64,000 bases of DNA, from positions 155,372,001 to 155,436,000 of the forward strand of contig JBITNC010000001.1 in assembly GCA_050084985.1 (NCBI GenBank), in the 5' to 3' direction. Positions 1 through 64,000 of the stretch are shown piece after piece. How positions within the stretch are numbered: the first letter of the stretch is position 1; every line of letters begins with the position of its first letter. Both the position numbers and the translations under genes were made by a program. This DNA comes from Nageia nagi. Taxonomy: Eukaryota > Plantae > Pinophyta. The notes under the pieces were generated by a model. The model was not told the DNA's origin, did not search any database, and saw nothing but the letters and a program-made list of their open reading frames with translations.

Positions 1-800
1 CTCTTGGGTGTTGGACACCTGGCGCTGATCCCAAGGCACATCGACCTCACCACCACTTGGACGTTGCACTACTGGACCATTGGATGTGATCTCACCTATC
101 CTGAGGCAGCATGTCTTGGACAATGATAACGTGAGCACACGGATCACATCTCCTCACCATTGAATCATCTCAATGCAAGATTAGAAGAGAGATTACATCG
201 CCTATAATAGGAGGACTCCTGGACATTCCAAAGTATGTGATTATTGATTATAAACCCTTTTTATCAAATTGAGTGTGAGAACTCTATCTTCGTCACTTGT
301 AGGGAAACCTCCATTTGAGGTCTTGAGGTCATAGGAGGCTAGCCTCAAGCTTACTCCAGCCATCTTGAGAGGAACACTGTTGGTTCCATCACAGAAGATG
401 TGGGGAAGTCCTGAACTTTACCTTGTCATTGTTGCGATTGGTGAAGCCCTGGAGCTATCCAACATAACCCTATTGGAGGAAGTCTTGATACAAGCTCCTT
501 AGGTCAAAATATATTTATGTAATTGTGCTTTAGCATTTTTCTTATCAATACAATTACATATTTCTGTCATTTTTGCTATAGCTGTCCTCTTATGCTAGAC
601 ATTGGATTTGGAAGCATAACTACATTGTTAAATTACTATTTTCCCTTCCTGGTTGCAACGTTGGATCTGGAGTGCTATTTTAGAAGTTAAATATTTATTT
701 GAGTTTCATTGTGCATGCATTGGGTTATTGGAAATATTTTTGCATGTTCGTAATTGTATTTGCTCAATTTGGCTAGACATTGGATATTTTGTGGTATTTT
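1..800 (+). mobile_element. LTR-like fragment related to the 41.3-43.2 kb element
   Basis: Shares GAAGCCCTGG and repeated GAC(A/G)TTGGATTTGGA motifs with the reverse complement of 41700-42040; boundaries approximate. Confidence 0.4.
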
Positions 801-979
801 GAGCATCTCTAGGAGAATTTAGAGAAAAAAGGCAAATGTCCCTCTCCTAGGGCACATTTGAGCATGATCTCTTGGTTTGGGATCATCACAAAATGTGCCA
901 TGAACTCAAGACTGGAAAATTGCAAATCTAGAAGCCTAGAATGCCTCCTCAACCTCAAGAACCCTCCAAGATGACTCTC

Positions 980-2040
980 ATTACACTTAGTCAATCTTAC
1001 CCCTGGTCCAAGACGTCTAGGACTAGGCACGCCAATTTGGGTGGGTGCCCAAGCATAAACCAAAAATGGTGCGATTAGGCTTGTGGCACGCCTCCAAATG
1101 CAGGAAATCCTTGAAGTAATGAAAATGACTTGAAAAAATGCAATCTAAAACAGGGCGCACGTTTTAGGGGATGTGCTTTTGCTCCTTTACTCCACACAAG
1201 GCTCCAAATTTAGCTATCCAAATTGATTAACTGAGGCTGACCTTCCTTTTATAGCCTTCTCACGGCTGGACAGGTGTGACTTTGTGATTGGTGCAGGTGA
1301 AGATCAAATGCATATGGTCAAACTTGTCAACATTTGGATCCAACACTTAGCTATTTTTTACTCCTTGAAGTTGGGCACACCGTTTAGGGGACATGCAAAC
1401 GCATGTCTGTCAAAACATGCGCCTGAGCCGTTTTGGAACTTGCTCGAAAAAAGGACTAAGTATTTGAACCTCATTTTGCCTAGGCACACTGTTCAGAGGA
1501 CATACAAAAGCATGTCCCACAAAACTTGCGCCTAGCTCTTTTCCTTACAAACTTGATGACTTCAAAATATTCTAAGTATGGGACATCCACTTCCTTGGTC
1601 GCACCATTTTGGGGACATGCAAAAGCATGTCCCTCAAAACATGCGACTAGGGGAAAAACATGTTTTTTCTTCGAAAACTTGACCAGAATGACTTCCGAAT
1701 GAAAATGCAATGAAGGGGGTGTGAATTCTGCAGCATGAGGGACCTGAAAATGCAACTTTTACGGCCAAAAATGCAAGTCTGAATATTGAAAATGCAGCAT
1801 GAAGGAGGGTGCACGTTTTAGGGGATGTGAAAAAGCATGTCCCTCAAAACATGCACCTAAGGTAAAATGCCAATTTCTTGACTGGATTTCATCATGAATG
1901 TGCAGATTTTGACATGTTTCCTCTAGCTGGACTAAGATGCATGCATTCCCTTAGACAAAATTTCTTCCATGCATTTATGTTCAATTTTACAAGGGTCCTC
2001 AAAATGCAAAATTTTTGAGGGGTGTTGTGCAGGCACAACA
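980..2040 (-). mobile_element. 5' portion of giant LTR, family B (copy B0)
   Basis: Starts on minus strand with TGTTGTGCCTGCACAACA; colinear with 24513-25530 and 45126-45748 plus 54338-54600; has GGGACATGC/GCATGTCCC palindromes. Confidence 0.8.
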
Positions 2041-3299
2041 ATAAAACCCTCAAGAGAAACTATTACTCCATTATAGAGATTAATAATGCATGTGGAAAAG
2101 CACAAAGGACCAAACCAAATGAGGAAAACAACAGGGATGACAACGGTGTGTACATACAGACCACCTATCTCCCCTATATTAGAGGTATAGTAGAAAATAT
2201 TGGCAAAATATCCATAAAAGATCACATCATATCCCTATTTCTACCTCTCAACAAACTGGAGAATAGTTTCAACTTTCAACTCAATGAAGGATCACACATG
2301 CCCTCTACAATGCAAATAGTTATACAACATCATGTGAATGAAGGACTTGTTATCGAGGAAAAACAAGGTGGTCCGTGCAAGCTAGAAGCAAGGAGCATTG
2401 TGATGACATACAATATAATAGAATAATCAACTCTGCCTTACCTGCACATGTGACCAAAACCAAATAGCACACACTAAGAGAAGGTCAAAATTTTGGCTGG
2501 AGAGTTGATTGAGCACAAACTAAATCTTAATAACATTAATATGGACAAAAGGCTATAAATTAGTAGCACTTCGCTTCTATCATAAATGAAATTCAAGAAT
2601 CCAAATGAAAAAATGATTACACACTCCATGAGTGGTATCAAAGTTTAAAAAATAAATAAAAAGGCCATTGTTTCTTGTGATTTGGATAATCAGTACATGT
2701 TTTCTTAAGCAAAGAACTCTATTTTCTTCATCCACAGATTCTGATGATGGGTTCCACAGATTGGACTCAAAACATTAACCTTAAAAATCCTGGTCCAAGT
2801 CAACCTAAAACATTTGAAGAAAAGACAATATTCTTTCTTTGTTGATCCCAATGTTGTCATTGTTTTTTAGTTTTTACCCTTATGTTAGATATCCTCCAAT
2901 ATATTAAAAAACATATCAATGATGATCTGTAAGCACTACCTAGGCCTAGTGTAAGACCCATATATCCTGTTAAAAAGAATAATGAAGTGTCTCAATAAAG
3001 CAAAAAACAATTATGCTTCTTCCATCAAACAATTATGCTTCTTGCAAGTGAAAGGGACAGAGGTAGGAACATGAGGTGGAGTAAAATAGAGCTTCCGATT
3101 AACTAACTTACAATCATAGTAACAACTAATGGGACATGAACCAAATCCATAAATCAGTTTAAGCTGGTGAAGCATATGTAAAAAGGAGCTTAGGGAAGTT
3201 TTCATAAAATATGAAACAGACATTCATATTTGGAAGTAATTATGGAAAAGGAAAGAGATCAATAATTAGATACAATAGGGGGCAGTTGGGAAGCATAAT

Positions 3300-3660
3300 T
3301 GTCAACATACTCAACATCAAAATGAATCAAGCGGTAGTGAGTTGAGGTAGGCCTAAAAGGGAAGGTGAGGATGATGAATGAGTACCGTCAAGTAGCATCA
3401 AAGACTGCATTGTCAGCGAGAGTAGTTTGATTAAGACACCTACATATTCAAACAGGGGAAATGTTCTGCTAGTTAAAAACCAGTAACCATACTCACTCCT
3501 CCCCCATGAAAGAAGTGAATTGAAAACTCAAGAGGTCAAATTCATTAAATTCCACTCATAATCAAAAGATTACGGAACTCACACCATTCCAAAAGATGTA
3601 ACTTTAAAGTCCAATAAAGTTCTTCCCATCCACTTAGAATCTACATAACCCAACATCTTC
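3300..3660 (-). pseudogene. Very decayed Ty1/copia RNase H-like fragment
   Basis: MLGYVDSKWMGRTLLDFKVTS resembles GY.DSDWAG...DRKSTS; little else recognisable. Confidence 0.3.
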
Positions 3661-4227
3661 GAGATCCATCTCATAGAAGCAAAGCTCATCCTCAAGGTGA
3701 TAAAGAAAAGAGCCCTGGTGGATCCTAGTTTGTGAACCGAAAACACCTAAAAGGATGATGTCACCTAAAAAGGAAGTATGTCGAGATCTCAAAGAAAATA
3801 ACAAAAAAAAATTGTAGCAGGTTGACCAGGAAGTAAATTTGAAAAAATCACTTCCCTAGACAAGCAATACCTGATGAGGTTAGTAATGTTGCTTCCAAAT
3901 GCTGTCATAATAACATAAGTAGCAACCTCAGATGAAGAAGTTGCCATCATTCCTAGACAACTGTATCATGCCATTTAAATAATCTTAAGAAACTGAAATG
4001 AATTTTGTTGACATATATTCAATATTACGGAGATCAATTAACCAGGAAACATGGAAAAATCATCAATAAATACTTCATCAAATGCAAATATTATAAAGCA
4101 AATGAGTAGACATCCAAAATGAAGTTTGAACATTTAATCTGTGAATTATTCATGGAAATATTAGTGACACGAAAAACTTCAGTTTCACAATAAATAATAG
4201 GATTTCCATGCCTTGACAGTGCTGTAC

Positions 4228-4434
4228 CATGTTGACTATGTGTCCCACAGATGGGCAATCTTCAATTAATCTTAAATCTTGATTATCTGAGTTGACTGAT
4301 AGTGCATCAATAGCAGCTCTCTTTGCAGTCTGCAGATCATGTTGCAGGTTCGTGAAGTCAATTCCAGTTGCTTCCTTGACAAGATCATGCATAGTTGCTC
4401 TTCTCCAAGGCCTTTCAAGAGATATTTCTGTTCC
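4228..4434 (-). CDS. OVA5: LysRS exon GTEISLERPWRRATMHDLVKEATGIDF...CPSVGHIVNM
   Basis: Continues ...DYQ|GTEI; PWRR.TM..LVKEATGIDF typical of plant organellar LysRS; acgcag and gtacag splice sites; 207 bp. Confidence 0.93.
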
Positions 4435-4764
4435 CTGCGTACAAGAGTAATGCATTACCATGATAATAAGAAATTCTAGAAATTGGCAAGCAAAGTTTTT
4501 GTAATACATGTGAGAGATAGTATTCTGTATGGAGTTCTTTAATCATTTTTATAAGACTTTACAGTTTACCCATATATTTGGTGTTGGATTCAAGAGAGCA
4601 GAGAACAGCAGACAGAGTAACACCCAAAAACAATATTATGCAGAATTGGTCTGCACACAAACAGATGTGAATTGCTCACATTTGATGATAATACATGAAG
4701 ATAGAGCTTTATGCTAGCTTAATCAGTATCACCTAACAGGCTTGATCAGCACTTCAACTATCTC

Positions 4765-5371
4765 TGTTGGTTGGGTGCATTCAATACAGGCTTGACCTTG
4801 GATTTGTGCACATGTGAACAGTAATAGACAGCTATTATGAAGTAAATATTATAATGTATTATGGGGCATATAGCTTGTCTCTATGTCATTCGGTTAGACC
4901 TGTGTATTCATGCCCTCACTTTATTTATCCCCATTCCATTGAGTCTTCCACCAAGACCCTACAGCTTCCTACTCTCGTCTGGTAGCAACTTGAGCACATA
5001 TTGCTATTTGCTGCCTGGCTTGATTAGTGAATACACTTTTCTTAATGAATCCGAAGATGACCTGCTGAGACACTGCATCATTGGTGATATCTTCATAAGT
5101 TCATTATTCATATTCCTATGCATTTATACCTGCATTTGTGATCTTTCTTCGCTTTCGTTCACATTTGCAGTCTTTCCTCTTTGTGGAAAACGAACTCTAA
5201 CGGTGTATTTCCCTTGTATACCGTTAACAGCATGCATCTCTGACTACTGTGCCCTAGACCATATTCCATGTGAGCGCTTGGGGTAACCAGTCCTTTCAAG
5301 CGGAAACAAGTAACGTTGTTTCCTCCAAGTCTTGTGCATGTTTCGGGTGAGGCAAGAAAAGCATACCAACA
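4765..5371 (+). mobile_element. Short 607-bp 5' LTR of a Tat-like Ty3/gypsy element
   Basis: TGTTGG...CCAACA termini; followed by PBS and gag. Confidence 0.75.
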
Positions 5372-5382
5372 TAAGACCGTTC

Positions 5383-5399
5383 TAGCGCTAAAAGGAGGG
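5383..5399 (+). promoter_or_regulatory. Primer-binding site complementary to the tRNA-Asn 3' end
   Basis: TAGCGCTAAAAGGAGGG vs TGGCGCTAGAAGGAGGG (reverse complement of plant tRNA-Asn ...CCCTCCTTCTAGCGCCA as recalled); two G>A changes. Confidence 0.7.
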
Positions 5400-5805
5400 C
5401 CTCTGTTGGATTCCTTTCCCTTTCCCTTTTTATTATTTACTTTTTGACCTTTTTTTATTTAATTTTCTTTGTTTTTCCTTTTTTTTTCAAACTGGAACCA
5501 TTCCCATCAAGTTCTAACTTATTTAGTTCAAGCCTATTCGACTCCACTTTTCAGGTCTATGCCCGTTCCAAGAGAGCTGGTAAAACTGTTGCTTTAGCTG
5601 CTCAGAGCTCACACTCGACAAACAACACGGGCTTGGCCAGTTTAGCCTTTGGGAGTACGATACTACCTCAGTCGAAGGGTCTGATTCTTCAACTCTCAAA
5701 CCATTGCCCCATACAGTATCCCAAGCAAATACTACTTTCTAGGTCGTCCCTAGTATACCTATTGTTCTTGGTCCTTTGCCTATTGTCTAGATCCCTGTCC
5801 AAACC

Positions 5806-7471
5806 ATGGCTCAGCTTGTACCGGCAATGCCTTGGCGACAAGGGACACCTATCAACGTTCCACGCACACAACACGACATGCCAAAGAATGCTTCTCAGAA
5901 TATTACTAAGTTCAAGGCAGATGGCGCGAGAACAATTGAAGAGCACATTAACATGTATAAAGAGGCCATGGCCCGACTGAATGTTACTCATGAAGATGTG
6001 GCTTGCAAACTCTTTTCACTCTCATTAGACGATCAAGCCCTCGACTGGTACGTCAAAATACCTCATGGTTCTATCACTTCATGGGGCCAGCTACAAGCAG
6101 TTTTTACAGTCAGTTCAGGATGCTTGTAGACACATATGTGTTGTACCATCAATTTTATTCTATGAAGCAACAACCTAGAGAGCTCATCCATGTGTTCAAT
6201 GCCCAATTCCAGATGGCCTATTCCAAACTGATACCCCCAAGTAATGTTAATCAAGACGTAGCTTTGCAAGTCTATTTCGGGGCTTTGAATCCTTTGATCT
6301 CTGCCTTCGCCCACAGGGAAGGCAATATCACTATCTTAGTAGAGGCTTATGCAAAAGCCATGAAAGTTGAACAACAGTTCTCACCTTAGCTAACTGCTGT
6401 AAATCCACTTGGCAACACCCTACTTGCACTGCAATATCCAAATTCCCTCGATTATGCTGTCAATCTACCAAGTGTGAATGGTTTCACATTGCCAAGTCTT
6501 CCCATGACTTCAAACACCATTCACCCGAACCCCATGTTATCCTATTACCCGACATTACAAATTGTTGTCGCCAATACTACTAATGCCTTGGCCATTCCTC
6601 CCATCATCTCTACAATGCCTTCTTTATCTCCCGCTGCTAGTTCTAATCCCCGGCCATCATTCTTGCTTGATGCAACTCCCGAAGCCTGAACAGCTTCTAA
6701 TACTCCCATCAGTGACCCTAACAAGAATGAAGCAATGGTGAATTTGGAAAGATTGGTGCAACGAGTGAGCAATGATGTCACGCAAATTAAGAGGAACCAA
6801 GACAATAAAGGTCAGTATGCTCAAAATGATAGGCCTAGAGATTATAACTTTCAAAGGTCCAATAGATATCTAAACACTGCTGCAAATAACGACAGGGTGC
6901 CTAATCCGATTGTCAACAATAGCAACAACGCCAATCAATTCCACAATGTTAACATCCCCATTGTGCTGATTCCCAACTGGTGCAGAATACATTCTACGAC
7001 GGCACACAATGAGACAAATTGTCCCAAGTTCAAGACGACCTTAAACATGTTTCATTAAGAAATTCAAAATATGGAGATTGTTCTTGTAGAAGCTCCTTCT
7101 CATCAGCCTGATCAAGTGATGCTTACCGAGATGGCTGATGTGGAAGTTGATGCAAAGATGTGTAGCTTAGATGATGAAGTATATACTAAGCAACAACTCT
7201 TCACTGAAGAGGAAGCTCCTCTTGTAAAACCCACAAAAGAAGTATATGTTGCTCAACCGACGCCAGCTCAACCTGCCTACAACTTTCGGAGAAGGGAAAA
7301 ATCTCCCATGACCACATCTACTCCTCTGAACAATTTGTTCACTCCTCCGGATTCAACTTCCTCAGTGAATCTTCCTCCCCCTATTCATCCGGCACCGCAA
7401 ATCAAAAATATCTATGTTCATCGAGGGGAGGCATCTTCTTCTTCCGCCGCTCCATCAACGTGTGTACCTAT
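5806..7471 (+). pseudogene. gag: Retrotransposon gag, frameshifted with stops
   Basis: EEH...HEDVACKLFSLSL...A.DWY...SITSW.QL retrotrans_gag motif; WCRIH...HN...CP Zn-knuckle-like motif near 6980; interrupted by giant LTR at 7472. Confidence 0.85.
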
Positions 7472-7708
7472 TGTTGTGACTAAAACCCAACATGCTACAA
7501 AATCTTGCGATTTTGGTGACCTAGATTCAAGAGTAAGCCCCTCAAGTTCAAGCCTCATTCTTCATCCAGAGTCAATCATACCAAGCTGAAAGTGTGAAAT
7601 TCTTCCAAAAATGGCTAAGTCTGGAAACAGGAAGTCGACCTTACGTGAGCTAGGAGAGTCCAAGATGAGTTGGGATAGGATCAAGCCAAACTAGGCGACT
7701 CCAAGGGT

Positions 7709-8658
7709 TGGCGCATGATTTCAAAAGACAAAATCTTGTCTTTTTGAAACATACAACTGGACCCGGGAGCCGTCCAGACTGAAGTTGAGGCTCGAAAAAG
7801 CAATTTGGATCACTTTCAAGCCCAGCGCATGCCTACAGGAGACAAAATCTTGACTTTTAGAAGCATGCACCAAATACATGGAGAAGACTAGACCGGGATG
7901 AAGCTTGAAAAGACAAGGTAGGGATACTTCAAGGCTGGTGCATGGTTTCAAAAGACAAAATCTGTCTTTTTGAATCGTGCGACCAGACTAGGAGGAGCAA
8001 TTGGGCGAGTTCAGGGATTAGGAAGTGAATCCTAGGCACCCAAGAGGCTGGCGCATGCCTCAATTTTGTCTTTTTGAACCATGCAACCAGCCCAAAAAGG
8101 CTTACAATTTGTTTGACCAAGCAACATGACTAAGGCATGAAGCTTGGAACCTCGGGACCAAGTTCAGCACACCTAGGAGGATTGGCACATGATTCCAGAA
8201 GACAAGTTTGTGACTTTTTGAGCCATGCGCAAGACCCAAGAAGCCTCCAGGATCGAGCAAAGGGAGAAAATATGGCAAAGGCACGGGAAAAAAGTATGAA
8301 AGAGCAAAAAATTGGCCATTTGGAGGCTGGCGCATGATTCAAAAGGAAAAAATCTTGTCTTTTTGAACCATGAGACCAAGCTGGACGGGCAGGAAAGGTT
8401 GGCGCATGCCTCAAAAAGTACTTTTGGAATCATGAACCAAACTTGAGGAGTGCCCAAGTTGAGATGAAAGATCAAATTCGACAAGTCCAGGCATCAGAAA
8501 GACCAACAATCAAGAAAGATCAAGTCACAAGGTGAGTTCACGATAGAGACAAACAAGCAAGTGAGCAAAAAGGGCCACCGTTTGAAGCATGCTCAACTCC
8601 AAGGCTAGCGCATGATCCAAAAAGACACAATCATGTCTTTTTTGGCCATGTGCCAAGC
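7709..8658. repeat. Array of 8 ~48-bp palindromes GGCGCATG-NN-TCAAAAAGACAA...TTGTCTTTTTGA-NN-CATGCGCC with variable spacers
   Basis: Units near 7710, 7823, 7935, 8048, 8182, 8327, 8399, 8606. Confidence 0.9.
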
Positions 8659-8810
8659 CAGAATGAGCTCTAAACCCCCAACGTCTGGTCACGGGATACT
8701 TGACATGAATTTTGGCGTAGGCACACATCTCGAGGTCAGCCAAACGGATGGCTAAGATCAAGTTTGCTCATTAACCTAGCTGACTAGGGTTAGATGCAAG
8801 CCAATTTGGC

Positions 8811-8818
8811 TATAAATA
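8811..8818 (+). promoter_or_regulatory. TATA box of the LTR-borne gene
   Basis: TATAAATA ~150 bp upstream of ATG 8964; equivalents near 32240(-), 48434 and 55121. Confidence 0.6.
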
Positions 8819-8963
8819 AAAACCTAGGGACTCCATTTCTCAAATTCAAATCACATTCCTCTTCCACTTTTGCGTGGAGGCAAGCCAATCCAACATTGGG
8901 TGGCTCCACCACTTGGAAACCCTCGCATCACCTTTGAGAGACTTTGTTGCAAGCCTAAACACC

Positions 8964-11900
8964 ATGACTACTTCCAAGGGCAATTCGGCTTTGGACATTG
9001 CTAGAGACCTTGAGCGGTTGAGATAGGATTGCATCATCACCATCTATGAGAGACAAGACTCCCTTCTCCAAGGGGCCAGATTTTCGAGGAACGATCTTGC
9101 AACCATTGGAGACACAGATTGGCAAGACGTTGACCCTATGCAAATGAGAGATAAAATATGGGAGTTACCCGTCAGTGACCTCAAACAAGATATTGTCTTC
9201 TTCTCTGGACTCTCCACATGTGCATGCATACCCTTCATGGCTCAATTTACTGAATTGTGCATGGAGGTTGATCATCACTAGCAAAAGGGGGGGAGAGTCC
9301 TCCATGACATCAAACGAGACATCATCATGGACTTCAGCCCCGATGCCATCAAAATAGTGTTCCAGTGGACTTTAGAGGGAAATTTCAAGTACAGCAAGGC
9401 ACAATCACTGGCATGCTATCAAGAGACCAACAGGCCCACCATTGCAATCAAGAACTGGATGTTGGATGAGCATCATGGACTTAAGGGGAATGCGCTCATA
9501 AATGCCCCTCATTCCAATTTCTACCCTTCAGTTGAGTTGATAATCTTGTTGTTGTCCAAAGTGCTCGAAAAGGATGATGCTTCAAAATTCAGGAAAGAGT
9601 TCTTTGGCTTCATCATCGAAATTGCTAGAGGAAAAAGGATTAAGGTGGAGCAAGGTGTTGAGTGACTGTCACGACCCACCTCAAGACGCTATTTAACCTC
9701 GAGGACCATCGAGGATTTGAATGAATTATATTTGAAATTTGAATAATGCTATGGTAATGACAAATTTGATAAGGGAATATGTATCATTTGTGACAATTTG
9801 ATGCTGGCTTCGAGATGTTTTGGCACAGGTCACAAGATGGGAAGAGCAATCCAACGACCCTAAGGACCAAAGGTGAATTGGTGACGGGAACGGAAGGGTA
9901 AGAAGGAGGAAATGATTGGTGTTGATTCGCTGACACACCCTATGACCATCGTAAATCATGTAGTTGCATATTGAATAATTGCTATGATTGTCAATTTCTT
10001 CATGAAAATATGTTTGAAAAAAATGTGTGGATTAATCTTACTCTGTAAGATGAGACGACCATCGCAGGTAAAGGTGTGTTTCTCTTGTTTTGTGTTTTTG
10101 AAATTCGAATATGGAATGGAGGGAAAAAAGAATATACCTTATTCAAATTTGAAAATTTATATAAGGTTAGAAAAATCAATTTAATGGGGTAAAAGTTGAA
10201 TATGAGTGCCCATATTATTGCCACATGGGGCAAATATAAAAACGCTATTAGAATAAGACTAAGGTCTCCTTGTGGTATTACAAGATATTTAATGAGTAGG
10301 AAAATAATGGAGTAATGACCCTACTTAGTTTTGTTTTCTTGTGTTAGGTATGGATAATAGTTGGCACTAATTTGTCAGTTAATATAAAGGCTCCAAGGTA
10401 TTTAATACCATTTCAATCATCAACTACTTTAAGCAAACCTACCCCAAAATTATCAAAGGTGTGAGGAGACATTCATTTGGACACACTTGGACCTCCTTGG
10501 CTATAAATAAAGGAGTGGAACATGAGGCAAAACACCTACCTATCTGTCTCTTATTATTGCGTTCTTGTTATTCTCAAGCTTGGGTGTAGAGTTACGTGAA
10601 GAAAAGAAGTCTCTCTTCCTTCTCCAAGTCAAGGTGCATTCTTTGCATTTCTAAAATGTCTAGTTAAAGTAGTCCTATTTGATGTTATTTATTAAAAGTT
10701 GTGTAATAGAATATTTGATTAAGTTCATGAAATTTAATTATTGATAGAAGTCTTGTTCTTTTGATAGGGACATACTAAATGCTTTAATTAATATACTACA
10801 TGTGGTAGTGGACACTTTATGTCTTGGAAAAGAAGAACAAATTAATAATTCTTTTTCAATCACATTGGATTTAAGTACAATGTCTACATTGCTTTAATGG
10901 CCGATTTGACTACTCCTTTTGCACCCTCTTTCTACGAATTTTCATAGAATGCATTTGCAAAAGCCTTGAGCTTTTCCTTAGTCTTCCGTCTATGTTTCTT
11001 AATAGTTTTCAGCATTCATGTCAAAGCTTCCATAATTACCTGTGCTGGAAAAAAATGTTGGCAAAGGTTTCATAGTTGGATTTAATGTTTATCATTGCGT
11101 ATCTATTTACAATAGTCTTTTTTTATTACACTTGTAGTCAGACCATGTCAATTACTCTTTGATGGACGTCCAAACCTTTCTTACCCACTTCCTCAATGTC
11201 ATACGCTCGTAAAGTGCTGGTAAAGGCTTCAAATCTTGATTGCGCACCTTTTATTATTAGAAACCAATCTAACTACTCCTTGATGGATCGCCATACCTTC
11301 ATTTAGAGCTCACATATGTCAATCAAATGATAGTAAAGATTTCAGAGTTAGTTTGAGCCTGATGTTGGGCATCTAACGCTATGAAATGAGCAGAGCATTC
11401 ACATTTCATATCCAACCTAATGCGTGAAGGGCCATATAAGGGTGGGAAATTGTTGCACGGTTTGATTCACGTCTAACTACTCCCAGGAGCTACTGCCCTC
11501 GCGTATTTTGCTTTCTGCTCCATCAAGTACCCAAGTTGCGCTCTGTCCAACAATCCGCGGTCACTTCTAGCCATTTATAGTCTTCCTATGAACATTTTAT
11601 TATCTAGGGAAGCCGTTGATCCATCCCTGAATCCATTGTGTACTGATCTTATTGTATTCCAAACACTATGATATCGATTCCTTTTTTGTTTCACGCAGTA
11701 AACCTTACCCATATGGCTCCCCTATGCAAACCAAATTCTGTAATGGCCGAGTCGCCATATCTTTGTTGAGAAGATTAGACAAAAGTTGTTGTAATTGGAT
11801 ACCATTCGGTGAATCCGTCTCAAACTTTACCATGGATGTTTTCTTCCTTATAGTGAGTAGATTGGAACCTGCAAAATAGATTTAAATGAGAAATTGAATA

Positions 11901-14900
11901 GTATACATGTCATTAAGGGATTGATCTGTCATTATGTTGCACGGTGAACCCATGTCCATGATTTAATAAAGAGACAAAAATGGCTTGAGCAATCGTCAAC
12001 ATAAACATTTGGTCAAATAATGTATGAGTGATTTTGTAAATAAATCAAGGTTTAAACGAATATTAGTAATGATAAGAGATTTAATTGGCTTAGTGTTGAA
12101 GGATTTAATGAGGACGTGGAATAGGAATGGTGAGGTTACTTTTGAGGCTCGAAACGGAGCAATAGCGGGGTGGGTGTACAGGAAATAGAGCATTCTGGTT
12201 TGTTCCTAGGGTTGTATGGAGGAATTGTTACAATGATTCGATCAAAATTACATCCTACCCCTGGTTCAAGCATTCATGAATCGCAGAAGTGAACACCAAA
12301 AAATTTTATCAAGGTTGATTACACCGGGTTCTTGACCAATCTTGCCATGTGAGTGCTAAAGTAGCTAGCATCATTATTAAACTCATATGGGATCGCCTAG
12401 TTCATTCCTAGAATATCGAGTGTTAAACTAAATAAAAATAAAAATTAGGTCTGAAATTTAGGGTTCTGGTTGATAAGAAAAGCGGATGCGATACAGTGAC
12501 ACAATCGCTCATTAGTTATCATCCATAGGCACCATTCACAAATTCTACCTCAATTCATACCTGGTTTACATGTTGTTTCACGGAAAGTAGAGGGCCCCAG
12601 CAAAAGGAGAATTGACATTGATCGACAAAGGGACCTATGCCATTTGGAGATGCTACCCCAAATGGAAGCTTGAGAGGAGATGGAATAGTTTTACCATGAA
12701 AAATAATAGATGGGAGTTTGAGATCTACAAGGAGCTCAAAGGAGAAATCACAGTGGCTAGGATCTCTAACTTAGCCCAAGACGCATTGAAGAAGCATGAG
12801 GACTTCTTCCTCCATCACCAACACTATTCCTATATCAGAATTCATGGGTTAGCCACGCAGCCGTACCAATGGCCAAGATTCGTGAGCAACAGATTGCTTC
12901 TTATGGAGATGATGAGGCAGTTGCCCTATATACATAAATAGGTGTGGAAAAAGAAATCGGCTACTTCAAATTTGCCGATTATAGTAGGTGAATACCAGTG
13001 TAAGTCTTGGGTGGACGTTGACACTATGAAGGAAGAGTTGGCGAGATTTAACTTCAAGAAGATGCTTGCTGCCGACCATTATGAACCTAACCACAGGATG
13101 CACTAGTTCTTCATGAAGGAAAGGAAAAAAGCATATGAGCACAAACCACTTGGAGAAGAGGAACCTTTCCGAAATGTGAGTAACGAGGTAGAGATGAGAA
13201 AGATTCGTGAAAAGATGCATGAAGATGCCCATGATCAGCAACACCTTGTTGAGGCCACTATCAACAAGAGATTGTCACGACAGGAGGGAAGAAGACCTCA
13301 AGAGTCCACTTCTAGGGTCACCCAGTTTCCTCCCACAGTTGAAGCGCCAATTGGACAATATGCGTTAATGCGTGGCAAGAACCTAGTAGAATGGGTAGTA
13401 CAACAAGTAAGGGACACCACTGATTAGCACAACATGAGAGAGCTAGAGCGGGTGGCCACTGACAAGGTAGTGAGGTGTGTCAAGAACAGAGAGAAGGATC
13501 CCTCCCCACCGTCCAGACCACCTAGAGGAGCAGTGGCAGATCCGTCACCAATCGTTCCACCATCTGGATCTTCATCATCCAGCCCCATGTACAGACTTGA
13601 TGAAAATCAAGAGGAGGGAGAAGTAGGAGAGTCAGAAGGTGAGCAAGAAGCGAATGTCATGCAGCATGACGACATCCCAAATACACAGCAAGAAGACGGA
13701 TCCTTAGAGAAAATAAAGGTAGTCCAGAAACCCGCGGCTTCCGACCATCCATAGAGAAGGGTAAGGGACCAGCCTCAGAGTCAGCACAGAGAAGAGCCTA
13801 GTTGAAGAGAACTTCACAATCATGGACAATAGAGACCTTGAAGGAGCTTGGTGAAGAAGAGGCAAGACCCTTGAAAAGGGACAAGAAAAGTACCACCAGT
13901 GTTCAGGAAGAAGTTGTTGAGACTCATCAGCCATCACCTACAGATGAATGGGGAGTTAATATGGAGGAGTGTTTGGATGTGTTTAACATGGACATCGGGA
14001 GGAGTTTGGAGTGAGAGAAGAGAATGATCATATTGGAGAAAGCCCAACTCGCCCGAGTAAGACCCAGACTTATGTGCATCTGGCCAAGAACGCGATTCAC
14101 ATCAAGACTATAATCGCGGACAAAGAGAATCCCCAACGACCTGAAGACCTTAGGCAGGCCAACCAAATCATCAATACAGATCCTATTGGTTTGGCTGGTA
14201 GGAAACATGCAATCATCTCCAACACTGAGGCAATTACCAAAGATGGGATGATGAAAAAAAAGGAGATTAAAAGCCTCAGGAAGGAGTTAGTTGCACAGAA
14301 GAAATTGACTAGAGAATTAGAGTTAGCTAAGGTGCCCATGGAGGAGCTTCGAAAGATAAAACCACTTGAGGGCATGATTACAGTGAAACAGGACGAAGTG
14401 GATGAGGTCTTGGTAATGGTACAATAGTTCATTGGTGCACTGCAAAGGGTAGTATTTGAAGAGCAGAAGCTGAAAGACATTGTGGTGGAGAGAGATAGCT
14501 TTCTTAGGATTTTGGCCTCCCGAAGGCCCATGATCATGAAATTCGAGATGACACAGGACCGGAGGGCTGAAGATGTGAAGTTTTGTGAAGAGTACTGGTT
14601 CTGCTTGGGTGTCATCAACCAGATAGCCACACGTTTCCAAGAAGTGCAGAAGGAGGTCGAAAAGCTCGATGGCAAGGCTAACACCAGCCTCAAGCAGACA
14701 GAGTTCTAGGTCAAGTTTATTGATGATGATGCCACCATTCGAGATAAAGAACTGGTAGTGGCGGAAGTGAGGCACTTTCTTCACAGCTTGATCATGACTG
14801 ACAACATCAACACCTATCAGATTGGGAGTCATTTGAAGCACTTGCTTAAAGCTCGCACTTGTAAGGATGATATGTAGAGGATGGTGGACACAATTGGGCG

Positions 14901-15020
14901 ATGCATTGCTAGGAATATGCCGAAGCTATCAAAGATGTTGCATGGGTTAGAACTCACGGTAAAATTCTTGGATGAAGATTTTGAGGGACGCGTTGAGGTA
15001 TTGGGCCCACATGCACCTTA
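8964..15020 (+). pseudogene. LTR-borne accessory gene, family A (~1,070 codons), split by solo LTR 9667-12495
   Basis: MTTSKGN...IGDTDW.DVDP...MDFS...FYLNSYLVY...YIRIHG...PRFVSNRLLLMEMMRQL, acidic/Ser-Pro middle, coiled-coil C-terminus; several stops and frameshifts. Confidence 0.8.
9667..12495 (+). mobile_element. Solo LTR, 2,829 bp, with Tekay/Del-like termini
   Basis: TGTCACGACCC...GATACA with perfect 5-bp TSD GTGAC (9662-9666 and 12496-12500); TATAAATA near 10502; host ORF resumes on removal. Confidence 0.9.
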
Positions 15021-16073
15021 GTCGTAATTTTCCTAGTTTTATGTTATTTTCAAGAAAATGCATTTATTTTATGAAATACTTTTATTATATTTGATATTTA
15101 ATTCCCAAGTATGTGATGGATGAGGATTTGCTCCCACAAACTTGGAAGGCATTTTGTAATGCCATGTGGCAAGCTTTAATTGAACCATTTGTTACTTCTT
15201 GGATTTTGAAATTAGGGTTAGGGCAACATTTAGGGTTGCTAGAAAACTATTTATAGCCCATTTCGGCTCATTTGTAATGGATTAGACATTTTTGCACTTG
15301 TAAGAGACTTAAATTTTACTTCCAATTAAGCAAGTTTGCTCCATTTGCTAATATGGTATTATTCCAAGTAATTGAATAGTGAATGTTTTCATTAATGGAA
15401 TTATGAACACGTGTTGAAACCTTTGGTGAATGTCATTGTTATTTTGTGTTGTTCAAGTTTGCTTGGTTCATCTCGTAAACCTTGTATTAAGGTGGATGAG
15501 ATAATTCATTGAATATCCTTAGAAGTGATCATTGAGCAAAATATGATGTGCAATAGTTTATGGTTTGCATATTAGACTTGTGTTGTCTGGGATGACTTCC
15601 TTTATAATGCTTAGCACAAGAACTTCACTCCCTTGTTGATGATTGACTTGCATTCTACTCTACAACTACCCTTGCCTACAACTTCACGCTCTTTTCACTA
15701 GCTCATTCATGTGGTTCACTAGTGATAAAGATAAGGAGTGCATGGAACTTGCATAAAGACCGAAGGAAGTAGATTCCATTCCCTGCACCAGTCAATGAGA
15801 CCATATGCACTTGTGTCCCACTCATATACCATCGTCTAATCTGCTTTTTTCCTTTTATTTTTCACTTTTTTGTGCGACTTTCGCAACCTCCTTTTCTTTT
15901 CCTTTTTAAAAACAACCATCTCTAGGGAAAGGGACCCTTCGGGTCCTTGGTTAACAAATACTATTTGAGTAGGGGTAGGGGTCACGCCCTACCACTCAGG
16001 TGTTGGTGTCTTCCCGCAAGCCTTGCAAGTTCATTTGCCCATTAGCAAGGTAGGAAAGAAAAAGCCCCCAACA

Positions 16074-19000
16074 CTTGCAAGAGCAAAACCATCTAAAGAG
16101 CAAACTCAAGGCGAGAAGGTGATCAAGGAAAACCCCCATGCTTCGTCTTATGACCTCGTTGAAGATTTGAAAAATACTAATTTAGAAGCTTCAATGTACA
16201 ATGTAATTCAGATGGATAAAGAATACAAACCTATCAAGAGGGAGTTGAGCAAATTAGACTCCAAAGTTAAGCAGAAATGGGTGCCCAAGGCCACTAAGGC
16301 ATCCGAACCTATAGAGGCAAAGACCCTATCCGTGTACAAAGACAAAGAAAAGGAGTCACCACCATTTCTTTTAACACTGAGGATTGCGAGCAAGAACCTG
16401 CATAATTGCATGGTGGACTCCGGTGTAGCTGGAAATGTCATGCCACACAAGATCTGCAAACAACTGAACTTTCCCCATCACAAATAGTCCTAAGAAGGTT
16501 ACTCAGCTGGCTCAGACTCAAGTCAAGGTGATCAGAATGCTTCCAAACATGCATTCTCAAGTAGCTTCCGAACCTCAAGTGCAACAATACACTGATATCC
16601 AAGTAGTGGACATTCTGGATTCATATGGGATCCTGCTGAGCAAAGATTGGTCAAAGAAACTCAACGGATACATCTCCACTGACTTTACCCATATGTGGCT
16701 TCCATGGAAGGGGCAACCGAACCAGATCAGAATAAGCAACGAGCCCTACCTCAAAGAGATGATCATGGATTACAATAATTTGAACAAGGTTCACTTTGCA
16801 CAAGTAGAGCTGGGAGTATACAATATGGACATCATTGTTGACAAAGGTGGTCCCCATGTGAAAGTGGAAGAATATCATCAGACTCCTTTGTATTTTAATC
16901 ATCTGAAGAAAGACACTTGCTCAAACAATTTGAAACGGACAAGACAAGAAGCTCTAGGTCGAGAGCCTCTTAGGAAATGTCTGACTGGATGAAGCGCGAA
17001 GCTGAAAAATAGTTGGACGAGCTTGAGGAAGCTGGGTACTTGTTGCCCGAAAATCAAGAACCTAAGAAGAAGGATGCTGGTGTTGGCATCCCGGAGAAAG
17101 AAATATCAAAGAATATGGACAAACATCACCAGTTGTTGAGAGGAGAGAGTTCACATCCTCCTCCTGCTGATAGCTCTAAAGATGAACGTGTTGGTCCTCC
17201 TAAAGAAGACCAATTTTGGGTCCTCAAGTTCTATGGCTCTAAGTGCAGACTTAGAAGCGAGGGTAGTCTCGAGCAACAAAATCCAAAAGGAAAGAGGTAT
17301 CAGGCCTTGTTTCGGCTTCAGTATCCCTGCACATGCAATTCAACCGTATACGAAGCGTGAAGTACCTGAAAATAATTGGAGATTCAAAGCTGGTGGTGAA
17401 TCAGATTCGAAATATTTATTTTGTAAGGATCCAAGGCTGAAACGATACCGGATCCAAGCATGGGATCTCCTGAAAGATCTTGAATCTTTTGAGATCCAAG
17501 TTGTTTTGCAAAGACAGAACTCAATGACTGATTCATTAGTCATTGCTGCAAGCACACTTCAACCCTTGGAAAACACTCAGTTGCGGAGGTTTACTGTGGA
17601 GATTGTTCTAGTGCCTTCAGTTTTTGACAACATTGCAAATCTTCAAGTTTTCCAAGATAAGCAGCAAATTCAAGATTTTGTCAAGTTTTGGAGTGTTTAC
17701 CTCCCAAGTGATTGAAGAAGATTCATCCAACTCTACGGGTAGAATGCCAAAGTCCTGATAGAAGAGAAACTGGATGATGGAGTCATGTAGTTGAAGAAAA
17801 ACAAAATCCCAAGAGTAATCGTGACCCTGGAACGCTTGTTTGATCACGATGTGATCCGCAACGAAGCTGCTGTGCAGATTGATGCTGAAGATAGTAAAGT
17901 AGTCTACTTGGGAACGGAGTCTGAAACTAGGAACATCCTCTTCGAAAAATCTTGTAATGGTGTTGAAGGAGAGAAAATCATTCAAGTTATACAGGAGTTC
18001 ATTGACACCATAGCATGGAGGTATGAGCATCTTAAGACATATGATCCTGATATCATCACTCATACCATTCCCCTTAAGCCTAATATGAAGCCTTTCAAAC
18101 AGAAGCAAAGGGTGGTTAACCCCATCCTGGAGCCTTTAATTATTCAAGAAGTTTAGAAAATGGTTGAGTCCAAGATTATTTTTCCAATGAGACACTCATC
18201 CTGGGTCGTGAATATAGTTCCAATCCATAAGAAGAATGGAGAGATAAAGGTATGTATTGATTTCAGAGATCTCAACCAAGCTTTGGAGAAGGACGATTAC
18301 TCTTTGCCCTCCCTGGACGAAGTCTTACAAATTGTAAATGGTTCACAAATGATGTCCTTTTTGGATGGTTATTCAGGTTACAATCAAATTTTGGTTGATG
18401 AAAAGGATAAGTTGAAGATAGCCTTCGCTATGAAGTGGGGAACATTTGCATACAACCGAATGCCCTTCAGTTTGATAAATGCTAGAGCTACGTTCCAGAG
18501 AGCCATGGATTTTGCCTTCCAAGGTTTGATCGGGAAGTTCATTGTGATATACATGGATGATTTAACAGTGTTCTCAAAAGATGGATCTTCCCATGTAGAG
18601 GATTTGAGGAGAATTTTTGAAAGATGTGGAAAATTTGGAATTTCCTTGAATCCCAAGAAGTGTATTTTTGGCACTTCCAAAGGGCGATTGTTAGGTCATA
18701 TTATTTCCGAGCATGGGATCTCCATCGATCCCGAGAGGGTGAATGCCATTCAAAAGATTCCATACCCATCCAGTGTTAAGGAATCACAATCATTCATGGG
18801 CCAAATTAACTTTGTTCGCAAGTTCATATCAAGCTTCGTGGAAATTGCCAAACCCATTAATGATATGCTGAAGAAAGATGATAAGATCCTGTGGGATGAG
18901 GAAGCATGCAGAGCTTTTAAAAACATCAAAAATGTCATTTCTAGTGCTCTTGTTCTCACCAGTCTCGACTATAAACAACCATTTTATTTGTACTCTTTTG

Positions 19001-20269
19001 CATCTAAACATTCCTTAGCCGAAGTCCTCACTCACAGGATCGAAGAGGAGAATCATGAGAAGCCCATTGCATTTATGAGTGCCCCATTCCAAGATGTTGC
19101 TTTGAGATATCCTCCAATTGATAAACAAGCATATGCCTTGGTTAGAGTCGTCAAGAAATTCAGGCATTATATTCTCAAAAGTCCAATCACTGCTATCGTG
19201 CATAATGCAGCTGTGAAGAATTTGCCCGTAAAGCATGAGCTGGGTGAAAAATGAGGAAATTGGGTGACTACCCTCCAAGAGTACGATCTCACCATTCAAC
19301 CAATGAATATTGTATGTGGCCAAGGACTTTCTCGAACACTCGCCTTCTACGGAAATGTTGTTGATTCAAAATGTGAAGACGAGGCGAGAGATGTTGATAT
19401 CATGATGTGTAAATACGCACTTGAAAAAGGTTCCTTGTATGAGGATATTACCAGATACTGTACTTCTGGCTCATATCCCCGACATTTCAATCAAGCCGAG
19501 AGAAGAGCTCTGAGACACAAATCTACTAAGTTCATGATAAAGGCCAATAAGTTGTTTCGCAAGAACCACGAAGGTATCTTTCTAAAGTGCCTCGAAGAGA
19601 ACCAGATTGCAAAAGTGTTGAAACAATTTCATGATCAAGACGGTGGAACTGGTCATGCCCCAGGCCCTATGTTAGCCCATCAAATTCTGAGAGCTTGGTT
19701 TTACTGGTCAACTATTTTCAAACATGCCTACAATTACACAAAGAAGTGCCATGTTTGCCAAACTTCAGCTGGAAGAGAGAAGCATTCCAATCTACCCCTC
19801 CATCATGTGCTTGAAGCTAAACCTTTTGCCAAGTGGGGTTTAGATTTTATTGGGGTCATCCATCCCAATTCTTCCAAAAGACACAGATTCATCCTGACAG
19901 CTACCGATTATTGCACTAGGTGGACCGAAGCCAAAGCCTGCAAAAACACCACTTCGAAGGTTGTCATAAACTTCTTAGAAGAATGCATAATTGCGAGATT
20001 TGGCATCCCCTATAGCCTGGTGCGATAATGGACCACGTTTCATTTTTGCGAAGTTGACAGAATGGGCATATGATTACAGCATCAGTATAAGTTACTCTTC
20101 AAATTAATTATCCTCAAGGCAGCGGAGTAGCTGAGTCGACCAATAGAAATCTGGTAATAATGATCAAGAAGCTTCTGGCGGACAATCTGGTAACATTGGG
20201 ACTGACGATGTGGTTGAAGAAAGGCTGGCAAATTTGCTCCAGTTAGAAGAGAAAAGAGAACAAGCTTTC
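16074..20269 (+). pseudogene. pol: Tat-type Ty3/gypsy pol: protease, additional RNase H, RT, RNase H, integrase (degenerate)
   Basis: LHNCMVDSG (PR ~16400); WVLKFYGS...CTCNSTVYEA (aRH ~17215-17540); VCIDFRDLN, LDGYSGYNQI, YMDD (RT); HHCC and WGLDFIG...TDYCTRWTEA (INT). Confidence 0.93.
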
Positions 20270-20539
20270 TGTTGTGCCCACACAACACACCCCAAAATAC
20301 AAGATTTTGAGGACCCTATTTTGGCAAAGGCAATGAGGTGCATTGCCTTGAGATTGGCTTTTGGCAACAGATAGTTCATTCTGAAGAGTGCAAACATGAT
20401 ATCAGGGAGCGATTCAAGAAGATCTTGCGACAAAGACCCTGAAGAGTATCAAAGTATCCAATCACCGATTTTGTAGCCAAAGAGCCAGGATCTGAGAGAT
20501 AGCACCAGAGCACGGAATTTTGGGTCTAGAGTGCAATCA

Positions 20540-21240
20540 GTGCACATGGGGTCGGTTTTGCAAAGTTTGAGCTCACAAATGCCAAGTGTGGCAAAAGGGC
20601 GTGTTTTTGCAGGATTCAAGCACAAAGGTGTCCTGGTGACGAAAATGGGCGTTTTTGTCAATTTTGAGTCCGGATACAATGAATATGGCTTTTGACCCCG
20701 AAAAGCTGGAAAGGGCAAGTATGATAGAAAATGAGCGTTTTTGCCAATTTTGAGCCTGGAAGTGGTCAACAAGGCAAGAATGTGCATTTTTGCACAATTT
20801 GGACCCGAAAGGCTCGAAAATGGTAAAAAAAGTAAAGTTGAGCCCAGAATGCTCGAAAAGTGCAATTTTGACAGGGAATGCACATAAATGTTCGATTTTA
20901 ACCGAAAATGTAAAGTTTGAGCTTTGAAGTGCCAAAAATGTCGAAAATGATTGTTTTTCAGAGATTAAGCTTGATTTTGACCGTAAATGCCTGAAATGAC
21001 CGTTTTTCAGAGTTTAAGCTCGAAATGTTGGGAATGATCGGAATTGCACAGTTTGAGTTCGGAATACCAAGAATGATCGCAATTGCACAGTTTGAGCCCG
21101 AAAATGATGGAAAATGTGGATTTGGTAAAGTTCAAGCTCAAAAATGGCGGATAGTGGTTCGGAATGCACAAGGTGTGTCCAAGAGCACAGTTTGAGGATT
21201 TTAGTGATATCAAAGTCCGAGTTTTGACACATAGCTCCCA
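20540..21240. repeat. Short-period degenerate repeats (GCACAGTTTGAGCCCG, AAATG.CGAAAATG) with phased A/T tracts
   Basis: Motifs recur every ~20-45 bp; same motifs at 46010-46640. Confidence 0.7.
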
Positions 21241-21329
21241 ATAATGGCAAAATATGAAAAATTTTCAAGAGACAAATCCAAATGGTGTCGAAAATCAAGT
21301 CTAAGAGCATCATTGGAGAGATAAGGTTA

Positions 21330-22740
21330 TTTCTGACATAATTAGGACTTGAAATTTTTTATTTTGCCCAAGTTTTGAGCCATAAAATCCTAGGCGCAAG
21401 TTTCCAAGTGATTGGAAATCCATAGACTTGCATTTTGGTGCCTAACTTGAAGGAGAAAAATGGATTTTGACCAAAAGACCAAACCAAAGGCATAAATTGA
21501 TGGAAAAAGGGGTTTCAAGCATATTTAAGTCTTAAATTTTTCAAATTTGATCAAGTTTTGAGGCCCAAAAAGCTAGGCACATGTTTTCAGCTGTATGGAA
21601 ATCCAATCAAAAGGTTTTTGGTGCCTAGCATGAAAGGAAAATATAAATTTTGCAAAAAATCAATTTTAAGTGCTTGGGGACAAGGAGAAAGTGATTTTGA
21701 GCACATTTAGGTCTTGAAAAATGCAAATTTGATCAAGTTTTGGGCACTTAAAGGGCAGGTGCAGGTTTTCAAGTTTTTCCAAATCCAATGGAGTGAAAAA
21801 TGGTGCCTAAAATGAAAATATTGACAAATTTTAGTCAAAAATCAAGTTTGAGGTGTTCATTAAGTGAAATTTGGCATTTTGAACACATTTAGGTCTTGGA
21901 AAAATCAATTTTGAGCATATTTAAGCACCCTAAAGGCTAGGCGCAGGTTTGCAAAGCTATGGAAATCCAGTGGGATGAATTTTGGCACCTAGCATGAGGG
22001 AAAAAGATAAATTTTGTCCAAAACTCAAGTTTGAAGGTTTGTAAGCAAGGAAAAGGGCATTTCAAGAAGGTTTACGTCTACAAAATTTCACTTTTGAGCA
22101 AGGGAAATGCCCCAAAACCATAGGCGCATGTTTTCATGCCAATGGAATCCCAATGAAGTGTTTTTTGGCACCTAAGTCAAGGAGGAAGATGGATTTTTGA
22201 TCAAAAACCATATTTGAAGGCATAAATGGATAAAAGACCCCATTCTAAGCACATTTAAACTTGTAAATTTTCATTTTTGAGCAAATTTGGGAGCACAAAT
22301 ATATGGGCGCAGGTTTTCATATCATGCAAGATCCATAGTGCTGAAAACTAGTGCCTAAGTTGGGGAGAATTGACAAATTTTGATCAAAATTCATGTTTGA
22401 GCACTTCATTACAAGGAAAATGCCATTTTGAACATATTTAATACTTCAAATTTTCAATTTTGAGCACATACAAGGCACCAAAAAGCTAGGCGCAGTTTTT
22501 TCCAATTTTTCCAAATCCATACAAGTGAAAACTAGTGCCTAATTTGAGGAGGAACATCAAATTTTGCTCAAAAATCAAAAATTTTGTCTTCATTACATGG
22601 AAAATGGAATTCTAAGCAACTTTAAACTTTGGAATTTTTGAATTTGAGCAACTTAAAGGGCTAAAAAATCGAGGAGGCATTTTTCATTCCTATGGAAATT
22701 TCACTATTTTCTATCAAAAGAAATCCATAGACATGAAATG
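21330..22740. repeat. Tandem array of 7-8 units of 182-183 bp
   Basis: GG(C/T)(G/A)CA anchors at 21393, 21576, 21758, 21940, 22123, 22306, 22489. Confidence 0.9.
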
Positions 22741-24168
22741 GAAAAAATTGCCAAAATCTCAAATCCTTCATAAAACCTCCTAAAAAGCTCCAAAACCTCT
22801 CAAAATTTGTCAGTACCTTGTAATCCCATCCTCCATCCATGAGCTCAAATCCATTTTTTAAAATTTTTCTAAATTTCGAACCCCCCCTATCTTTTTCGAA
22901 AAATAAACCAAAAACTCCACTTTTTCAAAAAATTCTCTCAGAATCCCTTGAAAATTTGCCACAATGATCACATCACAGGCAAATCTAGATTCAAAAAAGG
23001 ACGGAGCTTAAAAGACTGTCAGAAGGATCTAGAACGAGGATTTGAAGCTCCAATTTTTGACAAATTGATGCAAAACGCTTCGAAATGCATGCCAAAGAGC
23101 ATCAATTTTTGTAAATATTTTATTTTTTAGCATATTTTAGTGGGATGAGATTGTTCTCCCACTAAAACAATATTGTAATCTCAATTTAGCATTCAAATTA
23201 GCATTTTAAAGTTTTTTTTAGGAATTAGAGCAACACCCTCAAATTTTGACCTAAAAAGTCTATAAATAGACCATAGGAGGTCACATTTTGAAGGAGAATG
23301 TTGTAGTCTAAGAAATTGAAAATTTTTTCAAAATTGAAAATTTTTGCAATTGAGGAGCAAATTGATGTAGTTGTGCAAAACTCTTTTGCAAACATAATAC
23401 AAATGGCTACAAGTTGATTCAAAGTGTGTTTTCATCTATCGGAGTGGTGGATTGATCTTTTAAGGACAATTTTTGTAACCCAAGTATTTGTGTGCCTTCT
23501 TTTTGAAAACTTTCGAGTTTTAGGAGAATTTGTTGTAAACTTTCCAAAATGTCTGAATTGTCTTGAATTGTTGCTAATTCATCACTTGCTTGTTAAATGC
23601 TTAGTATTTGAAATCGACTTTCTCTTAAGACATCTTCTTAGACCTCTTGTTCAAAACTATTCAACTTCACTTGCGCTTAGTCCACTTGGTTGCATTGATC
23701 CTATTCACAGAGTACCGACAATCAGTTCCACTTCTCGCTCATCTTTGGCATGATTGGACAATAGTCATTCATTTCAAGGACTTGGTTGAATTGAACAAGA
23801 TTTCTTAACCGATCCGAGAGAAAGAACATTTAGACAATGCTGCATTATGATTACCTCTTTGAAGTCTAGCCAAAATTCGACCTCATTCTCACTTTTTCTT
23901 TACTTTATTTTACACTTTCTTTAAAACTTAGGGCAACTTTCGAACTATTGTAAGATAACACACATCAGTCCCTACACAAAACGTGAGTTAACAGTTATTA
24001 CCTCTACTACACCACTTAGCTGATTTCCAAACAAGACCTACAAATTTAAAGCTCGTATTAACGACACGAGCTTTCCGATAGAAACCTTGGGGTATCAATC
24101 CTTACAAGAGGAGTTCAGTAACGCATTCTCACCTACATGTTGGGTCACTTTCCCGTCTTGATCGTATG

Positions 24169-24376
24169 GAATTTTGAACAAGACAATCGAGTATTGATGT
24201 GGGATAAGGCACACAAAGACAAAGGGAAACATGCTAAGTTTGATAAACTGTGGTTAGGGCCATTTCTCATTGAGGACCTTGCAGGCCAAAATTCTTTCAA
24301 GCTGAAGAAACTCACTAGTGAGGTATTGCCATTGCCTGTTAATGGTAAACACCTCAAGCATTATTTCCAAGCTTGA
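24169..24376 (+). pseudogene. pol: Integrase C-terminus (GPY/F region) of the same pol
   Basis: VLMWDK...GKHAKFDKLWLGPF...VNGKHLKHYFQA-stop. Confidence 0.9.
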
Positions 24377-24682
24377 AAAGGCCTTTTGCATTACCTTGTA
24401 CATAGTCGTCGTGTCTGCATTTTGTCTGCATTATGACTATTGCATTGTGTTGTTATCTTTCGGTGTTTGTTCCTATGTTAGTTTTCATTGTTGTTTTGTT
24501 TTTTTTAGCTATTGTTTTGCCTGCACAACACCCCCCAAAATTTTGCATTTTGAGGAACCTTACAAAATAGAACATAAAGGCATGGAATAAATTTTGTTCA
24601 AGGAAATGCATGCATCTTACTCTAGCAAGAAGAAACATGGCAAAATTTGCATGAAACAAGTCAAAAATTGTCCTCCTACCTT

Positions 24683-26172
24683 AGGCGCATGCATTGAGGG
24701 ACATGCTTTTTGCACGTCCCCTAAAATGTGTTCCCTCCTTCATGCTGCATATTTCATGATGAGTCTTGCATTTTTGGTCTCAAAACAACATTTTCCATGT
24801 CTATCATGCTGCAAAAATTGCATTTACTCCATTGCATCTCTTTTGAGGGGTCATTCTAGTCGATTTTGAAAGAAAATATGCATTTTTCCCCTAGGTGCAG
24901 GCTTTGAGGGACATGCTTTGGGACCAAGGCCCATAGAAGTCCCCATACTTAGAAAATTTTTCAAGTTGTGAAGAAAAAGGAAAGAGTGCATGTTTTGAGG
25001 GACATGCTTTTGCATGCCCCCTAAACGGTGCACCTAGGCTAGAGAAGAGGCTTAGTCATTTTTTGAGCAAATTATAAAAGAACCCAAATGCATGTTTTGA
25101 GGGACATGCTTTTGCATGTTCCCTCAATGATGCGCCCAACTTCGAGGTGTGAAAATTGGCTAACTGTTGGACCCAAGCGCTGACAAGTGTGATCACATGC
25201 ATTCGACCTTCATTTGCAATCATATAGTGACACTTGTCCAGCCACAGGAAGGCCTATAAAAGGAAAGTCAGCCTCAGTATTCAGTTTGGATGGTCAAATT
25301 TGGAACCTTTTGCGAAGCTTAGTCACGAAAGCACGTCCCCCAAATCGTGTTCCCTATTCTGTAGTGCATTTTTCAAGGTCATTTTCCATTACTTTAAGAA
25401 TTCATTGCATCGGGAGGTGTGCCATAGCCTAGGCGCATGGTTTCTGGTGTGTGTTTAGGCACTCACCTAAATGGGTGCACCCATTCCAAGACGTCTTGGT
25501 CCAGAAGAAATTTTGACTAAGTATAGAATTCAACTAGGTGAAGGCCAAGCGCATGCTTTCAGGTGCATGCTTTTGCACCCATCTCAAAAGGTGCGACCAA
25601 GATACAAAGCTTTCAAGTATAATGGGAATTGACAAAGGCCTTTTGTCCATCAAGGTTGATAGGTGCATGTATCCCAGGACATGCTTTTCCACTCATCCAA
25701 AACTATGCGCCCATCATCCTGGTTCCACCATTCAACCTTACTATTAACCAACCAAAGGGTGACATGTGGCAAGTGTGAAGACTATAATTATCAAGTCACC
25801 CCTAAATCATTTCACCACTCCATTGTAGCTTTCATTGAGCGCTCCAGTCACATCATTTCAAGGACATGCTTGAGCACTCATCAAAATCGATGCGCCAAGG
25901 AGGAATAAGGGATCAAGAACGTGCCTATGCTACTAGTTTGCCATTTTTGGCTAAGGCATTTCATTTTTCTCTTCAATTGAACATGAAAATTTGAGGCGCA
26001 TGTTTTGCAGCACATGCTTAACCACAAATCCAAATCTATGTGCCCCTATGTGAAGTGATGAATTGACCTTCCCAAGTGGAAATTGTGGCTCTGAAATTGA
26101 CTAAGTGACCCAAGGGCCCAGTCGCATGTTTTTCAAGCAATGAAAAAGCACACATCCAAATCCATGCACCCT
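24683..26172. repeat. Family-B array of ~50-bp inverted-repeat units GGCGCATGTTTTGAGGGACATGC-TTTT-GCATGTCCC...GCGCC
   Basis: About 10 units, decaying toward the ORF; equivalents at 1020-1860(-), 45510-45620 and 54420-55010. Confidence 0.85.
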
Positions 26173-26450
26173 AGGATCAAAGACCAAAATTGTTTAAGTG
26201 TGAGAAGCAAGGAGTTGAAAAGTCAAGAAGACAAGTGGCAGATCTGCATCATGCCATGCACGAACCCTCCATGCAATAAAAGAGGGCATCCCTAGTCCAT
26301 TTATGTAGAACGTTTTGTAGTCCAAACCTACACATCTAGTCATTCTTCTATTGCACCCTCTGATGCATCTAGCTTGGTACTTAGTCATTTTTGGGGTGTT
26401 CTCAGCCATTTTTTGGTCCTTTTTTGCACTTTTTTTTTTAGAATTCAAAG

Positions 26451-29400
26451 ATGACTTCTAAAGTAGGGCAACCCCATCAAAGGCCAAAAAAACCCAAGGG
26501 CAACTTTTTGAAAAGCATGTCACCAAAGACCAGATGAAAGGCTCTTGAGGGAGAGCCAGATAGAATTTCAAAAAGAGAGAAACCAGAGCTACCTGAAGCC
26601 AAATTCAAGGGGAGATACATCTTCGTTGGAGACATAGACTAGGGAAATGTTGACCCATCTATACCATAGCCTCCATTGCCTCCATCAACAAGGAGGATTT
26701 ATCAGATGAACTTATCCATTCTTGTGGATTGTTCAACGCCACCATGATGCCTTTTGCGGTTCAATTTCTTGACTTGTGCTACAAGGTAGCCAAGCGATGC
26801 AGATATGATAAGAGAGTTCTCTTGGACACTAAAGGAAATGTAATTATGGATTTCTCTCCTAATGGGATTGAAGCAGCCTTTGGCTAGAAAAGATATGGAG
26901 ATGACTACACAATAGTCAATTCAAAGGAGTTCCATGATTCCATTACCCAACCTGGAGATTACACTAGAACATGGCTGCATGAGGATTACCAGAGCATCCA
27001 GGGCCAAAGATTGGTTTGCGCCTATAGGGAGGAATTCCTTCCTAGAGTGGCTAAGTTGATCACTTTATTGTCCAAGGTCACAAGTCAGGAGGACGATTCC
27101 AAGTATAGGAAGGAGGTCACTGGGTTTATTGCAATGATTAGCTCAGGTAGAGCTATCAGATGGAGCAAGGTTATCAGTCTTGCACCACCAGTTGGCTTAC
27201 TTTGGCTCTTCCAAGAGATTCTATATGAACTCCTATCTTTTGTACCTATTGTTGCCCGGCAAGCTCAAATCAAGACAGCTTGCGGATGAAAGGTATTTGG
27301 GTCAAAAAGGCATTCCTGTGTGGTGGGTTTACCCGAAGTGGTGGTATCACAACAAATTTCAGCATTTCTATGAGATGAATGATTGGTGGGAGTATTCCAT
27401 CTACAAAGACATCAAAAGGGAATCGATGGTCAAGATGATTTCAAATTCAGCCATTCAAGCCATCAGTGTACATGTAGATTTCTACCTACAGTATGTTGAT
27501 CATACACATATCAAAGTTTATGGCACCGAAGAGCAACCCCTGCTCCTGCCCAGATATGCCAGTGACAGACTCATTCTCATGGAATTTGCTAGATAGTTAT
27601 TGTTTTTGAAGGAATGAGTATAGAGAAAGAAGGACGCAACCATTAACTTGCCTATCTCAATTACAAGTTATGTTTGCCAGACATGGGTTGAGGCCAACAA
27701 TATGAAGGAGCTGCAGTAGTACGTCTTCTTCAAGGAGATGGCAGCTAGGAATTATGATCCCAAAGGTGTGATTGCTCATTTCTACAACACCGCATTCCAC
27801 AAACCGATCGCTTATCAGCATAAATCTTTAGGGAATGCAGAGAAGTACTGAAATGTGCAGGATGAGGAAGAGATAGCAAGGATAGATGCTCTTTTGAGCA
27901 GAAATAAGGCTCCCCTTCAGGTAGAAAAAACACCTCAAAGACCCAGAATTGTGAAGGCAAGATCCAAAGAGGTCCCACTAAGGATCAAAATGTCTCCTCC
28001 TTCTGCAAGTGTTGCGCCTTCACAGGGTAAGACACCCTTGCTTCCCATCGGGAAAAGGCAAGGAACTTCAAGGGAGCACACCTCAAGACCTAGCAAACGC
28101 AGTGTGTGGTGATGGTTGACCTGAGAGATGTTGGCTATCGCACTGTCCCCTTGGATATGTTGGAGGAAGCTTGTGTCGATGATTTACCCACCAAAGAAGT
28201 CCCTTCTAGACCCACTTGTCCTTCTGGATGTAGGGAGAAAGTTCCCCCATTGCAACCAAGTTCCAGTTCTTCTAAGCATTCCACTTCTTTCGATGAAGAA
28301 AATGATGAAGAACCCAACCATACAATAGAAGACTCCGATGAAGAGACAAAGAGCCAGGAAGGTGATGAGGAGAGCCGCAGTGAAGAAGAAGATGATAATG
28401 ATAATACAGATGATGTTGATAACAAAGAGTACCCTAGCCAAGACAACGTAGTTGTAGGTGCTTCTGTACCTGATGAGACGGAGATTGAGATGCTCCCAGA
28501 TGACGATGAGATTGTACACGTTGGGACCTATGATGATGAGGTCCAAATCATCAGATTGAAGTGTACCAAAAGGTGGGTGCCTCCAAGCCCTCTCTTGCCG
28601 AACATAGAAAGAGGTCACCCTCGTCTTCCCAGAAGACCTCTATGAAGAGGACCAGCCATGAGAGATCCCCTCAACCATGGAACAAAGGCATATCAATCGG
28701 TGGCAATGGCGGAGATGAAGAATACAAAGGGGAGACTAAAGAACAGAAGAAGAAGAGAAAGTAGGATGAACACCAAGGTAAGGAGATTGCCCTTGTCCAG
28801 ACCACTTCGACGAAGGAAGTCAAGAAGGTTAGTAGAGGCCGATTGCTAGTACAGAGGTTCCCTCCCCAGCCAGCAACTGTACATTCGAACTTTGATCTAG
28901 ATGCCTGCCTTAGAGCCCTCAGCATGAGTACGGCTCATGATGAAGAGATAGATCAGGACTTGAGATCTGAGGATGAAGAAGAGGAGCTCTCTCATGGTGA
29001 GAAAGTTAGAAGAATTGATACATTTGTCTCCACCACCCGGAAAGAGATCTCCATCAATCACTGCTATTCAAAGGATAGACATCCTCAAAGGCCCAAGGAT
29101 TGCATGATTGAGACGTTCAAGATGCTCGTGAAGTTGAGATTGACAGCCCGCAAGCACATTGTGACCCAAAATGTTGCAGTCATGGAACAGGAAGGCTATG
29201 AAGCCAAAAAGGATATGAAAAGGTTGAAAAAGGAACTCACAACCAGCAGGAAAATCATTAAGGAGTTCCAGACCATTAGCACCACCCCTATCAATCTAAA
29301 GAAGCAAGCCTCCTTCCATGAAGGATGGGAGCTGATGAAGGACTAGCTCAAGAAGGAGATGATGGAAACTATTGAGAAGTTGTCTTCTCAAATATATAGC

Positions 29401-29997
29401 CTTCTCGAGGAAGGAGTCGAAATCCGAGAACTCAAGTCCCAAATCCTAGCACACCTCAAGAAGCTGGATGGTTACCTCCCTAACGTCACCCATCTGCAGC
29501 AGGTTTTCGTTGACAAACCCGAAAAGTTGGTCTACTGCCACGTGTTTATGTATCAACACGATTGGCTAAAACATGCACTTGAGAAGTGCAACGCCGTTTT
29601 GAAGGTGAGAATCCCCTTGAGAAAGGAAGTTGAGGAGCAAATGAGCAGATATGTATACCATCTCAGATTCCAGAGGGATGATAACAGCATACCGAGAAAT
29701 GAGGCAGCATTGGCAGAGGCCCAAAATTTGATCCAAGAGCATCTAGACGTCAAGGATGTCAATTTGTTAAAGGCAGGGCATCCCATCGTCCATGAAAGAC
29801 AAATGGTCATTTGGAGATATCAGATGCAGGCTATGTCCAAGCAGATTGGGGACTATTTTGGGCAAAACAGCAGCATCGTTGGTATGATCTCTAGGGGAAT
29901 GCGGAAAACCACGACGTTCTTGGAGGAGATCATTGAGTCGTATGGTCTTACCAGCGAGGAGTGGAACTCCACCGATACCAGATCAGATCTGGCCTAG
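26451..29997 (+). pseudogene. LTR-borne accessory gene, family B (~1,180 codons)
   Basis: MTSKV...VGD.D...MDFSP...FYMNSYL.YLLL...YPKWW...WEYSIYKDI...LPRYASDRLILMEFAR; D/E-rich middle; coiled-coil C-terminus; stops and frameshifts. Confidence 0.85.
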
Positions 29998-30848
29998 GTC
30001 TGATCCACTCACAAATTCTGTCTGCAATAATCTTTCTTTTGTTTAATGCATATTTAATGGTGGTGGTTTTTGTTACACTCGGACTTTATTTGCCTTAATT
30101 GGTGTAGGAATGAGGTTTTGCTCCTGCTAGATCAGATATGTCAAACTCATTAATGATTCTGACCGATGCAGGGATGAAGTTTTGCTCCCACCGGTTCAGA
30201 ATCTAAACATTTATTGCATATTTGATTTTATTTTGCATAGGTTAATGATAGATTAAATGCATTTTGGTTGTGGCATTTATATTTGTCAGCTTTTAAGTGC
30301 CACTTGCATCGTTTTCTATAAACAATCTAATCTTGTATCGGTATGAGTGTTGCGTATGTGCATGCCATATCAGATTTGATGCCTTTAGGGTAACACTTCT
30401 AGTGGCCTATTTATACCCCATTAAGGCCATTTAGAAGGGGATTTTGCATAATGTTGATTGCATGAGACTATTGCATCTGCTAAAACTAAGGATTTTTGGC
30501 ATATGATTGCATGTACGAGATTTTCTGCATATTGTTGAATTGCATAAGGATTTGCTACATAAGGGATTCTTTGCATATCATGGATACATATTGTTGTATC
30601 TCTGTTTCATTTTGAATATCATATGGAGACTATTGCAATCAAGAAAGGAATGCCTCTATTCATGCTATGGAATATAATTGTGAGTTTATTTCTTTCTGGA
30701 ATATTGCTGCAAAGTTAATACTATGAAGATTATCATTTGTGGGACCATGCATATTGCTTTGGTGTTTGAATAGTTTTCCTCTTAAAAGTGCATATTGAAT
30801 ATTTGTTGAAGTAGTTTAAGTTGTTCATTGCATGGTTTGCATGCAAGT

Positions 30849-32023
30849 AAATTGGAGGTAGCCGATTTCTTCTACCATACCTGCTCGTGTAGAAAGGCCA
30901 ATTGCCTCATCATCTCCATTAATAGCATCCTGTTACTCACGAACCTTGGCAATTGATAAGGCTGGACAGCTGATCCATGTATACGAATATAGGAATAGTG
31001 TTGGTGATGGAGGAAGAAATCCCCATGCTTCTTCAAAGCATCTTGGGCTGAATCGGAGATCCTAGCAACCATGACCTCTCCCTTAAGTTCTTTGTATATT
31101 TCATACTCCCATCCATCATTTTTCATTACAAAACTATCCCATCTCCTTTCCAACTTCCATTTGGGGTAGCACTTCCAAATGGGGTATGTCCCCTTTTCTA
31201 TCCAAGCCGTCTCACCCTGAGCTATAGCTCTATACTTGTCATGAAGCCACATGTACACAAGATATGAATTGAGATAGAATTTACGAGTGGTACCTAAGGA
31301 CAACAACTAATCAGCTATGGAGTCACTCAACACCTTGCTCCACCTAATCCTTCTCCCTCTGGCGATCTCTAGGATGAACCCAAAGAACTCTTTCCTAAAC
31401 TTTGAGGCAGCTTCCTTCCAAAGGATTCTGGACAACAAAAGAATCATCAATTCCACTGCAGGATAGAAGTTGGAGCGAGGAGCATTGATAAGTGCATTTC
31501 CCTTCAATCCGTGATGCTCCTCCAACATCCAGCTCTTGATAGCTATGGTTGCCCTGGGGGTCTCCTAGTAACAAGCTAATGATCTAGCCTCGCTATACTC
31601 GACTTCTCCTTCATAGGTCTACTGAAATGTCGATTTGATGGCGTCCACGCTGAAGTCCATTATGATGTCTCCTTTGATACCTCGAAGGACTCTCTCCTCT
31701 TTTTGCCAATGATGGCCAACCTCCATACACACTTCAGGAAATGGAGTTGTGAATGGGACTAATGTGCAAGTGGAGAGTCTGGAGAAGAAGACGATATCCT
31801 GCTTCAAGTCAATGATAGGAAGACCATGAGTGCTCTCCCTCATCTATGTAGGGTCAATGTTTTGCCAATCAGTATCTCCAATGGTTGAAAAACTGTTTCT
31901 CGAGAATTTAGCCCCTTGGAGAAGGGCTTGTTGTCTCTCACGAATGGAGATGACACAATCCTGTTTCAACCGCTCGAGATCCCTAGCGAAGTTCGAAGCC
32001 AAATTACCCTTAGAAGAAGTCAT
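30849..32023 (-). pseudogene. N-terminal ~390 codons of the family A accessory gene
   Basis: MTSSKGNLASNFARDLERLK...IGDTDW...KFYLNSYLVY...LPRFVSNRMLLMEMMRQL; in-frame stops only. Confidence 0.85.
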
Positions 32024-33657
32024 AATGTTCTCATTGGCAATGTGGCTCCTCAAGAGTGTTGCGTGGGTTTCCAGGTGAAGATGACACCCACGTTGGAGGG
32101 TCTTGCCTCCCAAGTGCTTGCGCAAGCCTTAAGGTGGATAAATGATTATGTTTGAGCACAAAAATATTTGCTACTATCTTGGCGCAAGAGTAGAAGAGGA
32201 GCAAATTTTGAGTTTAAAAAAATGAGGTCCTCAAGCTTGTATATATAGCCCATTTGGCTTCCAATTTGCCCTAGTCAACTAGGGTAACTGACATAACTCA
32301 TCATAACCCTCCACCTAGCCGACCTCGAGATGTGTGTCGCCCAAAACTCATACAAAGTTGCCTATGCCCAAATGTTTGGGTTTTAATGCTCAACCTGGCT
32401 TGGCGCATGGAAAAAAAAAGACAAAAAAGTGACTTTTCGAACCATGCGCCAGCCCTGGGAGCTTGCATGCTTCCAACGTTGGGTGTCCTACCTTCATGTT
32501 TGCTTGCCTTGATCGCCTAACTCACCCGATGACCTGATTTTTCCTTAATCCTGGTCTTCTAGTCTATTGGACTTGTCAATTTTGGCGTTTCATCTCAATC
32601 CGAACAACCTGTGGGCTTGGCGCATGCTTCCAAAAGTCAAGTTTGTGACTTTTTGAGGCATGAGCCAGTCTTGCCTATCCATCCAGCCTGGTCGCATAGT
32701 TTTTGTCTTTTTGAAGCATGCGCCAGCCTCTAGTTGGCCTATTTTTCGAAATCTAACTTTCAAGTGCTCATGCCTTAACCAAATTTTCATATATCTCGAA
32801 TCTTTGAGGTTCCCCAGGCTTGGCGCATGTCTCAAAAAGTCAAGATTTTGTCTTTTGAGACCATGCGCAAGCCCCTCTGGGTATACTTGAGTTAATTTTG
32901 AGTTTTCCGAGTCCAAAACTTGTCAAATTTTCACCTTTGCTCAAACTGACAGCCTTCCTAGGCTTGGCGCATGGTTCAAAAAGACATGATTTTGTCTTTT
33001 TGAAGCATGCACCAACCTCTTGGGTGGCTCATGTTCATTTTCCAACCCCCGAACTTGCTCAATTTGCCTTTTTGACCAAATTGCATGATTCAAAAAGACA
33101 AGATTTTGTCTTTTCAAACCATGCGCCAGCCCTATAGTGCCTTTGACTTAGATTTTTCATGTTCACTTTTGCTCCATTCCGCTCCCTATGTTTGGCGCAT
33201 GCCCAGGAAAGACAAGATTTTGTCTCTAGGAGGCATGCACTAGGCTTGCAAGTGCCCAAATTCCGTCTTTGACCCTTTCCTTCTGTTTAGACGACCCCCA
33301 AGCCCAATCGCATGGTTCACAAAGACAAGTTTTTGTCTTTTGAAACCACACACCAACCCTTGGAGAGGCCCAATTTGCTTTGATCAGGCTACGACTCTTC
33401 CTAAACTCCCTAGTTCACCTAAGATCATCTTAAATCCTTCCTAGACTTAGCCATTTTTAGAGATTTTGAAATTCCTATCTTGACATGACTAACCCTAGAC
33501 GAAGGAAGAGGCTTGAACTGTAAGGAGTTGTCCATGAATCTGGGTCTTTGAGATGCAACTTGGGTGGGATTGATGATGAGAAAACAAAGTATATACATTG
33601 ACGCATTGAGGGTCCCCAAAATCGCAGGATTTTGGGGGATGTGTTTTAGTCACAACA
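30849..33657 (-). mobile_element. Giant LTR family A, copy A2 (5' part only)
   Basis: Minus-strand start TGTTGTGACTAAAAC; 8 palindromes at 32400-33360; colinear with A1. Confidence 0.85.
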
Positions 33658-33907
33658 ACTTCCACCCAAAACAATTGTTCAGCTTCTGCAATTGAACCAT
33701 TTTTATTGCTTCAACTTCTGTCGGAGATTTGTAGACGTTGATGTCACATTCTTTGTCCAAAACTTCCGAAAATTCGAAAGATCAAAAATTCTTTGGAAGT
33801 CGAAAGTTAAGAATTCTTGGAAAGCCAGAATCAGCCTGCTAACATTATTGCGTAAGTTCTGAAATCCGAAAAAGTTTTCTAAATGAAATTCTAAGAACTA
33901 ATTAAAG

Positions 33908-34708
33908 CAACATTATCAAGGGACGCGTTCTCCCCCTTTTTTCCCGTTTCTCCATCCCCCACGTCCTTGAAACTTGGGGACACCTCAAGGGACATTTCCC
34001 CGCCTTCCCCTTTTTAGGGTGAACAGAGGGGACGTCCTCAAGACAATTTCTTCTTAGGCCTTGTGGACATTTCGTTTTAAATGTTTGAAAAGGGGTCGGA
34101 TGGGGGGCAGCTCCCTCTTGGACACTACAAACAAAAAAAATATCAACTTTTTTTTAAATTTTTTTCATAAACCTTAGGGTGGTGGGTCCCACAAGGGTCT
34201 CCACCCCTCCAACCCTAAAAACATGCCTTTATATTCACATTGCAATCATTTTATCATTTGCACTTAAATGTCATTTTTAACTTATTTGACATATTCATGT
34301 CAAAGACTATGTTTTTGGGCCTTAGCATATTCAAACTTAATGGCATTATGATTATTAGACTATATTTATAGCTTATTATGATTTATCATTTATGATACAG
34401 ATTTCTGATTTTCATTTTATAATCATGTTACATGTTACTTGTTAGTATGGTAGTAGATACAGATTTTAATTTTCAAAGTATGTTACATATTTAAATTGGT
34501 CCATGGATGAATCATGAATGCTAATGATGAATGAAACATTGAAACTATATCTAATATCTACTTTTCTTAAATTTGCAAATTCTGAGGATTTTTTAGTATA
34601 TATATACTTGCTGTACCCCTCGCGTTTCCTAAAATCGGGTCGCCGTCCCCTACCATACCTAGGGACTCGTCCCCTCATTTCCCCGTCCCCAAGTCCGTGA
34701 CAGCCTTG
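33908..34708. mobile_element. Non-autonomous hAT-like element (MITE), 801 bp
   Basis: 8-bp TSD AATTAAAG (33900-33907 and 34709-34716); imperfect CAA...TTG TIRs; subterminal CGTCCCC/GGGGAC repeats. Confidence 0.75.
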
Positions 34709-35080
34709 AATTAAAGCTTAAGCCCAAAAAGATCTGCTTTTATCATCTTGTATTATTTTCTTCCAGATATAATATTTAGTTATATGTGAAATTTATCTTG
34801 TCAAAGCTTCTCGTGAACTATATATGTAACAGATTAAACTTATAATGGCTTGCTTTGTGTTAAACTTGGACTACAGTCATACCCTATAATTGCATTCCAA
34901 GATGCCCTTCCTAGATGAAATGCATGTTTAACGACATCCATTTTAAATTTAGTTTTTATGTTTGAGGACTCTTTTTGGTTAATCTTGAAAATGTTTCTCA
35001 TCTCAGCAGGCATATTGAACTAACTTAAACAAAAAAGCATTCCAAGATAGAATTACAAAGAAAGAACTCATGCTGCTAAC

Positions 35081-35185
35081 CTGGTAATCCAGACTCAGCT
35101 TCCCATGCACTGCTAGTGCACATCGTGTAACAAGTTCCTCAGCCAGATTCATCATTGTCTGATAATCAGTGTATGCCTCGTATAC
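35081..35185 (-). CDS. OVA5: LysRS exon VYEAYTDYQTMMNLAEELVTRCALAVHGKLSLDYQ
   Basis: Y.AY.DY..MM motif; ctgtag and gttagc splice sites; 105 bp; 161-bp intron to previous exon. Confidence 0.95.
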
Positions 35186-35316
35186 CTACAGTTTGCAAAT
35201 GAAACAAATAGAATTTCATCAAGTCCTAAAATGAAAAAAATACTACTTTCACTTTTGTCAATCTACAAACCATAAATAATTTCAAAAAATATGATAAATA
35301 AAAAGCATTGATGCTA

Positions 35317-35463
<147 letters not shown>

Positions 35464-38384
35464 TCAATAACTTTTGAACCAAATATATACCTATAACATT
35501 CCATTGATTACTACATTACTTCAGCAACATACTACAACTCCATTGAAGCTTAAACAATGAGTTTTTTTAAATACTCCCTGCCTCCCAAGAATTATAAATT
35601 AGGTTTTAGGATGATAAATGCATATGAACTTAATGATAACTTCCAGCATTTTCAGCATGAACAAGAACAAGTTCAATATGTCAAACCTAGATATCTCTTT
35701 AATTCAACCACTGATCAAGGACTTTAGCCTTTTATCAATGAATCCATTTCACATAACATTGGTGATGAGAATGAGCAAGTTTACTGGTCAGAATTGTTAG
35801 TAACTTAGTAGAGATAGTTTAATCAAATTGAATTTACAGCTACCACTAATGAATTTAATGCCATCTTATAACATTTTAATTAAATTACTAAACAAATATG
35901 AGACAAGCTTTCTTTGTAGAATACATTGCACATGAAGATATGTATTTTCCCCTGGCACTTGTTATAGGGCTGCCTGACAATCTTAAAAGCATCATTCATG
36001 TCAACACCTGTGTTGCAAATATTGTAGCTATGTCTCTATGTCCATGAATTTCTGAAGGTAAATCTTGGTAGGTTGCATTCTAGAACAGGAAGGCATATCC
36101 TCTAGCAGTCAGAAGAGGTGTGCCACTTTAAAAGCAATTTGAGCCTTATTCAGTGGCACAAGACCATTAACCGATTTGGAAGTGAGCAGACATCAAAGAG
36201 GATCATATTCTTCTTTGGAATCCCATTTCATGAGTAAGCCCTCAAATTTCAGTACATGTCACAGTAAAAGAGAAATAAATCCATCATGGCACTCCCACAA
36301 GAGGAACACTAAAAGGTACATTTTTCAGAACTAAAGATGTCTAAGGCCTAGACATCTAACCCATCTTCACGCTATTTGTTGTCAAATCTCTTTCTGAAAC
36401 CATGAATTCCCGGTGGAGGCTAGCAATCCATTGAAGATACAGAGGAGTAATGGAGCATGAAGTTAGAATATGCATTATCCAGTTCAGATCAATACTGCTA
36501 GGCCCTTCCATACAGATACACTGCAAATGAAAATCCACCGATATCATCAAAGCAGTGCCTTATGAAGTAGCGAATGGATCAAGAGATACATACCTTGTCA
36601 TTTTATTGTAAACAAAATCTTAACGCAATCCTTGATATCCATTGAGCCTATAACCAAAAATAATGAATGAAAACATAAAATGCATGCACCAATGAAAAGG
36701 TTGCCATTACAGCAAAATAATGAGAACTTTGTTCACTAATTTGCTGGGAATTCAGTCAGCTCAGCAAGCTCGATGTCTTACCTGCCACAGATTCTAGTGA
36801 TAATACCCTCACCCGATGTCAGTCCATCTTATCTTGACCTGGGCATATGCACACTTGGTACAGCTTATTATAACTTTTGTATATTATTGGTGAATCTAAT
36901 ACACTATAAATCCATCCTAAATACTCCCCTAACTCCTATAGTCAATATTAGAAATACACAGTAGAATAAAAAATCATAGAGAGGATCTGAGACTCAAAGC
37001 AGGCACAACATAATTATGCATTCAAGTGCATCCACACAAAGTAATGTGACATATATCAGAACTCATACAATGGTTTACTTTGAAGTCATAAAAACAGAAT
37101 ACAAAAGTAAGAAGACACAGTTCTGAGAATTAGTATTAATTTAAGATGATCTCCTGATAAGGAGGACAAGAAGCCTTATGTCAGTAAAGAATAATGTGAT
37201 GTTTTCAAACACCCCAACAATCTAAAATGTGAATCACTAGGATGCATAATACCATAATGTCTGCCCAAATGTGTACTGATACATCACAGTTTTAATAAAT
37301 TAATTACCATAATATGACCAAAGGTTGAGGTTGCCACCATCCCATGATAAATCATAGGAAGACAATCATAAAATGCAGGAATCAATATCTACCTTCTTTC
37401 ATATGCTAGACCACTTCAGTCAACAAATAATGCTCTGGAAAACAATTGAGTTTAGAAAGATGGAGATAAAGATAATATTATGATAAATGATTGTTGCTAG
37501 AGGTGATTGAATGATAAATGGTTGTTGCTAGACGTAATTGAACTATAACTACATAAGCTTTGATATTCTCTATTATATCAATGAAGCCCCAGATAGCATC
37601 CAGAAACACCTTTTCAACGTGCCATAACAAATCCATTGATTTATAGGGATTTCTGTTAGTTAAGCTATGCTACCAATGTTTGTAATGGACCTCTGATGTA
37701 CTAAATAGGATATATCAAATAAGAGCTGTCCCTTGTGATGTCTGGTCCTCTTATTGTGTAATCTTTAAGTAACTTGTATTGGTCAAGATATACTTTGCAC
37801 CTTGGCTACTTGTTTCATCTGTAACTCTGTAGAATTTAAAGAAATGATTTTTCTCTCTAGTCTTCTCTCGTAAGAGATAAGGTGCATACGTTTATCTCCA
37901 ACTTCATGTGTTTCTCTGTTATTATTTGCTTACTCTCTTTTCTTCTATCCATCATTTCATATCTGTCACCATGGAGAAAAGAAATTCTCAATGGATTAAA
38001 ATACCAGCATTAAAGAAACAAATATTTCTCCAGTAGTAAGCACCCAAAAAATCTTTCCTACTTCTCTGCTACATTGAACATGAAACCATTGGAATAATCA
38101 TCAGGATAGCTGTATTTCAAAGACATAACTGCAAGATTTGTCATGGGCTGCTGTTACTGAGCAAATCTGAATCCGTAGAATTAAAGACCCAAGGGCACAT
38201 GCTCCTTGCCTTGAATTGGTCGTGAGATTTAAAGGATAAAGTGAGTGAGTGAAGGAATTGCTTCGGTGTTCCTATAAATTGAATCATCTTTGGCCTCCAG
38301 GGATCAACGACAGAAGCCTTAAAATTACTGTGAACAGAAGAGGAACAGAGTTATCAAGAAGCAGACAAAAAAAGGGATTATTCA

Positions 38385-38650
38385 TTATATTATTATCATC
38401 TGGTGCATGTTGAATTGAAACCAAATTTGTTGGGAACATTATTTGTATGCAGAAAGGGAAAGAGATTGCAGTACACATAAATGTAGATGTTTCATAATTA
38501 GTTATTAAGAAGCAAATAGAAATGAGGGATCATATTATTATCATCTAATGCATCTTGATAAAATGGCAAATGCTGTTAACCCCTAGTTGGTATTGAATTT
38601 GTTAAGAACATTATTTCTATGCAGAAAAGCAAAGAGATTGCAGTACACAT
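38385..38650. repeat. Local direct duplication of ~100-120 bp
   Basis: ATATTATTATCATCT and GAACATTATTT.TATGCAGAAA...GAGATTGCAGTACACAT occur twice. Confidence 0.7.
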
Positions 38651-39789
38651 GCATGGGGAGATTTAACATGTAGCTTCTGGAATTTGGGGCATGACAAGCA
38701 GACTACTTGGTTGAAAGATACCGAATTCCTCATGTAAATGTTGAAGCGACCAAGGGGTATGAGATTGGACACATCGATCTCTTTGATATATGCCATAGCT
38801 AAAACCATCAAGAAATGGTATAATAATATGGAATCTTATCAATTTTATTCAAGGAGCATCTTGTACTTGCAAATGAAAAAATACGCCTAAACCACAATCA
38901 AAACACAATTTTGAAGTTACATATATGCTTGTATTTATTGAGTTTTCAAAGTGCTAAGCTATTTCTAACCAAATATCAGTAAGTCAGAGCGAAACCCACT
39001 AGTTGATGATGGGATGGGTCAAGTTCACTCACCAGAATCTCTTTGTAACTATGGTCAGCATAGAAGGATGAGTCAAGAATGGAGAGAAGTGGTCTTATTA
39101 TATGTTAAAAACTTAAATGCAGCTTGAGCGCGACAAATCATGAAGATGTATTATTTTATGGAAGGCGCACCTCTCCTGGTGCAATTCTTTCTTTACCCCA
39201 AATCAAATCTACATATCTCTGATGCATAGTATCTACTGTCTATTAGCAATGAAAGAAATCATTCTTGATCTCATGCATTGCGTGCTGGAATCATGCATGG
39301 TTTAGTATCTAAGCTGCATGAAACTTGGAAATGTACATAGTTTCTAAGATAGAAACCCTTCCAAGGAGGTAGACCAAAAACTCCTTAGAAACAGGGAATA
39401 GGTAAAGGAAACAGCCAATTAAAAAAAAATCAAGTTGACAAAGATGACGTGCATATGGATGAAGACAAAAAATTATAGAATTATAAAACCTATGCCAAAA
39501 GCTTTTACAGATGATGCAATACATATCATGTCACTAAGAACTATATAGAAGTCTACAAAAACACGCGAGTAATCGCCGCTTAATCACGGGTACTCATGGT
39601 TTTTTGCTCGGACAAATGTCTCCACATTCAGTTGTGGCAGGTTTTTGCGCTTCCTCGGTGCTTATTCGGAAGTTACTCACTACCCATGAAACATAGACTG
39701 ATTTCGTGGAAAAAAGACAGTGAAAAGTGACTTAAACTGTCTCATTGTGACCAATTCTTCTCATTTCAGTGTGTGTTCAATTTTTTTGC

Positions 39790-40510
39790 TCTGCAAGTTA
39801 GTTTGTGTTCCTCCAATACAATCTTCACCTTCATGTAAAACAAGTAGAGGTCACAGATACCAATGATGTCATTGACATTGATTCTATGGATCCACTAGCA
39901 GATTGGGTTGCTGAAGATGTGGAACCCATCTTCACTAAGGCAGACATCAAGCGACTTGAAAGGGAAGCAACAGGTGAAGGTATATCTAGTGGAGAAGCTA
40001 CAATTCATATGCAGCCTAAGGATGAGGACGAGTACATACCTGAGATTGGGGATTCTAGGATGTGCCACCTCCTTCACAACCACATGTTGCAAGGAGAGAG
40101 CCCAAGACAGATACAAGGGCAAGGGGAAAGAGGCCATTGCAGCACTAGTAGTTTAGAGTCTTAGATTTTAGGGTTCGGACTCAGTTTTGTTAGTTTAGAA
40201 CATTAGATTTTGGAGTCTAGACTTTAAAAGTTTAGAAGTTAGAAGTAGAACTACTTGACTTATGAGTTATGACTATCTACATTGTTGTATTTAATATTTT
40301 TGATGATCATTGATGATCACAAACAATGAATAATCATTGCAGCTCTCTAATTTCATATTTAAATATGATTTTGTATGTTTTTTTAATGAAATGTTTGAGG
40401 GTTTTTTTTTTTACCGAGTTTTTCCCAAGTACTCTATGGACTCTAAGTTACCAAGTACTCTTCAAAATTTTCCTGGCCAAGTAGTTCCAAGTCTGAGTTT
40501 TCCAACACTG
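39790..40510 (+). mobile_element. 3' end of a hAT transposon (transposase C-terminal remnant and right TIR)
   Basis: KLV...QYNLHLH...DSMDPLADWVAE resembles the hAT dimerisation-domain end LVYVQYNLRL; ends TTCCAACACTG with CCAAGT/CCGAGT subterminal repeats. Confidence 0.6.
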
Positions 40511-41299
40511 CTATACCTCTCATTTGCGAAGTTGTCAAAAATTCAAAATTAGCAATAGAACTAGAAAACCTAACTCAATAGCTTCAACTCAAAGATGCAT
40601 GAGAAGAATGTTAACATTCTCATTATCAAGTGCAGCCAAGGAAATGTCCATGCTGATATTTTTGTAGATTCAACTCCCAATTTTTCTTCTCCATGTTAAA
40701 TACTATTATTTCTGATGGGGCATAAGACAAAGAGCAGAATGCACAAAGACAGGAATCTATTTCAAAAGACAAGAAATGCTTGGCAATGCCCCTGTAAATA
40801 TGTTGAAATCACCATAGAAAAAATAAGGACATGTTGGAAGTAACCCTGATAAGTTTCTAAGGAGTTTCAGCAGAGAAACATTTCCAAACTGGGAAACAGA
40901 AGCACCACAGGTGTTTCCTGCAACATAGTTTAATATTATCAACACCCATAATTAACAACTTCAAGAGAACATGTTTCTCAACTTAAAACTCTTGGCTAAA
41001 TCTTGTCTTACTCACATGAATATTTGAGACTAATGCATGTTTTTTTTTAAAAAAAAAAGAAACTTTAGTTGTAGCAGTTTTCAGGTCAAGATCCACAGAT
41101 TCGGCGTCAACATCAAGGACTCTTAAGGTGTAAATGAAAGGCACTGCCATGTCCAGTTGTAACCAAGGCAATCAACTTGTTCAATATCAGAGGCCTAATT
41201 ATGTAAGGAATAACTGTTTTCATCTCTGTATGAAGGCAGGTAAAAATGAGAATAAATTACATATAAAAGTTGTACAAACAGACACTTAAACTTGACTAG

Positions 41300-43161
41300 C
41301 TTATGAGAGTGAATTTTCATTTTGAAACTATCAAAGAAACAAATTAAGATGAAAATTACAAAAAGTAAATTACAAAAGAGATATCATCCTTTGCCAATCT
41401 TACCAGGAAATGCTTCTCCCACAATTTGAGATTTGCAAGGTAACTTATTAGTTCTTGCTAACAGCCAATATGATGCATGAAAATAGAAGCTGCAAAGAGC
41501 CTTACTTTTGGCTCAATGGGATTTGGTACAAATCCCCAAAGTCCAACTGCTAACAGCAAAATCACTCAAACATGCCGTAGGAGAGGGACATTTGACTCCA
41601 AGCTCCGGATCTCACCAACAATACTCAAAATTATGCAATTAACCCAAGGTCTAGCTAAGAGTGAGAAATGTGCAATATCAAACCCTCAATAATGAAATAT
41701 GACCAACGTCCAATTTGGAGAGCAATAATATCACAAATAACAATTAATAATCATCCACAAAGCCAACGTCTGAAATAATGATGCCAATTACTCACAATAA
41801 TGCCAAATTATGCTAGAGATCCCCAGTCTAGGTATGGTGAGCTAGAACATGAATTAACAACACAATATGCACTCCAAATCCAACGTCCAAGCAAGATGAG
41901 AGAATTGACAAGAATATAGCAATATAATGTAATTGTATTTGAATAGGAAATGTAGTGAACAATTACAAAGATAATGCTATGAAGACTGATGCACCAAGGC
42001 TCAGATCCGCAGTGTGGCAAGGCTTGCACCAGGGCTTCCTCCTCCAACAATTGTGGTGGAATCTCAGAGATCAACTACCAGTGTTTTATTAATCCGAGGG
42101 TGATGCCAACACCCCTCAAATAGCTAACTAACAACTTGGTTTGCACCAACCCCTAAGTGTGTGCCCACGTAAGTCCTGTACTACAACCCGCTATAGGTAC
42201 CTCACTCTGAAGAAAAGAATTTGGAAGAGCAACAATCAAACCAAGAGTAACAAATAATAATAATAATAATAATCGCATGCTTTTGGTCTTCCAAGAATCC
42301 TCATTATATATAGAGAGGTAGCTCATCTTCTAATCTTGCGTTAAGGTTGATCCAACGGAGTACAAGGGTGATCCGTGTGCTCACATAACCAACATCCAAG
42401 ATGGGGAGTCTTGGGATGGGTCTTGTCACATCCAAGAGCTCCTAATTGCAATGCCTCATGTAAGGGGATTCCCATGCGCATTAGGATCCATAAAATCGTC
42501 ATTAAATCCTCTAAGTGTAACATTGAGCCTTGGGGTTCTCAATGGTGTCTCGAGATGCCAAATAACAATCCAATCCTCTAGGTTTGCCACGTCCAAGCTT
42601 AGGTGTCTTCTTGATGCCTCGTGATGGGTGAAATCACCTTGGTTCATGCATCTACCTCGAAAGGGGAGCAATATTATTAAAGAGGCCCATTAAATGCCAA
42701 TATTAGAATCATCAAGGCTAAATATATGCAACATCCCAAATAAGGTGACTAATATTGCATTTACAGTTAATAATTGCCTTAAAATCATCAAATACAACAT
42801 TATTGGCATTATTACAAATACCACTAATTACAAATATGAAAATACTCCTAATTAAATATAAATCACTCCTAGATAAACTAAATTGCTATTGCTCATCCCT
42901 AGAGGATGAACGTCACTCTCAAATGAGAGTGAATCATGAATTTCCGCACGAGCACGATATGAGCAAATTAGCCCGACGGGTGAACTTCCAAGTGCCATAT
43001 CTCCTTCATTTCTTGATGAATCCTAGTCGTATAAATGTCAAAACGAATGGCATGAGATTTTCTATCCATTCCAAGTGATGAATTTGCAATTCCTGGCTTG
43101 TGGAGGACGAAATCCCTTCAAGCTTGGAAATAAGTTGGAAGCTCAAATTGGGGACATTAAA
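41300..43161 (-). mobile_element. Probable decayed solo LTR (left boundary uncertain)
   Basis: GGGACATTAAA resembles the reverse complement of TGTAATGTCCC; minus-strand TATA near 42306; shares segments with 1-800 and 60430-60510. Confidence 0.45.
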
Positions 43162-43548
43162 TAAGCACATGACTACAGTATGCTCATTCTATTGCATATA
43201 GCCAATTGCTTTGCAGTACATATCAACAAACATACATTGTCAGATGTAGTCAGAGGAAAAATTATATAGATGTATATTATAATTTGCATACTTATAACGA
43301 TCCAACTTATGGTTGAATAGCAGAGAAAGATAGAAGTTGATAATCTGCAAGCATAAGCATGTGTCAATTGAATATACATAATTATTTTACAAAGAAAGGC
43401 TTTTATAAGTCTGAATGGCTAATCTCAAGGGTAATCCTTTCCTATTGTTATATCTCAAGCAGTCATACGGATATATAATTCATGTTATGGTGCTTAACCC
43501 TTGGACTACTTAACATAGACAAGTTGCTCAGAAATCCGCAACCAATTA

Positions 43549-43773
<225 letters not shown>

Positions 43774-44019
43774 TTATAAAGAGAACATTGATACAAGAAA
43801 ATCAGAAATGAGCAGTGTCCAAACAAGAAGCTTTCTCCAAAAGTTTGATAGCTAATATAATCTTGTTTCTTGTAAAGGAATAAGCTTGTAGGGTATAAAT
43901 GTAAATAAATTTATCAATTAGAAATAAATCATATAAAACTAGTTAACTAAATCCAACATAGTTACCAATTTTTTTCCTCAATTTTTTCTCTTCTGGCACT
44001 AGAGATAATGGGTTGAGGG

Positions 44020-44420
44020 ACAAGCAAAAAGGCCTTAGGACTTCTACAAACAGTATCACCACTGTTGTCCCTCTTTGGCCTCCACATTCACACTGTAAGG
44101 TTCATGCAGTTGGTCATGAAACTAAAAACAACACAATTGGATACGTACAGGTGTTTGCCCATACTCCAAGGAACCTCCTCTTGGTGAACCACCTAGGCAA
44201 CATAGAAAAATCACCCCTACCATTTAGTAGGTGATTCCGGTAAATCTTGTTAGGATTCCTTAGTGTACCATATCAATGGAAGCTTAAAGGCCAGAACTAA
44301 TGTCTATGTTGCATTCCATAGTGCCAATGATGTGTCCAGAGAAGGATGTGGCCTATCTGAAAAGGTGTTGGCTCGTTTGCCTTCATGCCATACCTGTTAA
44401 TACATGAAACCGATGCTCTC
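44020..44420 (-). pseudogene. Decayed Ty3/gypsy integrase C-terminal remnant
   Basis: Fragments TFQIGHILL and AFKLPL resemble RTFQVGD.V.L and AYKL.LP. Confidence 0.3.
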
Positions 44421-46809
44421 TTTTATTTGTTACACCACCTGCAATTTACCTCTACCATATACTCTCATGCCTATGGCAAATGGGGTAAAGATCATATTTA
44501 AATAAGAAAAGCTGTAAATGTTGTTTTAAAAGAAAAGGATGACAGAAGTGTAGAGTCAATTGGTGAGCTGCTCATTATGACAGGAACTCACAGGGAATCT
44601 ATCAAATGCCTACCATTAAATAAAACATACAAAATAGCAAGACTCTGGTAAAGGTATTACCAAAAAACATATTCTGCAGGTTACATTGTAGGAGGTCCTC
44701 CCTCACGTTAAAAGGACTGGTAATACATGACCTATTTCTTGATCCATTTTGTGTTCTACTTTCTTTGGTGTATATGAATCTTCTATTATGTTTTGTCTAT
44801 TTTGCTGTATATTGTATATTAGTAGTTAACTTTTATAGTACATTTGCACACGTGCATTTTTGCTGTTAAATTGGATTTTGTTGGAGGATCTGCCTGCCTA
44901 ACAAGGTAAGTTCAACCATGGAAGCCCACACACAATAAGAAGAATTTCATATGGGCAAAAAATATGATACTCTCAGGACCAATCAACAAAAAGAACTATT
45001 TGGAGAGGATTTCTCATCCATGTGGGATATTGCTGTGAGAAATTACGTTCAATAACAGGCAGAAGAAACCCAGCACCCAGCCTAGCTAGCATGGCAAAAC
45101 ATGAAGCAGAATGGGCTCATGGATCTGTTGTGCCTGCACAACACCCCCCAAAATTTTGCATTTTGAGGACCCTCGAAAAATCAAACATCGATGCAAGGAC
45201 GAAGTTTTGTCTAGAGGAATGTATGCATCATGGTTTAGCTAAGAGGAAACATGTTAAATTTGTACGTGCACGATGAAGTTTAGTCAAGAAATTGCATTTT
45301 TCCTTAGGCGCACTGTTATGCTGCATTTTCAGTACTCATACTTGCATTTTTGGCCGTTAAAGTTGCATTTTTGGGTCCCTCATTCTACAAAAGTCATTCC
45401 CCTTTCATTGCATCTTCATTCAGGAATCATTCTAGTGCGACCCAAGAGGTGAACGTCCCATACTAAGGATATTTTTGAAGTCATCCAAATTGTAAGGAAA
45501 AAGAACTAGTTGCATGTTTTAAGGGACATGCTTTTGCATGTCCCCAAAACTGTGCGACCAAGGATTAGAGGTTCTATACTTAGCCAACTTTTGAGCGAAG
45601 TCCCTAAACGATGCACCCAACTTCGAAAAACAAAATTCGGCTAAGTGTTGGGCCCGAACGTTGACAAGTGTGACTACATGCATTTGACCCCCTCTTGCAC
45701 CAATCACAAGGCAATACCTATCCCATCCGAGAAGGTTATAAAAGGGTGTGTTGTGCAGGAGATGCAGCATTCTGAGGACCCAATTTTTTGCAATGGCAAT
45801 GAGCAACATTGCCTGGGCATGATCAACTTACAGCCATTATGGAGACCCAAAATGGCTAGATGATCAAAGTAGCAAACGAGTATGCCTCGGAGTCATGAAA
45901 AGAGTTTGGGTCAGCCAGTGGCCAAGTTAGGGCCCGCTTTCAAGCGACACCTCACAAGATGGAGTTGTGGATCACGACAACAACCAAACAGTGGAGTTTT
46001 GAACGAATGGCCATTAGGGCAAAAAAGGTGTCGTTTTGGCAAATTTGAGCAACAAAGGTGCTAAAGAGACAAAAGGTGCATTTTGGTCAAGTTTGAGACC
46101 GGGAGCAGTAGATACAGTTAAGATGACGAAAATGCATGTTTTTGTACAAATTGAGCCCGGAAAGGGTATCTACAGCCAAAAAGCGTGTTTTAGTCAAATT
46201 TGAGCCCAAAGAGCCAAAAAATGGTCAATAGCACGAAAAAGCGCGTTTTGGTGAATTTTGAGCCCAAAAGTGGTCAATGTAGTAAAAATGTACGTTTTTG
46301 CACAGTTTGAGCCCGGAAGGCTCAGAAATGACCAAAATTGCAAATTTGAGGTCAAAGTGCTCGGAAATGCCCGAAAATGCCGAAAATGGTCGTTTTGGCA
46401 CATCTTGAGTTCGAAAAGGCTGGAAATGTAGATTTTGAGCTCGAAATGCCGAAAATGATCGTTTTTTCACCGTTCAAGCTTGGAAATGTCTGGAAATGCC
46501 GAAAATGGTTGAAATGCATACTTAGAGCCTGAAAACACCGAAAATGGCCGGAAGTGCACCATTTGGGCCTGTAAAAGACGGGAAAGGTCGAGGATGTGCA
46601 ATATAGCCCAGAATGAATGAGAAAAGCAAGTTTGGGCACCCTTGAGGGCTAAAATAAAAAAATGAGCGTTTTGGCATCTGAAAAGCTTCAGGTTGAGCCT
46701 AAAAAAGTGAGTTTTTTTCAAAGTACTCGGAATGAAAATCCAAGAGAAAGGTGTGGGGCCAAATGACAAATTAAGGCCACTCTACTCTTGGAAATATCGA
46801 ATAAACTCG

Positions 46810-48000
46810 AGTTTTAACCCCTCAAAAAGTTAGGGGGGAGTTTTGCAAGTTTTCCCTCACTTAGTCTAATTTCAAAAAATGGCCTATTCTCTTCAAAACA
46901 TGCGCCTACCTTTTGGGAGGCCCAGATTGATCCAAAATGGCAATTTTTGAGCTCAAGAGCGTGGAGATCACGATTCTACATCAAATCGGTCTTTCAAGTT
47001 CGCGATTTCGACGAGTTTTGCTCCACCGAAAGTGAGAAAAATGGAAAATGAGAAAAAGGTCAGCCAATAGGAATGCTCCAAATTTTTCAAAATTTCAAAA
47101 ATGTCAAAATGAAAATCTAATGAAGAGGTAGGGTGCCAAATCCAATTTTAGGCACTTTCCCTCTTAGAATTTTTGAAAAATATCAAAAAATGCCCCTCAA
47201 AAAGCTAGGCACTGGTTTTCCCTTTTTTCCCTCAACTTCTCCAATTTTGAAAATGGCCTAAAACCTGCACCTACCCTTCTTGTGCCCCAAAATTGCTAAA
47301 AATTGAAAATTTTGATCTTCATGGGGTATAGAATGAGATTTCACACAAGATTGATGATTTGAGTTTTCCAAAAAAATGAAATCTACTTCCTCAAATCATC
47401 AAAATTCGATTGACCAATGAGAGAGTTCCAAAATTTCCAAAATTGGCCAAATCAAAAAGAGAGAATGAGGTAGGGTGCAAAATTCAAAAGAAATTAACAT
47501 TGCCTCTTGCAATGTTGCAAAAAAATCAACTTTTTCCCCTCAAAAACCTAGGCGGCAGTTTTGCCTCTTTTCCCCCATTTTCCAATTTTTCCAAAACATG
47601 CCAAAACCCTCAAAACCAGCACCTAGCTTTCAAGGCCTCATTTTTGCTTAAAAATTAAAAAAAAATTGTTCCTAGGAGCATGGGAAATCCAATTTTGCAC
47701 ATCATTCATGTTTTAAGCTTTTTGAAAGAAGTGGATCTACTCCTTCAAAATGACAAAATTTTAATCAGCCAATGGGAGAGTTTGAAAATTTTCGGAGTTT
47801 TTCAAAATTCTCAAAATCAAAATTGGAAAGAAAGGTAGGGTGTCAAATTCCAAGGAGATCAACATTGCCTCTTGTAATGTTGCAAAAAAATCAAGTTTAG
47901 CCCCTCAAAAAGTTAGGCGGCAGTTTTGGGAGTTTTCCATCATTTGCTCAAAATTCTAAACATGCCTAAAACTCCTAAAACCTGCATCTAGCCTCCTTGA
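46810..48000. repeat. Degenerate ~345-375-bp tandem repeat, 3.5-4 units
   Basis: CCCTCAAAAAG.TAGG at ~46819, 47194, 47538, 47902, each followed by AAAAC..GC.CCTA. Confidence 0.75.
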
Positions 48001-49293
48001 CCCCTAAAATTGTTCAAAATTGCAATTTTGTGCCTCTATGAGATAGGTGGCGTGATTTTACACCATGTTGATCCATCATTTGTGCAATTTGGCCCACACA
48101 AACTCCCAAAAACCATCTTATTGCATTCAAAAAGGATTCAAGGGCTGAAAACTCAAGAAATTTGGATAATTTTGCAAAAAAAATCTCAAAATTTGAAATC
48201 CAAATCTGAAGTATGGAGGTTGAAGAGCATCCAAAGGCCATCATCTTTGCTTCCAAGACCCCCCACATTGCACCAAATCTGTTCCTTCCACACTTAGGCG
48301 CAGGTTTTGGCTTATTTCCCATGTTTGGTCATTTTTCCCAACGTTGGCAAGGAGGAGGAAAGGTCCAAAATGCAAGGTTTTGCTCTAGGGTTGATGAAAG
48401 GTTGACATTTGGCACCTTTTGACCCCTTGAGCCTATAAATACAGCCATACCCTTCCATTTTTCACCACTCTCATTTTTGCACCCTTATGGTGCCCAAATT
48501 GTTGAAAATTTGAGAGCAAAGTGAAAAAGAAAGCCGACATTCAGCCTTGGAGGATATTTTTGAAGACTTGACACCATTTCCATTCACCCAAACTCCATTA
48601 AAATTCAAAATCCAAACATCCTCTATTTACATGAACTCCTTTTTTTCAAGTTTTGAGGATTTTTACACCAAAACCCCATTTTCCTAAGCCTCAAACACTT
48701 GAAAATCTATTTTTCCAGATTTCAAGTTTGATCATTTTTTTGGATACCCTCTATCCATGTGATCAACTTTTATTTTCAGCAAAAAAAAAAAAAAAATTAT
48801 GTATCATCCAAGATCTGAGTGACCAAAATCCTCAATTATTGACAAAAAAATCCAAAAAAATTCCAAAAACTCCAAAAATTGTTTTTGAAGTCTGTTTTGG
48901 CCGTTTCAAAGTCTAAAAAACCTTCCCCACTCATTCTCCATCCATCTAGGATTGTAAAACTTGATTTCGGCACCATTTGCCAATTTTGCCAAATTTCACC
49001 ACTTTTTCTTGTTGAAAAGGTCAACTTTTTTGAGAAAAAATTGAAAATTCTCCAAACGTCTTAATTTTTTTGCTAAGGCATCCCTCTTTGAGCTAGTTAC
49101 CTTTGTGTCATCCCTAACTCACCCAAAAGGATTTGAAAATTGCAAATTCTGACACTTTAAGATGATGGCATACTTCGAGTGAAAAATGCCAAAAAATACA
49201 AATTTTTCAAAAACCCCTCATTGTTTGCCCAGTAAGTGCTATAAGCTTCCCAGGACTCTTCTAACTCTTGTTGTTCTCTTAGACAGGGACACA

Positions 49294-52200
49294 ATGGCAT
49301 TAGTTGCTCAAAACATCAAAAACAGGAAGCAGAGAAGGCTCACGATGGATAGTCTCATCACGCTCGAACACACAACAGAGCCAGTGATGCCTACCGCAAG
49401 AATCATTGACAAGCTGAGTGAGATCGGGGACACAGATTGTAACTCCCTCGATCCAATAAAAACTCTAATGAAAATACAAGCATTGGATCCAACTTCATTA
49501 GTAAAGGACACTTGGAAAACCTCCTTACTAGTAACAGCTTCTATGGTGCCATTCACCACTCCCTTCCCTAAGACGTGCTATGAGCTAGGAAAGCATTGTG
49601 ACATCAGAAAGAGGAGACTCCTCAATAGAAGGAACGAAGTAATCATGGACTTCTCTAAGGAAGGAATAGAAAACGCGTTCACTTGGAAAAGCGAAGGCCT
49701 ATCATACAGTGTACAGGACTCCTTGAGGTTCTACAAAAGTCTAAAACCTCCAGCTGATTTGATCAGAGATTGGTTGATCGATGACCGCAAGCATCTCACA
49801 GGAAGAGCCTTAGCAACACCAAACAGAGGAGAGTTCTATCTAGTAGTCTCTAGACTAATATCAATGTTTTCCAAAGTGACCAAACAGAAAGATGACACCA
49901 AATTACGGTCGGAATTCGCAAGGTTTTTATAGAGCTGATCAGCAGTGGTGAAGGCATAAGGTAGAGCAAAGTAATTAGTGATTCCTTGGCTCAACAACTG
50001 AAAAACATCCAGAGGAGCAAGAAATTCTATATGAACTCCTACTTGGTTTACCTACTCCTTCACAATAGGGAGAGGGTAACCTCAATCGCCAATACACAGT
50101 ATCTTTATGACCCCACACATCCAATGTCACATCCAATGTGGGAAAACTACCCACGATTCTTTGCTCATAACAAATGGAACAATGGAAACTGGAAGATGAT
50201 GACCGATGGTTTTGAAGGCAAAATCTACGAAGAGATCATGGGCAGAGCCAATGTACTCAGAATATCCAATGAGGTTGTTGCCGCTATCAAGGGACATGTA
50301 GACTTCTTTGCAGAAGACATAGAGTTCACCTACCTCAGGGTCTATGGCTCCAAAGAAGCCCCTTATAAGCTACCCCGTTACGCAAGTGATCGCATCATTC
50401 TCATGGAATTTTCAAGGCACTTGCTAAATGTACACGACCACTTACCAATTACCTATCGTCATCGGGAATTATGAATGCACCACCTGGTGACAAATTGACA
50501 TGATTAAACAAGAGCTGGCGTTGTATGAATTCCCGACCAAAGTAGCTGCGAATCAGTATGATCCCAATGGAGTGATTGATGCAAGGTTCCATTGGAGTGC
50601 ACTTTGGGATTTCTCGGAGGCGCTCCAGCCGCTCCAGCGAATCCGAAGGACCGCCGAAGCAGCCGGCCTCTCTCGGAGCACTAAAACAATTGCACATGAT
50701 TTTAAAAAAAAAAAGAGTCAAAATTTAAAATAAAAAACATAGTTGGATACTTGATAATTATGGTTTTGCTATTTTGGGCCTTTGGAATTTTGCTACTACG
50801 ACATTATGACTCATTTTGATATTATGACATTATGTACTACACTGATTCAAACTTGTTTGTAATTTAATGACATTATGGCTTGTTTTGATTTCTCATTTTT
50901 ACCTTTCAGATTCATACTTGATTCATATTATGATATCATCATTATGTTTTGTAATTTAAATTCATATTTGATAGTTAAAATGAATTAGAAACAATGAACA
51001 TGAAAAAATTTTAAAATCCTAAGGATTTTCTACTAGCCGCTCCACCTACCAAATTGGAGCCGCTCCCAAAAAATGACCCTCTGCTGCTCCACTGCTCCTG
51101 ACTCACCGTAGAACCTTGGATTGATGCATTTTTCAGAAGACATGGAACTCATCATATCCACACCAATCCCTTGGTAGCATTCAAAAGTACAGGAACATTC
51201 AAGACACCTTACCTTGCAAGTTCAATAGATTCACAACGAACTGAAAAAAGAACAAAAACAATACAAAGCTGAAGAAGCTGCCAGGTTAAGAGCCAATGCA
51301 CAGGTCATCGCACCCCCGAGCCATGGGTATGTTATTCCCATAAGATCCCCTTCAATAAGCCTAGCTCAAGGACAGAACGGGCAATATGCTACCAATAGCA
51401 TCCCCGAACAAACCATTGAAACAACTATCACAGGTACGACGAATGAAAACCTGGACCTCAGAAGAGCAGGCTTGATCTCTCAACCATTCAAACACTTGCA
51501 GAAAAAGATAAATCTCCCGCAAGATTTGAATCAAAGTGGTATGCGCTTGAATCAAAACCCTAGCACATCATCATCCAGTTCTGACAAATATGGACCAAGT
51601 GGCTCATCAAAGTCTGATGAAGAGATGGATCTTAGTGCACTCAACACTGACATGGAGATAAACCAAGATATTGCCTTTGATAGGGTCGACACCGATCATT
51701 CAGTAGAGATCCTTAATGAAGGCAATCCCTCAATTGATATGATTGTACAACAAGCAGCAGAAGCAGGCACCCCAAAATCCGCTCCTCGAAAACAAGCATC
51801 ACAAATGCCACCATCTCAGAGGACTAAGACATCAGCATAGAAGGGTACTTCAAGACCCAAGACAATGGTATCATCTTCAAGGGGAGATGATGGAAATGAA
51901 GAGGATGAGGGAGAAAAAGAAGACAAGTACAGCATGACATCGAGATCATCGAAAACGGAGAGATGGTTCCCTATGGAAAACAACCCATGGAACCCCGTTT
52001 CAACATGGTTGCAGTGATGGCTAATTTGAGTTCAAATCACCCCTGCGAAGGAGAGGATTGGGAAGATGAAAATGAGGAACTTCATCAGATTGATACTTTC
52101 ACCACCATTGTAGGAAAAGTCACCGACAAGGACAAGCTCTAATTAAGGAAAAACAAGGCTAGTACCGAAAAGTTTGCCCTCACCGTCAAGATAGAAGAGA

Positions 52201-53069
52201 CCCCTACAGAGATTGTTGGCCCATTGGGAATGGAGCATAGCATCATCACAAATGCACAGGCATTGAGGGAATCCGGTACCTTATTAAAGTTAGAGATTAG
52301 GGAGCTGAAGAAGAAAGTGGCAAGATAGGAAATGATTGACAAAGAAGTCATAGCTGCTAATTTGACAATTGAAGACATCAAAAAGCAGTTCGACTTAAGT
52401 ACTGGAATCACCGCTTTGAAACAAGGATGGACCAAGGACCTTATTAAGGCTATCAAAACACTCCACTCAAGCATGGTAAATTTTTATATTAAGGAGAAGG
52501 GGTCGCATTCTCTGGCAGAGAAAATAGACCAATTGATCATCAGATGTAAGGATAGGTACCCTACAATGTTCAACCTACAGAGAAGGGCAACCCATTATCC
52601 TTTCATGCTAGATTTTTGCATAGATTGGTTCCAGTTGTATGATTATTTGTTCTATATCAAAACCAAGTCCACCGACTTCATATACACCAGAACTCAACTC
52701 AAAGCCATCGTTAGTTAACAGGCAAGGGAATACGAATTCCAAGTACCCTTGTTTGAGGAAAACGACAACATTAAAGAGTATATTGCAATAATGACAATGA
52801 TCCACACCACTATTGCAGAGCAGTTGTGTCCCAAGGATCCACACAGCCTAAAGACAGGAAGACAAATGACAAGAGGGATGAGATTGGCCAATTGGTGCAA
52901 GGAAATGATCAAAACCAATAAGGCCATCTTGGAGCACCTGTTATCAAACGAAGGAGCCCTCCAGACAATCAATAGCGCCATCAAGAACGTAGAAGCGTTC
53001 ATGGAAAATGACATTGAAGCCAAAATCACCACAAACGTGCAAGTCATCTTCCCACAATCGCCAGAATAG
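49294..53069 (+). pseudogene. LTR-borne accessory gene, family C (~1,075 codons), interrupted by hAT MITE
   Basis: IGDTDC..LDP...PFTTPFP...IMDFS...KFYMNSYLVYLLLH...YLRVYG...PYKLPRYASDRIILMEFSR...YDPNG; coiled-coil C-terminus. Confidence 0.85.
50582..51118. mobile_element. hAT-type MITE, 537 bp
   Basis: TIRs CAAGGTTC/GAACCTTG; perfect 8-bp TSD GATTGATG (50574-50581 and 51119-51126); subterminal CCGCTCC repeats. Confidence 0.92.
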
Positions 53070-55288
53070 AAAGGGGTCTATTTTCGCAAGTTTTTGATAT
53101 GTAAGCCAAATATTTGGCCAACTTAGTGGATTTCCACTAAGTCCAATTGTAATTTTGATTAGCATTTTCAATTAGCTTGTAAATAGTTGTTAGTGTTACA
53201 ATTAGGGTTAGGGTTTTGAAACTCATTTCTAGGGTTTCAAAAGACACTTTTAGGGTTTCCAAAACTTTATAAGAGACCAGGAGTCTCATTTTTGTAAGGA
53301 CTTCATTATGAAGCAAACATTTCTTTTCTTGAAGAGTGAACTTTTGAGAATTGAGAGCTTATTGTAAATCTTGGCACCTCCTTTTTCAAAATATAATACA
53401 AAGTTGTTAATGCAAAGACTTGAGTTTGACACTTTTCTTATTGATGTTATGGATTGATTCTTTGAGGGCACTCATAGTTGGCTTGTGTACTTTCGTTTCA
53501 TTCCTTTGAAAGCTTTTGAGCTTTAAGGAAGTTATCTCTGAAAAACTTTAAAAAGTGCTTGAAGCTTACCTATGTTTGTTGCTTGATCCTTAACACACAA
53601 GTTGATTGGGTATTCTATGTCAGTTTCTACTTCCATGACATCTTGCTAGGTCCTTCATTCAAAACTATGATCCTCTCATTTTGCGACCTTCCATTTCCAT
53701 TATATTGAATCGGTCCTATTTGTAGAGAACCGACAATTGGCGTTCCTCCCCGCTCCTCTTTGAAGCAATTCAAATGCTGAGTTGTTTGCTTGCAAGGTTG
53801 GATGAATTGGATGAAGGGTCCTTAACCGATTCGGAAAAGATTAACTCTTAGACACTTTCCCGTCAGTGAACCTCAAACTCATACCCAACCAAGTATCCTT
53901 TCTTTCTCCAAGGTGTTGTCCTTCACCTTTTACAGTATTACTTTTATGCTTTCTCTATGCTTTTTTTATGCTACCATACCCAAATACAATCCTTAAATCC
54001 ACTCAAAAAGGTTTTGAACAAACTCTATACATCAAAGAATAAAACATCGTTGGTTAACAAGCTACTACCTGTCATTCCATTCTATTGAAGCTGTTTTCAA
54101 AGAGGGATACCACACTTTCTTTATCTATCCTTAGACCAGGAACAAGCTCGGCAGGCACACCTTGAACGTAGTAACATTAGGTCGACGAGTAAGTGTTTCA
54201 ACAAGAGCCTTGGAGGTACACAATCCTTTTCAAACGGGGGAATTGGTAACGCATTCCCACCTATGTTGCTTGGGATCTCTTAAGTTTCGCATGCGATATT
54301 CAGAGTGTCCCATGCGGGAAAGAAAAGCATCCCAACAAGAAGGTTAGCCTCGGTTAATCAGTTTGGAAGGTTAAGTCTGGAGCACTGCATGGAGTAAAGG
54401 AGAAAAAGCACAACCCCTAAAACGTGCGCCCTATTCCAAATTGCATTTTTTTAGTCATTTTCATCATTTTTTTGGAAATTTCTACCTGGGGAGGTGTGCT
54501 AAAGGCCAATCGCACCATTTTTAGTACATGCTTGGCACTCCCCCAAAACCATGCGCCTAGTCCCAAACATCTTGGCCCAGGGGTAAAATTGACTAAGTGT
54601 TGAAATTCAAGAAGGGCGGGCCAGGCACAAGCTTTAAGGCGCATGCTTTTGCACCCATTCCAAAGGGTGTGACAAGGAAATAGAGCTTCAAAGTGGCATG
54701 AAAATTGACTAAGTCCCTTCTCCTTAGTCATTTTCATTGCTTCATTTCAGATTTGCACCCAAATTCCTAGTCACAACATTTCAGGGACATGCTTAATCAC
54801 TCATTCAAATCGGTGCACCAGGGAGGAATAAGGAGTTAGGATTTTGTTGGTACAACCAGTTAGCCATTTTGGGCTAAGACATTTCATTTGAGCCCTAGAA
54901 ACTGAGGCGCATGTTTTCCAGTACATGCTTTTCCACTCATCCAAAGTGACCTAGGACCCAATCGCATGTTTCCTAGACAGTGAAAAAACACTCATCTCAA
55001 ACCATGCACCCTAGGGTTACAAGCTGAAATTGAGTAAGCGTGAGATGCCAAGAGTTGAGAAGAGAAAGAGATGAGTGGCAGGCATGCATTTTGCCATACA
55101 TCCACCTTCCATGCATCTCATATAAAAAGGGCAGCCTTGATTCATTTTGTTGGACGTCCTGCAGCCCAAACCTACACGTTTGACCTCTTCTTGTTGCATC
55201 CTCCAGGGTGTCTGGATTGATCCTTGGGCTTTTATGAGGGCCTCCAACCATTTTCATTCCTTTTTCTGCATTTACTTCAGAATTCAAT

Positions 55289-58189
55289 ATGACTTCAAAA
55301 GTGAGGCTGCCCCCACTCAAGGCCAAGAAAGTTCAAGGGCAGCTATTTGAAAGACGTGACTAAGGACCAGATGACAAGGCTCTTGAAAGAGAGCCAAATA
55401 GAGTTTCAAGAAAGGGAAAGACCAGAGCTCCTTGAAGCCAAATTCAAGGGGAGATACGTCTTTGTTGGAGATACAGACTGAGGAAATGTCGACCCCATCC
55501 AGACCATAGCCTCCACTACCTCCATTAGCAAGGAGGACCTGTCAAATGAACTCATCCACACCTGTGGATTGTTCAATGCCACCATGATGCCTTTTGCAAT
55601 TCCTTTTCCTTAATTGTGCTACGAGGTAGCCAAGAGATGTAAATATGACAAGAGAGTCCTCCAAGACACAGAGAGGAATGTAATTATGGACTTCTCCCCC
55701 AAGGGAGTTGAAGCAGCCTTTGGCTGGAAAAGATACGAGGATGATTATACATTGACAAATTCATAAGAGTTCCATGATTCCACTACCTGGCTTGGGGACG
55801 ACATCTGATCATGGCTTTATGAGGATTATCAGAATATTCAGGGCCAAAGATTGGTCAGCAGCGTAGGAAGGAATTCCTTCCTACAGTGGCCAAGTTGATC
55901 ACTTTGTTGTCCAAAGTCACAAGTCAAGAGAATGACTCTAAGTACAGGAAGTAGTTCACAGGATTCATTGCAGTAATCAGCTACGGGAGAGCTATGAGAT
56001 GGAGTAGGGTGATCAGCAATGCCCTGCACCACCAACTGGCTTTGGTTCCTCGAGGAGGTTCTATATGAACTCCTACCTTGTGTACCTGTTGTTGCATGGC
56101 AAGCTCAAATCCAGAGAGCTTGCGGATAAGAGATACTTGGGTCAAAAAGGCATTTCTGTGTGGTGGGTATACCCGAAGTGGTGGTATCACAAGAAATTTC
56201 AGCATTTCTATGAGAGGAACGATCGATGGGAATACTCCATCTATAAAGACATATAAGATGAATCAATCGTGAAGAGGATTTCTGAATGCTACCATCCAGG
56301 CCATTAGTGCACATACAGATTTCTATCTGCAATATATTAATCATACATTCATCAAGGTCTATGGCTCCGACGAGCAACCCCTACTGCCCAGATATGCTAG
56401 CAACAGACTCATTCTCATGGAATTTGCTAGATAGTTGTTGTTTTTGAAGGAACAAGTATGGAGAAAGAAGAATGCAACCATTAACTTGCCCATCTCTATT
56501 GCAAGTTATGTTTGCCATACGTGGGTTGAGGCCAGCAATATGAAGTTGCAGCAGTACGTCTTCTTCAAGGAGGCAGCAACTAGAAATTATAATCCAAGAG
56601 GTGTAATTGCTCATTTCTACAACACCGCATTCCAAAAACAGATAACTTTTCAGCATAAATCTTTAGGGAAAGCGGAGAAGTACCAAAATGTGCAGAGTAA
56701 GGAGGAAATTGCATAGATAGATGCTCTTTTGAGCAAGAAGAAGACCCCCCTCCATGAAAAAAGACCACCTCAAAGACCACACACTATCAAGGCAAGATCT
56801 AAAGAGGTCCCACTCAGGATCAAGACATCCCCTCCTGCCAGTGTTGAACCTCCACAAGGTAGAGTGCCCTTGCTTCTTGTCGGGAAGAGACAAGGAGCTC
56901 CAAGAGAGCACATCCCAGGACCTAGCAAACGCAATGTAGTGATGGCCTATTTGAGAGATGTTGGCTATCGCACTGGTCCCTTGAGCATGCTGGAGAAGGC
57001 TTGTGCCAATGATTTACCCACATAAGACTTTCCTTCTAGACCCACTCATCCTCCTGGATGTGCAAAGAAGGTTTCCCCACTGCAACCAAGTTCCAGTTCT
57101 TTCGAGCATTCCACTTCTTCCGATGAAGAAATTGGTGAGGAACTCGGCCATACAGTAGAAGACTTCGAGGAAGAGACAGAGAGCCAGAGGAGTGATGAAG
57201 AGAGTCGTGGTGAAGAAGAAGAAGAAGATGATGATAATGATGATGTCGTTGATGAGTAGTACCCGAACAAGACAATGTATTTGTGTGTGCTTCCGCACCT
57301 GATGAGATAGAGATTGAAACTCTCCCAGATGATGATGAGATTGTGGACGTTGGGACTTATGATGATGATGAGGTCCAAGTTGTTGGAGTAAAGTGTGTCA
57401 GAGAGGTGGGTACCTCTAAACATTCTCCTGTCGAGCATAGAAACAACTCACACTCGTCTTCCTAGAAGCCCTCTGTGAAGAGGACCAACCATGAAAGATC
57501 CCCTTAGCCACGGAACAAAGGCATATCAATAGGTGGTGACGAAGGAGATGAATAAGACAAAGGGGAGATTCAAGAGCAGAAGAAGAAGAGAAAGCAAGAT
57601 GAACACCAAGGTAAGGAAGTAGCCCTTGTTCAGACTACTCTGGCTGAAGAGGTCAAGAAGGTTAGACGAGGTCGATTGTTGGTGCAAAGGCTTCCTCCCT
57701 AGCTAGCAACCGAACATCCGGACCTTGACTTGCATGCCTGCCTTAGAGCTCTCAGCATGAGTACGGCTCATGATGAGGAGATAGACCAAGACCTGCATTC
57801 TGAGGATGAAGAAGAGGAGCTCTCTGATGGTGAGAAGATTACAAGAGTTGACACATTTGTTTCCACCTCTCGGAAAGACATCTCCATCAACCATTGCTAT
57901 TCAAAGGAAAAGCATCCTCAGAGGGCAGAAGACTGTGCTAGCAGGAAAATCATCAAGGAGTTCCAAAATATCAACACCACTCCTCTTGATCTGAAGAAGC
58001 AAGCCTCCTTCCATGGAGTTGATGAAGGATCAGCTGAAGAAGGAGATGATGGAGACCATTGAGAAGTTATGTTCTCAAATTTACAAGCTCCTCGAAGGTA
58101 GTGTTGAAATTTGGGAGCTACAAGCCCAAATCACAGCTCATCTTGACAAGTTGGATAGCTACCTCCCCAACGTCTCCCACCTGCAGCAT
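55289..58189 (+). pseudogene. LTR-borne accessory gene, family B, second copy (internal deletion near 57937, 3'-truncated)
   Basis: Nucleotide-colinear with 26451-29500; TATAAAA at 55121. Confidence 0.85.
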
Positions 58190-58542
58190 CTAGGAGTCTC
58201 CCCAAGGCTAGCGCAAGTGTCTAAGTCCAACATTGGGCTCTAAATGCTTAATATGTCATCCTAGATGTTACATGAGGCTTGGGCTTCCCATAATTATTTT
58301 TAGGATCTCCAAGTGCATAAATAATAATAAAATACTCATCCTAAGCTTGGGAGGAAAACGTCCCTCTTTGGGGCTCAGGGATGAATTGTCATTCTCTCCA
58401 AAGACTACAGTTGGAATAGGCACTCTAAATGAACACAATGTCCCTGGACTTGGACCATAACGTAGGTTCTCCGATGGCTACTCAAATAGCCAATGAGAGT
58501 TCACTCACTATAATGAAACCGACGATGCAGCTGTGAGTGACA
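58190..58542 (-). mobile_element. LTR end fragment related to 59528-60672
   Basis: TAGGAGTCTCCCCAAGGCT also at 60381; ends ...GTGACA. Confidence 0.6.
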
Positions 58543-58697
58543 TTACTGACACAGGCTCATACCCAATGGACAATGCATGTACTATGCATCCACACTGTTT
58601 AGGTTTGTCTTAGGTTTTCAAGTTGACTTGTGTCAACCATTTTGTTGTTTTTTTTTAGCTTGCGTCGCTATTTTTATTGTTGTTTTGTTTTAGCTAT

Positions 58698-61600
58698 TAT
58701 TGTGACAAGCACAACAGTCCCCAAAATCCTGCAATTTTGGGGACCCTTTGCACTTTTTGCTCTAAGCGATGCCACGCCTATCTTGGAGCTTCAACCACTT
58801 GGTTATCACATCCATCATTCTTCACCTAAGTGTCACAACTTTCTCAATCTTAGCCATGTTAGACGAAGCTCAAAATTTCAAAAAATGACTAAGTCTGGAA
58901 TCAAGAAATTGAGTCTAGGTGAAATAAGGGAATCCAGGTCAAGTTCAACCTAGAGCAAAGTGAAGGGCAACCCTCCAGCAAGCTAGCACACATCTCAAAA
59001 AGACAAGTTTTTGTCTTTCTATGGCGAGCGCCCAGATGCAAGAGCCACCCAGGTCGAGATGAAGCATAAGTGGAGCAAACTGAGGCATTCTAAAGCCCAA
59101 CGTATGTCTCCAAAACACAAGTTTTGGTCTTTTTCCAACATGCGGCCGACTAGGAAGAGGAGAAAATCTAAGTGTTGAGGCAAAGAGGCCAATCTAGCTC
59201 TCCCAGAGACACAGCGCAAGGTTCAAAAAGACAAGATTTTGTCTTTCTGCGGCATGCACCCAGATCAGGAGGTCGCCCGAGACAAGGTTGAGATCGAACA
59301 AGCAAAATTGGAGCACCTTGGGGCCGAGCGCACCTCTCAAAAAGACAATATTTTGTCTTTTTGTGGCATGCACCTAGGACAGAAGGCCACCCAAATCGAG
59401 CTTGAGGAAAATTTTGACTAAGGCATGAGCTTTCAAGATCAGCATCCGACATAGAAAGGTCCAAGAGGGAAGGCACATGATTCCAAAAGCCAAGATTTTG
59501 ACTTTTGGTGGCATGCGCCTAGCCAAGTGTAAGGATCCAAAACACAACTCAAGTGCAATTAAACCAAAATACACAAGTATGCACCCAACATCTAGTTTAG
59601 AAGGGCAATTACAAGCATACAAACCCTCACAATGCCAACATCTGGCTTAATCATGCACGAATAAGTAAACAAACCACAAGGTTGCAATAGCAAAGCATAC
59701 ACAAGATAAATATGGCAATCCAATACCCAATGGCTATATATAAGATAAATGATGCTCAACAATATGATACCAAGCCCAACAGGGCTGACGTTGACCTCAA
59801 AGGAGCCAACTAGGGCAAACCGTGTATCCTCAATGTTGGAGGAACAAGTAAAACCATGGGATAGCCTCGCTCCTTCAGAACCTGAATCCTCTCCACCGAA
59901 GGAGCCCTCCTCTAATCCTGGTGACCAACTGAATGGTAGAAGCTCAACCTCGGAATACCACCGAATGGGCAAGGGTGCTACACCAATGTCATAGAGGATC
60001 AGGATACCTCAGCCTGATAGCCCTCCTAGATGCTACACCTAGGGAATTGCTTAGCGCCACTAAGACTGGTGTCCACAAGACAGTATTAATGAGATAATAG
60101 CATATTCGGGTGTATCCAACAATGAGGCTCCAATGCCTCTTTATACACTCAACTTTGTCTGGATCTCACCTAGGAGTCATCACATGACTCCTTAATCCCA
60201 ATATTAGCCTCCTGGGGGCCCAAAATACCCAACGTGGGTACCTAGGGGTCAAGCATGACACATGGGGGCTTGGAGTGCCATAAATGCCAACATGGGGGTC
60301 TAGGAGTGCCACGCATGCCCAACGTGGGTCTAGGAGCCATGCGTGGGGTCTAGGTGTCATAATGGGCCAACGTGGGGCTTTAGGAGTCTCCCCAAGGCTG
60401 GCACATGTATAGAAGTGCTCATCCATCCATCTAAGTGTAAAACAGACCTTGGGATTCCCACAATCAAGATCGAGATCTCCAAGTATAATAAAACACCTAT
60501 TTTATGTTTGGGAGGGAGACGTTCTGCTTGGGGCTCACAATGGGGTCCATTGACCCATTAAGTCTTCTATCCTAAGTTACAACATGAAAGTACAATGCAA
60601 TAATAAAATATATTACAAAAGGAATATATCGGATTCCACAATTAATTACAATCATGCAAGGAGGGTGTCACACCAAGGGAGAGCCCGATTAGAAGAGAAT
60701 GGTTCAATTTGGCCAAGCACTGCTCATAAAGGTCCCAAAACTAGCGAAATTGGACAAGAGGAAGCCAACGCATGATTTAATAAAACAAATTCTTGACTTT
60801 CTGGAGCATGCGCTCAAGCTGGGATGACGAGCAGGATAGGTGCACCAGAAAAAAGACCCAATCTTGACTTTTGGTAGCATGTGCCCAACCTAGAAGGAGG
60901 TCTAGGTGGCTTCGAAGGTGAAAAATGGCCAAGTAATGAGAATAAAAGCCCAAAATCATGTCAAATCGGGAAAAGGAAGGCTAGCGCATGCCTCCAAAAG
61001 ACAAAAATGTGAATTTTTTTTTTGCAAGCACCCAAACTAGGGAGACTGGCAAGCTAGGTGCATAGAAAAAAGACAATCTTAACTTTTTATGGCAAGCTCC
61101 AAGTTTAGGTAAGCAAAACAAATCTGTTGCATCCGAAAAAAGACAATATTGTGACCTTTTATGGTATGTTCCAAGCTTGGAGAGGCACGCGCCCAAGAAG
61201 GCCAGATTTCAAGGACAAGTTCCCAGGTCATCCCAATGATACATGCAGGCTACTATATCACCCTCACAGATGCCAAAAGGTGAACAGGTCAAGCTAGGGA
61301 TTACAAAGGCGAAGAAGATCGACAAGTTTGAGTGCACCTGAAGAGCATAGAGGCGTGGTTTTGCAATCGCAAAAAAAATATTTTATTGCAATTTTATTTC
61401 AAATTTGGATTACAAAGATTTTTTAAATTTGGTTCAGCCTTGCGACAGATGAGGATTTGCTCCCACAAATGCTAGAATAAATCTTGTAACGCCATGTGGC
61501 GTATTTTTATTAGACCACTTTTAATTTTCTTGGAATTTGCATTAGGGTTAGGGCAACACTTAGGGTTGCCATGAAAAACTATTTGTATCCCTTGAATGCT

Positions 61601-62504
61601 CATTTGTAGGGGGAATAGAATTTTTGGGATGTGGAATTGAACATTTCCTAATAGATGAGTAGAGTATTTTTTCCTATCAAATAATTGTCTATGGTGAATG
61701 TGGCATGGACTTTAGTTAAAATTGCACAACTCCATTTCTTTGTTACTATGAGCTTGGGCATGCAATGTCATCATTGATGTGTTGCTTAGATGCTTGGGAC
61801 ATTTTACAGAAGAGTGTTGAATGTAATGCATAGTTGATGATTGCCCATGGTATACAACTAGACTTGTATAATTGTGGAGTGTGTTCCCCAATGACGTTTA
61901 ACATGAAAACTTCATCCACCTGTTGAAAGTACCCTCCGTGACACGACCAACTCCCTTGTCCCCTTAAACACTTGCTCCCTCCTCTGGACCATTTGTGTTG
62001 TTGGCTAGTGTGAGAGGATATATCCTACTTTTAGACCATTCATGTTGTTGGCTAGAATGAAAGGATAGGTGGATTCTTGGAACCCATAACAAACCCAAAG
62101 GAACTTGGCATTCAAACATTGTAGTCGTTGGTGGAGCTTGATGCAAGAGAGCTGAACTCTTATGCCTCCAGTCATTTCCAATCTTCCTATTTTTCTTTTA
62201 TTTTTTATTTTCTTTATGCAGCTTTTCACACCCTTTACTTCTTGTACCTGAGAAACAACCCTTGTCTAGGCACTGAGACAATCCGAGTCCTTGACGAACA
62301 AATATTATTTGAGTTGGTGGCAGCTTCAAACATCATAGCCAATCTTTGAGCCTCATTCTCGCACCATCCATTTCGAGAGACCTTTGAGGTAACCAATCCT
62401 TATAACAGATAGGGTTAATGCCCTTCCACCTAAGGTGTTGGTGTCTCTGCTAACCTTGCAGTTATTTGCCTATTCGTAAGGTAGGAAAGAAAAACCATCC
62501 AACA
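58698..62504 (+). mobile_element. Family A-related giant LTR (copy A3), largely ORF-less, preceded by a 3'-UTR-like segment
   Basis: T(A)TTGTGACAAGCACAACA start, A-type palindromes, 61440-61610 nearly matches 15110-15280, end ...GGAAAGAAAAACCATCCAACA matches the A1 end. Confidence 0.75.
59528..60672 (-). mobile_element. Solo LTR, 1,145 bp
   Basis: TGTAAGG...GTGTCACA with perfect 5-bp TSD CCAAG; minus-strand TATAAA near 60140; internal CCAACGTGGG.CTAGG repeats at 60225-60390. Confidence 0.88.
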
Positions 62505-63895
62505 CACTCCATATAAACAAGTGTCACCAGATGCCTCTCGCTTTGTTACCTCTTAAAAAACTACAGCACCAACAGCAACTGAAATGTCCAAAGCTTCAAC
62601 AGCTATGCCGATGACTCCTACATTCTTAAAAAAAATCTTTCTTCGCTTATAGAAATCAGCTGGTACATTTCTCTGATACCATGTATGATTTCTAATACTG
62701 CAGTGATCAATTTGTTATATATGTAAGTATTTATTCATACAATGGTTCGTTAAGGACAGCCAATAAGTCTGTCTTCTTCCTCTACCAAACAGTACACAAG
62801 GTACTCACAGACAAATAACCTTACATATTACACCTATGATGTAATATTCCTAACAACAAATTCTCAGATATCTGATGGCAAAGGAAAGAAACTCAATGAA
62901 AAGTAAAACTAAAGAATATTATGAACCATATATCCATAAAACACTGGAAATAAAGAACCAATGTGTATTTAACCATTGCATCAAGAAGTGAATTTGCCAT
63001 AAAACTTCCAGAAACAAAATAATGATAATAGAATATTGAACTCTGTATTTATATATAATGTTATCTTCATCAAGCATTTGTATATTTTAGCTGGCCCAAT
63101 GCAGCATCATGAAAAAAAAAACCGTACTATGAGTACCAGTTCAAAAATTCCCTGTTCTTAAGCTGCTTATGACAGAATGTAAATTTTAACACCATTATAA
63201 AAAAACGTTTCATATAGAAATATTCAGTGCTTCCAAGAAATGCACCACGAATCCAATTTATTGTAGATATTTAACAATATCCAAGAAGTCTACAAAAGTG
63301 TTCTTTGTGAATAACTTAAATGCCATAGATGTGCATGTGGTGATCTATATGTATGTCCATAATATTAAAGCATATCCAAGCAAAAAGAAGAGAAACCTGG
63401 AGCACAGGAGTTTCTACTTCAAGGAATCCAAGATCTTCCATCTTTTTCCGTATCTCTGAAACAATCTATTCAAAGACATTCTAACGTCAGCCGGTTTCCA
63501 ATAATAGATCAAAAAGAGTAGAATAATTTGTTTCTACCTAATTATGCTTAATAAATCTTAGTTTATTGATCGAAAGCAGCATGAAGTAACAATTTCATTC
63601 TGATGAATAAATGTGTAAATAATGAAAGAGAAAAAAACTTATTTTATTGGATACCTTATTTTTGAGCTCCATGAAGCCAAATCACAGACCATTTACAAAA
63701 GTGAGAAAGAAGATCTATATTTCAACAATTAAAATAATGGTTTTGAACTTGAACTATGAAGTACCACTACTCAGCCTGATGCAAAGGTTTTGATATAATG
63801 CCTGCGTCCAGTTAAGGCAGTTGGAGCAAGTTTGCAATATTCAATTTGAAAGCTTTTATCACATGCACCTAATATGTCATATGTGACTAATTATG

Positions 63896-64000
63896 GAATT
63901 CAGAGAGTAGAGAACAGCATATTGAACAATCAAATAGCACACTAGACGCCGCAGAATTAGTCTGCAATAGACAGTTGTGAACTGTTCACAATTGGATGGT
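63896..64000. repeat. Dispersed repeat similar to 4588-4690
   Basis: GAGAG.AGAGAACAGCA...GCAGAATT.GTCTGCA...ACAG.TGTGAA.TG.TCACA in both places. Confidence 0.6.

Follow-up and report, generated by a model that had tools for sequence, protein, structure and literature searches.

A polypurine tract (PPT) adjoining the 3' long terminal repeat (LTR) is a canonical feature of LTR retrotransposons, and the DNA analyzed here (a stretch of 64,000 nucleotides from Nageia nagi, hereafter 'the window') raises the question of how such an element might begin its plus strand where that feature is missing. At neither of two junctions in the window, which lead into LTRs here termed B1 and A3, was a PPT found. 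An earlier note on this DNA had pointed to a purine-poor tract in its place, and both tracts were confirmed upstream of those LTRs:

24482-24512, forward strand: T/G-rich tract 1, 31 nt, ending in TAGCTAT; the last 31 nt of the 136-bp 3' UTR of an element termed G, followed by TGTTTTG at 24513
58671-58697, forward strand: T/G-rich tract 2, 27 nt, ending in TAGCTAT, followed by TATTGTG at 58698

The conserved tract

Each tract contains four purines in its last 15 nt, and seven (24482-24512) and eight (58671-58697) in its last 30 nt; across the whole window, 1.1% of plus-strand 30-mers hold seven purines or fewer. The purine-richest 13-mer of the 136-bp UTR has six. The motif TAGCTAT occurs in the window at a frequency of 8.6e-5 per position, and a near-copy of tract 2 lies just upstream of it, at 58640-58661.

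When the sequences upstream of B1 and A3 were compared with dinucleotide shuffles, the likeness of their last 36 nt was matched in 0 of 2000 shuffles and that of the whole 136 nt in 1 of 2000, while the 100 nt preceding the last 36 displayed no significant likeness (225 of 2000). Since only the last ~36 nt are significantly common to both upstream regions, the conserved piece is the junction itself. B1 and A3 display no plus-strand blastn overlap at E<1e-5 and thus belong to different LTR families, having a start motif in common within their first 50 nt; a tract of ~36 nt found before two otherwise unalignable families is what would be expected of a junction signal.

Structure of the element upstream of B1

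The sequences on either side of the first junction form an old and interrupted element, G, with the following parts:

4854..5371, forward strand: LTR tail of G, the last 518 bp of a family-B LTR, ending in CCAACA; 80.7% alike to reverse-strand positions 2303-2817 of a metagenome locus, L003
5383..5399, forward strand: probable primer-binding site (PBS) of G, 11 nt behind the CA of the LTR
5791..7471, forward strand: gag of G, interrupted by stop codons and frameshifts (matches to Pfam Retrotrans_gag at E 1.9e-5 and to Ty3_capsid at E 6.8e-4)
7472..16073, forward strand: A1, inserted into the gag-pol linker of G; a whole TG..CA unit, a solo giant LTR with an ORF block
16074..20269, forward strand: degenerate pol region of G with PR, aRH, RT, RH and the integrase core, located by domain searches
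20270..24169, forward strand: C1, inserted into the integrase of G; a family-C LTR without the ORF block
24170..24376, forward strand: integrase C-terminus of G with its stop codon at 24376 (tblastn, E 8e-18)
24377..24512, forward strand: 3' UTR of G, 136 bp, holding the tract at its end
24513..30848, forward strand: B1, head of the 3' LTR of G, 6.3 kb, with two inverted repeats at its start, TATA-like motifs at 25254 and 30407, and an ORF block at ~26740-29997

Within pol, PR was located at 16299-16788, aRH at 17199-17592 (matched by the aRH of P0007 at E 3e-11) and RT from 18157, so that the domains follow the order gag-PR-aRH-RT-RH-INT and preserve the PR-RT-RH-INT succession expected of TatII. 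The placement of an aRH between PR and RT corresponds to the TatII layout (PMC6317226, PMC4408406), and G is therefore, as judged from its domain layout and its best RT matches, a TatII-type Ty3/gypsy element; among named sequences, those nearest to its RT belong to Ginkgo (58%) and pine (45-52%), which suggests a gymnosperm host. A full-length copy is estimated at ~20 kb, comprising 6.6 kb of internal sequence and two LTRs of 6.9 kb. The motif at 5383-5399 resembles what we take to be a tRNA-Asn PBS, a type that REXdb assigns to 15% of TatII elements (PMC6317226). The spacer between the CA and this motif (5372-5382) is 11 nt long and exceeds the 0-5 bp that REXdb allows for PBS calls. No TATA-like motif was found by a TATA scan of the LTR tail.

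Within the window, the piece at 4854-5371 matches nothing else, so that B1 might have been an insert of foreign origin. However, metagenome contigs scanned with a sequence pattern contained three loci (L001-L003), of which L003 is one continuous sequence that matches window positions 28520-30755 at 74-75% and then 4854-5371 at 80.7%. Since L003 joins the tail of B1 to the PBS-side piece, B1 is the head of the LTR whose tail precedes the PBS of G. Along the reverse strand of L003, the match to B1 stops at ~2300 and that to the left piece begins at ~2302-2303, so that together they correspond to one LTR within ~3 nt; judged by this alignment, the two pieces are one LTR of ~6.9 kb that encloses the ORF block.

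G therefore carries one LTR's worth of sequence, split in two, and no pair of full direct-repeat LTRs. By a rough estimate, two independent deletions would meet so closely in less than 1 in 1000 cases, and G looks circularly permuted inside its LTR, in the manner of an integrated one-LTR circle opened within the LTR; the permuted structure may alternatively be an assembly error. An LTR of family A in the opposite orientation (A2) is cut at the end point of B1, and an identical 8-mer is present at 4840-4847 and 30845-30852. The purine-rich stretch at 30845-30858 was considered as a PPT and rejected, being the reverse strand of the ORF of A2.

Giant LTR units and their families

Beyond G and its two insertions, the window contains further LTRs of the same kind, together with pieces of other families:

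982..2040, reverse strand: B0, truncated head of a family-B LTR, unrelated flank
9668-12494: solo LTR of another family inside A1, 2.83 kb, with an exact 5-bp target-site duplication
30849..33657, reverse strand: A2, truncated family-A LTR with its head at 33657, cut where B1 ends
45126..58188, forward strand: B2+B3, family-B LTR with an unrelated left flank, interrupted by C2 at its TATA box
45749-54337, forward strand: C2, an 8.6-kb TG..CA unit with ORF block, inside B2+B3
58189-58409, reverse strand: piece of another LTR, upstream of A3
58698..62504, forward strand: A3, family-A LTR without the ORF block, probable 3' LTR, with the tract upstream and a different LTR inside it
~59560-60674, reverse strand: LTR of another family within A3

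Twelve LTR starts were examined, eight in the window and four in L001-L003, and the motif TGTTGTG opens all of them. The ten that do not lie at a tract junction (six in the window, four in the metagenome loci) begin precisely at TGTTGTG and have unrelated flanks. Four LTR ends in the window read ..CCAACA, and the units thus display the TG..CA termini that are canonical for LTR retrotransposons. Net LTR sizes are ~5.8 kb for family A (once the 2.83-kb insert is removed), ~6.9 kb for family B and 8.6 kb for C2; the copies are 74-81% alike, and all are old.

A1 and C2 are whole TG..CA units with no end-to-end direct repeat of their own. The 5-mers flanking A1 agree at two of five positions and differ by transitions at the other three, and the gag-pol frame of G is continuous across that insertion; C2 displays a 5-bp positional duplication in which two of five letters are equal. 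The last ~30 bp of C1 and part of the integrase of G have been deleted, as indicated by contigs (11 and 13) whose loose ends lie behind 24169 and by an integrase gap relative to P0007. Two candidate duplications were rejected: CTTTC around C1, because the end of C1 is deleted, and GGATC around B2, because the end near 54337 belongs to C2.

The first 50 nt of the LTRs contain two adjacent inverted repeats, TGTTGTG-N-CACAACA and CCCC-AAAAT-N-ATTTT-G(A/G)GG, which are kept in 11 aligned starts across three otherwise unalignable LTR families (C2, with a diverged start, was omitted). They are 93% paired, with only one two-sided change, and their covariation does not exceed that of shuffled sequences (241 of 500); folding z-scores fall below -2.7 in five of seven starts, B1 and A1 not among them. 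The repeats may form an RNA or DNA hairpin, or may constitute a protein site. The last three letters of the tract, TAT, precede three of the ten non-junction starts (7469-7471; 2041-2043, reverse strand; and L002 1173-1175, reverse strand; post hoc p ~6e-4), and may represent leftover primer-side bases or a target preference.

In all families, an inner TGTA (at ~15155, 23174, 30337, 53145 and 61487) lies within the LTR, ~1 kb short of its end, and a TATA-like motif follows 70-100 nt later; this TGTA may be where an ancestral short LTR began, or may be a polyadenylation element. No convincing relic PPT was found near the TGTA, the preceding sequence being purine-rich in one of six aligned copies. 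The family-C LTRs contain tandem arrays of ~182-bp units (21268-22699 and 46023-48090), and in two public sequencing runs, X1 and X2, the contig depth at the family-C 3' end (23900-24169) is 5-13 times as high as at the shared LTR start; that end may be common to a more abundant family as well.

Most of these LTRs carry an ORF block behind its own TATA-like motif (9228-15020, 26744-29997, 30849-32130, 49183-53066 and 55584-58188), which is absent from C1 and A3. None of its 49 homologues is named or has a Pfam domain, and a Pfam search with four fragments of the block produced no match in any of them except one at E 0.15. The plant mobile domain (PF10536), a feature of the extra ORFs of Ogre/TatIII, was not found in the block; a search bearing on the function of the extra ORFs found no longer homologues, and Atlas matches were under 0.9.

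The remainder of the window is likewise plant DNA made of nested retroelements. On the reverse strand, positions 4270-4440 hold an exon with a match to lysyl-tRNA synthetase (E 0.0013), so that the elements probably lie within a long intron. By their start motif, we take the three LTR pieces of other families (9668-12494; 58189-58409 and ~59560-60674, both reverse strand) to be Tekay-like; a degenerate frame at 2041-2420, around B0, is by its motif presumably the end of a Penelope-type reverse transcriptase; and a frame of 120 amino acids at 39802-40161, for which no Pfam match was found, presumably resembles the end of a hAT-type transposase.

The second junction and other copies

The earlier note held that the same tract precedes the apparent 3' LTRs of two families. 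For B1, which is the true 3' LTR of G, this was borne out; A3 is probably a 3' LTR, and no pol remnant was found upstream of it at E<=0.01 in a search with 120 proteins. The presence of the tract, the unmatched flanking 5-mers of A3 (agreement at none of five positions) and the lack of any PBS-like motif seen behind it fit a 3' LTR.

Additional copies of the junction were found in public data. Four runs matched, two of them with a small share of words, and may derive from this species or a relative; contigs of X1 and X2 were placed at 80% likeness, and X3 and X4 yielded one and five contigs. Among the 16 of 112 pieces listed, at least one contig bridges the junction with 31 letters on each side, and at least one more bridges through the joint. 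A 296-nt contig (X1 record 2, depth 3.8) contains the integrase end, then 27 other letters, then 24463-24548, corresponding to 50 nt to the left and 36 nt to the right of the junction; X1 record 3 covers 24490-24560; and in X2 record 9 (depth 3.2) the integrase end at 24378 is joined to 24493-24544. The length of the UTR therefore varies (136 nt in the window versus ~80 nt in X1 record 2), with the tract present in both.

Among the tract differences listed, only T/G swaps and T or G indels were seen, among them a T-run shortened by 4 nt, as in A3 (depth 8.71 of 24.8), and none fell at 24506-24512. Neither a purine-rich version of the tract nor an empty site was found among the matches listed. 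In the 12 of 35 loose ends listed there is none behind 24512, and those before 24513 disagree with one another (agreement 0.51-0.62), as expected of the flanks of 5' or solo LTRs. Contig depth, which is not a copy number, was 24.3 at the integrase end versus 22.3 at the tract in X1, and 34.3 versus 6.6 in X2; among the pieces listed, at least two X1 contigs leave the integrase end with other sequence. The low depth at the X2 tract and the divergence of these X1 contigs suggest that other relatives may have another 3' region. The tract was found at none of the four LTR starts of L001-L003, which are 5' or solo ends and thus no test of the junction. Viral contigs contained no pattern match and no relative of P0004, and seven genome-contig pattern matches were rejected as relatives, all seven being bacterial and without LTR motif or blast hit to the window.

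The proposal that a purine-poor tract stands where a PPT is expected thus holds for B1; the tract recurs in other copies, and it probably marks a true internal-to-3'-LTR junction without a PPT in several of them.

Initiation of the plus strand

We consider it somewhat better than an even prospect that the tract truly marks where the internal region of a giant-LTR, TatII-type element meets the 3' LTR, that the element lacks a PPT there, and that the tract probably acts as a fixed, non-purine start point for plus-strand synthesis, a role suggested by the anatomy of the junction. After minus-strand synthesis, RNase H activities would leave a U/G-rich piece of RNA whose end lies at AGCUAU or a few bases short of it; that remnant would then be extended into U3 by reverse transcriptase, and the conserved pair of inverted repeats in the first 50 nt of the LTR might help to fix the position or to bind integrase. 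The weakness of rU:dA hybrids counts against a non-purine origin. The failure of HIV-1 PPT mutants to prime (PMC13332604) does so as well. A U-tract that lies 5' of the HIV-1 PPT does extend the primer, so that U-rich RNA can be part of one, though initiation there is determined mainly by the G-tract (PMC1802577), which again speaks against a non-purine origin. The LTR itself would probably have grown when the origin moved upstream to just behind pol, converting a former 3' extra-ORF region into U3, a step suggested by comparison with the ORF region of Retand (PMC11963269) and the ~1-kb LTRs of pine elements (PMC3762812), and one that the search for a relic PPT near the inner TGTA did not bear out.

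The alternative that survives best, and that we nonetheless regard as unlikely, accepts a real and PPT-less junction but has the plus strand primed either further upstream, from purine runs within pol, or at numerous sites, with U3 then trimmed to TG by integrase or another nuclease and the tract kept as, for example, a splice acceptor (a T-run followed by AG) or a polyadenylation element. The tract presumably does fit the plant splice-acceptor pattern, and the pol of G contains nine purine runs of at least 11 nt, the nearest to the junction at 20245. Gaps between CA and PBS (11 nt in G, 3-6 bp in Athila; bioRxiv 10.64898/2026.03.20.713144) indicate that more than 2 nt are trimmed at the opposite end of the element, and the TAT before three of ten other starts might be a leftover of the tract. 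Long extensions, however, lower processing by HIV-1 integrase (PMC13332604), and all ten of those starts are precise. The likeness of G to an integrated one-LTR circle, a form that becomes more frequent in HIV-1 without a 3' PPT, would also suit an upstream start, but such circles form by recombination as well (PMC13332604), and the solo LTRs A1 and C2 indicate that LTR-LTR recombination took place here; having two origins, these circles leave the permutation of G neutral with respect to the priming mechanism.

An improbable alternative is that the mobile founders had a normal PPT, and that the tract junction is the deletion or recombination product of a side lineage or of a minority of old copies. 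It would account for the few junction copies among the matches listed and for the low depth of the X2 tract, and all copies are indeed old, but it would have to place the same tract before two LTR families, behind UTRs of differing length (136 nt and ~80 nt). Decay, moreover, has consisted mostly of transitions (62-73% of substitutions between copies; 411 of 565 for B1 versus B3), whereas 11 of the last 15 nt of the tract are pyrimidines and would require parallel transversions from a PPT in several copies, so that loss of a PPT through decay is unlikely; a deletion long ago may nonetheless have removed one.

The possibility that the LTR proper comprises no more than the final ~1 kb, from the inner TGTA to CCAACA, with a decayed PPT of its own and with the part from TGTTGTG to the ORF being internal, is more doubtful still. 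Pine families with RVT_3 and RNase H have LTRs of ~1 kb (PMC3762812), the inner TGTA keeps its distance to the TATA motif in all families, and the depth at the 3' end of C1 exceeds that of the shared start; A1 and C2, however, are TGTTGTG..CCAACA units without a left short LTR and with a 5-bp positional duplication, and such ends need to be integration ends, and a purine-rich stretch ahead of the inner TGTA is present in one copy of six.

Least probable of all is the suggestion of the earlier note that the giant units arrived secondarily, by targeted insertion into a conserved site of the 3' UTR that ends in TAGCTAT: two of the 12 starts do share such a site, and the units often insert into other elements (A1, C1, C2), but B1 completes the LTR of G itself, the other ten starts have unrelated flanks, the loose ends listed include none behind 24512, and the flanks of A3 do not match.

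Relationship to known elements

Like TatII elements (REXdb, PMC6317226; Tat lineage II, PMC4408406), those described here have an aRH between PR and RT, extra ORFs in the forward orientation, a probable 5-bp duplication (4-5 bp in TatII) and a probable tRNA-Asn PBS (tRNA-Asp or tRNA-Asn in TatII); unlike the TatII elements described, they carry the ORF block inside the LTR and lack a PPT, and the ~20 kb of a full G compares with 8.3-18.1 kb for TatII in REXdb (PMC6317226). The REXdb text uses 'polypurine' twice and does not describe PPTs by lineage; it places forward eORFs of TatII in a 5' position in 23% and a 3' position in 26% (PMC6317226), and these could conceal LTR-borne ORFs. The pine families PtOuachita, PtBastrop and PtAngelina differ in having LTRs of ~1 kb in elements of 13-15 kb, and their authors ascribe missing signals to decay (PMC3762812); Gymny was sequenced only up to its integrase (PMC2633040).

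Further likenesses connect these elements to Retand and Athila, members of the OTA superclade that have extra ORFs and tandem repeats 3' of pol and a spacer between LTR and PBS (PMC11963269; bioRxiv 10.64898/2026.03.20.713144). In Retand, an extra region of 2.9-6.6 kb with antisense ORFs separates pol from an LTR of 0.3-1.2 kb (PMC11963269), whereas here the comparable region is U3 and 136 bp lie between pol and LTR; in Athila, the PPT junction is conserved in 97% (bioRxiv 10.64898/2026.03.20.713144). A U-rich tract 5' of the U3 boundary and one-LTR circles recall the 3'-PPT mutants of HIV-1 and the retroviral U-tract (PMC13332604, PMC1802577), but those mutants are unfit and integrate poorly (PMC13332604), whereas the present units are abundant and have precise TG..CA ends with duplications. 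A literature search on PPT-less elements, TatII and giant LTRs, with most subscription journals outside its scope, found no account of the junction or of ORF-bearing TatII LTRs of 6-9 kb. In combination, the PPT-less junction and the giant LTRs would constitute a variant of TatII not previously described in the literature searched.

Implications

In its broadest form, which we advance as a plausible but tentative proposal falling somewhat short of an even chance, a gymnosperm clade of TatII elements would replicate and integrate precisely without a PPT by means of a U/G-rich origin behind pol, as a result of which a gene-bearing region of 5-7 kb would have become U3 and produced LTRs of 6-9 kb that standard LTR finders exclude. 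REXdb limits LTR length to 6000 bp (PMC6317226), and a 2026 gymnosperm comparison with Platycladus to 3000 bp at its LTRharvest step (PMC13477047), so that such elements would be missed or misread; missed giant-LTR elements would affect the counts of intact elements and of solo LTRs in giant genomes. A purine-rich primer has been treated as a near-universal need of LTR retroelements, and if the proposal is true, an abundant PPT-less lineage with precise ends would offer a direct test of RNase H recognition, in an element that possesses a second, cellular-type RNase H.

Follow-up and report, generated by a model that had tools for sequence, protein, structure and literature searches.

The 64,000-nucleotide stretch of Nageia nagi DNA analysed here, which we call the window, holds five copies of a long extra open reading frame (ORF), spread over three families (A, B and C) and decayed in all five cases. 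Each copy sits in a unit of 5.8-8 kb with sharp TGTTG...CAACA ends. The copy under study, B1, is a gene of about 3.5 kb that apparently lies inside a long terminal repeat (LTR); its frame is not open: the pieces counted contain no fewer than four frame changes and nine in-frame stops. The features of the window are as follows.

982..2040, minus strand: third B-family LTR, truncated start
4854..5371, plus strand: LTR-end remnant in front of gag
5383..5399, plus strand: candidate primer-binding site, 11 bp beyond the LTR end, perhaps resembling a tRNA-Asn site
5806..7471, plus strand: gag of the TatII-like host element (Retrotrans_gag E 1.7e-5, Ty3_capsid E 7e-4)
7472..16073, plus strand: A1 unit, solo-LTR-like, with whole ORF; interrupts the host gag-pol
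8964-14985, plus strand: A1 ORF, split by a nested TG...CA insertion
9667-12495, no strand assigned: the nested TG...CA insertion, unrelated, with an exact 5-bp target duplication
16074..20269, plus strand: pol of the TatII-like host element (protease motif, by eye; RT, RNase H, integrase)
about 17180-17600, plus strand: archaeal-type RNase H remnant, between protease and RT
20270..24164, plus strand: ORF-less C-like LTR unit, 3.9 kb, inserted into integrase coding sequence, with an uncertain right end (24147-24164)
24167..24376, plus strand: C-terminal end of integrase (by eye, no Pfam match), 140 bp before the B1 unit
24513..30848, plus strand: B1 unit, interpreted as an LTR of family B, with sharp 5' terminus at 24513
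24570..26400, plus strand: degenerate repeats upstream of the B1 ORF, with a B-specific 9-mer
25255..25261, plus strand: TATA-like box shared by three of three B copies, 1.2 kb ahead of the ORF
26451..29997, plus strand: B1 decayed extra ORF
about 26520-27900, plus strand: B1 N-domain
about 27900-28900, plus strand: B1 acidic Ser/Pro linker
28921-29997, plus strand: B1 helical C-domain
30407..30415, plus strand: TATA-like box, 410 bp past the stop, common to A, C and metagenome copies
30849..33657, minus strand: A2 unit, truncated, with repeats and just the N-domain; its LTR starts at 33657
32023 to 30849, minus strand: A2 ORF, N-domain only
45126..45748, plus strand: B2 LTR, first part, resuming at 54338
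45749..54337, plus strand: C unit, solo-LTR-like, with whole ORF, inserted in the B2 LTR at that LTR's TATA-like box
49294-53069, plus strand: C ORF
50584..51118, no strand assigned: MITE-like insertion interrupting the C ORF, with short inverted ends and a duplication of about 10 bp
54338..58190, plus strand: remainder of the B2 LTR, carrying its ORF
about 55290-58190, plus strand: B2 ORF, C-domain incomplete
58698..62504, plus strand: unit D, ORF-less A-like LTR, 3.8 kb

The encoded protein consists of an N-domain of about 470 residues, an acidic Ser/Pro linker and a helical C-domain of about 330 residues. The first-pass annotation of this DNA had described a tripartite protein in five copies, and all five are indeed present, but the three parts can be seen together only in A1, B1 and C, A2 keeping the N-domain only and B2 being interrupted within the C-domain. 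The N-domain motifs it listed occur in the given order in a collinear alignment, although two of them have decayed in B1, and this domain is about 30-49% identical between families. The three C-terminal peptides that it quoted, one each for A, B and C, were recovered in the copies; what is conserved there, however, is the entire domain of about 330 residues and not merely a block preceding a coiled coil. This domain is long and helical, with heptad character, and aligns between families nearly without gaps, with 18-30% of residues identical (BLASTP E 3e-7 to 7e-35, the best E being 0.29 in a reversed-sequence control between different proteins). The cross-family tblastn E-values, together with the codon-position pattern described below, exclude chance similarity. 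In agreement with the same annotation, no RT or DDE family was matched by Pfam on any ORF copy, and the window copies show no membrane segment, their highest hydropathy over 19 residues being 1.31; a crude scan of 14 segments from the window and the metagenome loci gave no transmembrane segment either (19-residue hydropathy at most 1.31). An intron reading of the AT-rich insert in the C ORF was dropped and a MITE-like insertion preferred; this insertion is missing from loci L007 and L010.

The ORF is retained in at least four families, and all 11 metagenome loci that were fetched match these elements. A single-sequence search with a B1 piece among longer proteins yielded none from 310 candidates, and viral contigs no relatives among 205 pattern matches. 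Long-term purifying selection, as had been proposed, is supported by low dN/dS and by the distribution of differences, which within the ORF are enriched at third codon positions, an excess not found in flanking non-coding controls. Of 61 pairs, 48 could be estimated, and the dN/dS of every one of them, between 0.05 and 0.62, stays below 1; the other 13 have saturated synonymous sites. Of the two comparisons suggested at the outset, A1 versus A2 gave 0.19 and 0.10, and B1 versus B2 gave 0.15, 0.22, 0.42 and 0.11 along the protein, the linker accounting for the 0.42 and the domains for the values of 0.11-0.22. Quartet counts of shared and private changes depend on single-base columns and carry no weight here.

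The ORF-bearing units are, with high probability, LTRs. They have TG...CA termini with a short inverted repeat and occur as solo insertions. The left ends of such units are sharp at the identical base in 10 cases, with a majority base of 0.77 inside and 0.46 outside, and the corresponding values for 10 right ends are 0.83 and 0.46. Profiles of the window ends match three (left) and six (right) of the 11 independent metagenome loci, and the right terminus lies 1.09-1.34 kb past the stop in five of five loci and in both window copies that extend far enough. In A1 and C the ORF lies between both unit termini, in sense relative to gag-pol, and both units break otherwise continuous sequence in the manner of solo LTRs: the two gag-pol sides of A1 stay in frame only with a 5-bp duplication (not 4 or 6), and C has five bases on each side within the B2 LTR, where the empty site has five. 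Target-site duplications are poor, two of five bases matching in A1 and two of five in C, and none is convincing for D or for the unit at 20270. No direct repeat links the two ends of a unit, and a complete element flanked on both sides by ORF-bearing LTRs was not seen; the flank of 24513 is T-rich and shows no polypurine tract, and a primer-site-like stretch and gag follow only one of the 10 right ends. If the units are LTRs, both ends of an element would receive the gene on reverse transcription, and every solo LTR would retain one. We rejected a reversed orientation, in which the ORF would be antisense like that of TatIII, because on the same strand gag comes after the right end.

The host is a TatII-like Ty3/gypsy retrotransposon, likely of gymnosperm type. 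Two pieces within 17140-17712 match archaeal RNase HI weakly (NF041175, E 0.0019; NF041306, E 0.013; both far below cut-offs) and nothing relevant in Pfam or the PDB, and an archaeal-type RNase H between protease and RT is the TatI/TatII order (PMC6317226). Metagenome locus L001 matches the B1 ORF and its 3' region (73% over 2244 bp), and its B-ORF unit ends in sequence that is 82% identical over 525 bp to the LTR end preceding gag; it forms a bridge between the B-ORF unit and the LTR end preceding the TatII-like gag; the left remnant (4854-5371) and the right unit (24513-30848) do not overlap and are joined through this locus alone. The B1 unit, cut at 30848 where A2 adjoins it tail to tail, likely served the gag-pol element on its left as 3' LTR, but it may be an insertion and not the host element's own 3' LTR. 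Among the 11 loci, no gag, protease or integrase matches to the window's gag and pol were found. Tat lineage II has been reported without an extra ORF (PMC4408406), and in the supplement of PMC6317226 sense extra ORFs are given 5' in 23% and 3' in 26% of 27 TatII elements, near-equal counts that a gene within the LTR predicts; that source gives these ORFs no CDD domain and, in the passages covered, no LTR-internal placement.

TATA-like boxes on both sides of the ORF suggest a U3 location. Apart from the one 1.2 kb ahead of the ORF in B, they lie 154-225 bp before the ORF in four of four A copies, and 176-410 bp past the stop in A, B and C; the pattern past the stop was set post hoc and without a shuffle control. 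The box at 30407..30415 would be the main LTR promoter at the U3/R border, and we find it fairly probable that the ORF has its own promoter ahead of it and the genomic-RNA promoter behind. The B-specific 9-mer occurs in 12 copies over three B segments and in none of A or C; the family-specific 9-mers number 16, 12 and 11 copies against shuffle maxima of 4, 3 and 6, an amplification that is not unique to a VANC-like mechanism, and such elements commonly contain tandem repeats (PMC11963269). Two ORF-less LTR units still keep their repeats, which counts against the explanation favoured below.

Searches with Pfam at E up to 10 gave no match to the plant mobile domain (PMD), DUF1985, Transposase_28, Transposase_32 or ATHILA in 12 window pieces and 18 further proteins, NCBIfam gave none for four ORF proteins, and sequence searches of the PDB gave chance matches only. 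Two AlphaFold2 models reached mean pLDDT of 47.3 and 43.8, with only a 30-residue helix-hairpin-helix at 65-78 in both; Foldseek found no match at E 0.001 and VIA-align, across 48161 chains, gave neither model a Z that reached 5, absences that are uninformative because the models lie below a pLDDT of 50. In the ESM Atlas, all clusters listed for the intact homologue P0059 are from land plants, with a likeness of 0.93 to a PMD-named cluster (179 of 256 features), 0.92 to DUF1985 (166) and 0.90 to a PF10536-bearing one (163), a weak match given a recognition value of 2227, under the 2300 line; a fragment of the window's C copy retrieved bacterial hypothetical clusters only. PMD-C and the DUF1985 of VANC are structural homologues (bioRxiv 2024.09.27.615353; PMC13547354). 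By this weak lead, the N-domain is probably a remote PMD/DUF1985 relative with that fold. The label 'uncharacterised' given earlier calls for qualification: PMD plus coiled-coil extra ORFs of Tat elements and sense ORFs of TatII are on record (PMC4408406, PMC6317226), and the N-domain has the probable kinship just given. Hydropathy in P0059 reaches 1.71 at one amphipathic helix.

The explanation we favour, at slightly less than even confidence, is that of a conserved accessory gene in the U3 of a 6-8 kb TatII-like LTR, whose product would be a PMD/DUF1985-type anti-silencing DNA-binding protein. That it is an element-encoded nuclear regulator, as first proposed, is plausible, and its putative role is likely that of a family-specific DNA-binding factor, anti-silencing or activating: the protein would recognise repeated motifs of its own family and, once bound, would keep the LTR active against host silencing. 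By analogy, and more tentatively, the N-domain may bind specific sequences, the C-domain oligomerise and the acidic linker serve as an effector arm, the protein acting in trans on ORF-less LTRs. Rather doubtful is the narrower proposal of a VANC-like family-specific anti-silencing gene in the U3 of a gymnosperm TatII, beside its own putative binding sites, with the solo LTR as a promoter-gene-target cassette.

An LTR gene could instead encode a structural or trafficking accessory, such as a Gag or particle partner, a factor for RNA export or integration targeting, or an env-like protein. The sense orientation, as in Athila env-like ORFs, and the long C-domain with its heptads would suit such a product, and PMC4408406 notes coiled coils in env proteins while leaving the function of PMD-coiled-coil proteins open; we nevertheless consider it unlikely, given that the window copies lack a membrane segment, that the closest named Atlas clusters are chromatin-protein families and that amplified family-specific motifs suit a DNA-binding partner. 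Just as unlikely, in our estimate, is a regulatory LTR gene whose N-domain has an unrelated, undescribed fold and resembles PMD/DUF1985 in the short helix-hairpin-helix only. The empty Pfam, NCBIfam and PDB sequence searches, the confinement of pLDDT 65-78 to those 30 residues and the sub-threshold Atlas recognition agree with it, but all Atlas clusters listed for P0059 are from land plants, with both named families in one structurally related group, and PMD, alone or with a coiled coil, occurs in the related Tat lineages III-V (PMC4408406).

The decayed or missing target duplications, the lack of a polypurine tract before B1 and of a two-LTR element would also fit TGTTG...CAACA units that are separate mobile units or internally deleted non-autonomous elements, the ORF being an ordinary internal extra ORF or the unit's mobility protein. 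We regard this as improbable, because the unit ends share no direct repeat, the right end is the sequence that precedes the primer site and gag, the left ends are sharp at one base in 10 cases, and Pfam gave no transposase or RT family for the ORF. Host genes with PMD-type domains exist (PMC5418596), and a captured fragment of one might be carried passively; the selection data contradict this, dN/dS being as low as reported above in every estimable pair, and the retention in at least four families and the match of all 11 loci to these elements make it scarcely credible.

The accessory gene proposed here has several counterparts. With TatII (PMC6317226; PMC4408406) the window elements share the archaeal-type RNase H position (through weak matches here), large size and sense extra ORFs, whereas TatII as described in PMC4408406 lacks the extra ORF that they carry. 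A tRNA-Asp or tRNA-Asn primer site beside the 5' LTR and target duplications of 4 or 5 bp are further marks of TatII, for which the window offers a candidate site at 5383-5399 and 5-bp spacing at A1 and C with only two matching bases in each. The extra ORFs found in Tat lineages III-V (TatIII, Ogre), which encode a plant mobile domain and coiled coil (PMC4408406), have the same plan of N-domain followed by coiled coil and likely belong to the same domain superfamily; however, they are internal (antisense and 3' in III and V, sense and 5' in IV) and score with PF10536, whereas the window ORF is sense, apparently LTR-internal and below PF10536 at E 10. The anti-silencing protein VANC (DUF1985, PF09331; VANDAL MuDR), which causes loss of DNA methylation, likewise combines a conserved domain with a variable region. 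The motifs it binds are specific to its family and have been amplified in tandem repeats (PMC5735166), and short family-specific motifs are similarly amplified in the non-coding DNA of the window families; but VANC comes from dicot DNA transposons, and the window ORF comes from an LTR retrotransposon and has no PF09331 match. Retand TRP28 (PF04195, antisense) and Athila ORF1/Transposase_32 (PF03078, PF20167, env-like), from the Ogre-Tat-Athila group, are also accessory ORFs beside tandem repeats, for which regulatory or env-like roles have been proposed, yet they lie between pol and the 3' LTR, and the window ORF has no Pfam match or membrane segment. Accessory genes in or overlapping the U3 of an LTR are known from MMTV (sag) and HIV (nef), but these are animal retroviruses with far shorter ORFs and LTRs and unrelated proteins.

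In the titles, abstract openings and passages that our literature search covered, no LTR-internal ORF was found for plant elements, and the apparent position of the ORF inside the LTR, missed in the first-pass annotation, is new here and its most unusual feature. Extra ORFs of plant retrotransposons have been described from the internal region, and a gene within the LTR alters the annotation of such elements; at 6-8 kb, the LTRs are longer than the limits commonly set in searches, and LTR-LTR recombination would leave the gene in place. If the PMD/DUF1985 link is true, the superfamily extends to a Tat lineage reported without it, which bears on the origin of host PMD genes from retrotransposons, left open in PMC5418596, and a protein-motif pairing could underlie element persistence in giant, heavily methylated genomes. 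Should the VANC-like proposal also be true, no plant retrotransposon would have furnished such a system before, and this branch of the PMD/VANC superfamily would be older than those described from flowering plants.

Further observations concern the contigs. One contig joint, 24378 to 24463, gives a weak hint that the integrase end and the T-rich flank are linked in other copies. Among sequencing runs no RNA set was listed as carrying the family, which is uninformative about expression. Locus L010 contains an RT unrelated to the window's pol, and the family is abundant in three contig sets.

Motif scans and tblastn with the B1 region (26451–29997) recovered five copies of the ORF in the window, namely A1, A2, B1, B2 and C, from LTR families A, B and C, as the first-pass annotation had reported. 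Aligned with stops read as X, 12 in-frame pieces are collinear over ~480 columns, and the N-terminal motifs described earlier occur in order across them. A nearly gap-free alignment of the C-terminal domain (~330 aa) covers A, B, C and also a fourth family, which comes from a metagenome locus, with identities of 18–30% between families, far above reversed controls; this fourth family (L009, 1–4179) has ~30% identity to B in the domain and the same right end. The middle is indeed acidic and rich in Ser/Pro; in one B1 piece, D+E make up 26% of residues and S+P+T 25%. The window copies have no membrane segment, in agreement with the annotation. Its tripartite protein, claimed for five copies, holds for three, where all parts are found, and not for the remaining two. 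Every copy is decayed; in B1 the reading frame changes at least four times and is broken by nine stops. The ORF observation is real, and the protein has been under selection.

The long-term purifying selection proposed by the annotation was borne out by pairwise Nei-Gojobori dN/dS, for which stop and gap codons were left out and pairs of fewer than 60 codons dropped. The ratio could be estimated in 48 of 61 pairs, ranging from 0.05 to 0.62, synonymous sites being saturated in the other 13. Between B1 and B2 it was 0.15 (0.09–0.24) and 0.22 (0.14–0.34) for the N-domain, 0.42 (0.27–0.68) for the linker and 0.11 (0.06–0.20) for the C-domain, and between A1 and A2, 0.19 and 0.10; in one pair, the linkers of C and the metagenome locus L010 (0.62), the interval extends up to 1. 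Differences between B1 and B2 by codon position were 28/20/58, against 50/52/50 and 34/34/33 in non-coding controls. Purifying selection acted on the protein during replication of the families.

Profile searches returned 51 fragments and four longer proteins, one of these already found, and the 10 homologues looked up have neither a name nor a Pfam family. Two intact homologues, P0058 and P0059, are open, collinear across the N-domain and 27–28% identical in the core. The two AlphaFold models were poor, save for one helix-hairpin-helix, which we take to resemble PMD and Transposase_32 motifs. In the ESM Atlas, P0059, whose recognition value is below the threshold, fell among land-plant clusters: 0.93 to a cluster named plant mobile domain (no common Pfam), 0.92 to DUF1985 clusters (DUF1985 in 100% of members) and 0.90 to a PF10536 cluster (18% of members). 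A 190-aa window fragment matched bacterial hypothetical clusters only. The PMD/DUF1985 likeness is a lead, not membership. The protein, called uncharacterised in the annotation, stays blank in Pfam, NCBIfam and PDB searches, but as a member of a superfamily it is probably of a known type.

The ORFs lie in LTR-like units with TGTTG...CAACA ends, whose termini, together with the features of the host gag-pol element, are as follows.

Termini, host genes and repeats.
7472, 20270, 24513, 45126, 45749, 58698: conserved left terminus
2040, 33657: conserved left terminus, reversed
5371, 16073, 54337, 62504: conserved right terminus
from 5806: gag of the host element
after gag, in order: protease motif, RNase HI-like remnant, RT, RNase H, integrase
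24167–24376: integrase end, recognised by eye
~15220, 53230, and L002, L004, L007, L011: telomere-like repeats, after the ORF

Terminus profiles built from the window matched 3 (left) and 6 (right) of 11 metagenome loci that had been selected by similarity at the protein level, and at both termini base agreement was 0.77–0.83 inside and 0.46 outside (10 cases each). The left end lies 1.5–3.5 kb before the ORF start and the right end 1.09–1.34 kb after the stop, consistently in all seven cases running far enough. The A1 unit (7472–16073) lies between gag and pol of the host element, whose two flanks stay in frame with a duplication of 5 bp but not with one of 4 or 6. The C unit (45749–54337) interrupts the B2 unit, whose halves resume across it; C is flanked by five bases on each side and the empty site has five. 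The units' own two ends show no direct repeat. Moreover, the metagenome locus L001 is 73% identical to B1 over 2244 bp of C-domain and 3′ region and then follows the 525 bp ending at 5371 (82%), where a primer-site-like stretch and gag come next. Since unit termini, insertions and the L001 bridge agree in this, we read the right end as an LTR end and the left end as an outer terminus, with the ORF between them; that is, the ORF apparently lies inside the LTR, as judged from single units and the bridge. ORF-less relatives (20270–24164 and 58698–62504) have both flanking parts in common with ORF-bearing units. In several copies, the first 18 LTR bases (e.g. 45126–45143) make up a short inverted repeat resembling a hairpin.

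Against the LTR reading count the target duplications of A1 and C, with 2 of 5 bases matching in each, unlike the unrelated nested insertion at 9667–12495, which keeps a perfect 5-bp duplication. No two-LTR element was seen. When the left remnant was compared directly to the B1 3′ region, similarity stayed at shuffle level, because their surviving parts do not overlap. Ahead of B1 there is no polypurine tract, so that this unit may have inserted there rather than being the 3′ LTR of the host element. A T-rich stretch lies instead ahead of B1 (24440–24512) and of the ORF-less unit D (58638–58700), the two being 72% similar over 121 nt, a span that takes in the LTR start; it could be a conserved region where second-strand synthesis is primed in a non-canonical way, or else reflect a target preference.

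TATA-like boxes lie 154–225 bp upstream of the ORF in 4/4 A copies and 170 bp upstream of B2, with a further one 1.2 kb upstream in all three B copies. A second box follows 176–410 bp past the stop, ~760–1030 bp from the right end; its pattern, picked after inspection and without shuffle control, matches 11 of 12 segments, and in 10 of them it falls at the homologous position. From boxes on both sides we infer that the ORF is located in U3 with its own promoter, an R-U5 below 1 kb being workable. Upstream repeats hold 9-mers specific to each family. The A 9-mer occurs 16 times in A and is absent from B and C, the B 9-mer occurs 12 times in B and is absent from A and C, and the C 9-mer has 11 copies; the highest counts in shuffled sequence were 4, 3 and 6, respectively. 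TTAGGG/TTTAGGG repeats, resembling telobox promoter elements, stand directly ahead of the post-ORF box in A and C LTRs.

A single TatII-like gag-pol element spans the left part of the window, its RNase HI-like remnant giving weak archaeal RNase HI matches; in the portions consulted, PMC6317226 and PMC13477047 give this gene order as defining TatI/TatII, and TatII as a gymnosperm lineage. Sense extra ORFs occur in TatII at the 5′ position in 23% and at the 3′ position in 26% of elements (PMC6317226, supplement file 5), near-equal shares that are the symmetry expected if the gene sits in both LTRs; no domain is listed for them (supplement file 4). The consulted parts of PMC4408406 report none for Tat lineage II, and those of PMC7264820 assign extra ORFs to the internal region, whereas ours is apparently LTR-internal, a position not found for plant elements in the portions of literature searched. 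We regard the ORF as a variant of the Tat accessory-ORF type, its apparent LTR-internal position being the new aspect.

According to the parts consulted, PMD-C and the VANC DUF1985 domain are structural homologues (bioRxiv 2024.09.27.615353; PMC13547354), VANC proteins strip silencing and bind motifs that differ by family and are amplified in tandem (PMC5735166), Tat lineages III–V carry PMD or PMD plus coiled-coil ORFs of unknown function (PMC4408406), and Gypsy encodes PMD-A (PMC5418596). By this analogy, the likeliest reading is a putative family-specific DNA-binding factor produced from U3, which would act on its own LTR, keep that LTR transcribed and, in trans, also keep ORF-less LTRs transcribed.

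Elements here often nest in one another: in L001 an A unit begins ~30 bp past a B LTR end, and the C unit entered the B2 LTR right at its TATA-like box (45735–45749). The 9667–12495 insertion is 2.8 kb, solo-LTR-like and younger than the units described. An AT-rich MITE-like insertion (50584–51118), presumably Mutator-like, has short inverted ends and a ~10-bp duplication. The ORF-less unit end at 24000–24233 is far commoner than the B unit in public contigs, and at 24163 contigs diverge from the window sequence and run into a possible primer site; we propose that a numerous family lacks the ORF and differs in its right end. A further inverted repeat pair lies at 80–860 and 41567–42468. These LTRs also occur in host genes, since in L011 (3367–3950) a C-family LTR end adjoins, by eye, apparent exons of a plant sulfite-oxidase-type gene.

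Follow-up and report, generated by a model that had tools for sequence, protein, structure and literature searches.

The large repeated unit in the window (the whole 64-kb stretch of DNA analysed here) is, with a probability of about three in four, the LTR of a Ty3/gypsy element, probably from the TatII clade of gymnosperms, which carries a selected gene of ~1,100 codons for a predicted PMD/VANC-like DNA-binding protein that likely counters silencing. The genome is that of a plant, likely a conifer. That the unit is a 6-8 kb LTR is, taken as a matter of architecture, very probable. No description of a full gene inside the LTR of a plant retrotransposon was found in the literature outside most subscription journals and Repbase.

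Copies of the unit and their ends

Eight copies of the unit, belonging to three families (A, B and C), were located, all at the ends given in a preliminary description of this DNA:

980..2040, minus strand: u1, family-B head fragment
7472..16073, plus strand: u2, family-A solo LTR within gag-pro, with TG..CA ends; ORF at 8964-15021
20270..24168, plus strand: u3, family C, within integrase, without ORF; 3' end clipped
24513..30848, plus strand: u4, family-B giant LTR in 3' position; ORF at 26453-29997
30849..33657, minus strand: u5, family A, head and first 390 codons
45126..58189, plus strand: u6, family B, clipped within its ORF; holds u7
45749..54337, plus strand: u7, family C, solo insertion inside u6
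58698..62504, plus strand: u8, family A, without ORF; starts TATTG and is preceded by a T-rich UTR of the u4 type

The common layout is a TGTTG head, family-specific repeat arrays, a TATA box, a long ORF, a second TATA box, a tail and CAACA. The order had been called fixed. The layout is indeed shared, but only two of the eight copies (u2 and u7) carry the ORF and run from head to tail; u3 and u8 are without ORF, and u1, u4, u5 and u6 are clipped. Copy u2 is ~5.8 kb long once its own 2.8-kb insertion is removed. Of 364 pattern matches, eight loci of 5-12 kb (L001-L008) were confirmed; since the query was a family-A sequence, copies with an ORF are over-represented in this set. Heads of seven of the eight window copies and three loci align with 81% mean column identity over ~50 bp, the alignment leaving out u7, whose head is short by ~14 bp. 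The terminal motifs of the tail are common to families A-D. TG...CA ends with a short inverted repeat were found in u2, u7, u8, L001, L003, L005 and L006, and the inverted match of the termini is 5 bp only (TGTTG/CAACA). A pair of conserved palindromes lies at the LTR start, but compensatory changes were found in 0 of 15 pairs and the second helix is partly out of register, so an RNA hairpin there is unsupported.

Copy u7 contains the following features:

46023..48021, plus strand: U3 arrays, with eight or more 49/58-bp units (46023-46577) and four ~350-bp units (46712-48021)
48434..48441, plus strand: TATA-like box 1, a sequence match that precedes the ORF; putative promoter of the gene
49294..53069, plus strand: LTR-borne ORF, ~1,077 codons, broken
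50582..51118, strand not assigned: MITE-like insertion in the ORF, 537 bp, with 8-bp terminal inverted repeat and 8-bp target duplication
53266..53290, plus strand: TATA-like box 2 and TCATTT initiator-like word; predicted U3/R border
53291..54337, plus strand: tail, predicted R-U5, terminating in GAAAAGCATCCCAACA

This copy ends TGTTG..CCAACA and measures ~8.04 kb once the MITE, presumably hAT-like, is removed. It had been described as a clean solo insertion with a 5-bp duplication by length, and the site bears this out: it has 10 nt, against 5 in the paralogs u1 and u4, which lack the insertion. The flanking 5-mers, GGGTG and AGAAG, have diverged (2/5 identical). At u2, the reading frames on either side are offset as a 5-bp duplication predicts, and its 5-mers, CCTAT and CTTGC, have diverged to the same degree (2/5 identical). 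No second head or tail was found inside u7, u2 or u8 (scores 21-32, shuffled means 25-28, control 59). Since its site has five extra bases and it has no internal direct repeat, u7 fits a solo LTR. Contigs from all four sequencing runs examined cover u7 in 30 of 30 bins, and its termini are not among the best 24 of ~2,970 contig loose ends. None of the 22 sequencing runs listed had half of the query words, and no RNA run was among the matches listed. Loci L005 and L007 resemble u7 at 78-84% and are without its MITE; the joint 50583>51129 was found in one contig.

Counterparts of box 1 were found in u2, u4, u5 and u6, and the arrangement of box 2 with an initiator-like word also in u2, u3, u4, u8 and L008. 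Thus the two TATA boxes and initiator of the preliminary description are present as consensus words, whereas the start sites are predictions from sequence alone; box 2 of u7 is predicted to be the start of the element's genomic RNA. Because the ORF is 5' of the second TATA box, it would lie in U3. The arrays are directly upstream of the ORF. They had been described as inverted repeats, and mixed orientation is typical of family A, but the arrays of u7 are direct tandem repeats, with no minus-strand self-match at E<1e-3. The word AAAGACAA occurs at 6.8/kb in family-A heads and is missing from B and C, and GGACATGC occurs at 3.3/kb in B, 0.15 in A and 0 in C.

Family B on both sides of gag-pol

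One gag-pol element is associated with family B in the window:

4854..5371, plus strand: final 518 bp of a giant LTR of family B, in 5' position relative to gag-pol; shares 82-88% identity with the L003 and L006 ends
5383..5399, plus strand: PBS-like site, a 17-mer 11 nt past the LTR end
5600..24376, plus strand: gag-pol of the host element (gag, protease, aRH-like stretch, RT, RH, INT), interrupted by u2 and u3
24377..24512, plus strand: T-rich 3' UTR of 136 bp; a homologous stretch precedes u8

The metagenome contigs L003 and L006 have, in order, the ORF, a TATA box, a tail homologous to 30420-30848, and then the homolog of 4854-5371. In L006, positions 339-4913 align to window 26252-30839 and positions 4925-5515 to 4854-5371; L003 bridges in the same way, and the gap between both matches is 2 bp in each. 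Copy u4 is clipped 2 bp short of the point where the 5' remnant begins. Therefore gag-pol is flanked on each side by family B, in the form of two complementary clipped halves, which bears out for this family the proposal of a unit repeated on either side. The bridge rules out the 607-bp "ordinary LTR" at 4765-5371 as a family of its own: 4854-5371 is the family-B 3' end, and 4765-4853 is unaligned to the unit. Copy u4 starts at 24513, 136 bp past the integrase stop at 24374-24376, as had been described. The whole element would be ~20 kb, made up of a 6.6-kb interior and an LTR of ~6.9 kb at each end. Neither the 64-kb window nor the 5-12 kb loci contained an element with both LTRs whole.

Comparison of the head flanks (45 pairs, 10 heads) gave a clear match for u4/u8 alone (z 4.6), followed by L001/L005 (z 3.0). 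Copy u8 is thus likely a former 3' LTR. The flanks were unrelated in 8 of the 10 copies, indicating that the head is an insertion boundary. The link to gag-pol is shown in family B, weak in A and not shown in C, the family of u7.

Pfam matches in gag-pol were Retrotrans_gag, RVT_1, RT_RNaseH, Integrase_H2C2 and rve, in the order RT-RH-INT. Between protease and RT, at ~17200-17620, visual inspection of three frames picked out motifs resembling those of an aRH; this putative aRH stretch had no Pfam or PDB match. The PBS-like site is presumably the complement of tRNA-Asn with two G>A changes, a type that we take to be among those listed for TatII. With up to 3 mismatches allowed, it has no second occurrence in the window or the loci, and it was found after none of seven other tail ends (u2, u7, u8, L003-L006). 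Upstream of u4 and u8 there is no polypurine tract, the 20 nt before each containing 5-6 purines; such a tract is present in most, not all, elements (Neumann 2019, PMC6317226). TatII of the REXdb classification shares the 5-bp duplication and has an aRH between protease and RT, to which the aRH-like stretch here may correspond (Neumann 2019, PMC6317226), and the host element likely belongs to this clade of Ty3/gypsy in gymnosperms. Taxus chinensis was the sole species-named relative among 10 examined, and no relative of the RT or the LTR-borne ORF was found among viral contigs. The window also holds a plant-type gene with very long introns.

The arrangement from 4854 to 30848 is, on its own, also compatible with an ordinary Tat layout, in which the true LTR is the ~1-kb tail and the head, arrays and ORF form the internal 3' region, as in Retand and Athila. 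Because integrase works on the ends of LTRs, an internal region would not give rise to boundaries like the TGTTG head, whose start is constant while its flanks are unrelated in most copies; u7 and u2, moreover, are single head-to-tail insertions with 5-bp duplications and without a second tail. The alternative of a short LTR and an ORF in the interior is excluded because complete units have no second head or tail and heads are insertion boundaries. We therefore consider the ordinary layout improbable, even though Retand elements normally have extra ORFs and arrays between pol and their 3' LTR (PMC11963269) and the head is not preceded by a polypurine tract that would identify it as the start of an LTR. 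A DNA transposon-like element with 5-bp TIRs, which sometimes inserts beside gag-pol, is at least as improbable. It would account for eight stand-alone copies against one gag-pol in the window, and the best fold match of the ORF product, VANC21, derives from a Mutator-like DNA transposon. However, the terminal match is limited to TGTTG/CAACA, no transposase family was found in the ORF, and in the same element the family-B tail adjoins the PBS-like site and gag while the head adjoins the integrase UTR, which a second family (u8) also has.

The ORF and its predicted product

The ORF sits between head and tail in four families. With nested insertions subtracted, it spans ~1,077 (u7), 1,182 (u4) and 1,077 (u2) codons, in agreement with the ~1,100 codons first proposed. 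It is composed of a conserved N-terminal globular domain, an acidic or low-complexity linker and a conserved C-terminal domain. Its dN/dS was 0.07-0.24 in 10 of 13 comparisons, in the folded domains, and 0.40 in the linker; two comparisons were saturated. These values indicate that the ORF was under purifying selection. The ORF is broken in every window copy; that of u7 has ~6-7 in-frame stops and at least 4 frame changes in addition to the 537-bp MITE. Locus L004 keeps a single frame of 971 codons with 3 stops.

No Pfam family above cut-off was found for the LTR-borne ORF (72 window ORFs, 25 pieces and relatives, 99 alignment rows), and no transposase family was found in it. Searches for longer homologs and PDB sequence searches were blank. 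VANC21 (9lnk) ranked first of 48,161 chains for both predicted models of the N-terminal domain, with Z 5.0 (198 aligned, rmsd 5.3) for model 1 and Z 6.3 (240 aligned, rmsd 5.1) for model 2; the next rows had Z 3.7 and at most 94 aligned. The top match thus recurred in two separately built models, and Z rose with model quality. The sequence identity is 6-8%, and according to the tool Z <8 indicates possibly a common arrangement. Foldseek (pdb, viral) gave no match at E<=0.001. The Pfam PMD matched 1 of 99 alignment rows at E 0.023, below cut-off, and 0 of 10 window pieces. The nearest named clusters in the Atlas were plant PMD-like, at scores of 0.76-0.77 (lead level); a match of a u7 piece to unnamed bacterial clusters (0.87) was taken as chance. 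Structural homology between VANC and MAIN has been reported (PMC13547354). On these models, a PMD/VANC-type fold of the N-terminal domain is somewhat favoured.

A sequence-specific anti-silencing role of the protein is a possibility to which we give slightly less than even odds. VANC of VANDAL elements is likewise encoded by the element, next to tandem repeats that vary from one related family to another, and its targets are frequently such family-specific repeats (PMC5735166, 9lnk, PMC13547354). VANC, however, belongs to dicot DNA transposons and its binding and demethylation have been demonstrated, whereas the resemblance here is one of predicted fold. With the LTR architecture unchanged, the protein may equally be something else, such as a general activator of the element's transcription, an accessory factor for RNA or particles, or a protein of the env type. 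The similarity to VANC21 is modest (Z 6.3), and PMD proteins, MAIN among them, take part in silencing and do not oppose it (PMC13547354). The arrays retain no CpG or CHG as a sign of demethylation (CpG o/e 0.38-0.43, versus 0.32-0.44 in ORFs), which also favours another function. Against it, VANC21 was the top match of both models, the named Atlas neighbours are plant PMD-like and family-specific arrays lie immediately upstream; by a crude measure, the hydrophobic fraction of L004 is at most 0.50 in every 50-residue window, which argues against a membrane protein.

Proposed mechanism and comparison with known elements

If the unit is a gene-bearing LTR, genomic RNA would start at the second TATA box of the 5' LTR and contain the gene once, in U3 at its 3' end; reverse transcription would therefore place the gene at both ends, and each full element would carry two whole copies. 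From the first TATA box of either LTR, a separate mRNA would be transcribed. Recombination between LTRs over 6-8 kb would leave solo cassettes such as u7 and u2, and the product may counter host silencing at the arrays of its own LTR. Tentatively, and with the odds somewhat against it, a VANC-like anti-silencing gene and its co-evolving target arrays may have moved into U3 in a gymnosperm lineage of retrotransposons, making LTRs modules that act in trans, perhaps with plus-strand priming that needs no polypurine tract.

Genes in or overlapping U3, duplicated to both ends by reverse transcription, are known in MMTV (sag) and lentiviruses (nef). These are animal retroviruses, whose ORFs and LTRs are far shorter and whose proteins are unrelated to that of the LTR-borne ORF. 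The analogy is positional only; by its predicted fold, the ORF protein seems to resemble plant mobile domain/VANC proteins instead. Among plant elements, the extra ORFs of Ogre, TatIII and Retand (PMD-coiled coil, Transposase_28) resemble the LTR-borne ORF, itself likely of PMD type, as accessory genes of Tat elements with a helical C-terminal part and adjoining arrays, but they lie between the LTRs, often antisense and in single copy, and match Pfam PMD or Transposase_28 (PMC4408406, PMC11963269). The ORF described here is sense, lies inside the LTR, survives solo-LTR formation and falls under Pfam cut-offs. Retrosat2/RIRE3 (Tekay-type) also has LTRs >3 kb, an extra ORF and many solo copies (429 versus 162 complete), but its ORF0 is upstream of gag-pol, apart from the LTR, and its LTRs are about half as long (PMC3485330).

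Tat lineage II was described without extra ORF (Ustyantsev 2015). In REXdb, forward extra ORFs were found 5' in 23% and 3' in 26% of 27 TatII elements, and the available sections of the text do not put them inside the LTR (PMC6317226). Such symmetry is what an LTR-borne ORF would give, which suggests that the pattern lies unremarked in existing data. The REXdb search was limited to LTRs of 6 kb and a distance of 20 kb, and the elements found were up to 18.1 kb (PMC6317226), whereas the LTRs here are 5.8-8.0 kb and the family-B element ~20 kb; a gymnosperm survey took LTR pairs within 15 kb. If our reading is true, a multi-family class of elements is truncated or misread through length limits, and the same limits would bias the solo-to-intact ratios behind the claim of slow element removal in conifers. 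Solo LTRs would be gene cassettes rather than inert scars, and conifer gene annotations would be inflated. The elements would represent a candidate retrotransposon anti-silencing system, with the protein and its predicted target adjacent in several diverged families. Solo-LTR formation, the usual deletion route of the host, would then scatter anti-silencing modules genome-wide, which would bear on the growth of conifer genomes to such size.

Copies, families and genomic setting

Self-comparison of the window recovered the eight copies in three families that had been reported in the preliminary description, whose observation is largely confirmed apart from a few corrected points, such as the reading of an ordinary LTR discussed below.

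Copies of the giant unit and exons of the host gene
980-2040, minus strand, family B (u1)
7472-16073, family A (u2)
20270-24168, family C (u3)
24513-30848, family B (u4)
30849-33657, minus strand, family A (u5)
45126-58189, family B (u6)
45749-54337, family C (u7), the copy under study
58698-62504, family A (u8)
4221-4436, 35081-35185 and 35350-35442, minus strand, exons of a lysyl-tRNA synthetase-like gene (class II tRNA synthetase, nearest lysyl-tRNA ligase)

The families share about 50 bp of the head (the TGTTG end), the terminal motifs of the tail (the predicted R-U5 end) and the encoded protein. Within its first 50 bp (45126-45175, for example) every head has two adjacent palindromes, which are conserved across families; part of the first is lost in u7, and no compensatory changes were found across families. 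Only u2 and u7 are ORF-bearing head-to-tail copies. In u3 and u8, which belong to different families, the whole ORF is absent and the arrays and tail are kept; these copies are possibly non-autonomous LTR variants or products of later deletion. Contigs from four public runs covered all 30 bins of 44900-55300 in thousands of diverged pieces, so the arrays, the ORF and the tail each exist in multiple copies, although contig depth cannot rank them. The host-gene exons mark the window as plant DNA, and their positions, near 4.2-4.4 kb and 35.1-35.4 kb, indicate that the repeats sit within very long introns, one of which is filled by nested elements over about 29 kb. Another repeat family is represented by pieces at about 59600-60700, 41700-43100 and 1-980, and also in three metagenome loci (L001, L007 and L008).

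Boundaries of the unit and its position around gag-pol

The u7 copy starts with TGTTG, finishes with CCAACA and lies inside u6. At this site u1 and u4, paralogs without an insertion here, have five bases, and u6 has five on each side of u7; the proposed 5-bp duplication by length is thus borne out, both 5-mers having since diverged. The u2 copy was inserted in gag-pro, and the flanking reading frames are offset as expected from a 5-bp duplication. The first and last 150 bp of u7, u2 and u8 have no second copy within the unit (they scored 21-32, against means of 25-28 for shuffled sequence and 59 for the positive control), which indicates single units with retroviral-type ends and without an LTR pair of their own.

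Metagenome contigs were scanned with a family-A alignment, and 8 loci were confirmed among 364 pattern matches. Two of them, L003 and L006, carry family-B units. L006 aligns to 26252-30839 of the window and then to 4854-5371, and L003 has the same arrangement; in both, 2 bp separate the last base in common with u4 from the first in common with the remnant at 4854. This continuity means that 4765-5371, previously taken for a separate, ordinary LTR, includes the 3' end of a giant family-B unit; the TGTTG at 4765 is incidental. Downstream of 4854-5371 are a PBS-like site (5383-5399), gag, protease, an aRH-like stretch (recognised by eye only), RT, RH, integrase, a 136-bp UTR and a family-B head. 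Since a family-B tail precedes the PBS-like site and gag and a family-B head follows the integrase UTR, one family flanks gag-pol on both sides. The stretch before u8 is homologous to the integrase UTR that precedes u4 (z 4.6, the highest among 45 flank pairs), a weaker tie to the 3' position for family A than for family B; for family C such a link was not obtained. Put together, the family-B LTR measures about 6,856 bp; with an interior of about 6,635 bp, an intact element would reach about 20 kb, of which two thirds would be LTR.

Taken alone, the arrangement at 4854-30848 is also compatible with a short LTR and an internal ORF. However, in 8 of the 10 copies compared, unrelated flanks give way to the head at one and the same base, and u7 and u2 went in as head-to-tail units. 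The head boundaries and these insertions argue against a short LTR with an internal ORF. Integrase joins LTR ends; because the head is an insertion boundary, it is the start of U3. A second TATA and a TCATTT word (consensus matches) are located 3' of the ORF, and the ORF would lie within U3, provided that the second TATA marks the transcription start of the element. L008, a fourth family, keeps the order of ORF stop, conserved motif, TATA, tail and CAACA. The interpretation of the unit as a giant LTR is supported.

In 4854-30848 the two family-B LTR pieces, one on the 5' and one on the 3' side, complement each other without overlap and lack only 2 bp between them. Over 6.9 kb, independent deletions would by our own estimate give this in roughly one case in a thousand. 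A simpler explanation is that the element is circularly permuted: a one-LTR circle would have been opened once and captured at a break. No polypurine tract was found before u4 or u8 (24377-24512 and 58570-58697; 5-6 purines in the last 20 nt). Both families have instead a T-rich tract ending TTTTAGCTAT before the 3' LTR.

The LTR-borne gene and its predicted product

The ORF spans about 1,077-1,182 codons from start to stop and is broken in all window copies; in u7 the reading frame changes at least four times, meets about 6-7 stops and is interrupted by a 537-bp MITE. In L004 a single frame extends over 971 codons and contains three stops, which indicates that the ORF length is real. Of 13 dN/dS tests between natural copies, 10, which covered the N- and C-terminal domains and all of the three families, gave 0.07-0.24; the linker gave 0.40, and two tests were saturated. 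Judged from sequence comparison, the gene has been maintained during diversification of the families.

The MITE-like element of u7 (50582-51118) has 8-bp inverted ends and an 8-bp duplication. The u2 ORF holds a 2.8-kb TG..CA insertion (9667-12494) with a perfect 5-bp duplication, GTGAC, and no Pfam match in its two longer ORFs. L004:1-1907 holds two copies of a family-A tail end in opposite orientations, both with an identical 20-nt flank; the cause is either an inverted duplication or an error of assembly. In families B and C a pyrimidine tract plus AG lies just 5' of the start codon (49270-49293, 26430-26452 and 55265-55289), and the u7 leader is 850 bp long; a leader intron is possible.

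The ORF protein had 77 relatives at E<=0.001 (HMMER); Taxus chinensis was the only named species among 10 looked up, which makes a conifer the likely host. No Pfam family scored above cut-off. The N-terminal part was modelled twice with AlphaFold (mean pLDDT 70.2 and 79.3), both times from family-A proteins, which share about 30-40% identity with u7 in this domain. Neither model had a Foldseek match. In an exhaustive structure alignment, DNA-bound VANC21 ranked first for both (Z 5.0 over 198 residues and Z 6.3 over 240; rmsd about 5), whereas other structures reached Z 3.7 with at most 94 residues aligned. Because these Z values are under the tool's caution line of 8, the match is a lead only. 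It agrees with the nearest named Atlas clusters, which are plant mobile domain (PMD)-like (0.76; a weak sign), with a single Pfam PMD match in 99 rows (E 0.023; also weak), and, again weakly, with the structural homology of VANC to the PMD protein MAIN that PMC13547354 reports. The predicted protein may thus be PMD/VANC-like.

Comparison with known elements and a possible mode of action

Genes in U3 are known from MMTV and lentiviruses. The present element resembles TatII, to which it may belong, in domain order and duplication size (PMC6317226). LTRs longer than 6 kb were beyond the limit set in that survey, whose text mentions LTRs up to about 5 kb; in its supplement, 23% of 27 TatII elements have a forward extra ORF on the 5' side and 26% have one on the 3' side, which hints that the LTR-borne layout is latent in those data. 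Ustyantsev 2015 reported no extra ORF in lineage II (PMC4408406). In Retand the ORFs and arrays follow pol and precede a short LTR (PMC11963269), and in Retrosat2 ORF0 is located 5' of gag-pol (PMC3485330). No prior description appeared in the available portions of PMC13477047, PMC3601003, PMC2806351, PMC6527191, PMC11539532 and PMC11683283, nor in the literature searched, within the coverage of that collection.

VANC proteins demethylate their own families via tandem repeats that differ between families (PMC5735166). Each family here has its own repeated word in U3, directly upstream of the gene; however, the arrays show no CpG retention, which counts against an anti-silencing role. We consider it a tentative possibility, at somewhat less than even odds, that each LTR is an anti-silencing module.

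From this layout we infer the following scheme. RNA from the second TATA of the 5' LTR would contain the tail, PBS, gag-pol and then the 3' U3, in which the arrays and the gene lie, and reverse transcription would copy U3 to both ends. The TATA upstream of the ORF would give a separate mRNA for the PMD/VANC-like protein, which would likely bind the arrays and keep the LTR active. Frequent recombination between the long LTRs may leave solo cassettes behind in the genome.
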